Assembly (NCBI GenBank): GCA_051294905.1
Contig: CM119372.1
Location: forward strand, 36,828,001-36,892,000
Origin: Botryllus schlosseri
Taxonomy: Eukaryota
Length of the DNA: 64,000 nt
Direction of reading: 5' to 3'
Position 1 is the first letter of the stretch; the number at the start of each line of letters is the position of its first letter. Shown in pieces: positions 1-64,000 of the stretch. A model generated the notes under the pieces. It saw only the letters and a list, made by a program, of their open reading frames with translations, was not told the origin of the DNA and made no database searches. Made by a program: the position numbers and the translations under genes.

Positions 1-652
1 ATGCAATGAAAATAGCCGCTAAAGCTACTTTGAACATTACCATCCATATCCAAACTATAGAAAGTGGTAATTTAGAGTAGAAATGTAATTAGTCTAAAGA
101 CAAAGCATTTTCTATATATAGTTATATATAGATGCCATATGTCCTTTTTAGGGAATTGTCCTCTTAATTTCAAGAAAACCAAAATATCTCCCGAGGACGC
201 TCAAATGTCCTCTTTATTCGCAAATCATCCTCTTCCATTGTCGTAAGTGTTAAGTGATGACATGGAGACGACTAAAATGGCAATTTAACGTCGACAGAAA
301 AGTCGCGTGAAAACTGGATCCATATACCATTTATATACAGTTGACTGAAAAAGCGGTCAGCCCAACGCAAATTTGCTCGGAAGCTCTTTTTTGGCCAACT
401 AAGACTCATAACCATTTTCCGTCAAAATCTTCGGTTTTAATGTTTGTTAGTATCATTTGTAAAAAGTTTTCTCTTTCCCGGATGTCATAATATGATAATC
501 AGATAGTCATATATGTATAGGTAAATGTGCGATGTGAAATTATTTTTTTTCTGACTGAGAGAAAATCCAGGTTTCGTGAGGGGTTGCGGATTATTGTAGG
601 GGTTTCATAGGGTACACAGTTCCGTCACTGATCTAGAATCTGAACAACCGAC

Positions 653-3600
653 CCCAGAAAGCAGTTTCTCCGAGATGATTTCCATCGCCTTCCAAAAGTT
701 GTTGGATATTTCCGATCTGACTCGACGCACGTCACGTTGTTTGAAAGTCACGTTTAATCCTTTTGCGAGAACATCGAAATTTTCTAAATATATGCAGTCC
801 TCCATCTCATACTCGAAATACAGAAGGGAAGCGTAATAGCTTTTTATATCACCTAAAACTGATCCCCTTGACGCACACATAGACACAGGTAACGCTGGGT
901 AATGTAATATAAAGGCGAGGCACATTTCACTAGAAGTTGGCAAGCCGCCCTGAAAAATGTTTCGAAGTTTCGAAGTTTTGAATAGTACCGAAGTGCTGAT
1001 TTTTACATTAAACCAAGCTGCAAAACTGTACCGGTGTGATGTTTTTCCTATCGAGTGTTGAATAGCCACATTCCAATGCCAATGAATCGCCCGCTTTCAA
1101 CAATACAGGCTCCTCGAAATATTGAACTTCCTGATAATTGAAGTCGTAATGTTGATCAGACACCACGGCTTTCAGCTCCGTTCCATTCCTATAACAAGGT
1201 AATGATTTTACGTTAACCTTTTGCATGCTTGAAACAGGTAACTATACGTATCACAATCAGGACCAAAACAGCACCTCGTCAGTCCTCACCACCCCCAAAA
1301 AAACATTGCTATTGGGCCTCCATAAGATAGGCGGGCGGACCCTTTGGTATAATGACTTATTGACATGATGTTATTTCGTGACCTCCTGATCAAAAGATAT
1401 CGAAATCGCCCAAACTAATAGACGCACGCAATTACAAATTGATATTTCTGCACTGGCAAATAACTTTTTCTGCGGGTTGGAATTTGCCTCGTTGGGTTCA
1501 GATTGCTGGGACAGGACAGGCCTAAAACTTATATATCTTGGAGCGTCGTGCCGTGGTAATGACCGACGCCAAAATGGCCATTTCTGTAAATCATGCGTAA
1601 TTTTTTACTTGGGAGAAGGGCACCTAATATTCAAGATAATTGACACCAATAAATCGCGCCCAGCGCGAACAATTTCTTTAAAAGTTGCATAAATTTTCAA
1701 TTTTTTTTACAATTCATGGTAATTCACGAAATAATATTTGGTTTCCTTCGAGCTCCCTCGTCATTTGGGGGTTTTGGGTTGCGGCAGTTACCGTACTAAT
1801 CATAATATAGATATGGAGTTTATATATTACTTGAAATATTATTTCGCGGTACCATATTAAAGTCCCGAACCAGTCTACTGATTTCAAAATGTTACCTCGT
1901 GCCGCTGCTTTTCAGTTGAATACTTTATTATCAGGCATATATTTGATAATACACAGGTCGCAACACCTTTATTCGTGAACAACGAAATTAGCAGGAATAC
2001 TATGATTATCCGGTTGAATACAACTATGAACCGATCAAAAGTATCTCTAACGACGATATAAGTTGGCATATTTCTGTGTTTCCTGTCGTAATCTGGCTTA
2101 GCCCTGCGTAAATGCGCTGTGAGCAATACAAGATATTTAACTGTAAACACGTTGGAATTTGGTCATCATTATTAAATCGCAAGTCGTGTTTCTCTTCCCA
2201 AGTCCTGGGACCTATTGTTGGGAAGTGACACAGCAGTGCGATCATAATAATTGAATACATGAATAGTATACTTGTGTAAACTGTATATGATGTTTCCGCA
2301 TTAGCGTTTTGACATTTTGAATGGCTACCTTTATCCCATTTTTCCTTAAAACTCAGAACTTCGTGTGCACTGTGCAGTGTGCCCTTTCGAATTAGAGAGA
2401 GTGCAACCAAAACGCCGGGTGGCCTAGACTAGGGGTGTCAAACTCAATTCGGGTCGCGGGCCGGATCATTAAAATGTGTGTCAACACACATCCAAATGAA
2501 ATTACTGGTTTATTGCATACACATAGGCCTACAGTTTACTGAGTAAACTTGCTTACGTTACAGGAATAAGCTACCCCTCGAACGGCAGGACTTTCAAAAG
2601 TTATTTGTTTTTGATATTTGTTCTGTGAGATGTCATATTTCATGCACCCAAACCTTCTGATGATCGGATAAGTGTGTTCTGGCGGCGGACAGACTAACCG
2701 GCGGATAGTGGGGCTCATGCACTTTCGGACCGAAGTCACGACAGCCATACGGAGAAAATAGCTCGAAAGACCGAAAGTGCATGAGCACCGTCTTAGTCAG
2801 GGTTCGTCAAATCAAATTTTAGCATGACGCGCTTTGGATGTGCGATTATCGCCCAAGCCGATCTATTCGATACACCCTATGGGTATATTATCGTAGTATA
2901 AATAAAAGTGGTTGAAAAACTGTCACCTACGTTATGGTATTTACCATGTCACTTGGCTCCAAAATGCAGAGATATGTCCTAATCAATTTTAAAGTTATGG
3001 GTGTACGACTAATATTCACTTCGAATGGTAGCTTGGCCCTTTAAATCAGAGGTCTCAAACACGCGGTCCGCGAGAACATTTTGTGCGGCCCGCGACGACA
3101 TTTTGGGATTCGACGATGTATTCAAATGCCATATATCTTATTTAGATTTAAGAACTTAAAGTTCATTCTAAAACTACTGCAAAAACCTGAAATCTCAGTA
3201 CACTTCACTATCACATCGCTTTTAAGGCAGCAATGCGGTAGTAGATTAGGTATTTCGTCACATTTCTAGTTCATAATGATAAAACATGACCCGTTGATGA
3301 TTTGTGACAGAAATTTGTTATTTGGTTTGATGCGACTTTTCGTAAAATTACTCGAATTCGGATTGACTGGGTGATCATATAAAAATGACTCGAGTTGAGT
3401 CGGGTCAAACGTTAAATCAGAGAAAGTCTGGCGACTTGGAATGGTGACTTGGTAGTCCCACGGACGCTACAATTTATGGGTGCGATCGTTGAAAAGGTTA
3501 AGAAACAATGCTATTATTATGGTACACTAATTATTATATTCATGTTGCTATTGATCTGTTTCAATACTAATCGAAAGCAAATCTAACGCTGATTAAATTT

Positions 3601-6600
3601 GACTTTGGCAATGGCAGTAACAATAGCTTACTTACCACGACCATATCCTAAACCCGGATTAGGCTACACCGCTTAAATTTTCTGTTATCAGATCAATCTT
3701 CAGTAAATTTTTAAATATTATACATAAAATTGTAGCTCGTCAAAGATGCGCTAGCTGTATTATAACCCGACAGCTTTTACGATTATGCATATATGCATGA
3801 CGTAATGATGCATCCTCTCGCATGATGTCCATAACTCATTATTTTAACAGATTATGCCCGGCTTAAAAACAATTTTATTCAAATATTTGAAAATATGATT
3901 TTTTTTCGTGCCAAGCGTGGATAATACAATAGTAAATTACATTTTCACGATGGCTGTGGAATGCCTGTCTGCAAGGTCCCGTTAAATAAGGTCTACTTGG
4001 AAATTATACATTCAATACCCCTATTATTGATGCTGCGGATCGCGGCGTCATCAAAAACTAGGAAATTTGCCCGTGACCACATTTGAGTGTGAGACCTCTG
4101 CTTTAAATCAATGACACAATCCTGTCCACGCAAAATGAAGTGGGGTCTATTGGAACAATATTTTTGAAAAATGTACACATATTGACAATTGGACGTAGAA
4201 CAAAAATCGACGGTAAATTAAATTGAACGGAAGGTAAGGGAGTGTGACCAACCAGATTCGTAGGTTAAACGGAAGGAATTATATCCCCTTTCATTACATA
4301 CGGTACGTCTCCTTTAACTGCGCTCCCCTTTTGCTGCTGAATCTTGAAACTTGACATCTCTTTCCCTTAACGATCGCATCAATATTTGGATTCAAATACC
4401 GACTAGCAGTGCATTTAACGACCTCGTTAAAATGTTTATCGGTTGGCCGTGAGCGTTGAACTGTTTTATTATTGTTCATTGCAAAGAACACTTGTTCGCG
4501 AAGATATGTTGTTCCAAACATGGATAAAACCTTGGCGGCCATGGCTGTTAATCTGGGGTACTGCGGTGTAAGATGTTGTTGTTGTTGTTTATTAAACAAA
4601 AAAACTGGCGCTTATCGCCTGACGGCCTTTTGCACCACAGTCATTGAGCATAGTACACAGATAAGGGAGTTAACACGAAATAATGATCAATAGCACAATG
4701 ATGTAGAATCAATCAAGTGAGATAAGGTGATTCCAAAAATTGATTCACTCACGAACATTACAGAAATAAATTACAGACTATACGTTTATAAATAGCGGTT
4801 GCACGATAACACAAATTCAACGACATACGGGACCATACGAGAATCAGTGAGCAAATCATCAATACAGAAATTCACTTTTAATTGAACACATTTATCAATA
4901 AGAAATGAACGATGAAAGTCATATTTAGGGCAACTAATTAAGAAATGATCCACAGTTTCGGGGTAGCGGCAGTAACAACACGCAGGAGAGTCTACCATTC
5001 CAAGTTTGAACAAATGGCCATTTAATCGACAATGACCTGATTGCAATCGAAGGATTATACTATCATAAAGGCGATTACCATAACCAGGGGAAGGATGTAG
5101 AACAGAACTGTTGAAGGACTTGTAACGTAGGCCGTTTTCGGAGCTCTGGTATTCTTGATCCCACAATGCCATGCAGTGGCGACGGATTATGTGCCGGGCT
5201 TCTTGTTCGGAGAGCGTCGGCATATCTTCGGACATTGACGGAGTGGTGGAGACATTCTTTGCCAATCTGTCAGCTTCTTCATTGCCGTGAATGCCCACAT
5301 GGCCGGGAATCCAAAGGAATGATACGTTGACGTCGAGTTCCCTCAATCGAGACAGGGAGAATAAAATATCATAAACCAGCTTATGGCGAGGATACATGTT
5401 GAAGTTACGAATGCAAGCCAGGGCACTCGAACAATCTGACATGATCAGATAATCGGTTGACGAGTTGCGATTTCGTGTAATCCAACTCAGCGCTAGGTCG
5501 ATCGCTATCATTTCAGTCGAGAAGACAGAGTGCTCGGCTGAACAAGCCTGGGCAACTGAAACGTCAAGTGAAGGGATGCAAAACGCCGCTCCCCCTCCAA
5601 CAAGCGATTTAGATCCGTCCGTGTATATTAGCGTGTGTGCATCGTAGTTATCGGCAACGTGACTTAAACAAGTCTGGTTATAGGCCTCAATGACGCCACG
5701 TAAAGCATTCTCCGAGAGGAGAGATAAATCAACACGTGGTTGAGGTAACAACCACGGAGGAGACGAGGGAAGCCGGTACCTGTCCAATATGAAGCCATTG
5801 AATAGCGGTGATTTAGTATAGGTGTTGAATGTCTGAAAGCTTGGATTTGTGAGACAGTAAATGTCATGCCAGGAATCTTCAATAATTTGGCTGATGAACG
5901 AGTTTCTCGGGTCCTGGTTCATCAGGTGGCACCGGTAATTCATTGAAATGAACTTGTGCCGCAGATGCAGAGGCATTTCCCGACATTCGGCTTGAATCAC
6001 GCAAATCGGGGTGCTGCGCATGGCATTTGTACAGATCCGTAAAGCTTTACTCTGGATAACCTGGATCTTCTTCAGATGCGTGACCGGTGCAAAAAAGTAC
6101 GCCGGCATTCCGTACTCCATGATGGAGCGAACGAGGGAACGGTAGACACACAGGAGACTCTTCTTACTGGCTCCCCAACTTGTCCCAGTTAGAGCTCTCA
6201 ACAAATTCAATCTTTTACTACATTTAGAGGAAATGTATTCGATATGTGCTTTGTAGGATAGTCTCTTATCAAAAACGACGCCGAGATATTTGAATGTTTC
6301 CACGAACGGTATATTCGAACCATCCAGTTGGAGAGCAAGAGGAGGTATTTTTCTTTTTCGTGTAAATAACATTGCGACGGTTTTGGATTTGGACAAGAGC
6401 ATACCCCACTTGTCACACCATTCTTGAATGGAGTCCAGAGAGCGCTGCATGGACAGAAGTAGGTCTGGGATGGAGAGACCGCAATCCCAAAGTAAGAGGT
6501 CGTCGGCGAATAGGGCATGGGAGGTGTTTACCAACAGGGGAAGATCGGCCATCATGATTGCAAAGAGCAGAGGGCTAATGACACTGCCCTGTGGCAGGCC

Positions 6601-9600
6601 ATTTTTTAAAAAATGAACGTTGGAGAGAGAACCACCAACTCGAACTTGAAAAGATCGGTGTGACAGAAAATTATTTATCCAATTCAACGTTTGGCCCTTT
6701 ATTCCAAGCTCTGTTAGTTTGAACAAAAGACCGTTGCGCCATACCATATCATACGCGGATTGGATGTCCAAAAAGACTGCAATCACGGAATACCGATTGT
6801 TGACCGCTTTGTACACGGTATCATGAAGTTGCATGATGTTATCCATGGTGCTACGCCCATGACGAAATCCGGACTGAGCGGCGTTGAGAAGGGAGTTAGA
6901 TTCCAAGTACCATCTCAAGCGCCTCGTTACCATCACCTCCATTACTTTACATAGGTGACTAGTCAGCGAAATGGGACGATAGGATTTAGCCGCAGCTGGG
7001 TCTTTCTCACCTTTCAATATGGGGACAACAACAGAGTGTTTCCAGGTGTCGGGAAGAAGGCCATTACTCCAAGAAGAGTTGATCAAACGGAGGATATATG
7101 TTAGAGACTTGTCAGACAAGTGCTTTAACATGGGGTAAGCGATATCGTCCAAGCCCGGGCTGGTGTTTCCTCGCGACGAAATGGCTGATTTCAGTTCGGC
7201 CATGGAAAAAGGATCGTTAATGATATCATTGTTAGGCGCTGAGAGACTGGTGATTCGGGAGGATATTTGATTCTCAACCGCTTCCTTCCTTGTTCGGAAT
7301 GCTGACGTGTAATTGCTATCACTGCTAACCGACGAAAAGTGCAAGGCTAGAGCGTCAGCCTTCGACCTGTCGTCACTACCGGTAACGACGCCACCAATAG
7401 TGATCGGAGGTATGATATTGTAGGAACGAACACCAGAAAAGGAGCGAACTACCTTCCAAACTTTGGAGTAATTACTGGAATCATTCAGAGAAGAACAGAA
7501 GTTTTCCCAACTTGCCCTTTTAGAAGAAAGAATCATTTTCCGGCATTCCGACCGCAAGCGTTTATATCGGGTTACATCATTCATGCAGAAGGTCCGTTTC
7601 ATTTTTAGGAAAGCAGCTCTCTTGCGTCTTACGGCTCTATCGCAAGACGCATTCCACCATGGCACAGAAGGTTTTCGGTTCGAGGAATGAGATTTTGGAA
7701 TTGACGAATGCGCCGCGTCCAGTGCGCATTCTGAGAAAGTCTTGTTCAAAAAGTTTACATCTTCATAGCCCGAAGATTCTAAGCTCCTATCGATTTTTCT
7801 TTCAAAGGCCGCCCAATCTGCTCTGCGAAAATTCCACGAGTTTTTCCTGTTTGTTTCATTTGAAAACGTTTCTTTGAAAGTAGTTATCACAATAAAATGG
7901 TCGCTTCCCAGTAAACGATCCGTGACGTCGGTTCGGCACTTCGAGGATACGTCGGCTGACGCGATGGATAAATCTAGTAGCGAGTATCGGTTTATGGCGT
8001 TAGAGGCAATATTAAGATGGGTTGGCGAGCTGCTATTCAACACCACCAATCCATTTTGGTCGAAAGCGTCAAATAGGAGGCGGCCCCGTCGGTTATTTCG
8101 TTGCCCCCAGGAAAGATGGTGGGCATTAAAATCCCCGAAGATTATTGCACGACGTGACAGCGATTCAAGGAAAACAAAAGCGCTATCTTCTGAAATTGCG
8201 GTAGGGCTCATATAGACGTTGCAGATGCGTAGGTGACAGATGGATATACATAACACTTCAATGCAAGATGGGGTGTCAAGTTGGATCTCAGTCGCGGGGA
8301 GAGATTCCCGCACGAAAATGGCCAGACCACCGGAATGAAGCGAGTTGTCTTTACGAAAGACCCGAAAACCCGTCAGCTTGGGGGAATACTTATCGATGAG
8401 ATGAGTCTCTTGAAGCAATATTACATCAGGGGTATTTGGTAGGTTATTGATATATTGTTTAAGCTCGGGTAGTTTACGATAAATACCTCTACAATTCCAT
8501 TGGATGAAACGAAGAGCTTGATTAGACATTTACTTTAGGAGCAGGAGCCGAAAAACCATGCTTAAGGCATGCTCTGGAAACGATTTCAAGCGCATTGCAT
8601 TGACCTGATTTGACAGCCTCCATCGTATATTCAACGATTCCAACAAGTAGGGAAAGTAACTGCGAAAGATCTGGGGTGGATGTTTGACACGAAGACATAG
8701 GGGTATTCTCTTCCAATTCGGTAGGCCTATGGCTAGCAGCATCGCTAACAGTATTTTCTTTCGATTTGGTCTGACTGAAATGTCGCAAATCCCCATGATT
8801 GGGAGCAGGAGCGGAAATGGTATGTTTGCTAAGGATCGAACTGATTTTGGTGCGACGAGGTCGTGGTTGTCGAAAATATGTAGAGTCGTTAGCAAGGACT
8901 TCACTAAAAGTCCTGTCCATATGAGAAGTAGGCAAAGAGGTAGCAACTGTGGCAGAGTTCAACACGACCTTCGCTTCGGAATAACTGATTTTTGTACGTT
9001 CTTTGATAATTTGCAGTTTAGCTTCGGTTTTATATACGCTACAACCGCCATATGCGGCACTGTGAGGTTTTTCGCAGTTGATGCAAAATTTTTCCTTCGT
9101 GCACGAGGCATGTTCGTGGTCAGAACTACCACATTTACTACAAGTTGCTTTTCCTCTACACGATTCTTTGGAGTGGCCGTACCTATTGCAGCGATAGCAT
9201 CTCAAAGGGGGAGGATTATAAGGCCTAGTCCAGAACCGAAGGTAAGAGAAATTGACACTCTCAGGTACCTTTTCACAGCGGAAGTAGAGGAGAACGGCGG
9301 AACAGGAGTCGTAACCTTTGTCGACTTTCCTCTTGAGGCGTTTTACGGCTGATACTCCAACACCGCTAAGGTTGTCGAGTAGTTCTGACTCCTTGATATC
9401 TAGGGGCACGCCAGAAATGACAGCTCTGCTAGCAAATGATTTTTCGGGGTACAGAGAGGTTTTTACGTTAATTTTAGAGCCGGAAACTTTGTCTGTCAAA
9501 CAGTCAGACTGGAGGAGAGCTTGAACCTGTTTCGGACTAGTGCATGTGATTAGAAGGTCTCCTGACCGAAGAGGACGAGGTCCCTCATATTCGCCGATCA

Positions 9601-12600
9601 ATGAATAGAGTGCCCTATGCACTACTGTAGGATGGAGGCGCTTCAACGAAAGGCCTTCACCTGATACCACGACTCTCATTTGGCTACTATGTTGTTGACC
9701 TGCTCCATCCTGAGGTCGCTCGCTCAATTCCGGTTCCTGGGTGCTAAGAGGTTGCTTCGTAGGCTGACTAGCATAATCCTTAGCGGAGACTTTCGCTAAA
9801 GAAGCACGAGCATCGCTATCACTATCACTATTGACCACGTCCGTAGAAACACACGACAGTTTGCGTTTGCCAGAGGAAGAGACTTCCATCCGATACTGGC
9901 GTTGTAGATCACTAATTATTATAGAGCGCTTGTCTATCTCAGACTACTCAGCTAGGAAGCGCAGCAAGAGGTCCGCACGCGACGACGTCTCAAGCCGAAT
10001 CGCGGTGTAAGATAAAACTTGTTCAAGTCCACTGACGCAAATTTATCCTTCATTCTGGTATCGCACTGCAGGTCAATTAGCTCGAGTTGAATTTCAGCAG
10101 CCATTTTAAATGGCTTGAATGTAAATGGCGATCGGAACACGGCAAATGTGTTCTTGAGCTAGTGGAAGACCCGAAACCTCCGTTCAAACTCTTGCAGTAA
10201 ATCTGCTATGTTTGTTTTGTAGTTTTCCGCGCCTGTACACTGTACAGTGTACAGTATGGTGCATTCCATCTCACAGCTGTTAGACATGGAAAATGTTTAG
10301 GTCACCTCTGTAAAGCCGAGCCTCCCACAGTGACAGTTTCATTTTGAACCCGCGTCTGTCGTCTTCATACTGGGTCACAACCTTATCGCGCCCCTGCAAA
10401 TTCGTGTTAAGCGTGTTCAAGTGTTGCGTAATGTCAACCATAAAAGAGATCATGCTCCCATTCTTTGGATTGAAGTTCGTCTACTGGGCGACCTTAATGG
10501 TCCATGAACTCTTCAATTTCGCCTCGCAGCACAAAAAATCGCTTCGGTACTTCGCCTCCACTAAACCACCGCACACCAGTGTTATATAGTGGTACTATAC
10601 GTCCTCCTTTTCCTGGTTTTGAAAACGTCCATTTTTTTTGAGATTTTGTCCTCTTTTTTGAGAATTTTGGTTAAACACAGGGCAAAATTCGACCGAGATA
10701 CCATAAAATAGCACTGAACTAACGCTCAGGCGGGTATTTCAGGAGCTGAGCGAAAGTTTACCTTTTTTGTCAATCACCTGATAAAATGAAAAAAAAACAG
10801 TATTTTGGGCGCTGAGCGAGAAAGCTGACATTTTTTAGTCAACCGACCACGAAGTGGGACAAATTCACCATTTTTCACGATTTTCCACCGATATTCTAAG
10901 TTTGCAAATGGTGAAAAAGTATCCTCCTTCCCCTGTTCCAGAATATGGTAACCCTAGTTTTATATGGTAGACCAGCATGGGCGTCATTTTCGCTGATGAA
11001 TTCATCGAACTGGCGATGATTTGATCCGAGCGCTCTGATGAAATTAACCACACTCATAACATGGTTCATCTTTATAGAGTTTTGCAGCATAATGCTTCCT
11101 GATGCAAAATACAGAGGAAGGAATATACGTCTCGTCCACCGTTCATCTTCACCCGAAATTTCGTGGCCACACTGGTCTTCTTTCCGACCATCGACATCGC
11201 ACCGTCAGTAGCCAGGCTTATTGCACGGGACCAGTCTACCCCGCCCTGTCAAGCGCTCCAACGAGTGAGAAGAAAATATCATTCTCTGTTGTAGTATCGG
11301 TCATGGGCACGAATTGAAGCAATTCCTCAGTCATTTGTAACGACGGATCAACACCCCTAGTGAATATGGCCAATTGGGCAACATCTGTGATATCGATGCT
11401 CTCATCGATCGCCACTGAAAATGCGATAAATGATTTAATCATTTCTTTTATTCGCTTTCCAAGTCATTTGATACGTCAGTTATTCTATGTGCGACCGTGT
11501 TTCTTGAAAGGCTGATATTGACAAATGCGTGCCGCTTTTCAGGGCACACTACCTCCGCAGCTTTCAGCATGCACGTTTTTACTACCTCTCCATCAGAATA
11601 TGGCTTGGATGCCCGAACCAACTCATAAGAAATAAGGTAGATTGCCATCACAGATGCTTCAGCTATACCCCGGTGGCGGGTAAACGTGGATTGCTGGATC
11701 TTCAGGCAGGCCTCAAGTTTTTTATTTCGTCACTTGGTAGATGTCCTTGGAAATCTCCGTATTTCTTTTCATGGTGAGTCTCGTAGTAGCATCGAATATT
11801 ATATTATTTGAGAACAGAAACTTGCTGATTACAAACCAAGCATACTAGCTGCGCGTCCAACTCTATGAATGAAAAACTCTTTGGTCCATTTTTGTTTGAA
11901 TATTCGCACTCGGTATCCACTCTTATAATTTTTCCCATTTTCTGAATGTGGATTATCGTGATACATTGTGATATAATAATAACTGGGTCGGTTAGGAATA
12001 TCACTGTCGGTATGTCGTTACAATCTCCAGCGCCCCACGCTTAGACAAGGGGGCGCAAACTAAAAAAGTGTAATTTCGTTCGGTCGTCACTTGTGTCTAT
12101 TACCAGCGAGATGCGATGTCAGTAACAAGCGTATCATATTACCATCCGGCAGATGCCAGTCACTGGAATTTGCGTACAACCGCGTACTGTTCATTCCTGC
12201 TGATTAGCAGCATTCATACGTAACAATTGAGAGCAAAGCGCTGCAACGCGTCCGATCGATTGCTTTCGTAATGTTATATGATTAATAAAAACCATCGGTA
12301 AAACTGAGAAATCTGAGCATGCGTATTTTTCAATAATCCAGAAATGGTCTCGCGGGCAGGATGAAATGGTCTCTTGGGCCGTATGTTTGACACCCCTGCA
12401 TATTACTATATTCGATTGTTGTGTATATATCCGACTACAAATGCCGGGGCTCCTGCTAAATTATTAGACGAGCCAAGATTATGTGAGTTATTTGACAGGT
12501 TAATTACATGGAGTTACGGGACATACAATCACGAGAATGAAGAAACCTAATTCATCAAACTAAGCAAAAAGTATCTTAGCAAGTATCTTCTTAAATCGAT

Positions 12601-15600
12601 AAAATGGCAACTATAATTGCCTGAAATGACGCAGTCTCATCGCGGTTCCGGCCAAGTGAGAATGAAGCAAAACTCCGAACATCTTGACTTCATCTACTCC
12701 AGCTCCTTCCATCGCCTATAATTCATGGCTGCGATTAGTGCTCAAGGTTTAGCAGGGATAAATAGCGTTACCCTGTTCAAACAACTTTCGCGACAATAAC
12801 CGTTCAGCCGCAAATTCTCGTGCCCCGGTGGAATCCATATCGTGGAGATGGCGTGCTGGATGTTGAAAAGGCCGATCATGTTCCGTGGTCTTTCTCTCAC
12901 ATACGAAATCTGCATTCCTGAGCTGTCACGAAACTCTAACCGAAAAAATAACGATTTCTAGACTAAATTTCGCTTCTAATAAAAGTCTCGCACCTTTGCC
13001 TTCGGGATTGTCATAATGCATTTCTATCATCGCGTATTGAGGGTGACTGTAGCCGCCTATCGGAATTCCGGAATCCACCGGATACGAAGATCCAGACCCA
13101 CCAATTGCCCAACCCCCGATACTTTTACTGCAGCCTGCGGAATAAGGACTGATCTCCTCATAGCACTCATACGAGCGTGCCAGCTGTTCAGGGCTCTAAA
13201 ATTATAAACAGTTGTTTTGACGAGTCATGTTTTAGTTAATCAGTTTGGATGTTTTAGTGAATCAGTTTAACACTTTAGCTGCCAAGGCCTATTATGGAAA
13301 TTACTAGTAAACGCCAGCAAACAATGAATTTTCGACTAGTTGGATATTTGGCTGGAATTGGGCGTGCTGATAAGTGTAAACCTTGTGCATCTGATGAAAT
13401 TTTTTTTTTCCAATATCAAGGAATTATAAAAATATTGTAATTTTAGTTGTTGCTCATTTTTTGAAAAGCCACCTAGTGGTCAAACCAAAACATTGTTAAC
13501 CAATAGTATACATATGTGATTTAAAAAAAAATACTTCCGGCAACAAAAATAGTTGTTTATGACAACAAGCCTTTCGAGTAGCCTCGAATACGGCCGTAAT
13601 CAGCGGATAGAACTAATTCCGGACTTTACTGTACGCATTTGAAAAATATCTTAAATATAGGATTGCTGGCAGTCAAAGTGGTAATTCAACTGTCCTTTAT
13701 TTTCATTCCGTTATTCTCCTCGACAACTCTTAATTGTTTTGTTTGATTTAATGATTGGTTGATTGAATTGTTGCATCGTCCGTTTTCGTTTACCTTTATA
13801 TTGCTCTGTTGCTGCTATTTCTTTCTCCATTCAACTGTTATCGGACGAGCAAGCAATCTTGCGAATCTCACCATTTACATGTCTTTATTCTGAACAAGCT
13901 GTTTCCGTATAATTCATTTGGACTGCTTGAATTTGAGATCAGAAGAAGATTTGATACGCAATGGTTTGTCTAGTCCGAGCCAGATTTAGTGTACAGCAGA
14001 CAGGATCCGACACCTGACAAAGCGCCACTCATTCACTTCAGTGCCGCGTCGGAACAACAGTCAAACAATTTGGACAGAATCATGTCGAGGTAAGAAAACT
14101 ACATGATTTCATTACCATCAATATCGTATACTTATGCAACACGCAACAAAAGGCATACTTACAACATCTACGTCGCACAAATGTATTATCATATGGTGTA
14201 CGTTTCGTTCGTTTCCTTTTGTTATATACGGGAAATACTGAAAAGGAATGAAGAATACACTAATATAAGTGTTAAGCTCGAATATACCTTTCAACTACTA
14301 TTCAATTCCAATCGTATTTTAGTGAATAGTTCCTAATCCCTGAATTATTAGCGATGTTAAAAGTATTCACCGTTGATGCTCAAGTAGAAACACAAAAAAC
14401 GTGGTATTCATTTTCAAATACAAGTAAAAATGGGCTTTAAAACACCTTCTGGAACTGATTTCAGTGAGATTTTAAATTAAAGATCGTAAAAGTATTCGAG
14501 TAATAGAGTTTGAGAGAACAGATTTGTTTGAGGGATCACTTACTCCCAACAGGTGTCTCTTACTCATATATTAGAGATATATCTACGAGCGACTATGGTG
14601 ATAAAATGCAGAATGACTAATGATACGTCATATAGGTGCAATTTCCGAAAGAAATTCAGTAGTCGAGGTATAGAGACCACTCCACTCATAAAGCCATTGT
14701 AGGCACCACGCCTCTCTAATATCGGAAATCGAAAGCCAGAAAAGTAATTACTTTTGTTTGTTGACTGTTTGGATACGCATTGCAAGTACAGGCGACGCCT
14801 ACTTAATTACTTCATAAATATAGAAGTATTTTGTTTCTGAGTATATTGGTGCAGAATAATGCGAAGTCGAACTTTCACGATCTATGAAACCTACTCCAGT
14901 GATATATACAGTTTCGTTCGCTTCGGAAATTTTCGCATACTGGCACAAATAGTTTGTCGACTTCGCTGGTACGAGATAATTGGAAGGTCCCACAATGACC
15001 TGAGGCTCGACATTCTTCTTTGCTGTAACATTTGTCAGAAATTATTCGTAAGACATAGGCACAAACATAATTTTTAGTGCAATAAAATTGTTGACACATA
15101 ACTGTACGATATGATTATTAACATTTTTATAGAACGGGGAATTGGAGAATATCGCTGATTATGGTGTTGTGCGCACGGTTTCGGTTTAAATCATTTCAAT
15201 CGGTGTCTTGATGAGCTTTTACCTATTCAATACGAGCATAGCAGCGGAGGATAAACATTGCCGTGATGAGATATCGCATAGATAAACGCGAATGAATAAA
15301 TAAATAAATAGTGACGTGAATAAATGAAAACAATTGGAAACGTACGCAGTTCAGCATGCAATATTACCACGAGCAGCTGATTTCACTGAACAAAATTTGG
15401 TTCAATTCGAATATTTTTTACGTGTCGGTGATCAAACTTTCGAAATCTTGGTTTAACCATGTTCTCAATTGATGACACACCTATTCAGGGCCACACGACT
15501 TCCAGTCTTTGCAAAAAATCCTCACAACCAGTCTGTAAAATAACTGCATAACAGAACCTCTCTTCTGTAACGAAGTCGGGAGATTATGTTTTGCTCACAT

Positions 15601-17969
15601 TTTCGTATTCTCTCGCATCAGTCTAAGTTTTGAGTGGATTTTGAAAACCGTCCTGATCTTGTGAAAATGAACAATATTGAACGATTTCAGAGACCTCACT
15701 ATTCAGCATACTGTGAAGCAACAGTATGCACGAGAGTAAATGACTTAACAGAAGTGTTGGGATGACTCGAGTCTCAACCAGGGTTTATAGACTCCACCGG
15801 GGTCCGAAGAACCAAATTAGGGTGTGCGAAATACATTGTGGATTTAGTCCTATATGCGGTGGTATATTTTCTTGGCCAATTTATTCAACTGTAAAATAGT
15901 CTTTGCGCTACGTGCGATTTTATGTGAATTGGCTTCTCTGATTTTGATATAGGTACCATCGAAAATTGTGTTAGATGGACAGGGGCTACGAGAAAGCTCA
16001 TTGGAAGCACACGGAGTGCGATCGCAAAAATGGTTAAGAAGCAATGCTATTACTATGGCTCAAGAATGATTATATTTAAGTTGTTATTGATATGTTCCTT
16101 TAATAATAATTGAAGGCAAATTCTAACGCTGATTTAATTTGACTTTGGCAACGAATGGCAATAGCCTATATACTTATCACGACTATATCAAAAGCAGGAT
16201 TAGCCTACACTGCTCAAATGCTCTGATATCTGATCAATCTTCAGTAAATTTTAAAATATTATACATAAAATTGTAGCACGTCAAAGTTCCACTAGCTGCA
16301 ATATTATAACCCGACAGTTTTACGATGTCATGATGCAACCTCTCGTATGATGTCTATACCTCGTTAATTAAAAAAACAATTTTATTCAAATATTTGAAAA
16401 TGTGATTTTTTTCCCGTGTCAAGCGTGAATATTATAATAGTAAATTACATTTCCACAATGTTTGTGGAATACCTGTCTGCAAGGTCGCGTCAAGTAAGGC
16501 CTATACTTGCAAATTATACATTGATTATCCCTGTTATTGATAATGCAGCCCGCGGCGTCATCAAAAACTAGGAAATTTGCCCGCGAGCACATTTGAGTTT
16601 GAGACCGCTGCAGTAGCCTATAACGTAATATAAGCGATGTCGGAAACAATGAGTTTCGATATTATGCAGATTTTGATTATATTTTTTTTGCCAACTCTAT
16701 GTAAAGATGTTTTGGCCGGCGGTATTCACTGTACAGTCTACAGACATGACGCAATGAAATTTTGGTGTTAGATGCATGCAATAATATTTATTACTACAAT
16801 TTTAATTGGTCACAAAATGTACGTTGTTTTCTGCAAACAAATAAATAATATTAACTCATTCTTACATGATCTTTTCGAAGCAATGCGATTAATCAACTTC
16901 AAGCTTTTCCCACCTGAGAAGTTATTAGAATTGGCTAAGTAATGAAAAAAACTATTTCGTCTATGAACCGAAATCATATTACCTCTGTTGAAACCGTGGT
17001 AATGACCGAAATGTGGTTTTGCTTCAGACAAGTCACTTTTTCCATACGCCCAAATTACCTTATACGTACCTGACTGAAATAGTCGTGATAATACTAATGT
17101 AGTGTTTTAGGAATGAAAACGTTATGTAGACTGATCTTGTTGTTTGGCTGAATACGTGAAATATTACTCATGAGATATTTCCGACCATCGGCAGATACAA
17201 TGAATATCTCCTAATAATGACGTTTTAAATCGCTCATAAATCTCACCTCTATGTCCATATCCTCTGAATTACACATCAATCTATTACGTCGAATTGTAAC
17301 TCCGGTATGGGTGTCATTTTCCCAACCCGAAATTATCTCGACGTTTTGTTCCTGGTCTACATCCGGCACACCATTTCGATCTGCGTGGCAGTCCTGTTAA
17401 ATCGTGATGCCTATCTGTCATGTCGTAACCTTCATATTTACTGCAAAATGCTGCTTTCCTGTTACTTCCGTCCAGATAAATATGGTTAAAGATCGGTTCT
17501 ATGAAGGTACATAAGCGAATAACTATTGTGAATATTAAATTTAAATATGACGTTGGACACGCATTGAAAAGTGTCTTACATTTAATATAATATTTAATAG
17601 TATTTATCTAATTTATGACATAATATATTGGTGAACGAGGTGTTTAAAACCCTCACGTACCAAAGCATACGCTTCGCCGGACTTCACTCCCATCATAATA
17701 ATATCAGCACCATTCATTGACGTAGTTCTTGAAAAACCAAGTCCGACCCATCCTTTGGTGGGAGCAATGACCTATCATAAATGAAATAGCGTCTCAGAAA
17801 TCCAAACCACTCAAAGGATCACAAGTAATTATCTATACCTGCATCGTGATAGCAGTTTCATCAAAATCCCAGTAGAAATTTACTGGCATCATTTCATCCA
17901 ATAATACATTGTACGAGAATGCTATCTCTCCAGGCTCAAGCGATACCATGGACTCTGGGTTCTCGGAAC
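653..17969 (-). CDS. MOXD1: DBH-like copper type II monooxygenase (MOXD1-like), copy A; spliced, first exon and last exons not located
   Basis: Exons in transcript order: 17839-17969, 17661-17771, 17247-17393, 16983-17073, 16866-16913, 14895-15022, 14163-14237, 12994-13195, 12772-12935, 12621-12715, 1032-1188, 853-949, 653-783. All phases are compatible. DOMON motifs GWVGLGFS, MNGAD and VIWAYG are present, as are Cu ligands VHHM, EMHYDNP, LHSHLAG and EMC, plus WAIGG and YDFNYQE. Exon sizes match copy B. The donor after 653 (GGG|GTCGGT) is inferred from copy B. Confidence 0.92.
2710..2790. repeat. Short hairpin / mini-MITE
   Basis: gctcatgcactttcgg ... ccgaaagtgcatgagc inverted pair about 80 bp across. 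Confidence 0.7.
3047..4100. mobile_element. hAT MITE, 1054 bp
   Basis: TIR cagaggtctcaaac / gagacctctg with a perfect 8-bp TSD ctttaaat. Related copies lie at ~16010-16610 and ~61070-61322. Confidence 0.9.
4786..8529 (-). CDS. LINE ORF2: APE endonuclease - reverse transcriptase - RNase H - C-terminal zinc motif, 1247 aa
   Basis: EN: WNCRG, LQET, GDFNAHH, GSDHF. RT: YRPISLTS, QSGFR, LDIQSAYD, GLPQGSVISP, FADD, KYLG. RNase H: YTDGSK, WIPGHVGIHGNEEAD. C-terminal CCYC...HFLISC. Confidence 0.97.
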   Translation of the reverse strand: MSNQALRFIQWNCRGIYRKLPELKQYINNLPNTPDVILLQETHLIDKYSPKLTGFRVFRKDNSLHSGGLAIFVRESLPATEIQLDTPSCIEVLCISICHLRICNVYMSPTAISEDSAFVFLESLSRRAIIFGDFNAHHLSWGQRNNRRGRLLFDAFDQNGLVVLNSSSPTHLNIASNAINRYSLLDLSIASADVSSKCRTDVTDRLLGSDHFIVITTFKETFSNETNRKNSWNFRRADWAAFERKIDRSLESSGYEDVNFLNKTFSECALDAAHSSIPKSHSSNRKPSVPWWNASCDRAVRRKRAAFLKMKRTFCMNDVTRYKRLRSECRKMILSSKRASWENFCSSLNDSSNYSKVWKVVRSFSGVRSYNIIPPITIGGVVTGSDDRSKADALALHFSSVSSDSNYTSAFRTRKEAVENQISSRITSLSAPNNDIINDPFSMAELKSAISSRGNTSPGLDDIAYPMLKHLSDKSLTYILRLINSSWSNGLLPDTWKHSVVVPILKGEKDPAAAKSYRPISLTSHLCKVMEVMVTRRLRWYLESNSLLNAAQSGFRHGRSTMDNIMQLHDTVYKAVNNRYSVIAVFLDIQSAYDMVWRNGLLFKLTELGIKGQTLNWINNFLSHRSFQVRVGGSLSNVHFLKNGLPQGSVISPLLFAIMMADLPLLVNTSHALFADDLLLWDCGLSIPDLLLSMQRSLDSIQEWCDKWGMLLSKSKTVAMLFTRKRKIPPLALQLDGSNIPFVETFKYLGVVFDKRLSYKAHIEYISSKCSKRLNLLRALTGTSWGASKKSLLCVYRSLVRSIMEYGMPAYFFAPVTHLKKIQVIQSKALRICTNAMRSTPICVIQAECREMPLHLRHKFISMNYRCHLMNQDPRNSFISQIIEDSWHDIYCLTNPSFQTFNTYTKSPLFNGFILDRYRLPSSPPWLLPQPRVDLSLLSENALRGVIEAYNQTCLSHVADNYDAHTLIYTDGSKSLVGGGAAFCIPSLDVSVAQACSAEHSVFSTEMIAIDLALSWITRNRNSSTDYLIMSDCSSALACIRNFNMYPRHKLVYDILFSLSRLRELDVNVSFLWIPGHVGIHGNEEADRLAKNVSTTPSMSEDMPTLSEQEARHIIRRHCMALWDQEYQSSENGLRYKSFNSSVLHPSPGYGNRLYDSIILRLQSGHCRLNGHLFKLGMVDSPACCYCRYPETVDHFLISCPKYDFHRSFLIDKCVQLKVNFCIDDLLTDSRMVPYVVEFVLSCNRYL
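8522..9889 (-). CDS. LINE ORF1 (gag-like, three Cys/His zinc knuckles), 455 aa
   Basis: CYRCNRYGHSKESC, CSKCGSSDHEHASC and CINCEKPHSAAYGGC, preceded by VISGVP and RCYRC motifs typical of I-group ORF1. Confidence 0.95.
   Translation of the reverse strand: MEVSSSGKRKLSCVSTDVVNSDSDSDARASLAKVSAKDYASQPTKQPLSTQEPELSERPQDGAGQQHSSQMRVVVSGEGLSLKRLHPTVVHRALYSLIGEYEGPRPLRSGDLLITCTSPKQVQALLQSDCLTDKVSGSKINVKTSLYPEKSFASRAVISGVPLDIKESELLDNLSGVGVSAVKRLKRKVDKGYDSCSAVLLYFRCEKVPESVNFSYLRFWTRPYNPPPLRCYRCNRYGHSKESCRGKATCSKCGSSDHEHASCTKEKFCINCEKPHSAAYGGCSVYKTEAKLQIIKERTKISYSEAKVVLNSATVATSLPTSHMDRTFSEVLANDSTYFRQPRPRRTKISSILSKHTISAPAPNHGDLRHFSQTKSKENTVSDAASHRPTELEENTPMSSCQTSTPDLSQLLSLLVGIVEYTMEAVKSGQCNALEIVSRACLKHGFSAPAPKVNV
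10587..10956. mobile_element. hAT-Blackjack-like MITE inserted in the transposase
   Basis: TIR tagggttaccata (degenerate on the left), TSD gtgttata/gttttata. Removing it restores GLPYNTGVRW. Family ends also occur near 18405-18632, 31705-31716 and 37839-37851. Confidence 0.8.
16010..16610. repeat. Paralogous copy of the 3' part of the 3047-4100 MITE
   Basis: Colinear similarity to ~3475-4100, ending in the TIR gagaccgctg. Confidence 0.75.
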
Positions 17970-18370
17970 CTGCAAGGAATTTTATACGTACAAAGTAAGA
18001 ATTGCATTAAACTACACTGCATAAAAGATATCAATATTCTGAATTCGAGGAAACAGGGAAAGAGCCTACGACTAAACAGATGCCACAAAGTTTTAGATAT
18101 GATTTTGAAGTAAAAGTGATACGGTGTTGCTGTTTGTTGCATTCATGGTGTTTGTGAACTACTATGGTTATTTACGGTAGGCCAATCTTCGTCACTTTTA
18201 TTCCGTATCTGCCGCTTGTAATACCTCCCACCTCTGGCTTTTCTATGATACCGATTACTCGGATGAGATGGCGAGAAGGTGCCTAGATATACCTCCATCA
18301 CTCGAGTAGGAATATGGAGTGGACCTTGATCGGACGCGCAAGCCATTGGTGTTTCAGCTGTGGTTTATAC

Positions 18371-18837
18371 CAGTGGTTCTCAACCTCAGACTGACTACCA
18401 TAAAATAGGGTTACCATACGTCCTCTTCTAAGAGGATTTGTCCGGCTCTGGCGGGTATTTCGGAGTGAAAAACGGCGATTTGAGCTCTGAGCGAAAAGTT
18501 GACCTTTTATTTAGTCAACCTATCACATAGTTGGAACAATTGACCGATTTTTGAGAATTCTTCTCCGGTTTTGCAAGTCTCAAATTTCTGAAAAAGTGTC
18601 CTCTTTTTAGAATTCCAAAATATGGTAAGCCTACCATAAAATCACCCTGATGCCATCATGAAGATAAATAATTACGATCAAAACCCTCGAAACGTCACTC
18701 CCTAGCACCATATAATTGCAGAAAACGGTTGCATACTGTACATTTTGGCTTCATTTCAACTTTGAAATTTCACCGGTCCGCCAGACATTTTTTGAAATTT
18801 TACCGGTCCGCGAGGTGAAAAAGGTTGAGAACCACTG
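18371..18837. mobile_element. Charlie-like MITE (cagtggttctcaacc TIR) with a nested Blackjack-like MITE
   Basis: cagtggttctcaacc at 18371 and ggttgagaaccactg ending at 18837, with an internal tagggttaccata...tatggtaagccta element. Confidence 0.8.
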
Positions 18838-19757
18838 GGTTAGAGCACTAAATATTTGTATACCGGAGTCAGAGGTAAAACATTTTAGTTTTTGCCGAGC
18901 ATGACGCCGGGATTTAAGATTCTAATTGAAGTAGGTCTTATGACAGAACGTGAAAACAGACACTCGGTCAAGGGAAGGCCAAGGCAAATTTCAAATAAAA
19001 AATGCAAGTTACGCTTAGCGTTAGGGCTATATAGGCTGCACACTGCTCGAAAAGAAGCGACCAAGACAATAAGCTTTGTAGGCCTACTATCCCCTATTCC
19101 TTTCAGTACAGTGGTTCTCGAACCGGGGAGAAGCATTCGAAGGAGGCGCGAAACCGAGATTGAATGAACATTTTTTCGGGCATTGCGCGATTTACGCCCA
19201 GCTCATTGCTGTTCCTCTGTGTATTGTCCGACTTAGATATTTGAGAATACTCTCATTAACAGCCATCACTATCCATGCCATCAAACTATCCGTTGGGATT
19301 GTTAGCATCCTCGTTGCTCTTGATAATAATTTGTGACATCATGAACGTGGATACGGGTTTAAAGAGAGCCGAAAATGTATCATGTTTAACATTGTTTTCA
19401 ATCATGGCGTCGAATAGATTTTGTTTAATTAACCGCAAGTTTCTCTTTACCTAACATCAACACATTCACTGAGCTGCATTTAATAGCAATGTAATTTATA
19501 AATAAAATCAAAATGAGCCGAAGAATAAAGTTAAAAATTTTACCAGGCCCGCCAGCATATTTTAGAGTTCTCATCTCGCCCTCGGCGAAAAATAATTACC
19601 CATTCTTGCCATAGGGCGTTCTCAGCTTATCGAGGTGTCTTACATAGTAAGCCCATCAGTAACCGTGCCAAGCAATAAGTTTTTGCAACCTTCATCTCGC
19701 CAGTGACAATATCATTTTCCAACAAATTATATCTCCGGTGCAATAATATGTGCTAGC

Positions 19758-20082
19758 CAGTGGTTCTCAACCTTTTTTTAGATACACCCCCCTTTTTCAT
19801 AGTGAAAAATTTCGCGCCCCCTTATCGTCATATCACAAAATCCAACTGGGATGTTAACAACCCCTACAGATTGTTTGGTGGTATGGACGGTTATGAATGT
19901 TGATGAGAGAATAAAAATATATGAAATTGGGTATATATAGAGAGAAACGCGTGTGCATTGCAGGTAAATCGCGCCGAGCGCGAAAATTTTTTCAGGTGAC
20001 CGCTTCTTCGCGCCCCTTCAGATGCTTCACGCCCCCCCCCCCCCCCCCCAAGGGAGCGCGCCCCCCAGGTTGAGAACCCCTG
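19758..20082. mobile_element. Charlie-like MITE
   Basis: cagtggttctcaacc / ggttgagaacccctg, with a near-matching TSD tgctag(a)c. Confidence 0.8.
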
Positions 20083-20438
20083 TGCTAGACGGTTATTAAC
20101 AGGGATGTGGAGTCGGCGGAGGAGTCGGAGTTTGGCCAATTTTCGCTTGATTGAGTCGGAGTAGGAGTCGTGAAAACTGAAGTGGCTTGAGTCGGAGACG
20201 GAGTAATGGAAAAAATACTGACTGGAGTCGCAGTTGGTGAAAATGACCCTGACTTCGACACCGACTCCAACTTCTTTATCGTGAAAACAATTGCTTTCAA
20301 AGGTATCTTTAAATTACTAATATATTAACTATAATAGGATTTTTATGTACCATCAATCACTGGTATTAGAAACGATATAGATCGGGGGCGGCCAAGCCGT
20401 GCCCCGCAGGTCAAATGTGGCACCAAAGGGGATCACAG

Positions 20439-20720
20439 CATAGTGTCCTATATGGTGTCGACACAGGCAAATCTCACGCCTCAGTGAAATTGTATCACGT
20501 CACAATTTCCATTTGGCTACAGGCAATTTGACGGTCATTTTTGACCGGCTTGCCGAGCATTAAATTTGGTAAAACAGGCATCATTCGAAAGCTGACTCTG
20601 CACTGATTACGAAAATATAACTTTTATTCCGCTCGTGGCCCTGGAACTCCAACAATTAGCTTCGAATTTTTCATTGTTATGGATATTGGCATTGGGACGC
20701 AACAATGCTGTCTGGCGAAA
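20439..20720. repeat. MITE fragment of the catagtgtcctatatggtg-TIR family
   Basis: Highly similar to 56680-56960. A copy with both TIRs lies at 36100-36758 and another end starts near 63943. Confidence 0.8.
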
Positions 20721-22769
20721 AGAGAGTGTAGCTCAAGGAAAAAAGAGCCAGACAGCAATGTTCAGCAGTAGTAGTGGAAATAGGTGAAATATATCGAAAT
20801 CGCACCACTGTACCATAAACAATTTCGAAATCCGATAAGTCATCGTGCTCTGTCTAGCTATAAACTTGAAATTCATGGCCCTGAAACACATTGGCTGTAA
20901 GATTCCTCTATATTTAGAAAGTTGAACTTAAATCCCCTGCAGCAATACAGTTCTAGCTGTTATGCGTAAAAGGCTACGAATTATAGTTCTCACCATTCAC
21001 AACGCTTGTTGTCGTTTCTTCGCTAGTAGAGGTCACGATTGTTGCTTTAGTCGCAATTGAATCTGCTATATATAAAATCGGTAATATATAGCCAAAACAC
21101 AGTTGACTCCCCTTAATTCGAACACTGGTTTCGTTTAACTTAGTGCAAATTAAGCGGAAATTCAATTATTCAATAATATCAATGAATATCAAAAATATGC
21201 TCAAATGTAGTTGTCGTCTCCAAGTAGAGACTTATGAAGAATGTGATTGGAGTGGGCTGACTCTGAATCTCCTCTCTCAACTGGCACGAAACAAGAACTC
21301 CAAATGGACGAATATCTTATTAAAATACCGTTGAAAAATTGCTGGTAATATCCTGGTAAGACCAAATACTCCAGTAAATAAAACAATAAATGAACAGACC
21401 AACAACAACGAAACAAAGCTGGCTACTCTCACCACGTCGCTCACGTAAATGAACACACGTGCGCTCCAAAGTAGTTTAAGTGGCGAGTGAGCCATAAAGA
21501 AAATAATATCCACCGTGACAGTAGTTGAAATCAGCCTATACTCCGTTGAGCGCTACTTCTGAGTTTGAATTTGGTGAGCTTTTTTGAATACGAGATAGGT
21601 TTCATCTTCAAAAATCGTCTTCTCAGAATTCCTACAGATTCCGTCAGAATTCATACAGACTCCGTCAATTTCTCGCACCCCCACGGAGCCGCGCCCCCAG
21701 GCTGAGAACCCCTGCTTTAAATAGATAGGGGACTGTAGCTTATTTCGTATCTTCGCCGGAAGAGCTTAAGTCGCCTTAAGATTTGGCAGTAGAATTGTTA
21801 CCAGGCGCAAGAGGCTACACTTGGGCAGAACACTTATCTTCCTCCCACCTCTTTACCTTCGCTGTCGCCTCCACGCCACAGCGTATTTTGTAATTGTTGT
21901 CATACATCTTGCCTGTATACTCGGAACTGCTTATGACAGTGGTTCTCAACCTTTTCGTCTTCGCGGACCCATTTTCGACGAACGCGGAACCCCGCGGGCC
22001 CCCCACAAAAATTTTGATCAAATTTAGCTCAATTATCGTGCAATCATCATTTATCTTGTGCAAGTAATAACAACAGGCTCAGTGATAAACGGCGAAAATG
22101 ACTTTTCTTGAAAATGAAATCATACTATTCATATGTACATTGGGTTGCATTCCATTATTTAAAAGCGAATTCTGCAACTGCATTTCTTGAAATACATGGT
22201 CGTATCTTGAAAATCCGCGCCTTCGATTTGATATGAACGAGTGCCCAGAATCCATTCCCACAATTATTGGTGGTGGTGGCGAATGTAATGATAACGCGTA
22301 ACGCTTCCGGAGACACATTTGGGTATGATCACAACAAATATGGCACCAGAATTGACGAACAATTTTTTTCAATAAGCATGTAACGTTTATAGCCTGCTCA
22401 TTACTATCTAGCAGCAGTTATTATGGGAAAATGGTATGTATACCACGGGAAAATGGATTTATGTAAACATTTCGAAGTCAACGTGACTTTTTTCTCCAAT
22501 CCTCAACAAAACATCTCTAAACTGCAAAATGTTTGTATCAGTAGTCTAATGGCGATTCAGCAATTAGAATGAGTCTACACAGTAGGATATTTCATCTCAG
22601 ACGGCCATTCTGCTGACGTGAGCTCTGGAGTTTTATTAGTAATGAAGAGAAACCACCTCGTGATTTTCCGAATTGAGAATATCTATTCGGCTATCAACTA
22701 TTTTGAGGCTTCGCGGACCCCTGAGGGTCCGCGGACCTCCGGTTGAGAACCACTGGATTACGATCTTCG

Positions 22770-23340
22770 CTTTACATCGAGACCCTCCGCTCAGCAAAGC
22801 CTATATACTACATACACCCTCTACCAGGAGCGACACAAAACTACAAGAATTTCAGTCTTCTGCAACTATAGCTGCATAAGCCTAGAAAACCCTCTAGCCT
22901 CAAGCTACAGACATATAGACAAACACTGTATAATACTAACCTAAGTCACCTTCACCAATGCTACGAAACCGACCTACTCAAAGCTGAAGCAGCTAATACA
23001 CAAAAATGTATAGACCCGCTTACCTAGGACGGCGGCGATCAATTGACGCAATGGTTTCCTAAGAAATAGCGACTGCAGACGTCTTCTCAGCTGCCGTTGA
23101 CTGTGATAAGATATTGCAGCTGAAAAGTGAAATACATTCGTTATACCAGATCCGACCAAACATGTAGGGGAGATGTGGTACCGATGGATCATAAATTGCA
23201 AAATGATATCTGGCCCTCAAATCTTCAGCCGAGAATAGCAGATCTTTTGCAGTCTCAACACTGCGATACAAGCTCTACCTATCGCGGACATTTATATGAA
23301 CATCCGCCTTTTCAAAACATATTTATAAACGTTTAAAATT
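22770..23340 (+). pseudogene. 3' fragment of a Tx1/L1-type LINE ORF2 (decayed)
   Basis: Degenerate RLPRTAA...RNGFLRNSDCRR and IPDPTKHVGEMWYRWII, resembling the zinc-binding C-terminus. Stops and frameshifts are present. Confidence 0.5.
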
Positions 23341-24169
23341 TGTTGCTCGAACGTGTCATCGGTACCTACCCGGTGGGTCCAAAGGCACACAGCCATGGGA
23401 CCTATGAAACATACGCTCAGAAATTAAAATTTGTTAACCTGTTTTGTTGTGGACTATAAGCTAAGCTACAGCAAGCCAATGAAGAATGTTTCGTTGCCAC
23501 TTTCAAGAATAAAATCAATTATATCAACTCAAAATGTTGGCAGAAAATCACGCTTTGATTTACGCCAATACTTACAAAATTAATGTCACATACATATTAC
23601 CCCCAAATCGACATTTTGATATTCAAATACCTCGGTATAGCGATAAAACACCGCAGGTAACTATGATTTACAGCCTATATATATGTAGGCGGGTTTCTGT
23701 TGTTAAGTGATTAGTTGGTCCATCTATTTTGCTTGATTTGGCTATGGTGCCATAGGTCCCCCACCTCGTAAATATTATAATTGAATTGAAAATAGCCCCC
23801 TCGAGGATGATTGACGATGATATTGATTTAAAAAATATGTGCCATTGATTTAAAAAATATGTGCCATTATATACCCTGATACAAGCCCAATACTTCACAT
23901 CAAAAATTATGGCGGACTTGTTAGTCTGAAAGGTGATATAGAAAAATGCAAATGTCGATCCAAATTTACTTTACACCCCCTAAAACGTAAATCATTCGTC
24001 ACAGACCCCATAACTCACGCAGGTCGAAATTTTTTTCATGTGAGGAAAGATTCTGCCAGCATGTAATTGTAGGCAAATTCACGGAGTCTAATCATGGAAT
24101 TATCATGGAGAATTTTTCAAGTATTTTCGGTCCCAGTGATCCATCGGTACCACATCTCCCCTACATTAT

Positions 24170-27100
24170 ACAACCTCATGATGAGAGATAAAGAGAGGGT
24201 AAAGCAAACAAAAAAGAGCTCCTTGAGGATCTCAAATATGGCATACGGACTGAACAAGCCAGGATACTGTTCTAAGAGGCACAAGAACCCTACAAGAGCA
24301 AGTGCCAATAGAAGCAGTGCCAATAGAAGCAACTAATGCCGAGGTTGCAGATGCGGTTCAGAGATATACCTGTGGACAAGTGATCAACATACTTAAAACA
24401 AACCTCCGGGTATCCAAAATCCATAATGGGTACAGACAGATCATGATAAAAAACTATCGCTCTATGGAAAACTACCTTCACACGTTTCTATCAGTAAAAT
24501 CCAATGTAAGATTTTTCTCCCAACGGGAGAATGCATACCGCACTGTTACAAATGTCTTCAAACAGGGCACTCCACCAGACAATGCCAGAGTGTTACTGTC
24601 TTCATTGAATGCAAGGAGCCAGGACATCACAGGGAAGACTGCCCACAACTAAGGCAAGATTACCCGACAATCCGGTAGACATCAGAAGAATTGAAGAAAA
24701 TAATACTGATAACACGTAAACGTAGACAAAAATAAAGAAAAAAACAGTTAACATCCGGCTGCAGATGAACGAATTAAAGAAACTAATGAAGATGACTTCC
24801 GGGTAAGAGGACACGTAAACGTAGACGAAAATAAAGAAGAAAACATTGAACATGTGACTGCAGATGAACAAGACAATGATGAGGCTGTAAACGGAGTCGA
24901 AAACGAACTCCAGCAATGTAGTTGGGTTCATAGGCGCCTACTTTTATTTTTGAATGGGGTGGCGGCAGGCGCGTAGACGGGGGGGGGGGTGTCGAAACCC
25001 TCTCCTTTTGAAACGCAGAACACCGTCTTTTCGAAATGACCATTCCCATTCCGATACTTATATTCAGTTGCAATTCAACAAGTCGTATTATCAGTGTTAC
25101 GCGCGGCCGCGACCAATTAGCGAGATTCTTCTGTGCACGCAGGTCGCACAATGTAACGAGATGCGATCTCCAGCTGAGATGATTGCGAAATTAGGTTATT
25201 GATTGCTGCGCACTCGACATTCGTCGCTGGACTGCCCAGTAACACGGCGTGACAATTCTGGAACAGGAAAGACAGACAAGAATGATGATTACAAACGCGC
25301 GCGACCTATATCAGTATTTATCCCTTACCGCCAACACGATGGGTTTTTACTCAGTATTGAGTAGCTCGAATCGCGACAATTGGTTGCTGATTAAAACATC
25401 GATTTTGACTGCATCGCTGCATTTCCCGATTTACGACGTCGTAAACGAGGTTGCTTCGTTTGTCTGATTACTAATCACCGATTACAATTTATTGGGGCGT
25501 TTTAAGCACTAGTTCGTCGCCGCCCACGAACCTGCGTATTCAATTGTTCGCGCGCGTATCGGTTAATGGTAAATAATTGGCATTTACGCGCTATCACGGA
25601 CTCCCTAATTGACAGCGCTGATGATTTGAAATCGCAGAAGGCGGGCGTTTAATCTTAGGGAATGCAAACTTACATTATGGGCACATAGAAACAATTACAG
25701 CATATTCAAAAACTTTTTATACTATTCAGAGAAGAAAGAAACAGAAAACTTTACTTCCATGGCAGAACGATTATAATTTAGACAAACCTAACAACGGAAT
25801 ATTCGAACGACCACAACATAACTATACCAAATGGAGCCCAAAAACTTGCGCTGAACTCGAAAGACCACAAAGAGTCCCTAACAATCCTGAACATCTATGC
25901 GCCGCAATCAAGTTGGAAAACACAAGATGATTTCTTCCGACATCTTACTGTGGGAATAAGACAAAATGGCAGCCCTATCATACCGGGTGATGTCAACATG
26001 ATCATGGATAAGATAGACTGTGAAAGGCAAACTACCTTTATAGTAACCGAAGCCGCAGAGATATGGATTATTAAAATTAAACAACAAGAAAATGGTAGAT
26101 ATCTACAGATGGCGTCATCCCTTTACAAATATCTTTATGAAGACGAGCGCTTTCAACTCGCGCCGCATAGACATAATCTATGTTACGAAAGATCTAGCCA
26201 TGATGACGACGGCCGCATGCTATGAAATCAACGGCTTCTCAGACTATAAGTACTATGCAACAATTAGAATTAAACCAAAGATATCAGAGAAATGGGGGGA
26301 AGGGACGTGGAACAACAACGCGTCTCACCACAACAACACCAAATACCTACTAGAAAAACTATACGAGGAATTTAGCTTTAGAAATTTAGAATGCCCCGGC
26401 ACATGATGTTGGTTGGTCGACCTTAAAAAGAAACTAAAGAAGATCTCTATAACATACGGAATAGAAGTGAAAAGGAAGCAGAGCGAAATCCAAGGGAGCC
26501 CAAAATGTAAATTAAACTCTCAAAATATAAATCCAGAGTAGAGGGCCCAAATGACTCGAAAGCTAATGGATATAGAAAAGGAGAAACTCGACTGTCTCGT
26601 GAGATTCAATTTTAAACAGATACTCGAGGAGAATGGAAAACCTTCACACTAATTCTACGCCAAACTCAAAAACAGGAAAATGAGAAAAAAATACACGATT
26701 GGAAGACAAAGCTGTTCATGTTATGGAAGACAGAAAGGAAATTATAGACAGTATTCAGGAATTCTATGAATACCTATAGAGCGACAAAAATGTTGGTGAA
26801 GAAAATCTCCAACAACAAATAAATGAATCCATAGTAAATACCCTAGCACCTGATAAAGGGGAACTGCAGGATAGCCCTATTTCAGAATCGGAATTAGAAA
26901 TAGCAATCAAAACTTTACATACATACAAGACGCACAAGACACTGGGTTCAGATGGTATATTAATCGAGTTTTACAAAACCTTCTTCTATCCAGTTAAAAA
27001 CGACATGCTACAGCTTTACAACAATGTAGCCTATTACTGTTCGGCAACACTGCTCATTCGTGAAGTGAATTAATAGTAAGTCTCATATATAAGAAAGGGG

Positions 27101-28110
27101 ATCCCGAAGAAATAAAGAACTGGAGACCCATATCCCTGACAACCGTTGATTATAAGATCCTTACATAGATTCTAGTAAATAGGATGAAAACTGATCTCAA
27201 TGACGTCATTTTGCCGCCCCAACAGTGTGCGGTAGAAAAGAGACAGATGTCTGAGATATTGAAAAACATCGAGGCCGTGATATTTACAGTAATGAAAAGA
27301 AAACACTTTTAATATTAGCAAACGTTGATCAGGTGAAGGCTTTTGACAGAGACCCCCACTAATTTCTCTTTGAGATCACGAGAAAACTTAATTTTGGAAA
27401 GAGATCGAGAGAACTTATTCAAAAAATACACCAAAGTCCCTTAAGTAAGGATGACATTAATGGTAACTACACCGAAGATATTCGCCTTAGAAGAGGACTC
27501 TGCCATGGCTGCCCCCTAAGTAGGCCTATGTGCCTTAACGCATTCACAGCTGAACCCTTTACGCAAATGATCCTAAGAAATGAAAAGATAAAAACTTTAA
27601 AGTCGGACAGTTCCAACTTAAGATATTACAATGCGCACATGACTTGACGATCCTCATCACCGACTTGGAACGTATGAGGAATTTACATGCTTTGAAAAAG
27701 CTAAATAACTAACTAAATAAACAAAAAACTAAAATACTCAGCCTTCACTACAAAGCCTAATCGACGAGCAAGAATAAACTACAGGAAAATATCAAGACGA
27801 CCATCAAAATATTGGGACAGTACTTCGGTGAAGAGCAAATAAAAACAACAAGGCGGGGCTACCAGGAAAATAGAAAACGCACTCTATGGCAACAATCATC
27901 GTTAACTTACCTGGAATGGTAAAAACACAATCATAAACTCGACGATATCGATTCTAATTAGCTATAATGCGAGATCCACCCCCCTTTATTGGAGACAACT
28001 GTCAAGATAACAAAACCAGTCCTTCAATATTTATGGAGTTCGGAAAAAATTGAAATAATAAAAAGAAACAATTTTATGAGTGAAACACAAGAAGGTTCAA
28101 TTGATACACA
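24170..28110 (+). mobile_element. Decayed Tx1/L1-clade LINE (ORF1 + ORF2), interrupted at about 24920-25680
   Basis: ORF1: VPIEATNAEVADAV...NGYRQI with knuckles CYKCLQTGHSTRQC and CKEPGHHREDCP. EN: LNIYAP, PGDVN, RRIDIIY. RT: GSDGILIEFYKTF, KKGDPEEIKNWRPISL, DQVKAFD, GCPL. Many stops. Confidence 0.9.
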
Positions 28111-29478
28111 GCACGTTCCTAGTAAGATCAAAGGCATGACATCGGCATCGAGTTAAGTCATGACTCGAGTCATCCCAACACTGGTATGTAAGTTGAGGGA
28201 TCGATTCAATTTAGGATGAGCGTCCTTTTTGGTGTTACATCGGGTTACCATGAGATGCGAAAAAGAGGACTCTCAAAAACCCTGACAGCTGTAATACGCC
28301 CGGAAAAGACAAACTGGGTAAATTCTAAAGTTTTGGAATCATTGTACCAGGTCCACACTTAGACTCGACCTCCGTTTTACTCGAATTATTTCGAAACTCT
28401 TTCATTCACTGCGTCGCAGTCGAGTTTCTGATGGTATCTTCATCAGACATTGGGTGATTACTTCATGAATGTAATCGATTGCGATTACGATTACTTACAA
28501 ATGACGCGATTACGATTACGATTACAGCAAAATCAGGAAGTAGTCGATTACGATTACGATTGCATTGGAAAAGTAATCACGATTACTCACGATTACATTT
28601 ATTTTGCATCTTAGAGGTGATATTGGAAGACAATATATGGATTGCGCTGAAAAGGCCTAATGAGATAACAAACTTCATTTAAAAAGGATGCGTCATTTGC
28701 TTGTTGCGTCATAATGGAACCTACCTCTTGCCCATTTTTATATAGGACGATCAATTGCACCCAACGATTTGCATTCTTGCCAGGTCCTTGACTGCCGCAC
28801 CCCAAATTTCCCAATAGGGTGAGGAGCGAGATCGAAGATGACTCAAAGTATTTCGTAGACCAACATAAATTATTGAGTATTTTCGAGAGATTAAATTGAC
28901 TTGAAAATTCTCTCTAGATAAGCTTGATTTTGAAATGCATACGTCTTCCCCTCAACAAAAAAACATGGCCTACATTATTTATAGTAGGGCTGCATTTAAA
29001 ACAAATGGTTGTTTAAAACACTTTGTTGTGTAAATACTTTTCAAATAACATGTTGAATGAGCCTATATGGACAGTAACCACCTGATTTAGCCGACGTACA
29101 TCGATATGGGATGGTTGAAACCCTCAAAATAGTCGGTTCAACAGTTAAACGACAGATATTTCATCAAAGGAGCTATATTTACCCTATATTTTTTAACGTC
29201 AATGTCAATACACATTCGTGACGACATGGCTCAAAAAACATGATTCAAACATGTTTACTTTAAATTGATTTTTGTTTTAAATGCAACCCTACTTTATAGG
29301 AATAGGAATTTAGGTTCCAGTCAATACCGTGCCACGACACGCCAAAAGACATATGCGACTTCACGAAGTGTGCTACTAAAGAAAGACCTTGGTTGAAACT
29401 TAGGGTTTGTGTCCATTGCCAATAGCCGCGCTGGGTGGGCGTGAATAATAGTCCACGGTCCTTCCAATGTGAGCCCAC

Positions 29479-30390
29479 GATTACCAGTGAACCCAGTCCT
29501 CGGTGAACCCAGCCTTACAAACTCGGCCCTCGGTGAACTCGGACCTCGGTGAACTCGGCCCTCGGGATCTTTTGTTATCAAGTGTATTAACAAGTATTAT
29601 TATGAATTATTAAACTAACAATGTTATTATCAACTGATTTGTCGATCTTGTAAGGAGGTCAGGGCATGCGTAGATCACGCAGTCACGGCGTGATCAGATC
29701 ACGGATTGCCCAAGCGCCAGGCGCGGGAAAGAACGCGACGTTCACATATCGATCAGACCTCAGTGAACTCAGCCTTACAAACTCGGCCCTCGCCGAACTT
29801 GGACCTCGGTGAACCCGGCCCTCGGTCAATTCCACCCTCGGGAAATTTTGTATTCACCGGCAACCCTAATATCCCCCTTCCCTAACCCTAATATCCCACC
29901 TCCGGCAACCCTAATATCCCACCTCCGGCAACCCTAATATCCCACCTCCGGCAACCCTAATATCTCCCCTCCCCCAACCCTAATATCCCACCTCCACCAA
30001 CCCTAATCTCCCACCTCCGGCAACCCTAATATCCCACCTCCGGCAACCCTAATATCCCCCCTCCCCCAACCCTAATATCCCACCTCCACCAACCCTAATC
30101 TCCCACCTCCACCAACCCTAATATCCCACCTCCACCAACCCTAATATCCCAGCTCCCAGCATTAATTCAAGATTGTTCGGGGGCGGAATTCACCGAGGTC
30201 CATAGTATTCGAGAAACACCACGAATACCACAAAACAAAAAAGTAGAGTATGTGAGCATCGCGTTATCTCCCCCACTTACTCAATCCGTGAATACAAAAT
30301 TTCCCGAGGGCTGAGTTCACCGAGGTCTGAGTTCACCGAGGGCCGAGTTTGTAAGGCTGGGTTCACCGAGGGCTGGGTTCACCGGCAACC
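29479..30390. mobile_element. Foldback-type non-autonomous element, 912 bp
   Basis: ~90-bp TIRs built from 15-bp ctcggtgaac-type subrepeats, perfect 8-bp TSD gagcccac, and an internal extra copy of the left TIR (~29761-29860). Confidence 0.9.
29861..30160. repeat. 23-bp minisatellite (caaccctaatatcccacctccgg), 13 copies
   Basis: The AACCCTAAT core recurs at 29862, 29884, 29907 and every 23 bp through 30137. Confidence 0.95.
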
Positions 30391-32614
30391 GAGCCCACAA
30401 TGAAAATGTTTCTTTTAGTCTACTACGTTTGGGATACAACAATATCTTTTGATGATATCACAGACCGGAGGTCACGAATTAACAACATACATTAAAGTAA
30501 AACAGGATACCAGACACTATAATTATGAAATACGTGCCCCCAGCTCTACAGGTAAATCTGAACATCGGGGTAGAGTAAGGATTAAAAATTAATAATAATA
30601 AAATGCGATTACCAATATTACTGACGAAACTCAGACTTCAACTTGAAAATATCACCCCATGAGGGCCAAAGACCAACGTTTGGACTGGAGGAAGAGTTGC
30701 TGTTTTGGCCCTGAGTCTAGCTACAACCTCCGCTAACATGATATATATTATATAAGCCCATGGCTATGACGGCAGGTCCCGATGTTGAGTAAAGAATTGT
30801 GAAATGAGGATTGGCGCCCGTTTCAAGAAGAGTCATGTGAGAATAAGATTCTAATTCGTAAAATTCTGCATTCAACTTAATACAGATAATGCACTGCAAT
30901 CTGCCGTTACGAGAAACGGCAAAAACGGCTCGGTTATGATGCAGCTGTTGATTTTCAACGCTTCGTTGTGGAAACCGTAATGTTTTATTTGACGAGTACA
31001 AAATTTCAAATCTTTGTCCGGTGTACGTACGTACTAGATAGGCCTACCGCTCGCCAAGCAGAATCGGTCAAACTGCGTTTAACTATAAGCATAACCAAAC
31101 ATCAATACACAAGTTACTATTTTAAACTAGGCAGAGTGGTGATTAATTATCCTGCTGCGAGGTACTGGCGTGTGAAACGTTTTGTTAACCTGATATACAG
31201 TACGGCGGGTGTTCTTACGATCACACTAATGTACGTACATCGGATATATCTATTTGCTGTGGATACTTCTTACGCAATGACCAGCAAAGCTAATAGGCTA
31301 CTTCTGACGTAATAATGAGCAATGGCATTTGAAAATCAGACGTTTGTGCTATTACGAGCCTGGTATAATATCTCTTCATTGTTCACGAATGTTCAGTTTA
31401 TGTAATAGTCCTAGTGCAAATAAGAAGCACTCGTTCTTTCACAAAGAAATCGATTATATATGGGAAGTATAGTCGATTACGATTACGATTACTTCGGAAT
31501 TTTTTCGAATGTAATCGATTGTGATTACGATTACTTGAAAATGCTGTAATCGTCGTAATCGATTACGATTACTAATCGCGATTACCCCATGTCTGATCTT
31601 CATACTTTTTCTAGATAAAGTGGACAAATTCTCAAAAAAGAGAACATTTAGGCCTCCTCCGAGAACACGTTCTGTTCACTAAAACTGAGGACAAACCGTC
31701 TTAAAACAGGGCGTATGGTAACCCTAGTGTTACATTTTGGTTAGGTTTAGGGTGGGAATTGTGTCAAGCCATGATTGGGGTCAAGTTAGGGTTCGGACTA
31801 ACCTTAGGACAGAATATGAGTTATTAGTATATAGGCTCATTGTTCGGAATAATCCCTTTCTCAATAAAGCTTAGCACAACGACATACCTTTACTCAAATA
31901 ATCAACTTACAAATGTAATAATTTGAGATTATTGTAGAGTACTGAAGCTATTCGCCGCTTTCCAACAACAATAATCCAATTTATTTGTAGCTACAACTAT
32001 TATTTCGATGTTTTTTTTTCTCAGCACAGAAGCCTTTAAAACCTCGATAAGTATCAAGGCATCCACAACGTAGAGTACGAGGCTTTGTATGTAGGTGAAA
32101 ACGACAGTTCGATGAAACCTTGATCCATCCATAGCATTATCACAAAATGCAATTGAATGCTTACCATCAAAAATACCAACTTATCATCAATTGGTGTAGA
32201 ATTGGCATTGCGTTCTTTAATATTTGTGGCCGCATGAAATGTACAAATCTGAATTTATCGCGTAATCCATATTTCTATAGCCACGTATTACGCGATACTA
32301 GACTAGAATCGGACGAAGCTTCATTCTCGATCACGAATCGACTCACTTACGCACTCGATTTTGCCAATCCGAAATATTTTGGGTATTTACCCAATACATT
32401 GATTAACAAAGTCAATTGAATGACAATTCCGCCTATCCTCAGATTATTGCTATTGGAAATGGTAACTTACTAAAGTCAGGTGAGGAAAATTTAGTGTAGT
32501 TCCCTAAGTTTATTTATTGTATCAAGTGAAAAGATTACAAAATTGTGATAACATAAAAAGATAGGAAGTAATTAAAACAACTTAAAGAAGCCTTGCAATC
32601 AACCGTCCGTCCTG

Positions 32615-35600
32615 TCAGCGCACCAGATTGAATATAATGGAAGGCAACATGAAACGAACTAAAATAGACAAACGTGAAAATGAAGTGGCGATTACGAATT
32701 TAATATAAGCCTGAAAATATCAAGGATTTTGAATACAGAATGTTCATAACTCGCCTGCTGGTCCCGATTGATCTTTTCTTCTCAATAAATCGATTTCAGT
32801 ATTGCCTTGAAATATTGTTAATTAACTGCTCATTTGATGCTTATTTGGTAGTCACAAACATGTATATCACCTGATCTTATGTTATGGAATTTTACCACAT
32901 TCCTTTCGACCTGTATGTCGACTTGGTCGACCACCCAGAAAACTTCCATATTCCCAGCCTTAATAAGAATATCAATATTTGTTATTATTCTGCAACATAT
33001 GCAATGTTGTTGCATATTTCATAAGCCTCAGACGTAACTAGATAGCATGCATGCAGTTATAACTGACGAGAGAGAGAGAAAGAGAGATATCAGTTTCATT
33101 CGCACCATCCAGATGCTTTGGCGAAATAGATGCGATGCAAGCGATAGGATGAGGGATATCCAGTTAGCAAGATCAAATCGTTTTTTTTTTCTTTCCATAT
33201 TGTATCTAGAAATGGTGAACACCTAGCGGGGAAGCTGCGGAAACCAGTTTTGCATTCAATTCTTTGGTCCCAGCCGACCGGCTAATGATGGTGCACGTGT
33301 CCTTCCGACTGACACAATATCTCCATCTCGATAGCAAAGATAGACTCTAAATTAATTCCAGTAATAAAAATTATGGTTGTGCATGAATTTGAGTGTTATT
33401 TTTATGTATTCTATCGATTGTTCTGCCAATAAGAATGATTTTTTGTCAAACTTATTTCACTTAAAACTCACACAAGGAGTTGAGGAGAGTCGTATTTAAA
33501 AGAGAGAGTAATTAAAAATCAACATGTTAAAAAGATGGCCCTCGTTCAAAACAGGTTCTATTGCGTCATTTTTCATTATTCCGTCACGATGTCGTTATTT
33601 TAGATTGTCACGTCACATTGCCATGTGGCTCTTCAAGAATTACAATTGAAAATTGTCAATATGGCTCCTTTGACAAAAAAGATTTCAGACCGCTGTCTCA
33701 CACGGACATGATAATCATAACATCCATACAGTGCCAGTGATATGCAATTGCTGCTAAACCGACGACGGCTGCGAGAGCTTCAATTAAATTGTGTGTGTCG
33801 ACTATATCTACTAATGCAAGTAGCGCAACGGCTCGTACTGCATTTTTTTGAAGGTATTTACACAATTTTGACGTGATTAAGCGGCTATTCGAAAGGAACA
33901 TATGCATGCTTAATATATGGTGCATTATCCAAATGAAATAACCAATTTAGTCCACTAATAATTAGCATTATGTAAATATTGCAGCAAACAATACATTCGT
34001 ATTGTCAAATTTATTCCACTGGAAGCATTTCGACTAGCTCTCTTCAGCAGTGAACGCCAGTAAATGAGGTTAACCAAGTTCGAAATTTAGATATAATTTT
34101 TTCGTTGTGTCGTAATAATGACAAGTAAACAGAGTCGCGAACGGCAGTAAACAGTGCACGGCTACGGTACAGCACACACAAAATCAGCTGTAAAACAGTC
34201 GAATAACAACACATGAACACAACACTAACGGAAGATTCCCAGCGTGTAGAGATGTTCCTTCTGGCGACAAATTTTTTCTATATTTCGAACTTGGTTAACC
34301 TCATTTACTGTCGTTCACTGCCGAAGAGAGCCAGACGAAAAGCTTCCAGTGGAATGAATTTGGCAATATGAACGTCTTGTTTACTGCAATATTGAAGTTC
34401 TGTACTTCGAAAAGCCTATTATATCAATATAAACCAGGATGCATATTCCTACAGCAAGAAAAATAAGCAGCTCATCTGGTATTCTTCACCTCGATTGTTT
34501 TGTCAAAAACATTGCCCGATTTGAGTGGACGTCTCACTGTTACAGTCGTATGAGTCGCGTTTTCAAAGCCGTCCAAGATATCAACATTCTGCTCTGCGTC
34601 AACGAATAAATGTCCAGTTCTCGTTGTATAACAGTCCTGTAAATTATACACATTTCAATGAAACCGCCGTGTACATCATTCTGCATAAAAAGTAAAGGCT
34701 AAGCCTTCCGATTTCTAACAAACAGAGCCTGACTTGCTTAGAGTTTTTGGGCGGAAAACGATAAAACCAATAACATGCACTTTCAATGCTAACCACGATA
34801 TCGAAAAGAACATGACATCTAGCTTATAGAGACATTTCCAAAAAATTAAAATATTTATGTCAATAGCTTTACAGGCACGCCACGCTTCGACAAGAAACGA
34901 CCTAGAAATGATAAATCTTGACCGCTGGAAGTTGTCGTGACTAGTATTGAAATAATTCTACTGTTCGGAGTATTCAATTAGTGTTCATCAGTTTACACCA
35001 ATTACCCAAGTGGTATGATTGTAGATGTGTACTTCCAGTTCTTGGGCGAGCAATCCGGACCTTTTTACTTAGTTGGAATAGAATACTTTCATTTGAGTAT
35101 AAATTGGCGGTTTTCCTTCTACTCTACCTGAGTGCCAACAATACCTTATTTGACCCTCAGTGACTCACACCACCTCCGACTTCAATTAATATATGATTAT
35201 TCCCATCCAAGCATTCGCATATTAGAGTTTTCTGACCCCGTACTACCATGTTAGGAAGTCATTAAAAGTCCCGATACGTTTTTCCACTAAAGGTCGTTAT
35301 CCTGATTAGACCTAACAGAATTTTAAATTACTGTCCTATAGTGACGCACATAAACATACTCCATTCCGTTTCGCACCCCTCCGACTATGAAATCGACACC
35401 TGTAACTGCGCGAGTTGGTGCAAAACCGATTCCAATCCATCCTTTCGTTTCTCCAATCATCTGAATTTGAAAAGAGGTGAGGTAAAATCGATATTCCATA
35501 GATCAGGGGCGGGCAACATACGGCCCGCGGGCCGGATCCGGCCGGCGGACAGTTTTCCGTCTTATATGATAATGTGGCCTGCGGCTACCGAGATACCCCG

Positions 35601-38600
35601 CTACTTGCTTACTACGTCAAATTTTAGTGACTGTATGTCATTCGTATGCGCAGCGTGCGAGTGGAGCTTGCACGTAAGTTCGTCGAAGCGAGAAGACTTG
35701 CATTATCGGCATTTACGATGTACTCAACCCTAATATCGTTTGTGGTAATCATGGTGTTGGTAGACTACAATGGTCATTTACACCAGACCGATATTTCTAA
35801 TTTTTGATTCCGTAACCGCCGACTTGTAGCACGGCACACTTGTAGGCTTTTGTAAGACACCGCTTTTGCCAGGGAACGCCAACTCAAAACGGGTCGCGGG
35901 CCACATTTCAAATTTCGTAGATGCCGCGGTCCGCATGAATTTAATATCGAGATAAAATAGGCCACACAGATGAACAACGACGTTATCTCATCACCTACTC
36001 ATCCTTAATGAATTGCTATATTGGTAAATTTGGGGTACGGGCTTATCGAGCACCTTGAAATATTAATTAGGGATTGCACTGTGAGTTGATTGAGCACAGC
36101 ATAGTTTCCTATAAGGTGTGTACACAAGCAAATCTCACGACTCAGTGAAATAGGTCTACGTCACACTTTCCCTTTGTTCAAAGGCAATTTGGCGGTAATT
36201 TTTGACCGGCTTGCCTAGCCTTAAAACTGATAAAACAGGTTTCAATCGAAAGCTACTGCGGTGCTGGTTGCGAAAATATAAATTCCATTCTGCTGGTGGT
36301 CCTGGAATCCCCCCAAATCAGCTTCGAATGTTGCATTGTAACGGAGTTTGGTATTGTGACGCAACTATGCCATCTGGGAGCAGGTGAGGAGCAGAGTCAA
36401 CCGCAAGCCATTATTGGCCATTGCTGCGCAACCGATTGAGCATTCACACTCTTACTCTCGTGCGCGCTTGCTCCTGAGCTGCTCAGACGGCATGGCTGCG
36501 TCACAATACCAAACTCCGTCACAATGCAACATTCAAGGCTGATTTTTGGGGTTCCAGAACCTCGAGCAGAATAGAATTCATATTTTCGCAACCAGCACCA
36601 CAGTAGCTTTCGATTGATACCCGTTTTATTAAATTTAATGCTCGGCAAGTCGGTCAGAACTACCGTCCAATTGCCTTTGACCAAATGGAAAGTGTGACGT
36701 AGACCAATTTCACTGAGCCGTGAGATTTGCCTCTTTCCACACCATATAGGACACTATGATCAGAGAGAAGCAGACATGGCAGCGCCTGTATGACAATGCT
36801 GTTCTCAAATCCTCATTATATCCTCGTCATTATCGATGAGAAATGGCTTTGAAGTGACATTACTATCGTTAAAATACATTCATTAAATACGATTTCTTCC
36901 TTGTGTATGTGGATAAATGGCGAATAATGTGTCGATTCAGCAATCCGGCCCGCCAAGTAGTTAATTTTCCTATATCCGGCCCGCCGACTGGAGAAGTTGC
37001 CCGCCCCTGCTGTAGATGCCTATCTGGAAAGCGAGAGAGTCTCGAATCGTGACATATCATACACATATCAACAATTTTTTTTACAATTATCTACTAGTTG
37101 TTGACGATCAACCCTGACGAGTGTCAGCCAAAAACATTCGGGTGCATTTCAATATGAATATATTTTTCAGTTACTGGAAATAGTTTTCTACCTTTTTATA
37201 CTTGATAAAAGTTGCAGTAAAAATGGAAAAATTGAAAAATGTTGCAATTGCATAATATATCAATTTTGAGCATTTAGAACAGTGATTCCCAAGTGCGGCC
37301 CCCAGATATCCTTCTTGTGGCCCCCAACATATATTAAGAAATCGATTAATGACAAAAATGAAATTTATATTTGTAAAATACTCTTGCTTGGCTTGACCTA
37401 TGTGGTTTTTAATTATAGAATTGCAGGAAAGTTGTGAATTGTGAGTATCGACTGCTAACGTTATGTTACTGCTGTTTCAATACAATGTGCCCCAACTTTC
37501 CAGTTGAACGAGCAGTAGCTATAGATATAAATAGGTATTGATAACTTTCAAAATCGGAGGAAAATCTCTCCCTCGTGGTCGCTTGACTAAAAAAGAAAGA
37601 GGCACAATTCCCGGAACATACAGTTTTTCTTTCACATTAACAGGTGGTTGACTGAGAAAAAACTTCCAGGTCCAGCTCCGAAATAGCCGCCGTCGCGTTC
37701 CTACAGTGCTGACTTAATGTATATCAGTCGAATTTGGCCCTATGTAACCAAAATCCTCAAAAAAGAAGACATTTGGGCGTCCTCCGAGGACACTTTAAAA
37801 AAATCAAAAAAGAGGACAAATCATCTTAAAAGAGGCCGTATGGTAACCCTATGATAACTAGATGTGCAACACGTGACTCACGGTTGAATACGCCGAGATG
37901 CATACTGCTTAGTCGGCTAAAAGCAGCATAATTGGTAGTCCTATATTCAGGGCCGTAACTGCCGCACCCCAAACCCCCCAATTGAGGGAGCCGAGCTCGA
38001 AGGGGCCCAAAATTATTTCGTGAATTGGAATAAATTATAGAGTCATTTTTAAAAATTTATGCAACTTCTTGAAAAAATTTAATTTTCGCGATTTCAATTC
38101 GCCGCATGTCTTGATTATTGGGTACTCTTCCCCAAGAAAAAATACGCAAGATTTATAGAAATGGGCATATCAGCGTTGGCCATGACCGCACCACAACGCA
38201 CCAAGACATTTAAAGTTTTAGGCCATGTAACATGTGACTCCAATAAGTGTGAACGATCGGCAGCGAGAAAGCCATGGCCGTAAAGGACTGCTTTTATGCT
38301 GACCAAAAACTTCGAAATACCAAAAACTTCGTTATATATGCAAAATACATATAGGTTTATTTGTCCATAGGCGCCTAAATGACTGGCGCAGAATGGTCTC
38401 GTCTTGGCAATCTGAACCCATCAAGATGAATACCATCCCGCAGGAAAGAAAATTACATGCCAGCGAAGAAATACCAATTGATCTGAAATCGTGTGATCTT
38501 CCAGTTTAGTAGGTTTGGGCAATTCTACATTTTTTGATATAGCAGACAGGATGTCACGGAATAACATCATGTGAAGAAATCATACCTAGGGGTCTGCCCG

Positions 38601-40039
38601 CCCGAAGATGTTTAATTTTATGGGGTCTGCAGTTTCAAAGACACTCAGCTCTACCGGTAAATTGGATTACGTGGGCAAAGACGACAACCACGCAATTCCC
38701 GATCTTATTCACCGAATTTATCATGAATTATCGAAATATTCGGGCGTCGCGCTGTCTCGATAAACAGTACAACTTTGATTTCGTGGCAAAAGCGAACAAC
38801 GTCATGCGGGGTCAGTTTATCACCCTATGGGAGCCCGGGGTCCTGACGAAGTGCCGTTACGTTCCTGCCAACAGGTACCCCCGGATATGTTTAATTCCTA
38901 TTGAGGGGGCAGATACCTTTACAAACACACCTCACTCAACTCTACCGGTAAATCACATTACGTGAACGGAGACCAGACGAAAATTGATAGCAATACATGC
39001 AACTCCCGATCATATTGACCGATTCAGTCATGAAACTAAAGAAATTTTTCGCGCTTCGTGCGTTTAGACGAGAAAAGCTGATTCACTCAACAGACACCCA
39101 ATGCAGCAGATAAGTAGCGGTAAACGGTGTACAGTTTCGAAACCTCGCCAGGGCAATAAAACTACTCCGAAATAGCCATTATGACTGTTTGGGTCCGTTT
39201 CAGAGCCGTAGTATTCGTGCGGCCCCGACCATACTCTGAAATTCTAAATTTGGCCCTCACACCGAAAAAGTTTGGGAACCACTGATTCAGAAGCTGCCGG
39301 AAGCCGTAAAAAGTTGCAGAAGTTACAAAAACCTCCCCAACCGATTACATGGCAAGACGTCGTCTACAAAATCCTGCCACATTTGGGAAGGAATTATGGA
39401 GTTGACCTCGGTAGGACTCCAACCTGCAACCTATTGGTGTTGCAGCTGTACATCATACCACTCCGCTATCTCCCCACCCCATTGTTGAAATAGGTGCTTT
39501 GATGCTATTACATTTATGAGCTGCATTCTAAATCACGTCAGAAATATCGGTCAAGCGACACAATCGTTAGTCACTATTAGAGGCCTATTGTTAACTAAAG
39601 CAAATTTCGCGAAAGTATTGATAATAAGACACCAGGAGATAAGAAGACCGAATTCCTACATTATAAATACACACATATGGCAAATGACAAGATGCTGTTA
39701 TAAGCTTCAGTGTCCACCGATTTCAATTACATAAAGTAATGTATCATGCGACTCTTGAAACAGATTTCTCCTAAGCTGCCTTTCACTGTTGCATAATTAT
39801 TTAACGGGCTGCATCTAGTCATTAGCTATATGTGTATAGATTTTCAAAATGTTCACTGACGATTCTATATAGTGAAAACGTTCACAATACGTTCATACCG
39901 TCATTTCGATTGAGTCTTTATCATATTTCCATTGTAATGAAAGTCGAGGGCTAAGTCGTTTAACATTCCAAACTTCATTACTAGCCGTTTCACCCCAGCA
40001 CGCAGGCACAGTCAGCAATACCGCTATCCAAACGTACAT
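32615..40039 (-). CDS. Signal peptide + DOMON-domain protein, MOXD1-derived paralog C lacking the catalytic domains (about 180-193 aa)
   Basis: Exons: 39899-40039 (MYVWIAVLLTVPACWG...IEMT), 35350-35460 (MIGETKGWIGIGFAPTRAVTGVDFIVGGV; 111 bp as in copies A/B), 34490-34636 (DCYTTRTGH...KTIE; 147 bp as in copy A), 32871-32958 (AGNMEVFWVV...KFHNIRSG), 32755-32805 (NTEIDLLRRKDQSGPA). A tentative last exon 32615-32658 (VRFMLPSIIFNLVR*) follows a GC donor. The first five exons are solid; the terminal exon is uncertain. Confidence 0.8.
33975..34393. mobile_element. MITE with ~130-bp TIRs in a paralog C intron
   Basis: aatattgcag...ttcgaaat is matched in inverted orientation at the right end. Confidence 0.8.
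36100..36758. mobile_element. MITE with long imperfect TIRs (catagt...actatg)
   Basis: Inverted similarity over >250 bp. No TSD was recognised. Confidence 0.75.
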
Positions 40040-41317
40040 AGTTGTTTTTATTATTGTGTCCGTCCTACGCAGAGCAGGAGATTGCATAAATCGCAGATTT
40101 GAAAGATTTATATACGTGGACTTTACATGACTCTGACAAGTTTTCATATATTACCGCATGTGCTAGATGAGTCGGCATATTTGCAATCATTCCAAGCCTG
40201 GGGCAGATGGTTAAACGATTCTTAGAATATTTTATGCGACGTTAGCTTTTCAAAACATCTTGTTTGCGTCAGTACAACCTATTATCTCTGAAAATGTGTC
40301 AAAGGTTACATGTTTGCCGCAAACTTCATTTTAAACTGAACAAACATAGATATAAATAGATGTGACTGTCATTCTCTCTAAACTGATAAGAATGAACTAA
40401 TCTCTCTTAAACTGTGCCAAAGGTTGCAAGCGCGACGCTAACGTAGTTTAAACTTTTCAAACATATATATGTGATGCCTATTATTTTCGACTGATAAGTA
40501 CAGACGACACTCTCGTAAACTGTGCCAAAGGTCGAATGGTTGACGCTGAAGTCGTTCTAAACTATGTCAGCCCCTATATATTCGTGAATTGAAAGGTTTT
40601 TTTGGGTACAAGGCTTTTGCACACAATTGATTAAAATATACATATTTTAAATCCCTATCACATTGGGTGACACTCATTAGCAATAAAATCATCCATCAGG
40701 GTTGATTTTGGATGTTTTTGTCGAAAAGCAACAAACAACAATATTCGAACCTCTATTTCAGGAAACCAACATCCACATTCCTAAACTAACATGTCCGTGT
40801 AGCAACGTCGGAATTCATTTAAACACTGTGATTTTTTTAAATAATCAGAAAAAATGAACTGTGCGTAAATCGCGAGGAGCGCGAACAAAATTTCAATTCA
40901 ATATTCTGTCTAAAATAATCATGTACAATAGTAGCACGTAGCATATGGCTAGTTTGGAAATTTCAGTGTCTACTCTTGTAATATCCTTATTGAACTTAGC
41001 CTAAATGTACCCAACCAGCAGGTAAAATAACAAAAACAATAGCCCGGGCCGCACGCCATTCAAATTTGGCAATTCATCATGGGAAAAATAATAATCTCTA
41101 AGAGTCGCAGGTGTTCGGCAGCATAATTCATCTGAGTACTTTTCAGTTGCGATAAAATCAGCTTATTAAATATGGCATTGTACAATTGAGTATACTCGCA
41201 CGGGCTTCTTTGACGTTGTAAGCCACTTCGATTTATATCCTTGTTTCTTAGATTCGAATGACATATTATACATGGCGGCATTTGACATGACCTTGTAAGG
41301 AAATATCAACTCAATTC

Positions 41318-42410
41318 TAGCGTTGGGATCCCGGGAAATCCCGATCCCGGGATCCCGGGATTTGAAGCAATCCCGATCCCGGGATTAATCCCAATGAAAT
41401 CCCGGGATTTGTAAACAGCATTTTCCAAGGCTTACGTAGCGGCATATCTCTTATTTTGGTAATAAAGCAATGTCACAAACTCTGCTGATTGTCTAAAACA
41501 ATTCACAATTATTTGATATTAAAGCCAGCTATGTCGTAACAATGATTTAGGCTACACAATCACTTTCGTCGTAGTCTACGAATCGTAGCAGTGTAACTGA
41601 GTATCGGAAAGTCACAAGGACGGTGCTGTGGAGGTGAAATACAGGTCGAATAATAGCGAATTTCGAAGACGTCAATGCGAAGAAAAAATTACATGTTTGG
41701 CGACACTGTTTGTTTTATAAATCTACATAAAAAGTCAAATGCAACTTGTGTCAAGACGTTTTGAAAGCTTCAGTGTCTAGCACAAAGGGACTGATAACGC
41801 ATTTAAGGTCCGTAAAAATGACAGTAATTAAACCATGCATGATTCAACCGGACACGTCAAAGAAAGATCAGCCAAAAATGAAAAAGATCGATTCCTATAA
41901 AATAAATCGCATAAGCCTCGCCTCGATGAACTTCTTAACCAGTTAACTGCTGTGGACGGGTAAACATTTATTCAATTACCCAAAGTGAGTGAATTCGTCG
42001 GGCCTTCAAGGCTTATGACTATGACTTGCCAGGATGTCGCAAACGGGTGTGTGACTTGGTGATCGAGCACAGCAAATAAATCCGTAAGTGTGTGGGAGAA
42101 GAGCTTATGGCAATGAAACGCAACATTGGACGTTTTTCGATCACGTTTGACGAATCAACTTCTACACGAAACAGGCGGTACATGAATTTAAACGCTCATT
42201 ATCCGGGTGGCCTTCGGTCGCTGGGTTTCTTTCGTATTCACGGGAGCATGTTTCTGCGTCAATACTACAAGGAATAAATGTTGTGTGTGTAGCTTGTATG
42301 TGTATTTTACTATACTTTGCTAATCCCGGGAAATCCCGGGATTGAGAAGAGCAAATCCCGGGAAATCCCGATCCCGGGATTTCAAATTTGATCCCGAAGT
42401 CCCAACCCTA
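41318..42410 (+). mobile_element. hAT deletion derivative with (ATCCCGGG)n subterminal repeats
   Basis: TIR tag(c/g)gttggga and perfect TSD ctcaattc. Remnants include CQDVLKASVSSTKGLITHL (BED) and FSITFDESTS...YMNLN (catalytic-D region). Confidence 0.9.
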
Positions 42411-43445
42411 CTCAATTCTTTATAACTTTGTGTCATTATACGCAGTCTTTACAGATGCCTGACAGACAGACTGTATAGATCAAGGGTCACCAACACGCGG
42501 CCCGCGACTTGATTTGAGATTTCGGAAGAAAACTAAGAAAAAATTTTGAAATGCTGAAATTAACATGCAATGGCCCAAACACTGCCAAGACCGAGACGCT
42601 TAGAAAACGGATTGAGGCAGTGTTTCAAAAACTGGGGGCACGCCCCCATTGTAGGGGCGTGAAAGCATCTGAACGGGGCGCGGAGCTGCGGTAAACTGAA
42701 AACATTTTCGCGCTGCGCGCGATTCACCTTGATTTCGTATTTACAATTAGTGCTCTGTGCATAGTCCGTAATTTATATTAGAGAATTCTTCCATCAACAT
42801 TCATAACCTTACATGCCATCAAACTATCTGTTTGGATTGCTAGCTGTATGTATGGGTGCATTCTGTGATATGAAGATAAGGGGGAGGCGCGAAATTTTTT
42901 AGTATCATTACGGAGGTGTATCTAAAAAGGTTTGTGAGCCACTGGCTTAGGGCTTCCCCACAAGATCAAGCTTTACGTGGAGATGGTCTTTCAGCTAGTA
43001 ACGTATCTTGCTATATAGCCCTCAAAAGCGTTTCCTGGTATCATGCACAGCTCAGAGTTCCAAATAAAATGAAATTGATGACAATGATCTTTTGTTGTAT
43101 TATTATTGCTTTATTAAAATATTACTTCTTTTGTAGTCACCAAGTCCATCGCCTATGTTAGGTAGCAGAGAGTTGTACTGACGTAGAGTTTTATAACGTA
43201 GTTGCCAACTATGTATCGATATTGATTTCATGCGGCCCGCGGCCGCTGGGAAATTTGAAAAGTGGCCCGCGACCCGTTTTGAGTTGGCGACCTCTGCACT
43301 ATAGCAACGTATATAGGTCTTTTGGAACGATTTCTGTCTACACACAATCGAATTATAGTCGAGTAGGGTACGGCCACGTGACATATTACGTCACGTGAAA
43401 TACAGACCACGATCTATAAGTTATTCGGCGATTCCGAGAGTGTGT

Positions 43446-44210
43446 GTATGTCGGGGTTGCCACCAAGTCACAAGTCAATCTCAATTTTACAGTTTCGAAA
43501 CTCGATTCAAGTCGGGTAATTTTCAACTCATCACTGAGTCAAGTCCGAGTCCAAGACTTCGAGCAGAGGTCCAAGTACTTAGTGCCATGACCAATGTTCC
43601 CTCTAAGCTGCGCACGTGCGCAAATGCGCAGTGCTGACATGGTCTATGGGTACAGAATATCTAAGTTGCGTACAAAAAATCCGAAGCGACGACTTTTTCT
43701 TTTAGTCGTTACGCATTGTTGTCCAAGGATCTGCGCAGTGAGTTGTTGAGTGTGCGCAGACTCGTCAAAGATTAGAGGGAACATTAGCGGTGACCCGGGT
43801 CCGAGTCCAAGTCATTGCGTTGGTTGTTCCGTTTCGAGTGGAGGTCTTGTTAAACCCACTTTTTACTACTCTGTGTGGTGATATCGAATGCTTCGCATTT
43901 ATAATATAGTAGCCTACTTTTCTTCACTTTTAACAGCTTCTGGTCGCATTTTCAAGCACCGGTACAAATAGATTAAATACCAGTAGTATGGTAGCTTTAC
44001 CTATCTTCAAAATTACAATGAAATGTCGGTCTTGGCCGTCCCAGTCTCGAGTAATATTACTTGGTACGAGTCATGCTCAACGACTCGAGTGCAAGTCGAA
44101 TCAATACAAAGATTGACTTAACTTTAGTCGAGTCGAGATATTTGGGTATTTTCAGACAATGACTCGTATCAAGTCGAGATACGGGAACGTTTCGAACACG
44201 GCCATCACTA
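43446..44210. mobile_element. hAT-like element with GAGTC/CAAGTC repeats and nested MITE 43592-43786
   Basis: Clusters of gagtc/cgagtc repeats. The nested element has TIR caatgttccctctaa and TSD gccatgac/gcggtgac. Outer ends are approximate. Confidence 0.6.
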
Positions 44211-45317
44211 CCTCTCGAACCGTAGGTAATCATGAGTGGCCAAAGCCTATACTATTCAATATATTATGAAAAAAAGTTTCAACTGGGACAGAAAAATCGA
44301 GCAAGAGTGAATGTATATATGTATGGTACGCATTGAGGCAGGGTTGCTTCTTGGCGACTTTGAACATTTCACACTGTGCATGTTCATGGATGAAACCATA
44401 TCTCTGTTGTCTAACCTGACACAAACTATCTGTGATTAAGCCAACCAGACATTTTCAATACCAAGTTAAAAGTGAATGGAATTATATATACGCATTCGAG
44501 CTAAATGCTGCATGAGTCGCGCGTGGCGACCACCTGAACAAAATGCGTGAGCGGTGGCAGCCGGAGAATGCTTCATTAGGCAAATTCCGAAAATTACGGC
44601 CCCCAATCGAGGATTTCAAAACAAATGCCGATTACTAACAAATATCCTGATGTTGCGAACCAGGATCGTCTACTTCCTAATTGCTGCATATTGTCTACCT
44701 AGTCGATGGATTGATAAATCCACAGATTCACCGTAAATCCAGATTTTATAACTCGACTTTTTGATTACGATCCCAAGTTCCCAAATTTTCATTTGTCTTT
44801 CAAGAGCCCCTTGGAAGTTATTCCGCGGCCCCCTGAACGGTTCACGGACGTCGATTTATGAATTTTGTTTTGCACGATTGTTTTATCGCTTCCTACAAGT
44901 TCCGTTCAATAGATGATGACATTTTTATAGTAAACTTTCATAAAAATCGATATTTTCAAGAAACCTTATTTTCGCATTTTTAAAATTTTATTTCGGGCAG
45001 GTTTGGCATCTGGTTTCCGTAAAGCCAAAAATAACAATGCCTGGTAATAACTAAACACATTTAATCCCTGTACAATTCCGACTCCTACTAACACCTGACC
45101 TGGTGCAATGCGAGTCTTTAATGAAAGAGACAGGGAACAAAATAGTCAGAAATGTAGTCGGTGTCATATATCTTCTATCACGCTATATTTCTTTCATAGC
45201 TTATGTTCTTGATTTATTGTAAACTCAGCAGTTCTCAAAGTCGATTCACGCCGGAGTTGGTCATTCTATTATTATTCGTAATTCATTCCAATTCAACAAT
45301 ATATACAATCGATGTAC

Positions 45318-48300
45318 CATCGCTTTCTGACAGTTGGTCCATGTTGTCGTCAGAATCCAGGAGAAGGCTTTGAGCTGCGAGTGATTGCATTTGTTTGCCT
45401 TAAAATGAAGATCGGCTGTCAGTACTTAGCAGAAACACGTTATGGCCTACTTAAGGGTTTTGGACTATTCGCATGTAGGTGCTCACTGCTCAGCAAAACT
45501 ACAGTTCGAATTGCGGAAAACACATTGTTGGAATCAATTTGGTCAAAATTATCGCTGTAGATTCCCAATCAACAACTATGAAAAATAGGAACTATATAAG
45601 CGTTATAGCTCCTTATATGGTTTTTGTAAAGTTTGCACGATTTCTAATTCAGTGTAATTTTGCTTTCAGCGCGTATGTGTTGTCTGATACGTAGCAGTGT
45701 GAATCGCAGTGATATATTTCTGGGTTGTGGTACAATATGTATATTCCGCAATCGACTCCAAATAAAATATACAAGTTCGAAAATGCTAATTCCCGTATCT
45801 GATTAGTTTCGGTCAAAACACAAGTATTATAGCGCAGTGTTAGAAATAGCGCAATAACTGTGACACGGGATCCATACCGAGCTCCTTTTCCGGTCGTGAA
45901 TCCAGAGTATGAGGGGTTCTTAACACACTGTTATAGTCCATCGGTATTATGTCTCTTGTTTTGGGTGGGATTATAGATCTCATACCTATTATAGCATCGA
46001 ACAAAGTGCTACTAGACTAGTTTTAGCAAAGGTTCAAACTCTACCGAAACTCACATGAAATAAATTACAGTCACACAAATGCATTACGGTATAACCAGGA
46101 CTGTTATGTACCAGGGCCTAAACAGCATTTGATCAGCCTCCCCACACCCCATTGAAAAAAAAACTCGGTCTTTGGTCCCCATATGATCATAAACCAGACT
46201 TCTTAACCAATAACAGAAAGCACGTTTTACTGTTATTACTAGGGCGGTTTTTTTGACATCTCAAAATTTGTCAAAATTTTGTCAAAATTGTAGCGTTAGG
46301 TCAAAATTTGTCAAATTTTTTCATCAAGTCAAAAATTTTTTGACGTCTGCATTTTGTTTGTGTCGTATATTTTGCACTGTCGGTGACCATATCATCTGAT
46401 ATTTTACAGCTTGTAGCCTATTTTATAGGCCTACTATTGTAAACGGCTAATTGTCTGCTCATTGTGAATCATAAACGGTCAAATAAAACAAATATGTAGA
46501 CAAGGTGTTATGGTCAACGTACCGCAATATGCTAACTGAAGAAATACTCCTTGGGCATTGCTTCATTCTTATATTAGGAAGCACATGATGAAAAATTGTG
46601 ATGTTGAGAACATTATCAGAATGGAGCAACACGGTGTTTTACCAGCAGTGCACGCACAACTTGAGTGTTGTCAGCCAACAACTGCTACTGTTGAACTTGG
46701 CAAGCTTCTTAGTAAGGACATGCATTTTCTATTCAAGAATGTAGGGAAGTATATCTCGTTGCACTACGATTTTTTTTAATTATTTTCACCAAAACACATA
46801 TTGTAGCCACTGGAATTCTTCATAGGGCCAGAATTTGTTATAATATTGTTTTTTCAGTAAAAAAGTTGCCTGATTCTGAGCCCAAAGCGTTTTTTCAGAT
46901 CAAACTACTTCGTAAGAACAGCCAACCAGGAAAGAAGATAAGCGGTACAATTTTAACATTATGTGGGTAAAACACCTAATTTGCATACGTTAGGTAAAAA
47001 GTTGGTCAAAATCGTTACGAAATACGAGGACACCAACCGAAATGAAAGATATCGCAATGCCCACTGATGAGCTACCTGCTTAGAAGTTACAACATGATCT
47101 CAACCGAAAACAAGAACATGTGAACACCCTTTATGACGCGATAATGTAGTTAGCAAAGCACGACCGATCATTGATGCTGAGAAGCATCGTGACATTGCAA
47201 CCTCCGCGAGTATAAGTAATCCGAGGCAGCGAAACTTAAATTGTGTTCTAGAATTGTGTGCATGATACATTAGTGGATGCCAATGCGAAATAGCAGTATC
47301 AAAATCCACTTCGATAAGAATTATCTATCGAATAAACTTTCTTACCGTGACTGTCGTAGGCGTCCATAAGACCTCTACTCATACTCTCTAATGTTCCAGA
47401 CATCGTTTGCACGACGTCATTGCGACCGGTGAATTTATTTAGAACCGCTTTAATCCTCTTCGTAATCGCTATCACGTTTCTGTCACTCGTCGGCCGCCCG
47501 GTCATCACCCCTAAAAAGTCAAGGATTGTTATCCAATGGCACTATCGTCAACCGAGCAATACTGGTTATATTGTAGTTACAAATCGAGGTGATACATATA
47601 GATGTTAGCCCAACTATATCCGCAGCGCCTTCTGTTCATTCGATATGGTGAGCGAACTTCATGAAGGTTTAAAATACGGCTGTTTAGTAGCCAATATTGA
47701 CTCCGTTTGTACTGAATTACTCAATTGTATTACATAATTCCGAAATCCACATTTTGATTCGTGAATCGGATAATTTCTGGTTCATTATATAGAGCCGAGG
47801 AGGTCATTGACGTAGAACTTCATCGTTATCAGAGTACTCAGCTCATGGGGTTCCAAACCTGGGGCGAAGAACTCATTGGGGTCTGCAGTCGAGCTCTAAG
47901 CGATCCACGAATAATCAATGCTGAAACTACAATTATAAAACTACATTATCTGTCACGTCTGTCCTTTCCGTCACTTACGGACTTACTGTGTCTCAATTTT
48001 TCGTCATCAGGTAGCATTTCACGCAACGACTAGACCTGGTGGCAATTCAATTTGAGACCTGCAATTTTAGACCCTGCATCCAGTGGCGGCTCGTGACAAT
48101 ATCGGGTGGTGGGGCAAGGGCTGCGAGCGACTTTTATCAACATGACGTCACAATGGCGTTTTCCAACGTAAAAAAGTAACTTTAATATGATGGTCACATG
48201 AATTTCCCGACAACAGTGATTTTAACGTAGGTGCCGCGAGAGGTTTGCCGGTGAGCCGTGACTTGAAGTGTGGTAACAAATGTTTTATTCATTTTTTTTA

Positions 48301-51300
48301 ATCAAAGGATTATTTTACATAATGTACGTGAACTAAGAATCGTCCCTATGACACGAATCAATTATCAGGTCATCCTTAGTAGCATGCGCTATGATTTCAT
48401 GATAGAGTTAGAGATTACGCAAATCGATAGGCCGTCCGAAAGTGTTTCGTAGACGATCCTGGTGTGTTACGACCACTGAGCTGGTGGTTACGAGTTACGA
48501 CCAGGTGATAGGCAACCAAAGCGGAGGTACCCGGCGTACGATTGGATCAATGGACTGGACAATTTCTATCATCATCATCATTGGTTTATTAGCAATTTTA
48601 TCAGTTCAATACACCACAAAAATGCGATACAATGAAAAGACAGGAATATGTCGAAGCGACAAGGAGTAGTCTTCTAGACCTTTAATTTTCGCTCTAAAGG
48701 CAACTGCGTAAACTAGCCTACGTACGGAGCAAAGATTCAATACGATTCATGTTCGCACTTGACTTGACCAGACTAATTCCAATGACTAGAACTCGAGAGA
48801 TTGCGTAAGCCTAACTGCAAAGGTCAACGACTTCGGACACATACGCAATTGTTATCTCATAGATTGGGCCTGTCATATTGAATCCAGAACATCAATTTGA
48901 ATGGTCTTTGAAGAACTAAGGACAGCAGCCTCGGAACTTCGGTCTCGGAACAACATAGTACATTTTGGCCTTGAAACTGGAGATTGTGACGCAACACATA
49001 CGGCTTACTGTCTGCTGCCAAATCGCCGTTGGAAAATATATTAATCAATAAATACATGAATGAAAGCCGTAAACTTAGCATACTGTTACATGAAATCATC
49101 GAGAAGTAGCATTCGCAATCTCATAACCCATTCCGGCATGGTACACTGTCAAAATCAATACAAACAGACGAACACCGAACTTTGAGTAAAATAGATCGAG
49201 GAATAGGCTGATCGAATGATCAGCTGTTAGCCGACATCGAAAATGAAATAGCTATCGCATTTGACAGGGGATTGTAAGCAAATGGTTTGAAGGCCACAAT
49301 TTCACAGTGAAATGCACATTGGCGAACATAAAATTATGTGAATATTTGAATGCAAACCGAGAATCTTAGTTAGCTGTTTCATGCGATCATCGAGATATAC
49401 CATTGGAAATATCATCACCGATCTCGTTATGGAACGCAGACTAGATTAGCACAGACAGACACCGGCTTTTCCGTGAGATCCGCAATGATGTAGGTAGGCT
49501 AAGTATCAGATCAGCGCGCATCTCTACCATACTCGACCTCGAAAACGAAATAACTGCCTCAATCATTGAGCGTCAACTTTAAGACTTGGCACCGCGTTCG
49601 ATACTAAAATCAAGACATACCGTGCAAAAGCTCATGACAGATCTAGGTATGGAACATCGTTAAAATCAATAGAGACCAATAACGGCTTTTGCGTAAATCT
49701 GTTAGCGATAAATGAAGAGTCAGCTCTCACTCGACTTTGGAAACGAAATTACCACCCACATAGTTCAGTGACAAACTTAAAACTTATTACAGCGGTCGAT
49801 ACTAACATTAAGACTTACTGTGCCAAATATCATGACCGATCTCGGTATGGAACATCGTCAAAATCAATGGAGACCAATACCGGCTTTTGAGTAAAATCTG
49901 TTTGCTGTACAATGTACATGATAGATCAGCACACACTGAACTTCGGAAACGAAATTACCACCCTTATCTTTGAGTAGCAAGCCTGAAACTTGGAGCAGTG
50001 CTAAATACTACCTTCACGACATATCGTACCAAGTTTCAAGAATTATCATGGTGCGAAACACCGTCAAAATCGACATATACCAGCAAAGGTCGAGTCAACG
50101 CATATCACGGTAACCGAGTTCAGATATAGATACGATTGTTACATCACACCTTAAGGGCGACAGGCATAGCTGCCCCACTTGCTCGGCCATTTTACGAATA
50201 GGAGAGAGTAAATCACCGTTTCTTTATTGTGCGCGGCTTTGAGAGAATAGATAGTGAAAGCTTGTTATGAGCGCTACCGGGGCAAGCCCCGGCTAGGCAT
50301 TCACAAAGCGAAAACACAGAAGAGAATTCGATTTTCGCAGAGACTTCGCTATGTATGGGCATTTGTTAGCGAAAGCACAAGAATAATGCGGGTTTCGCCG
50401 TGATCTCGGTATATACTGATTGCTGTGCGTCTATAAATGGTTAAATTGTTATTGAACAGAATTTTAGGTGGGGCAATGCCCCAGTTGCCCTATAGGACGA
50501 GCCGCCACTGCCTGCATCACGGTGTATGAATAGGAAATAGGAAGCGAGTGACGCAATGTGCTACGCGTCATCGTCACGACACTAACGGTCGTTGGTTCGA
50601 GCCCCTGCTGTGCACTGTTTTATGTGCCGTCGGTTTCTCTACACGCCTCATCGCTGACCTCGCTGCCGTAGCAGCAGTGTTTCTAAATCCCAGAGTGAAG
50701 CTGAGCCGAGCCAAAAGTCGGCAGCAAAGTTCAAGCTATGGGCTAATGAAAAACGAGAGAAACCGCTGATGAAATAGAGAGAGAGAGAGCATGGAAGTCG
50801 TCCGCGACATTACAATGGCCCGATGGACTGAAAATTACGATTACTGAAAATGATGTCGTGGCGCAAATGACCGCACAGACGATAAGCGCGACTTTGTGTG
50901 CCAGTGTGTATGTGAATGAGAAAACTAGTTGTTGTGTCACGAACTCGCGAAGATTCATCTTGCAGTTGATAGTCACATACAATTAATTGCTAAATGCACG
51001 CAACCCCTCGACCAACGTGCGTTTTGAAATTAATTTGGAATTTCACTTCTATACATTTCATATCATTTTGTGTTTCTATACTTGAAGTAGTAAAGACTGG
51101 TCTTGCAAGTCATACCCATGTTTGAAATGGAGTTCAAATTTTTGACATTACTTCTACTTCTACTTTTGCCTGACGAGCCACTCTGGCTACTTTGACGACA
51201 TATGGTTAAGGGGCGGGGTTTTAAGCAAGTGAAGACAGCTATCAATCATCTCGAAGAAATTTCCAACTTAGTGACAATAATTCGTGTCAGTTTGTCCCGA

Positions 51301-52768
51301 GCGGCATAATTACAACACATGCCTATGTAGGGATACCATATGTCCTATTTTTTCAAGTAATGTAAAATGTTCAAAGTTGACGTCTAAATGTCTCCTTTTT
51401 CGCAATATATCCTCTTAATATAGATATGAGAGTTAAGCGACTGTACAAAGACAACTAAACAATGTCACGATAGACGTGAGAACTGGCTTTCGAAGGAATT
51501 TGTAAACAATAAACAACGTTCCACGGGAGGTTGGCTACAACCAATTATACGTGGGAATGGGTCTTTCGGTGGTCGAGTCGAGAATAACCTTGTTTTAATG
51601 ACTTTGTTATTTAACGTAACCAAAAATTGGACGCGGAAGACGCATTTTAGGTGCCGAATCGGAAAAATTAATTAACCGTAAAAATTTCAAAATTACCCGT
51701 TTTAACGTCGGCTATTGTAAATTTTGTGACTTGTAAAAAGTGTCCTCGATTTCGGATGTATAAATATGGTGATGCTAGCCGCCTAGCGGGATAGTTAATG
51801 TTGGCCGATCAATTTAGTCAGGTTGTTCAGGTTGTATACCGCAAATGCGACTATCACTTGCCATATTCTACTACAAGTTAGAAATACCCTTGCGAGATAC
51901 CATTCTTCTTGTTCGAGGTCGTAGGCTCAATTCTGTTCCTGACGATACGAAGCATATCGTTGTTTTCATATATGTTGCGCTTAATACAGGTAAAACAGAA
52001 TGGAACGAACGGCCTACCTGTTCTAAAAACTGGAAATCTTCCAGCATCACTTCCACCCCACCCATTTGCCAAACTATAATGATCCTTGAAATCTGCTGAC
52101 AAACAGACAGAAATTAATGATTCGTCCTTGCCTTATCGTCTCCCCAGCAGCGTACTACATCATACCAGTCTCGTTCGAATGATAGTTTTGAAATTGAACA
52201 TTCAGATTCATTTTGTGTTTATTTGCAAATTTTCGAATCTTCTTCAAAACATGACTCCTGTACTGTGGAGCACGAAGCTGAGTATCCCTTTGAGAATGTT
52301 CTGTATATTGATAATAATGTATAGAGACATTGACTTGCGATGAATATCTGGAAACAAATAGACCTACAACACACAATGAAACGTCGCCTAATTTAAAGGA
52401 ATCGAATAGTTACGGTTCGGCATAGTATAGTCGGATATCTTCCAGTATAAAGCCAGGTGTTTATGAACTCGGTTGTTGATTATCCTACGTAACTAGTATT
52501 ACTTGATTCAGCCATTTCATAATTCAGAGTTTGAGCTCGCTACAAAGTGAGTTTACACCATGAGTTATTACAAGCTAATTATCTTCGACATTTGTTTTTA
52601 ATATTTTACAGACCTGTGCAGCACTTGGATGCTGTGATGTAGCGCTGCTTGTCGGCACTGCAATGACATAACGAACCATTCCAATAACTCCGACATCAAA
52701 ATTGCACATCGATACTTACATACGCTAAGAACAGCATACGACACGGTCAATCTCCATAGAAGATTCAT
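45318..52768 (-). CDS. Candidate multi-exon gene for an unrecognised secreted protein
   Basis: Exons 52720-52768 and 52614-52657 give MNLLWRLTVSYAVLSVLPTSSATSQHPSAAQ, which is signal-peptide-like. Open phase-1/phase-1 exons with AG/GT ends lie at 52018-52095, 51888-51938, 51116-51169 (weak acceptor), 47346-47510 and 45318-45398. No family was recognised and the exon linkage is inferred. Confidence 0.35.
46240..47020 (+). mobile_element. hAT remnant with (GTCAAAATTT)n subterminal repeats
   Basis: tagggcgg start, gtcaaaattt repeats, and a CQPTTATVE...LLSKD..FL..NVGKY C-terminal remnant. Confidence 0.6.
48081..50510. mobile_element. Non-autonomous hAT element, 2430 bp, with internal ~200-bp tandem repeats
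   Basis: TIR cagtggcggctcgt / acgagccgccactg, perfect TSD cctgcatc, and 3-4 diverged units at ~49400-50080. Confidence 0.92.
50545..50790 (+). mobile_element. Possible tRNA-derived SINE
   Basis: A-box-like TGACGCAATGTG (50549-50560), B-box GGTTCGAGCCC (50594-50604), and (GA)n near 50778. No cloverleaf was verified. Confidence 0.4.
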
Positions 52769-52940
52769 TTCAAAACGAAGGATATCGCTTTAATGCTGCT
52801 CTGGATCTCATAGGCATGGCGGCTTTTATATCAATTTAGTGATACATTGACATTGTCTTTATAAGGTTACTCAGCTGTATAGGCTGTATCCTGAAATATG
52901 TAGCCTAAATCTAACCCGACTCATCCGCTTGTAGTCTAAA

Positions 52941-54200
52941 CCAGTGGTTCTCAACCGCCGGTCCGCTGACCGGTGCGGGTCCGCGACGACATTCCTGCCG
53001 GTCCGCCAGGCATATCACAATTTCATACCTTAATTTCAAGATGCAATTTTGAAGGCGACAAGTACAAAATAGATACGAGCTGACTCACGTTAAACAGCGC
53101 AGTTTGCGCGATCATTCGTTCTCGATTTATTCATTTTGTGCTGGACCGTAACTGGGGAACCCTAAACCACCAAATTGGAGAGTGGCCGAGCTTGAAAAGG
53201 GTTCAAAGTTATTTGGCAAATGAACATAAATCATAGTGTATTTTTTGGAAACTTTTCCCAGCATTTTTCGATTTCTTTTCGCGCTCTTCGCGCTTTAGTG
53301 TCACTAACTGCCTCGCATCTAGGTGCCCTTCTCCGAGAAATACGCATGATTTATAGAAATAGGCATTTTTACGTCAGCCATTGCCGCGCCACGATGTACC
53401 AACACATAATAAGGTTTAGGCTTACATGGAACTCCGAAAGTTGTGTCAAATATTTGGCAGCGAGAAAACCGATTCAGTCATGAAAGATCGAAAAGTTTCG
53501 CTATTGGCGCGATTAAGCTACATAAACTCTCTGCTTACACTGAGTAGAATGAATGTGCTCACAAGTACAGGTGAAAACATCAACCCAACTGTAGGGTCTG
53601 GGGGCATAGCCCCCAGAAGTTTGGCTTATCGCCCTGAGGGAGCCCAAGACCAAAGTTTTGGGGGGTGGGATGACGAAGTCATTTTTCTGCCCGGATTTGC
53701 GCATGACCGGTATAGCTGCTGTAAGGTGTTTTCTTGCGGCACGCATTGTATTCATATAATTACCAGAGTAGCCTGCGTCTGGTGGCAGTGGGCAATGAGC
53801 AAGGTAGCACGACAATTTGCTTGGTTCTACTCCGAAACACTTATTCTCTCGCGATATTGTCAAAGACAAGAATATTATTAGTGTTGGCGTAGTCGGTTAA
53901 ACCCACGGCCTTCGGCGCGAAAGACTGTAAACGACTCTCGGCGGTAGCACGTTTATATCTGCACAAGGAAATTTTACCTCGACTCAGCAGACTCACTACC
54001 ATAAAACCACATGGATGCCATCATGAAGATAATTAGTAACGATCAAGACCCTCTAAATGTCACTATCTAGCACCATATATTTGCAAAAAACGGTTGCATA
54101 CTCAACATTTTTGCTTAATTTCAATTTTCAAAGTTCACCGGTCCGCCAGACAATTTTTTGAAATTTTACCGGTCCGCGAGGCGAAAAAGGTTGAGAAAGG
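52941..54200. mobile_element. Charlie-like MITE with nested repeats
   Basis: cagtggttctcaaccgccggtccgc at ~52941 and aaaaaggttgagaa near 54185-54198. The right flank is shared with the family at 18640-18837. Confidence 0.6.
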
Positions 54201-55242
54201 TCTAAACTTTAAACTGAAATTATAACAGAACAATTCTGAATGAGGATCTGATAACTGTAAAATCCCACGATTTCGAGTGTTAAACATACGTCTGCCATGG
54301 TTAATTACATTTGGCCATATGCGTTGTTATTGTTCACGGCTAACTAATAACCTCGTCTTCTGCGGAAATACGAATCCTTGTAACAGTTTTGAAAGGGGCG
54401 CAACGGATATGACTTCAGTGCGCGCATGTAAAAACAATGTTTTAATGCACTATAAATAAGTGACATAAGTTCATTAGGATGTACTTACGGCCATGTCTGC
54501 TTTATTAGTTCCAAAACCATTTTGACTGAAGTGCTGGTGAGGTCATTAAAACATAATATGTAACATGGTAATATACGCCAGAATCTGGCGCTCAGACCTC
54601 ATTCATAATTAATCTTATCGTACCCAAATCAAAGTTCATAGTCGCTAAAGGACAGGTATTGCTTCAAAAAAAAATTTTGCACTTTCGAGTAAATTCAAAA
54701 TTTTCAACCTGAACGACATCCGCGATTACCGGTTGGAATGAATTCAAATTTGGTGTTCATCGTTTTTAAGGCAACCTAACGATTTAGTCAAGTATCCAGC
54801 ACGATTCGGGAAAAAAAGTTGTTTTTGAACAGCCCTAGTATACACTCTTCTATTGAAGTATATTGGCAGAGATATCGCATCACATCAGAAGGCATGAACT
54901 GACTACAACTCTCCTTGAAGTCAAATTCGAATTTGATTTCCAGTCAAAATATGCTAACTTTTATATATGTTCGGCTATGCTTATTTAAGCTTTTAGCTTC
55001 CCATCAAATGTTGTTTTGTAATTTATCTGTATCTATTCAGTTAAGTTTTTCCATCACGCTTTTCCTGCACCATCACCACATCATCCATATTTATAATACA
55101 TCAACCAGACACAAATAGAAAATATTCATTCGTGAGACCGTTGACTTTTTTTATATAGAGAACTCGCATTTCAGAGCAACGACAGTAGTGATCAGAATAT
55201 GGTTCAGACCACCCCCGGTTATTTCGTGAGGTCGTCAAAGTT

Positions 55243-58200
55243 TCATCCTTCGGTCAACGGACAGGACGGATTATTTTCTACATAGTCCCCATCATTTGGC
55301 GGCATGAAATCGCTAAAATAGTTCTGAACAAGCAAACAAATCCAGTTATTTTGACTTCAGGCATTGGTAATTAATGCATGGACACTTACCAGCAAAGATT
55401 TCCCTTTATTGAGACAGGTCGTATATTGTTTCGTGTTTTGCATGAAGTCCTGGGCAAACCGCCGCTTTTGGTCGTCCCATACCACCTTGATATTTCAAAC
55501 ATGATTCCGTCAGTGAAGGATAGGGAAAAAGTATTTCTGCTGGTCCAATGGTTCTCAAAAATTGGGACGTGGCATCCCCCTGGGGGGACGGTGGCGTGAA
55601 AGCATCTGGGGGAGCGGCAACGCCGCCTGAGATGAATGAAGTTTCAGTAATGGCAATAAAACTTAAACGACTATCCCTTGAAACTCGAATGATGATTTAC
55701 TATAAAAACTATAACACAGGTAGTCAATGACTGTATTTTGTCTATTACATTCTTTCTTAATGTATAAATTATGACAATGTACAATTGTACATTTTTCGTA
55801 AACTTGACTATAAAGCATTCCCATGCTATATAAAATTATGGATTTTCTGGCAACATTTTAATAGCTCAATGTTAATAATCCTACACATGTCTTGCCTGCC
55901 CACGATCGAAGGGCCGTGACCCAACTCCAGGTTGACATTCCTGAATTACAGACGTTTGCCACCTATACGGACAAACTAGAGTGCGGCGGAACGTGGTTAA
56001 TAACCATCTGTATACAGCTGAGAGTTTGCGAAATTTGTTTCTCTTCGGGAATCGCTATTTCGTGACTAATTTATATCGGAATAAGGTATTCATCCAATAC
56101 TTGAACTGACCCCGGACAACAGCTTCTCCGATATGACTTTCATCGTATTCCAATAGTCGCGAGATATCTCCTCTCCAACACCACGAACCTCTTCTGGGTC
56201 GAAGGATACGCTTAATCCTTTCGCGAGAACATCGAAATTTTCTAAATTTATACAGCGTATATTCAAATACTCGAAATATATCCGGGAAGAGCACTGGCCT
56301 TAGATATTACCGTAAACTTTTCCCCTTGACCCACATAGGGTCAGAGGTAACGGTGGGTAATGCAGAAGGAAGGCGATACACATTTCGCTCGAAGTTGGTA
56401 AACCTCCCTGAAAAAGATCTCTAATATATAGAAAAGTGTCGCTTTTGCATTTACCGAGCCGCAGAATTGTACTGGTGTGATGTTTTTCCTATCCAGCGTT
56501 GTGTAGCCACATTCCAATGTCAATGCATCGCCCGCTTTTAATAATTTTGGCTCCTCGAAATATTGAATATCCTGATAATTGAAGTCGTAATGCTCATCAG
56601 CTACCATGGCTTTCAGCTCCGTTCCATTCCTACTTCAAAGAAATAACTTTAAATTCACAGGAAATCAGAAATAAGTAACCATAGTGTCCTATATGGTGTC
56701 GACACAAGCAAATCTCACACCTCAGTGAAATTGTATCACGTCACAATTTCCATTTGGCTACAGGCAATTTGACGGTCATTTTTGACCGGCTTGCCGAACA
56801 TTAAATTTGGTGAAACGGGTATCAATCGAAAGCTGACTCTGCACTGATTACGAAAATATAAATTTTATTCCGCTCGTGGCCCTGGAACCCCCACAATCAG
56901 CCTCGAATTATTCATTGTTATGGAGATTGGCACTGTTACGCAACAATGCTGTCTGGTGAAACGAGAGAGTTAATTGGTCACCAGACTTACCGAGGAGAAA
57001 AACCTGTGTCCATGAGCCGCATCGACTACAAATTGACATTTCTTCACAGGCCTCATTATTTCTAATTTTCCGCCGACAGCGGTGTGGTCATTCTGGGCCA
57101 ACGTATTTCGCCGCCGATAGTTTTCGCAGAGCGGAGTGGCATCTTGATCGAAACGTTACTGGTCTTGGTACGCAAATCGTGTTCCTGTTCTCTGTTTATA
57201 TTTTAGCATGGTGCTACCCATATTTAAATCAATACATTCAGTGACACTTGAGCATGCTAGACGCAAGGAATAATTTTCAAGCTGAATAATCAGACCTAAA
57301 TTCTATTAATATTTTTCATGTTCATTTATGAAATAAATATCCCCCTCGAGCTCGCCTCGTCAATTGGGGATTTGGGGTGCGGAAATTACGGCCCTTACTA
57401 TGAACACACTTATTGAGCTTTATTGAATCTTTAGGGTGGACTAGTGCTTATACCACCCTGCTATGAATATTTACCCGATGTTGGTGTCAAAACAATATCG
57501 TAGGATTCGTAGCTATTGGTCCAGAAAACAGGTTCCTAACTTTTTGACTTGGAAGCCATTCTAAAAGTCTTTTGCATGATGAGCAATAAGTTTAAAAGAG
57601 GGATTAAGGTCAATATGCTTCCTGCTGATCTATTATTAACGCGCAACACTATGCTGGTATTAGCACGGCTTGCATGCGATGTAATTCTTCAATCGCTGGT
57701 CAAGTTCAGCGACTGAACATTGTGATGATTCAGACACCGTTTTGGTGATTTTAATGAAACTATTCAAACTATCTGCCAAAATAAAAGAATTATTGCCTGA
57801 AGTGACGCAGTCTCATGGCTGTCCCGGCCAGATGAGAATGAAGGAATATTCCAAAAACCTTTACCTCATCCAACTCAGCTCCTTCCATCGCCTGTACTAT
57901 GAAGTTGTAATAAATGTCAGTGGTCCCGCATAGCTAAACACCGTTACCGTGGTCAAGCAATTTTCGCGACAATAACCGTCAACCTGGAAATGTTCCTGAC
58001 CAGGAGGAATCCATAATGTAGCGAGAGAATGTTGGACATCGAGAAGACCGACCATAGTTTCGGGTTTTTGCGTTATATACGAAATCTGCATGCCCGAGCT
58101 GTCATGAAATTCTAATACAAAAAAGCTCGGAGTAGACTGTGGTCATTTTATAATCTAATCTTTTTACCTTTGATCTCTGGATTGTCATAATGCATTTCTA

Positions 58201-61200
58201 CCATCACATATTGCGGATGACTATGTCCGCCTACTGGAAACCCGGAGTCTTCAGGAAACGAAGTTCCAGACCCACCAACGGCCCAGCCCCCTAATATCTT
58301 TCCGCAGCCAACGAAATAAGGATTGATCTCATCATAGCACTGATATGAGCCTGCCAGAAGTTTTGGGGTCTGAAATTACGAAATTAAATACTAAATTCAC
58401 AGTAGCAAAGTATTCAGTAACACCAACATCGTGTTTAAATGCGAGTCCTAGCAAAAAGGCATATACTCACAACATCTACTTCACACAAATATATTATGAC
58501 GTGATGAACATTACGTTCATTTCCTTCTGTTAGTTGCGGGGAGATCTGAAACATAAATATTAAGAATAAGCCAGGATCAGTGTTGCAGTCGTCGTTATGG
58601 GCGAGTACAAAGTCAACTGAAATATATTTAATTTCTTATTATGATAAAATGCTCTTACATCGCATACTATACACAAAAATGTGACGTCGGACTTTCTCGA
58701 TAGAATAAACTTACCCCGGTGATATATAAAGTTTCATTTGCTTCAGAAAGCTTTGCATACTGACACAAGTAAAAAGTAGACTTGGCTGGTACAAGAAAAT
58801 TGGACGGCCCAACATTGACGTGAAGTCCGTCCTTCTGTCCTGCTGTAAAATAGCAAACGATTGTTCAATGTTCATTAGAGATCGTATGATACAACACTAA
58901 AAAAATTGTTTACGGCGACTTGGACGGAAATAGATAATATACGTCAAGGTATTTCCACACATAGTAAATGCCTATCGCATGTGTAGCTTTGCCAGAGCCG
59001 TTAGTGTATGGCCTTGAGAATTTTAGACATATACATGGTGGCGTAAGTATCAGTAACGGGCTGGTCGTGCCTCATCTGCGACAATGTAATTCTTCATAAA
59101 TAGCTCGGAATTCATAATAACTGGTATCAATCAAATGCTATCGTCAGACTGGTTCCGAAAATCCAAATATTAACAGTGTCAGAGCACCAGCTTAAAAAAA
59201 AACGCCAAAACGCCAAGGAAGGTGACATTCGGCTTTATTACAGACAATGCCATCGCAAAGAAACAATAGCCAGTTGAGGCACAAACGAATCTGCCTCATA
59301 CACTATTCGCTAACAATTGGACAATACAAGAGTACTTGAAAATATGGTTGGCGGTACTAAACTTGAGTATTGCTTTCACAACTACATTCATTGCAGTAAA
59401 GAATTTATTAACTCGAAGACTTTTCGTGTGCCCCTTATCGAGAGTTAACGGCACAATAATAAGCATACAGAGAGAGATTCAAACGAAAACCAAAATGGCA
59501 AAGTATGACGTAATAATACAATAATAAAAAATTAACGCTAGGCAAAGTCAGCTGTACCGGTAGTCATAACAAGAGACGAGAGAATATCAACTTATACTAT
59601 AATACACGGAAGACAACACACAGACAAATAGCGGTATATATTAATGGGAAATTTCAAGATTATATAGAAACTCTTTCTGCCGACATAAATCCGGATTGGT
59701 CAATTTTATTATGGTTGACTCCAAGACTGACAGATGGAAGGCAGATCTGCATTTAGCAATCACAGTGAACATACTGTCATTGTAATGACTGGCACACACC
59801 GGATAGTTCATTAAATGTTGACCAATTGCAGAGTTGAACGCTGAGACCTGGTTATAGGAAGCAGAGTCAACCGCTTCCTTACACCGACGAACAAGTGCAG
59901 ATCGATCGATAGGCTTGTTTACTGACCTAGTCGATTTAGGCACATGTTGGTTCACTCGTTCAGCCAACCGCAAAGATATGCGACCCACATACCGACTATC
60001 ACAGTGGCATTGGAATTTATATACAATATTACTTGTTTGTAAAGCAGGGAGCACATCCTTGCGAGTTTGAGGCATGAGCGGCCTAGTCATGAACACCACT
60101 CGGGTATTTAGCATAAAATAGCACGATTGCACTGATGACCGGATTTGATTAGAAAAGCCGACTGACACTGACCCAAGCCAAGGGAGATGTATGTATACAG
60201 GGCATTTGTCTGGTCCATGAATTCGCGGCTGTTTGAATTGCGACATTTTCTTTGTGATGGCAGATTCAATTACGTAGTCTGGATATCCATTGTCAATCAA
60301 CATGGATTTGATTTTATCAATTTCCACCACGAGCCGAACAACAGAGCATATCATTAGCGCACGGTGAACTAATGACGAAATCAAATTTAATTTCCGTTGT
60401 TTAGGGCAAAATGAGTCCCAGCGAATATAGTGACCGGTAAACGTTGGTTTCCTATATACTGAAGTAATGAAACCGAGGCTGCTCTTTTCCACCAATACGT
60501 CGAGAAAGGCGAGTGAGCCGTCAGACTCTTTTTCGATGGTGAAGTTTAGCGACTCGTGCAAGTTGTTTAGAGAAGCTAAGAAAACATTGCAATCGTCTTC
60601 ACTGTCGAAAATTGCGAATGTGTCATCAACATATCTAACATACATGCGCGGTTTGATTGCATTTAAGAAAAGTTTACTTTCTTGGAAACCAACAAATATA
60701 TTTGCCAAGCTAGGCCCAAGGGGTGACCCCATTGCCAAACCCTACAAGAGTATTGTAGGAATTATATAGTAACGACGGCCAATACGTTATGCGGAGCAAA
60801 TACATTCCCACTACTTATGGCTGTTATGTATTTTCCATCCATAGCTACGTTATATTGTGGTATGTGATAGCTACTTTCATAGACGGCATAGTCGTTGTTT
60901 GTGGTCTTTATGCTGTGTTCAACTGCAATACCTATAACACTTAATTCTGGTATCTGATAGCTATACATTACATAGCCACAATTTCACAACATCAATTTCA
61001 CAATCAATTTCACAATCAATTTCACAATCAATTTCACAACATCACAATTTTCAGTACGAATCATCATCAACGGGTCATGTTTAACCATCATATACAAGTA
61101 ATGTCACGTACAATAGGAAATCTTTCACTGAGTCGCAACTTTTGAACGTGATGTGACGGTGAAGTTTGATAAGTAGTTTCTGGCTTCTAGAGTAGTTTTA

Positions 61201-63378
61201 CAGCGAATATTATGTTCTCAAATTAAAAAATGATAGTTAAATATTGTCGAATACTTCGAAATCCAAAATGCCGTCGCGGGCCGCACAAAATGATCTCGTG
61301 GGCCGCGTGTTTGAGACCTCTGGTAGAGAATCTTGTTAGCACTGCGTAGAAATCGCATTGCTGTAACAGTCTCACGGCATTAAAGCTATATATCCTGATC
61401 ATGGACACTGTAAAATTCTAATATTTACTCCAATTTATCGATATAGATAGATGTTGGATTTGGTGATAAACAAATTATGTTTCAGTACACCGGTCTTAAA
61501 CTCCAATTTTATGGCGGTCCAATTTCCTAGTTTTGATCACGCAGCGGACCGCCACATCAATAATAGGGTTTTTCAATCTCTTTTCTAATTGACAAGTTGC
61601 CCTTATTTGATAGGAACTCGCAGAAGTACATTTAACACCCATCGTGGAAATGTCATTTACTGTGTAGCAATTCACGCCAAGCACGAAAAAAATCACAATA
61701 TCAGATATATAAATAAAATTATTTTTGCACTTGCTTTGGACGCGGGCCGCACAAAACGTTATCGTGGGCCGCGTGTCGGAGGCTTGTGTTTTATTAAATT
61801 ATTCTCACTTGATCTTTTCGCTGAAATCGGATTAATCAATTTCAGGCTCATCCCACCTAAAGCAAATGTAGTAGCCTTAGTAATTGAATGCATATTTTCT
61901 TCATGAGCCAAACGATCTTACCTCTGTTCCAACTGTGATAATATCCAAAATGTGGTTTATTGTTACGCAAGTCGGTTACTCCATACGCCCATATAACCTT
62001 GTACGTACCCGACTAAAATGATGAAGTTATGTAAAAGATATGTTGTAAATGTTGCAGTTATATGAACTGAACTAGTTTATTGACCAAATACGAGCAAAGT
62101 GACCAAATTCTCACTTTGTTCAGGCCATTGCTGGTGCAATTAAATGTGTCATCGTACCGCCATTCATAAATCGCACATAATATATATACCTCTACGTCTA
62201 TATCCATGTCATCCGAATTACAAGACGATCTACTTCGTCGAATTGTGACTCCAGTGTGGGTGTCATTTTCCCAACCGCCAATTACCTCGACGTTTTGATT
62301 CTGATCTACCACAGGTACGCCATTTCGATCCGAATGACAGTCCTGTTAAATCGGAAAACCGCTGTGATATTATGTCATCCAGAATTTTAAATCTAATATC
62401 TTTTTTCGCGTTACATCGCTTCAACAACAGACGAATAGCGGTTTAACAATCCCCGCTAATTATTAGCCTTAGAAATTGACGGTAAACAAGGACACGCCCA
62501 CAACGACAATCAACCTTTGAAGCAATATAAGATATATTCTTGTATTTGTGATGAAAATAGTACCATACCAAAGCGTAAGCCTCGCCGTATCTCACTCCCA
62601 TCATAATAATGTCCGCACCATTCATAGAAGTTGATCGTGAAAAACCAAGTCCTACCCAGCCTTTGGTTGGAGCGATGACCTATTAAATGGAAATCGTACA
62701 CTGTAAACAAAATCGCGCATCCCTATTTCGTAGCGTGCAAATCAGACAAACGACACGTTCACGTACACGATTTGCTTACACTTACCCCAAAGGATCAAAA
62801 CGAGAGAAATATGCCCTTTTCTAAACGAGACGGGGGTAAAGTATGTCCTGATCTCTTGTACCCACCCATCCACCCCGACAAGACACAGAGGATGTTAGGC
62901 CTGCTCGTAATCGGAGAAAAAAAACCTTGGGATCCGTGTACTTGTTCGTTCTCGCGGTTGGGGCGGAATTTCATACTAGAAATTCCCATGGCCCAATTTT
63001 TAACCGATACATTGTTAAAATGGTAAATACATCAATTTTTCTGTAATGTGTATTATTATAACTTTTTGGCGGTTATCGCCGATACAAGTCACGGTAATGA
63101 ATGTTGTAATGCTCATAATTTTCATGCTTTTGGAATACTTTATGGACGGCCTTCAGTCACGCATTTCAGTCATCCCTTTCTTTCTCTCTGTCTCATTCTC
63201 GCTATCTCTCGCCAGAATAAAAACAAAGGAAGGCAAGTTTTATTTACCTGCATTGTAACAGTGTTTTCATCAAAATCCCAATACAAATTGACCGGCTGTA
63301 GTTTATCCAATAATGCATGGTACGGGAATCCTACATATTTGTAATCCAGCGATGCTTCGGGCTGTGTTTTCACGGAAC
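55243..63378 (-). CDS. MOXD1: DBH-like copper type II monooxygenase (MOXD1-like), copy B; 15 coding exons, about 585 aa without the first exon
   Basis: Exons: 63248-63378, 62569-62679, 62190-62342, 61922-62012, 61809-61856, 58715-58842, 58471-58545, 58168-58369, 57948-58111, 57797-57891, 56473-56629, 56311-56407, 56111-56241, 55390-55485, 55243-55323 (TGA). The frame is continuous. Motifs are GWVGLGFS, VHHV, WAVGG, EMHYDNP, LHSHLAG, YDFNYQD and EMC; the protein ends NPSCPLTEG*. Confidence 0.93.
59400..60745 (-). mobile_element. 5'-truncated Penelope-like element in a MOXD copy B intron
   Basis: RT C-half plus GIY-YIG ORF, followed by a 3' region ending in AATAAA at ~59404-59409. Confidence 0.85.
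59641..60738 (-). CDS. Penelope-like RT (C-half) + GIY-YIG endonuclease, truncated
   Basis: AMGSPLGP.LANIF, YVRYVDDTF, FLDVLV, VYRKPT, NIVYKFQC.C...YVGR....L..R..QH. Confidence 0.92.
   Translation of the reverse strand: MAMGSPLGPSLANIFVGFQESKLFLNAIKPRMYVRYVDDTFAIFDSEDDCNVFLASLNNLHESLNFTIEKESDGSLAFLDVLVEKSSLGFITSVYRKPTFTGHYIRWDSFCPKQRKLNLISSLVHRALMICSVVRLVVEIDKIKSMLIDNGYPDYVIESAITKKMSQFKQPRIHGPDKCPVYIHLPWLGSVSVGFSNQIRSSVQSCYFMLNTRVVFMTRPLMPQTRKDVLPALQTSNIVYKFQCHCDSRYVGRISLRLAERVNQHVPKSTRSVNKPIDRSALVRRCKEAVDSASYNQVSAFNSAIGQHLMNYPVCASHYNDSMFTVIAKCRSAFHLSVLESTIIKLTNPDLCRQKEFLYNLEISH
60977..61050. repeat. 12-bp tandem repeat (caatttcacaat), about 6 copies
   Basis: Seen directly in the sequence. 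Confidence 0.85.
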
Positions 63379-64000
63379 CTGTAATATATATTATGCTCCC
63401 CACTAGCATTCAATATGTTTTATATCCCGCTTGTGCATCATTAGGTGATTTAGACTTCGTTGGAACTGCCTAAATAAAAGTTTCTTGGGGATATCAAACT
63501 GTCCCTTGTTCTCGTAGAAGTGATGTAACGACATTCTAGATATCACTTCGGAGTCAGATTCATATAGTCCCTAATTGGTCTGTTACGTTACTTAGAAACT
63601 ACGAGTCAATGTAGATGGCCAAACCACACTGAATCTCATCGACAATTTTACTGCAACTAGTAATTGTAAGTTTGTTTAGCAACTATTCGGCACATATCTT
63701 CATGCCGTCAAAAGTTTTTTCCTCACTACATTGTATGCGCTCCGACCTCGGTGATGGTATAGCTTTCTGACTCAATTTTAACAGTATAGGGATTTTTGTT
63801 CGGTTTAGGTGGGAATCCTATTTTTGCGTAATTTATTAAATACGGTTATGATGCGGAATACGGCCTGTTGACGTGTGCTTTTGGAAAGTAACTTCTTAGT
63901 GAAAGATGCTTATTAGTGTCACTTTCTCAAACGTCGTAAAACCATAGTGTTCTATTTGGTGTGGGCACAACCAAATCTCACGGCTCGGTGAAATTAATTC

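What the first reader, a model, noticed from the sequence alone, without database searches (positions are those of the whole stretch)
32615..40039. MOXD1 paralog reduced to a stand-alone secreted DOMON protein, or a swappable N-terminal module
Seen: five intact exons (signal peptide + DOMON) follow the phases of copies A and B, with matching or near-matching sizes. No HH, HYDNP, HxH or EMC exon could be found between 32600 and copy A. Every continuation stops within 15 codons: read-through gives GEL*, and the GC donor (AG|GCGAGT at 32754) gives either GLY* or VRFMLPSIIFNLVR*, the latter a GPI-signal-like tail with AATAAA ~100 bp downstream. The Met of the MNGAD motif is Val here (AVTGVD) while the His (KFH) is kept. 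Established: cytochrome-type DOMON domains ligate heme through a Met/His pair. Inference: a diverged DOMON-only ligand-binding or regulatory partner maintained beside the enzymes. Alternatively it is a variable N-terminal cassette, because its phase-1 GC donor is frame-compatible with the first catalytic exon of copy A (acceptor before 15022), like UGT1A or protocadherin variable exons.
Basis: partly seen in the sequence, partly recalled or inferred. Interest (0 to 1): 0.75.

Follow-up and report, generated by a model that had tools for sequence, protein, structure and literature searches.

The report
First-DOMON module of neighbouring MOXD1-like gene
The five exons are real and transcribed, but they are the signal-peptide-plus-first-DOMON module of a tunicate family of two-DOMON copper monooxygenase genes (the rest of the gene is "copy A"), not a shrunken third enzyme copy; what these exons are spliced to today is still open.

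Summary
The five minus-strand exons (signal peptide + DOMON, phase-1 GC donor) exist exactly as described, and no catalytic exon lies between them and copy A.

The framing is wrong, though. Copies A and B have no start codon or signal peptide of their own. Their first DOMON exon opens with a phase-1 acceptor, and every such gene in this tandem array has a copy-C-like unit just upstream.

In a domain tree, copy C groups with DOMON1 of two-DOMON DBH-like monooxygenases (Styela clava RefSeq; a 2,685-nt cDNA-like contig from a relative). A and B group with DOMON2. Copy C is therefore by descent the 5' module of gene A.

Two spliced RNA contigs join its exons as predicted and use the GC donor. None of the three proposed short endings is covered.

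The exon after exon 5 lies outside 29.8-32.75 kb and is not A's first DOMON2 exon. A's first catalytic exon (15022) fits by phase and first base; an unknown 3' exon cannot be excluded.

Copy C evolves about four times faster than its sister and lost conserved motif residues, but its frame is kept by selection.

First readers of this scan noted double-DOMON genes 60-83 kb further along the same array.

The parts
39899..40039 (-). Copy C exon 1: ATG, hydrophobic leader (signal-peptide-like) and start of DOMON1; ends in phase 0, donor GTATGA
   Evidence: X2 contig record 14 carries 134 nt upstream of e2 that do not lie on 29800-35700, consistent with e1-e2 splicing.
35350..35460 (-). Copy C exon 2 (111 nt), DOMON1; Val replaces the family's conserved Met (AVTGVD)
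   Evidence: DOMON HMM hit at 35293-35490. Joined to e3 in X1 contig record 4.
34490..34636 (-). Copy C exon 3 (147 nt), DOMON1 core; the exon has the same size in all 11 units of the array that were checked
   Evidence: DOMON HMM hit at 34481-34654. Junctions e2-e3 and e3-e4 seen in X1.
32871..32958 (-). Copy C exon 4 (88 nt), ends in phase 1
   Evidence: e4-e5 junction seen in X1 and X2 contigs.
32755..32805 (-). Copy C exon 5 (51 nt), ends in phase 1
   Evidence: Covered over its full 51 nt in X1 and X2; the bin depths match exactly.
32749..32754 (-). GC donor (GCGAGT) after exon 5. The sister units have GTAGGC and GTAAAT at the same place.
   Evidence: Both contigs stop matching the genome at 32755 and run on for 438 and 140 nt elsewhere.
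17970..32754 (-). 14.8-kb spacer (ancestral intron between the DOMON1 and DOMON2 blocks). At least 7 kb is dispersed repeat copies. It holds no ORF above 122 aa and no exon homologous to relatives. The equivalent spacer is 3.4 kb and 1.2 kb in sister genes.
17839..17969 (-). Gene A, first DOMON2 exon (131 nt). Phase-1 acceptor cag|GTTCC, no start codon or leader. This is the ancestral partner of copy C exon 5.
   Evidence: Words of 17661-17969 are held by X1 (0.48) but not by X2.
16866..17771 (-). Gene A, remaining DOMON2 exons (17771-17661, 17393-17247, 17073-16983, 16913-16866). The block starts and ends in phase 1, with sizes 131/111/147/91/48 against copy C's 141/111/147/88/51.
14895..15022 (-). 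Gene A, first catalytic exon (128 nt). Phase-1 acceptor ttacag|CAAAG. Candidate direct partner of copy C exon 5.
842..14237 (-). Gene A, further catalytic exons (14237-14163 with HH; 13195-12994 with MHYDNP; about 12934-12772; about 12720-12617 with HSH; about 1193-1032; about 994-842 with SEMC). The last exon lies left of the window.

Best explanation
Copy C is the 5' module (start codon, signal peptide, DOMON1) of a gene that was ancestrally SP-DOMON1-DOMON2-Cu monooxygenase.

Shown:
- A five-exon DOMON block was duplicated inside the gene before this lineage split from Styela.
- The whole two-block gene was then duplicated in tandem several times.
- The DOMON2 block has no start of its own.
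- Copy C is transcribed, spliced as predicted, and leaves exon 5 through its GC donor.

Inferred:
- Copy C still supplies the start codon and leader for a transcription unit of about 41 kb that runs into gene A.
- The DOMON2 block is a phase 1-1 symmetric cassette. It is skipped in the transcripts sampled so far (join e5 to 15022, giving a one-DOMON enzyme) and included in others (giving the two-DOMON enzyme).
- DOMON1 in this copy is under relaxed constraint. It mainly has to stay in frame.
For: 1. The copy-C-like units C, D and E are all intact. They share exon sizes (x/111/147/88/51-54) and a phase-1 end. D and E have canonical GT donors where C has GC, and their read-through tails are not conserved.
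2. In A, B and E the first DOMON2 exon is 131 nt, lacks ATG and leader, and opens with a phase-1 acceptor. Joining e5 to 17969 or to 15022 both keep the frame.
3. A copy-C-like unit sits upstream of each downstream gene in the array.
4. S. clava XP_039261999.2 (772 aa) carries 2 x DOMON + Cu2_monooxygen + Cu2_monoox_C. A Logan contig of 2,685 nt from a relative carries an uninterrupted 852-aa CDS with a C-type DOMON, then an A-type DOMON, then the catalytic domains.
5. In the tree, C/D/E group with DOMON1 of those proteins (support 96/91) and A/B with DOMON2 (100/95).
6. X1 contig record 4 (901 nt) joins e2-e3-e4-e5 at the predicted GT..AG sites and continues 438 nt off the stretch. X2 record 13 joins e4-e5 and continues 140 nt. 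Depth over 31770-32754 is zero.
7. Gene A is intact with all copper-ligand motifs. Its DOMON2 block is well constrained (A-B dN/dS 0.24; tree branch 0.14). It therefore needs an upstream leader exon, and none other was found in the spacer.
8. An open frame in C is unlikely under neutrality (0.4-2.5% of simulations).
Against: - The junction from e5 into gene A was never read.
- In both contigs the base after e5 is not G. The alignment stops at 32755 although genome base 32754 is G, and the aligner does extend through matching bases elsewhere. So the ancestral partner at 17969 (starts G) is not used in them.
- X2 holds the e4-e5 words but under 5% of the words of A's first two DOMON2 exons. X25, from the same study, shows the opposite pattern.
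- If both isoforms were present in X1, a de Bruijn contig should break at the fork, yet record 4 runs 438 nt past e5.
- X1's contig keeps 65 nt of intron 1 up to a repeat boundary, so that transcript may not start at e1.
- Two deep raw RNA runs gave no reads on C exons.
Confidence: 0.5

Rival explanations
1. Gene fission. Copy C has been uncoupled from gene A. It is now a stand-alone gene for a secreted DOMON1-only protein, spliced from its GC donor to an unidentified 3' exon somewhere below 29800, possibly inside the repeat-filled spacer. Gene A uses an undetected leader exon of its own.
For: - The contigs leave e5 for sequence that is neither downstream read-through nor A's DOMON2 exon.
- Within study P2, C words and A-DOMON2 words occur in different runs.
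- Copy C has a long branch (0.65 against 0.14 for sister D), has lost conserved motif residues, has a mutated donor, and its spacer has swollen from 1-3 kb to 14.8 kb.
- DOMON-only proteins derived from DOMON1-like domains exist in S. clava, and DOMON-only hits cluster 0.8 Mb away in this genome.
Against: - No candidate 3' exon and no second leader exon was found.
- Gene A's DOMON2 block is strongly constrained yet has no start of its own. De novo gain of a leader exon in the right phase is rare.
- The word-share argument rests on a few low-depth contigs.
Confidence: 0.3
2. Ordinary constitutive two-DOMON gene. In functional mRNA e5 is always joined to 17969, and the two low-depth contigs are aberrant or noisy products.
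For: - The architecture is conserved in relatives and in all sister pairs.
- X1 holds 0.48 of the words of A's first two DOMON2 exons, against an exon-only maximum of about 0.65.
- Expression is very low (contig depths 7.5 and 2.9).
Against: - The next base after e5 is not G in both contigs.
- X2's contig runs 140 nt past e5, yet X2 holds none of the roughly 10 sampled words expected in that exon.
Confidence: 0.08
3. A DOMON-only protein that ends by read-through (GEL*) or through the nearby acceptors at 32710 or 32658, with polyadenylation near 32515.
For: The stops and an AATAAA are present in the sequence.
Against: - Depth is zero over 31770-32754 in all four runs, although e5 is fully covered in two of them.
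- X1's word share (0.18) equals the exons alone.
- The read-through tails are not conserved in D and E, which have canonical donors at this place.
Confidence: 0.03
4. Decaying relic. DOMON1 of this copy is on its way to loss, and its transcripts have no function beyond noise.
For: - Amino-acid change is fastest in C (C-branch dN about 0.20 against 0.06 for D, derived).
- Motifs conserved in every other unit are altered: M(A/N)GAD, NGPP, LWA.G.
- Expression is low.
Against: - All five exons are open and all splice sites are usable.
- dN/dS is 0.4-0.5, not 1.
- Only 0.4-2.5% of neutral simulations keep the frame open.
- The exons are spliced precisely.
Confidence: 0.07

Closest known systems
Two-DOMON DBH-like monooxygenase protein 1 homologs of Styela clava (XP_039261999.2, 772 aa; a second gene, 790 aa) and the 852-aa product of a Logan cDNA-like contig (SRR32906210)
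   Same: - Architecture: signal peptide, DOMON1, short linker, DOMON2, Cu2_monooxygen, Cu2_monoox_C.
- Copy C groups with their DOMON1, and copies A and B with their DOMON2.
   Different: - Here DOMON1 lies 14.8 kb upstream of DOMON2 behind a GC donor and evolves about four times faster than its sister.
- The only transcripts seen do not continue into the first DOMON2 exon.
Vertebrate and amphioxus MOXD1 / DBH (single DOMON + catalytic core)
   Same: - Same DOMON family (PF03351) and same catalytic domains in gene A.
- The copper-ligand motifs HH, H, HxH and M are present.
   Different: - Those enzymes have one DOMON. In the tree their DOMONs fall outside the tunicate DOMON1+DOMON2 clade.
- In human DBH the DOMON has no heme ligands and its function is unknown (PMC4846438).
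Annotated stand-alone DOMON-only proteins (S. clava LOC120338411, 332 aa, 2 DOMONs; LOC120338410, 535 aa, 3 DOMONs; Portunus trituberculatus XP_045129349.1, 214 aa)
   Same: - They are made of a leader plus MOXD1-type DOMON domain(s), with no catalytic domains matched.
- The S. clava ones are nearest to the DOMON1 clade.
   Different: For copy C no stop or poly(A) after the DOMON is seen in RNA. Its exon 5 ends in a used splice donor.
Variable first-exon loci (UGT1A, clustered protocadherins)
   Same: A 5' module with its own start could be joined to downstream catalytic exons while intervening exons are skipped.
   Different: Those loci have many alternative cassettes sharing one constant region. 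Here each DOMON1 unit has its own private downstream gene.
Cytochrome-type DOMON (cellobiose dehydrogenase cytochrome domain, PF16010)
   Same: Same beta-sandwich superfamily. The PF16010 model weakly matches some tunicate and amphioxus relatives.
   Different: Heme binding was not tested for any member.

Membership tests
Two-DOMON MOXD1/DBH-like monooxygenase gene (tunicate clade) | N-terminal exon with a start codon and a signal-peptide-like leader | tested here: met
   e1 begins with ATG followed by a hydrophobic stretch and a small-residue site. Units D and E have homologous leaders. This was judged by inspection; no predictor was run.
Two-DOMON MOXD1/DBH-like monooxygenase gene (tunicate clade) | The first DOMON is orthologous to DOMON1 of known two-DOMON proteins | tested here: met
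   ML tree: C, D and E group with DOMON1 of the S. clava and Logan proteins, support 96/91.
Two-DOMON MOXD1/DBH-like monooxygenase gene (tunicate clade) | A DOMON2 block lies downstream on the same strand, without its own start, in compatible phase | tested here: met
   A's exon 17969-17839 has a phase-1 acceptor and no ATG or leader. The e5 donor is in phase 1.
Two-DOMON MOXD1/DBH-like monooxygenase gene (tunicate clade) | DOMON1 and DOMON2 are present in one mature mRNA | tested here: not met
   In the two contigs that cross e5, the next base is not G and X2 lacks the DOMON2 exon words. Other tissues and isoforms were not tested, so this is not conclusive for the gene as a whole.
Two-DOMON MOXD1/DBH-like monooxygenase gene (tunicate clade) | Catalytic core with six copper ligands | tested here: met
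   Gene A shows NVHH, MHYDNP, HSH and SEMC motifs in open exons, with Cu2_monooxygen and Cu2_monoox_C HMM hits.
Stand-alone secreted DOMON-only protein | Stop codon and poly(A) shortly after the DOMON in mature mRNA | tested here: not met
   There is no RNA coverage of the three proposed endings, and the contigs splice away at 32755. A stop in an unidentified exon cannot be excluded.
Stand-alone secreted DOMON-only protein | The neighbouring enzyme gene is self-sufficient (has its own start and leader) | tested here: not met
   No start or leader in A's or B's first exon, and no homologous or conserved exon in the spacers.
Variable 5' cassette locus (UGT1A / protocadherin type) | Several alternative cassettes share one set of constant exons | tested here: not met
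   DOMON1 units and downstream genes are paired one-to-one along 254 kb.
Cytochrome-type (heme b) DOMON | Met and His axial ligands | tested here: not met
Copy C has Val at the motif Met, which is kept in D, E, A and B. A His (KFH) is present. Human DBH DOMON has no heme ligands (PMC4846438).
Processed or decayed pseudogene | Stops, frameshifts, lost splice sites, dN/dS near 1 | tested here: not met
   The frame is open and all sites are usable. dN/dS is 0.38-0.51. Only 0.4-2.5% of neutral simulations keep the frame.

The most novel reading that the evidence does not exclude
Copy C is a gene fission caught in progress. The DOMON1 module of a two-DOMON copper monooxygenase has been separated from its enzyme by a repeat-swollen intron. 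It now makes its own fast-evolving secreted DOMON protein through a newly captured 3' exon. This would show how the nearby DOMON-only gene cluster arose.
Probability: 0.3. Interest if true: 0.55.

Novelty: new member of a known kind. Interest (0 to 1): 0.35.

Why it matters
- Annotation: "copy A" and "copy B" are not complete genes. Each needs the upstream DOMON1 unit for its start codon and leader, so the locus holds two long genes rather than three.
- The two-DOMON MOXD1-like family is present in tunicate gene predictions, but two full-text searches of the paper library found no description of it.
- Copy C is fast-evolving, and its transcripts seem to omit DOMON2. It could be a natural test of whether these enzymes work with one DOMON, two, or with a DOMON detached from the enzyme.

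Tried and rejected
- Three homolog searches and one representative search to find this genome's own transcript-derived proteins. These found only relatives; records of the window's own genome appear to be withheld.
- A conserved extra exon (leader or linker) between the DOMON1 and DOMON2 blocks. tblastx between the spacers found only repeat-like matches with stops. tblastn with relatives found nothing.
- A Ser/Thr/Pro-rich linker exon, like the one implied by the relative's longer linker. The only candidate (about 20100-20320) is a simple GACTCC-type repeat with no usable donor. Sister spacers have none.
- Explaining where the contigs end by 31-mers shared with paralogs. None are shared, so this gave no test.
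- Raw RNA runs X10 and X14 (about 2 and 1.5 billion letters read) gave no reads on copy C exons, only on repeats.
- Reading X6/X7 and X26-29 as RNA. Their word shares match the fraction of the genome their contigs cover, so they are probably low-coverage DNA and were not used.
- The loose-end letters at 32755 were not among those listed.
Full report
**What is there**

On the minus strand there are five open exons at 40039-39899, 35460-35350, 34636-34490, 32958-32871 and 32805-32755. All acceptors are AG. Donors are GT, except CAG|GCGAGT after exon 5, where the frame is in phase 1. The product is a leader plus one DOMON domain. Read-through would add EL and a stop, giving 182 aa.

Six-frame HMM scans of the whole genome put DOMON hits on exons 2 and 3. 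Catalytic-domain hits fall only inside copies A and B, with none between 18000 and 32700. tblastn with full-length relatives also finds nothing in that interval.

**What the neighbours are**

The window lies in a tandem array on contig C2. Searching copy C's protein against 254 kb around the window showed two kinds of DOMON unit:
- a copy-C kind, with its own ATG and leader;
- a kind that belongs to the catalytic genes.

A copy-C-like unit sits upstream of each catalytic gene.

The first DOMON exon of copies A, B and the next gene is 131 nt. It has no initiator Met or leader, and it opens with a phase-1 acceptor: cag|GTTCC in A and B, cag|CCTCC in the next gene. The copy-C-like units C, D and E share exon sizes (111, 147, 88, 51-54 nt) and all end in phase 1. 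D and E have canonical donors (CAG|GTAGGC, CAG|GTAAAT) exactly where C has GC, and their read-through tails are unrelated. The second block has exon sizes 131/111/147/91/48 and also starts and ends in phase 1.

So "copy A" and "copy B" are not complete genes. By structure each is the 3' part of a gene whose 5' part is the upstream copy-C-like unit.

**Relatives**

A profile of exon 3 found multi-DOMON proteins of Styela clava as the closest database proteins. One of them, XP_039261999.2 (772 aa), has two DOMONs followed by Cu2_monooxygen and Cu2_monoox_C.

A Logan contig of 2,685 nt (SRR32906210) carries an uninterrupted 852-aa CDS with a C-type DOMON, a linker, an A-type DOMON and the catalytic domains. 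It is 60-86% identical to exons of this array and matches nowhere in this genome at more than 81% identity, so it is an mRNA of a related species.

In a maximum-likelihood tree of DOMON domains:
- C, D and E group with DOMON1 of these proteins (support 96/91);
- A and B group with DOMON2 (support 100/95);
- the single-DOMON enzymes fall outside both groups.

The internal duplication of the five-exon block is therefore older than the split from Styela. Copy C is orthologous to DOMON1, not a truncated third paralog. First readers of this scan reached the same view for genes 60-83 kb beyond this window. I reached it independently and tested it with the tree.

**RNA evidence**

Two older runs of the same species hold spliced contigs.
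- X1 record 4 (901 nt) joins exons 2, 3, 4 and 5 at exactly the predicted GT..AG sites.
- X2 record 13 (266 nt) joins exons 4 and 5.
- X2 record 14 carries 134 nt upstream of exon 2 that do not lie on the stretch, as expected if exon 1 is spliced on.

Depth is zero from 31770 to 32754 in all four runs. The bin depths show exon 5 covered over its full 51 nt and nothing beyond. The contigs run on for 438 and 140 nt that do not lie anywhere in 29800-32754. So the GC donor is used, and none of the three proposed endings (GEL*, GLY*, VRFML...*) is seen.

Two deep raw-read runs gave no reads on these exons, so expression is low or restricted.

**Which exon follows exon 5**

I could not read this directly. 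Two indirect results argue against the ancestral partner at 17969.

1. The aligner extends pieces through matching bases: record 14 reaches 35461, and each internal piece reaches one G into its donor. Yet the exon-5 piece stops at 32755, although genome base 32754 is G. The next base in both contigs is therefore not G. The exon at 17969 starts with G. The first catalytic exon at 15022 starts with C and is phase-compatible.
2. X2's contig runs 140 nt past exon 5, yet X2 holds under 5% of the sampled words of 17661-17969. About ten words would be expected if that exon followed. X1 holds 0.48 and X25 holds 0.33.

Either the DOMON2 block is skipped in these transcripts, or exon 5 joins an unidentified exon below 29800.

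**Against a fully independent gene**

- No other leader exon and no conserved coding block lies in the spacers.
- No linker-type exon could be found.
- Gene A is intact, with all copper-ligand motifs present.
- Its DOMON2 block is well constrained: A-B dN/dS is 0.24 and its tree branch is 0.14. A start-less block that is this constrained implies that it is still translated behind a leader.

**State of copy C itself**

Pairwise dN/dS is 0.51 (C-D), 0.38 (C-E) and 0.28 (D-E). Most amino-acid change lies on C's branch, whose tree length is 0.65 against 0.14 for D. C alone has altered motifs that every other unit keeps: M(A/N)GAD to VTGVD, NGPP to TGHL, and LWA.G to FWVVD.

Only 0.4-2.5% of neutral simulations keep the frame open over the divergence on C's branch. 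The frame is therefore maintained.

The spacer to gene A is 14.8 kb, against 3.4 and 1.2 kb in sister genes. At least 7 kb of it is dispersed repeat copies.

**Verdict**

Most likely (about 0.5), copy C is still the 5' module of one long transcription unit with gene A, and the DOMON2 block is used as an optional phase 1-1 cassette.

The main rival (about 0.3) is that C has been uncoupled and makes a DOMON1-only protein through an unknown 3' exon.

Stand-alone DOMON-only proteins and two-DOMON enzymes are both already present in gene annotations. Either way this is a new member of a known kind, with an unusual and testable splicing question attached.

Noticed in passing
G000:C2:37,660,000-37,815,000 (about 0.8 Mb beyond the window): About two dozen DOMON HMM hits lie there with almost no catalytic-domain hits, including a near full-length single-frame DOMON at 37722302-37722679. 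This is probably a cluster of DOMON-only genes, like the multi-DOMON proteins annotated in S. clava.
   Followed up: no
window numbering 209778-206662 (L015/L016 region, G000:C2:37,034,600-37,037,800): A copy-C-like unit about 90% identical in exon 3 to the unit at 190313-185012. No exon 4/5 is recognisable and no DOMON2 or catalytic exons follow within the 16 kb downstream. It is probably a partial duplicate.
   Followed up: partly
window 28431-31603: A dispersed repeat of about 2.3 kb, interrupted by a 0.9-kb insertion at 29477-30391. It has dozens of genomic copies at 87-95% identity and very high word depth in RNA contigs (up to about 12,000 in X1). It looks like an active or recently active element.
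   Followed up: partly
window 35461-35525: X1's spliced contig keeps the last 65 nt of intron 1 up to the edge of a highly expressed repeat (35513-35700) instead of exon 1. Some transcripts may start in that repeat and would lack the leader.
   Followed up: no
window 1194-12616: Gene A has an intron of about 11.4 kb between the HSH exon and the next catalytic exon. In copy B the same intron is about 1.2 kb.
   Followed up: no
G000:C2:31,837,785-31,892,669 (+): Another locus with C-type DOMON hits, then A-type DOMON hits, then catalytic hits in order on the plus strand. This is a further two-DOMON gene outside the array.
   Followed up: no
window numbering 230109-230421 (+), G000:C2:37,058,091-37,058,418: A DOMON unit on the opposite strand at the far end of the array. 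Exons 2 and 3 are separated by a very short intron.
   Followed up: no
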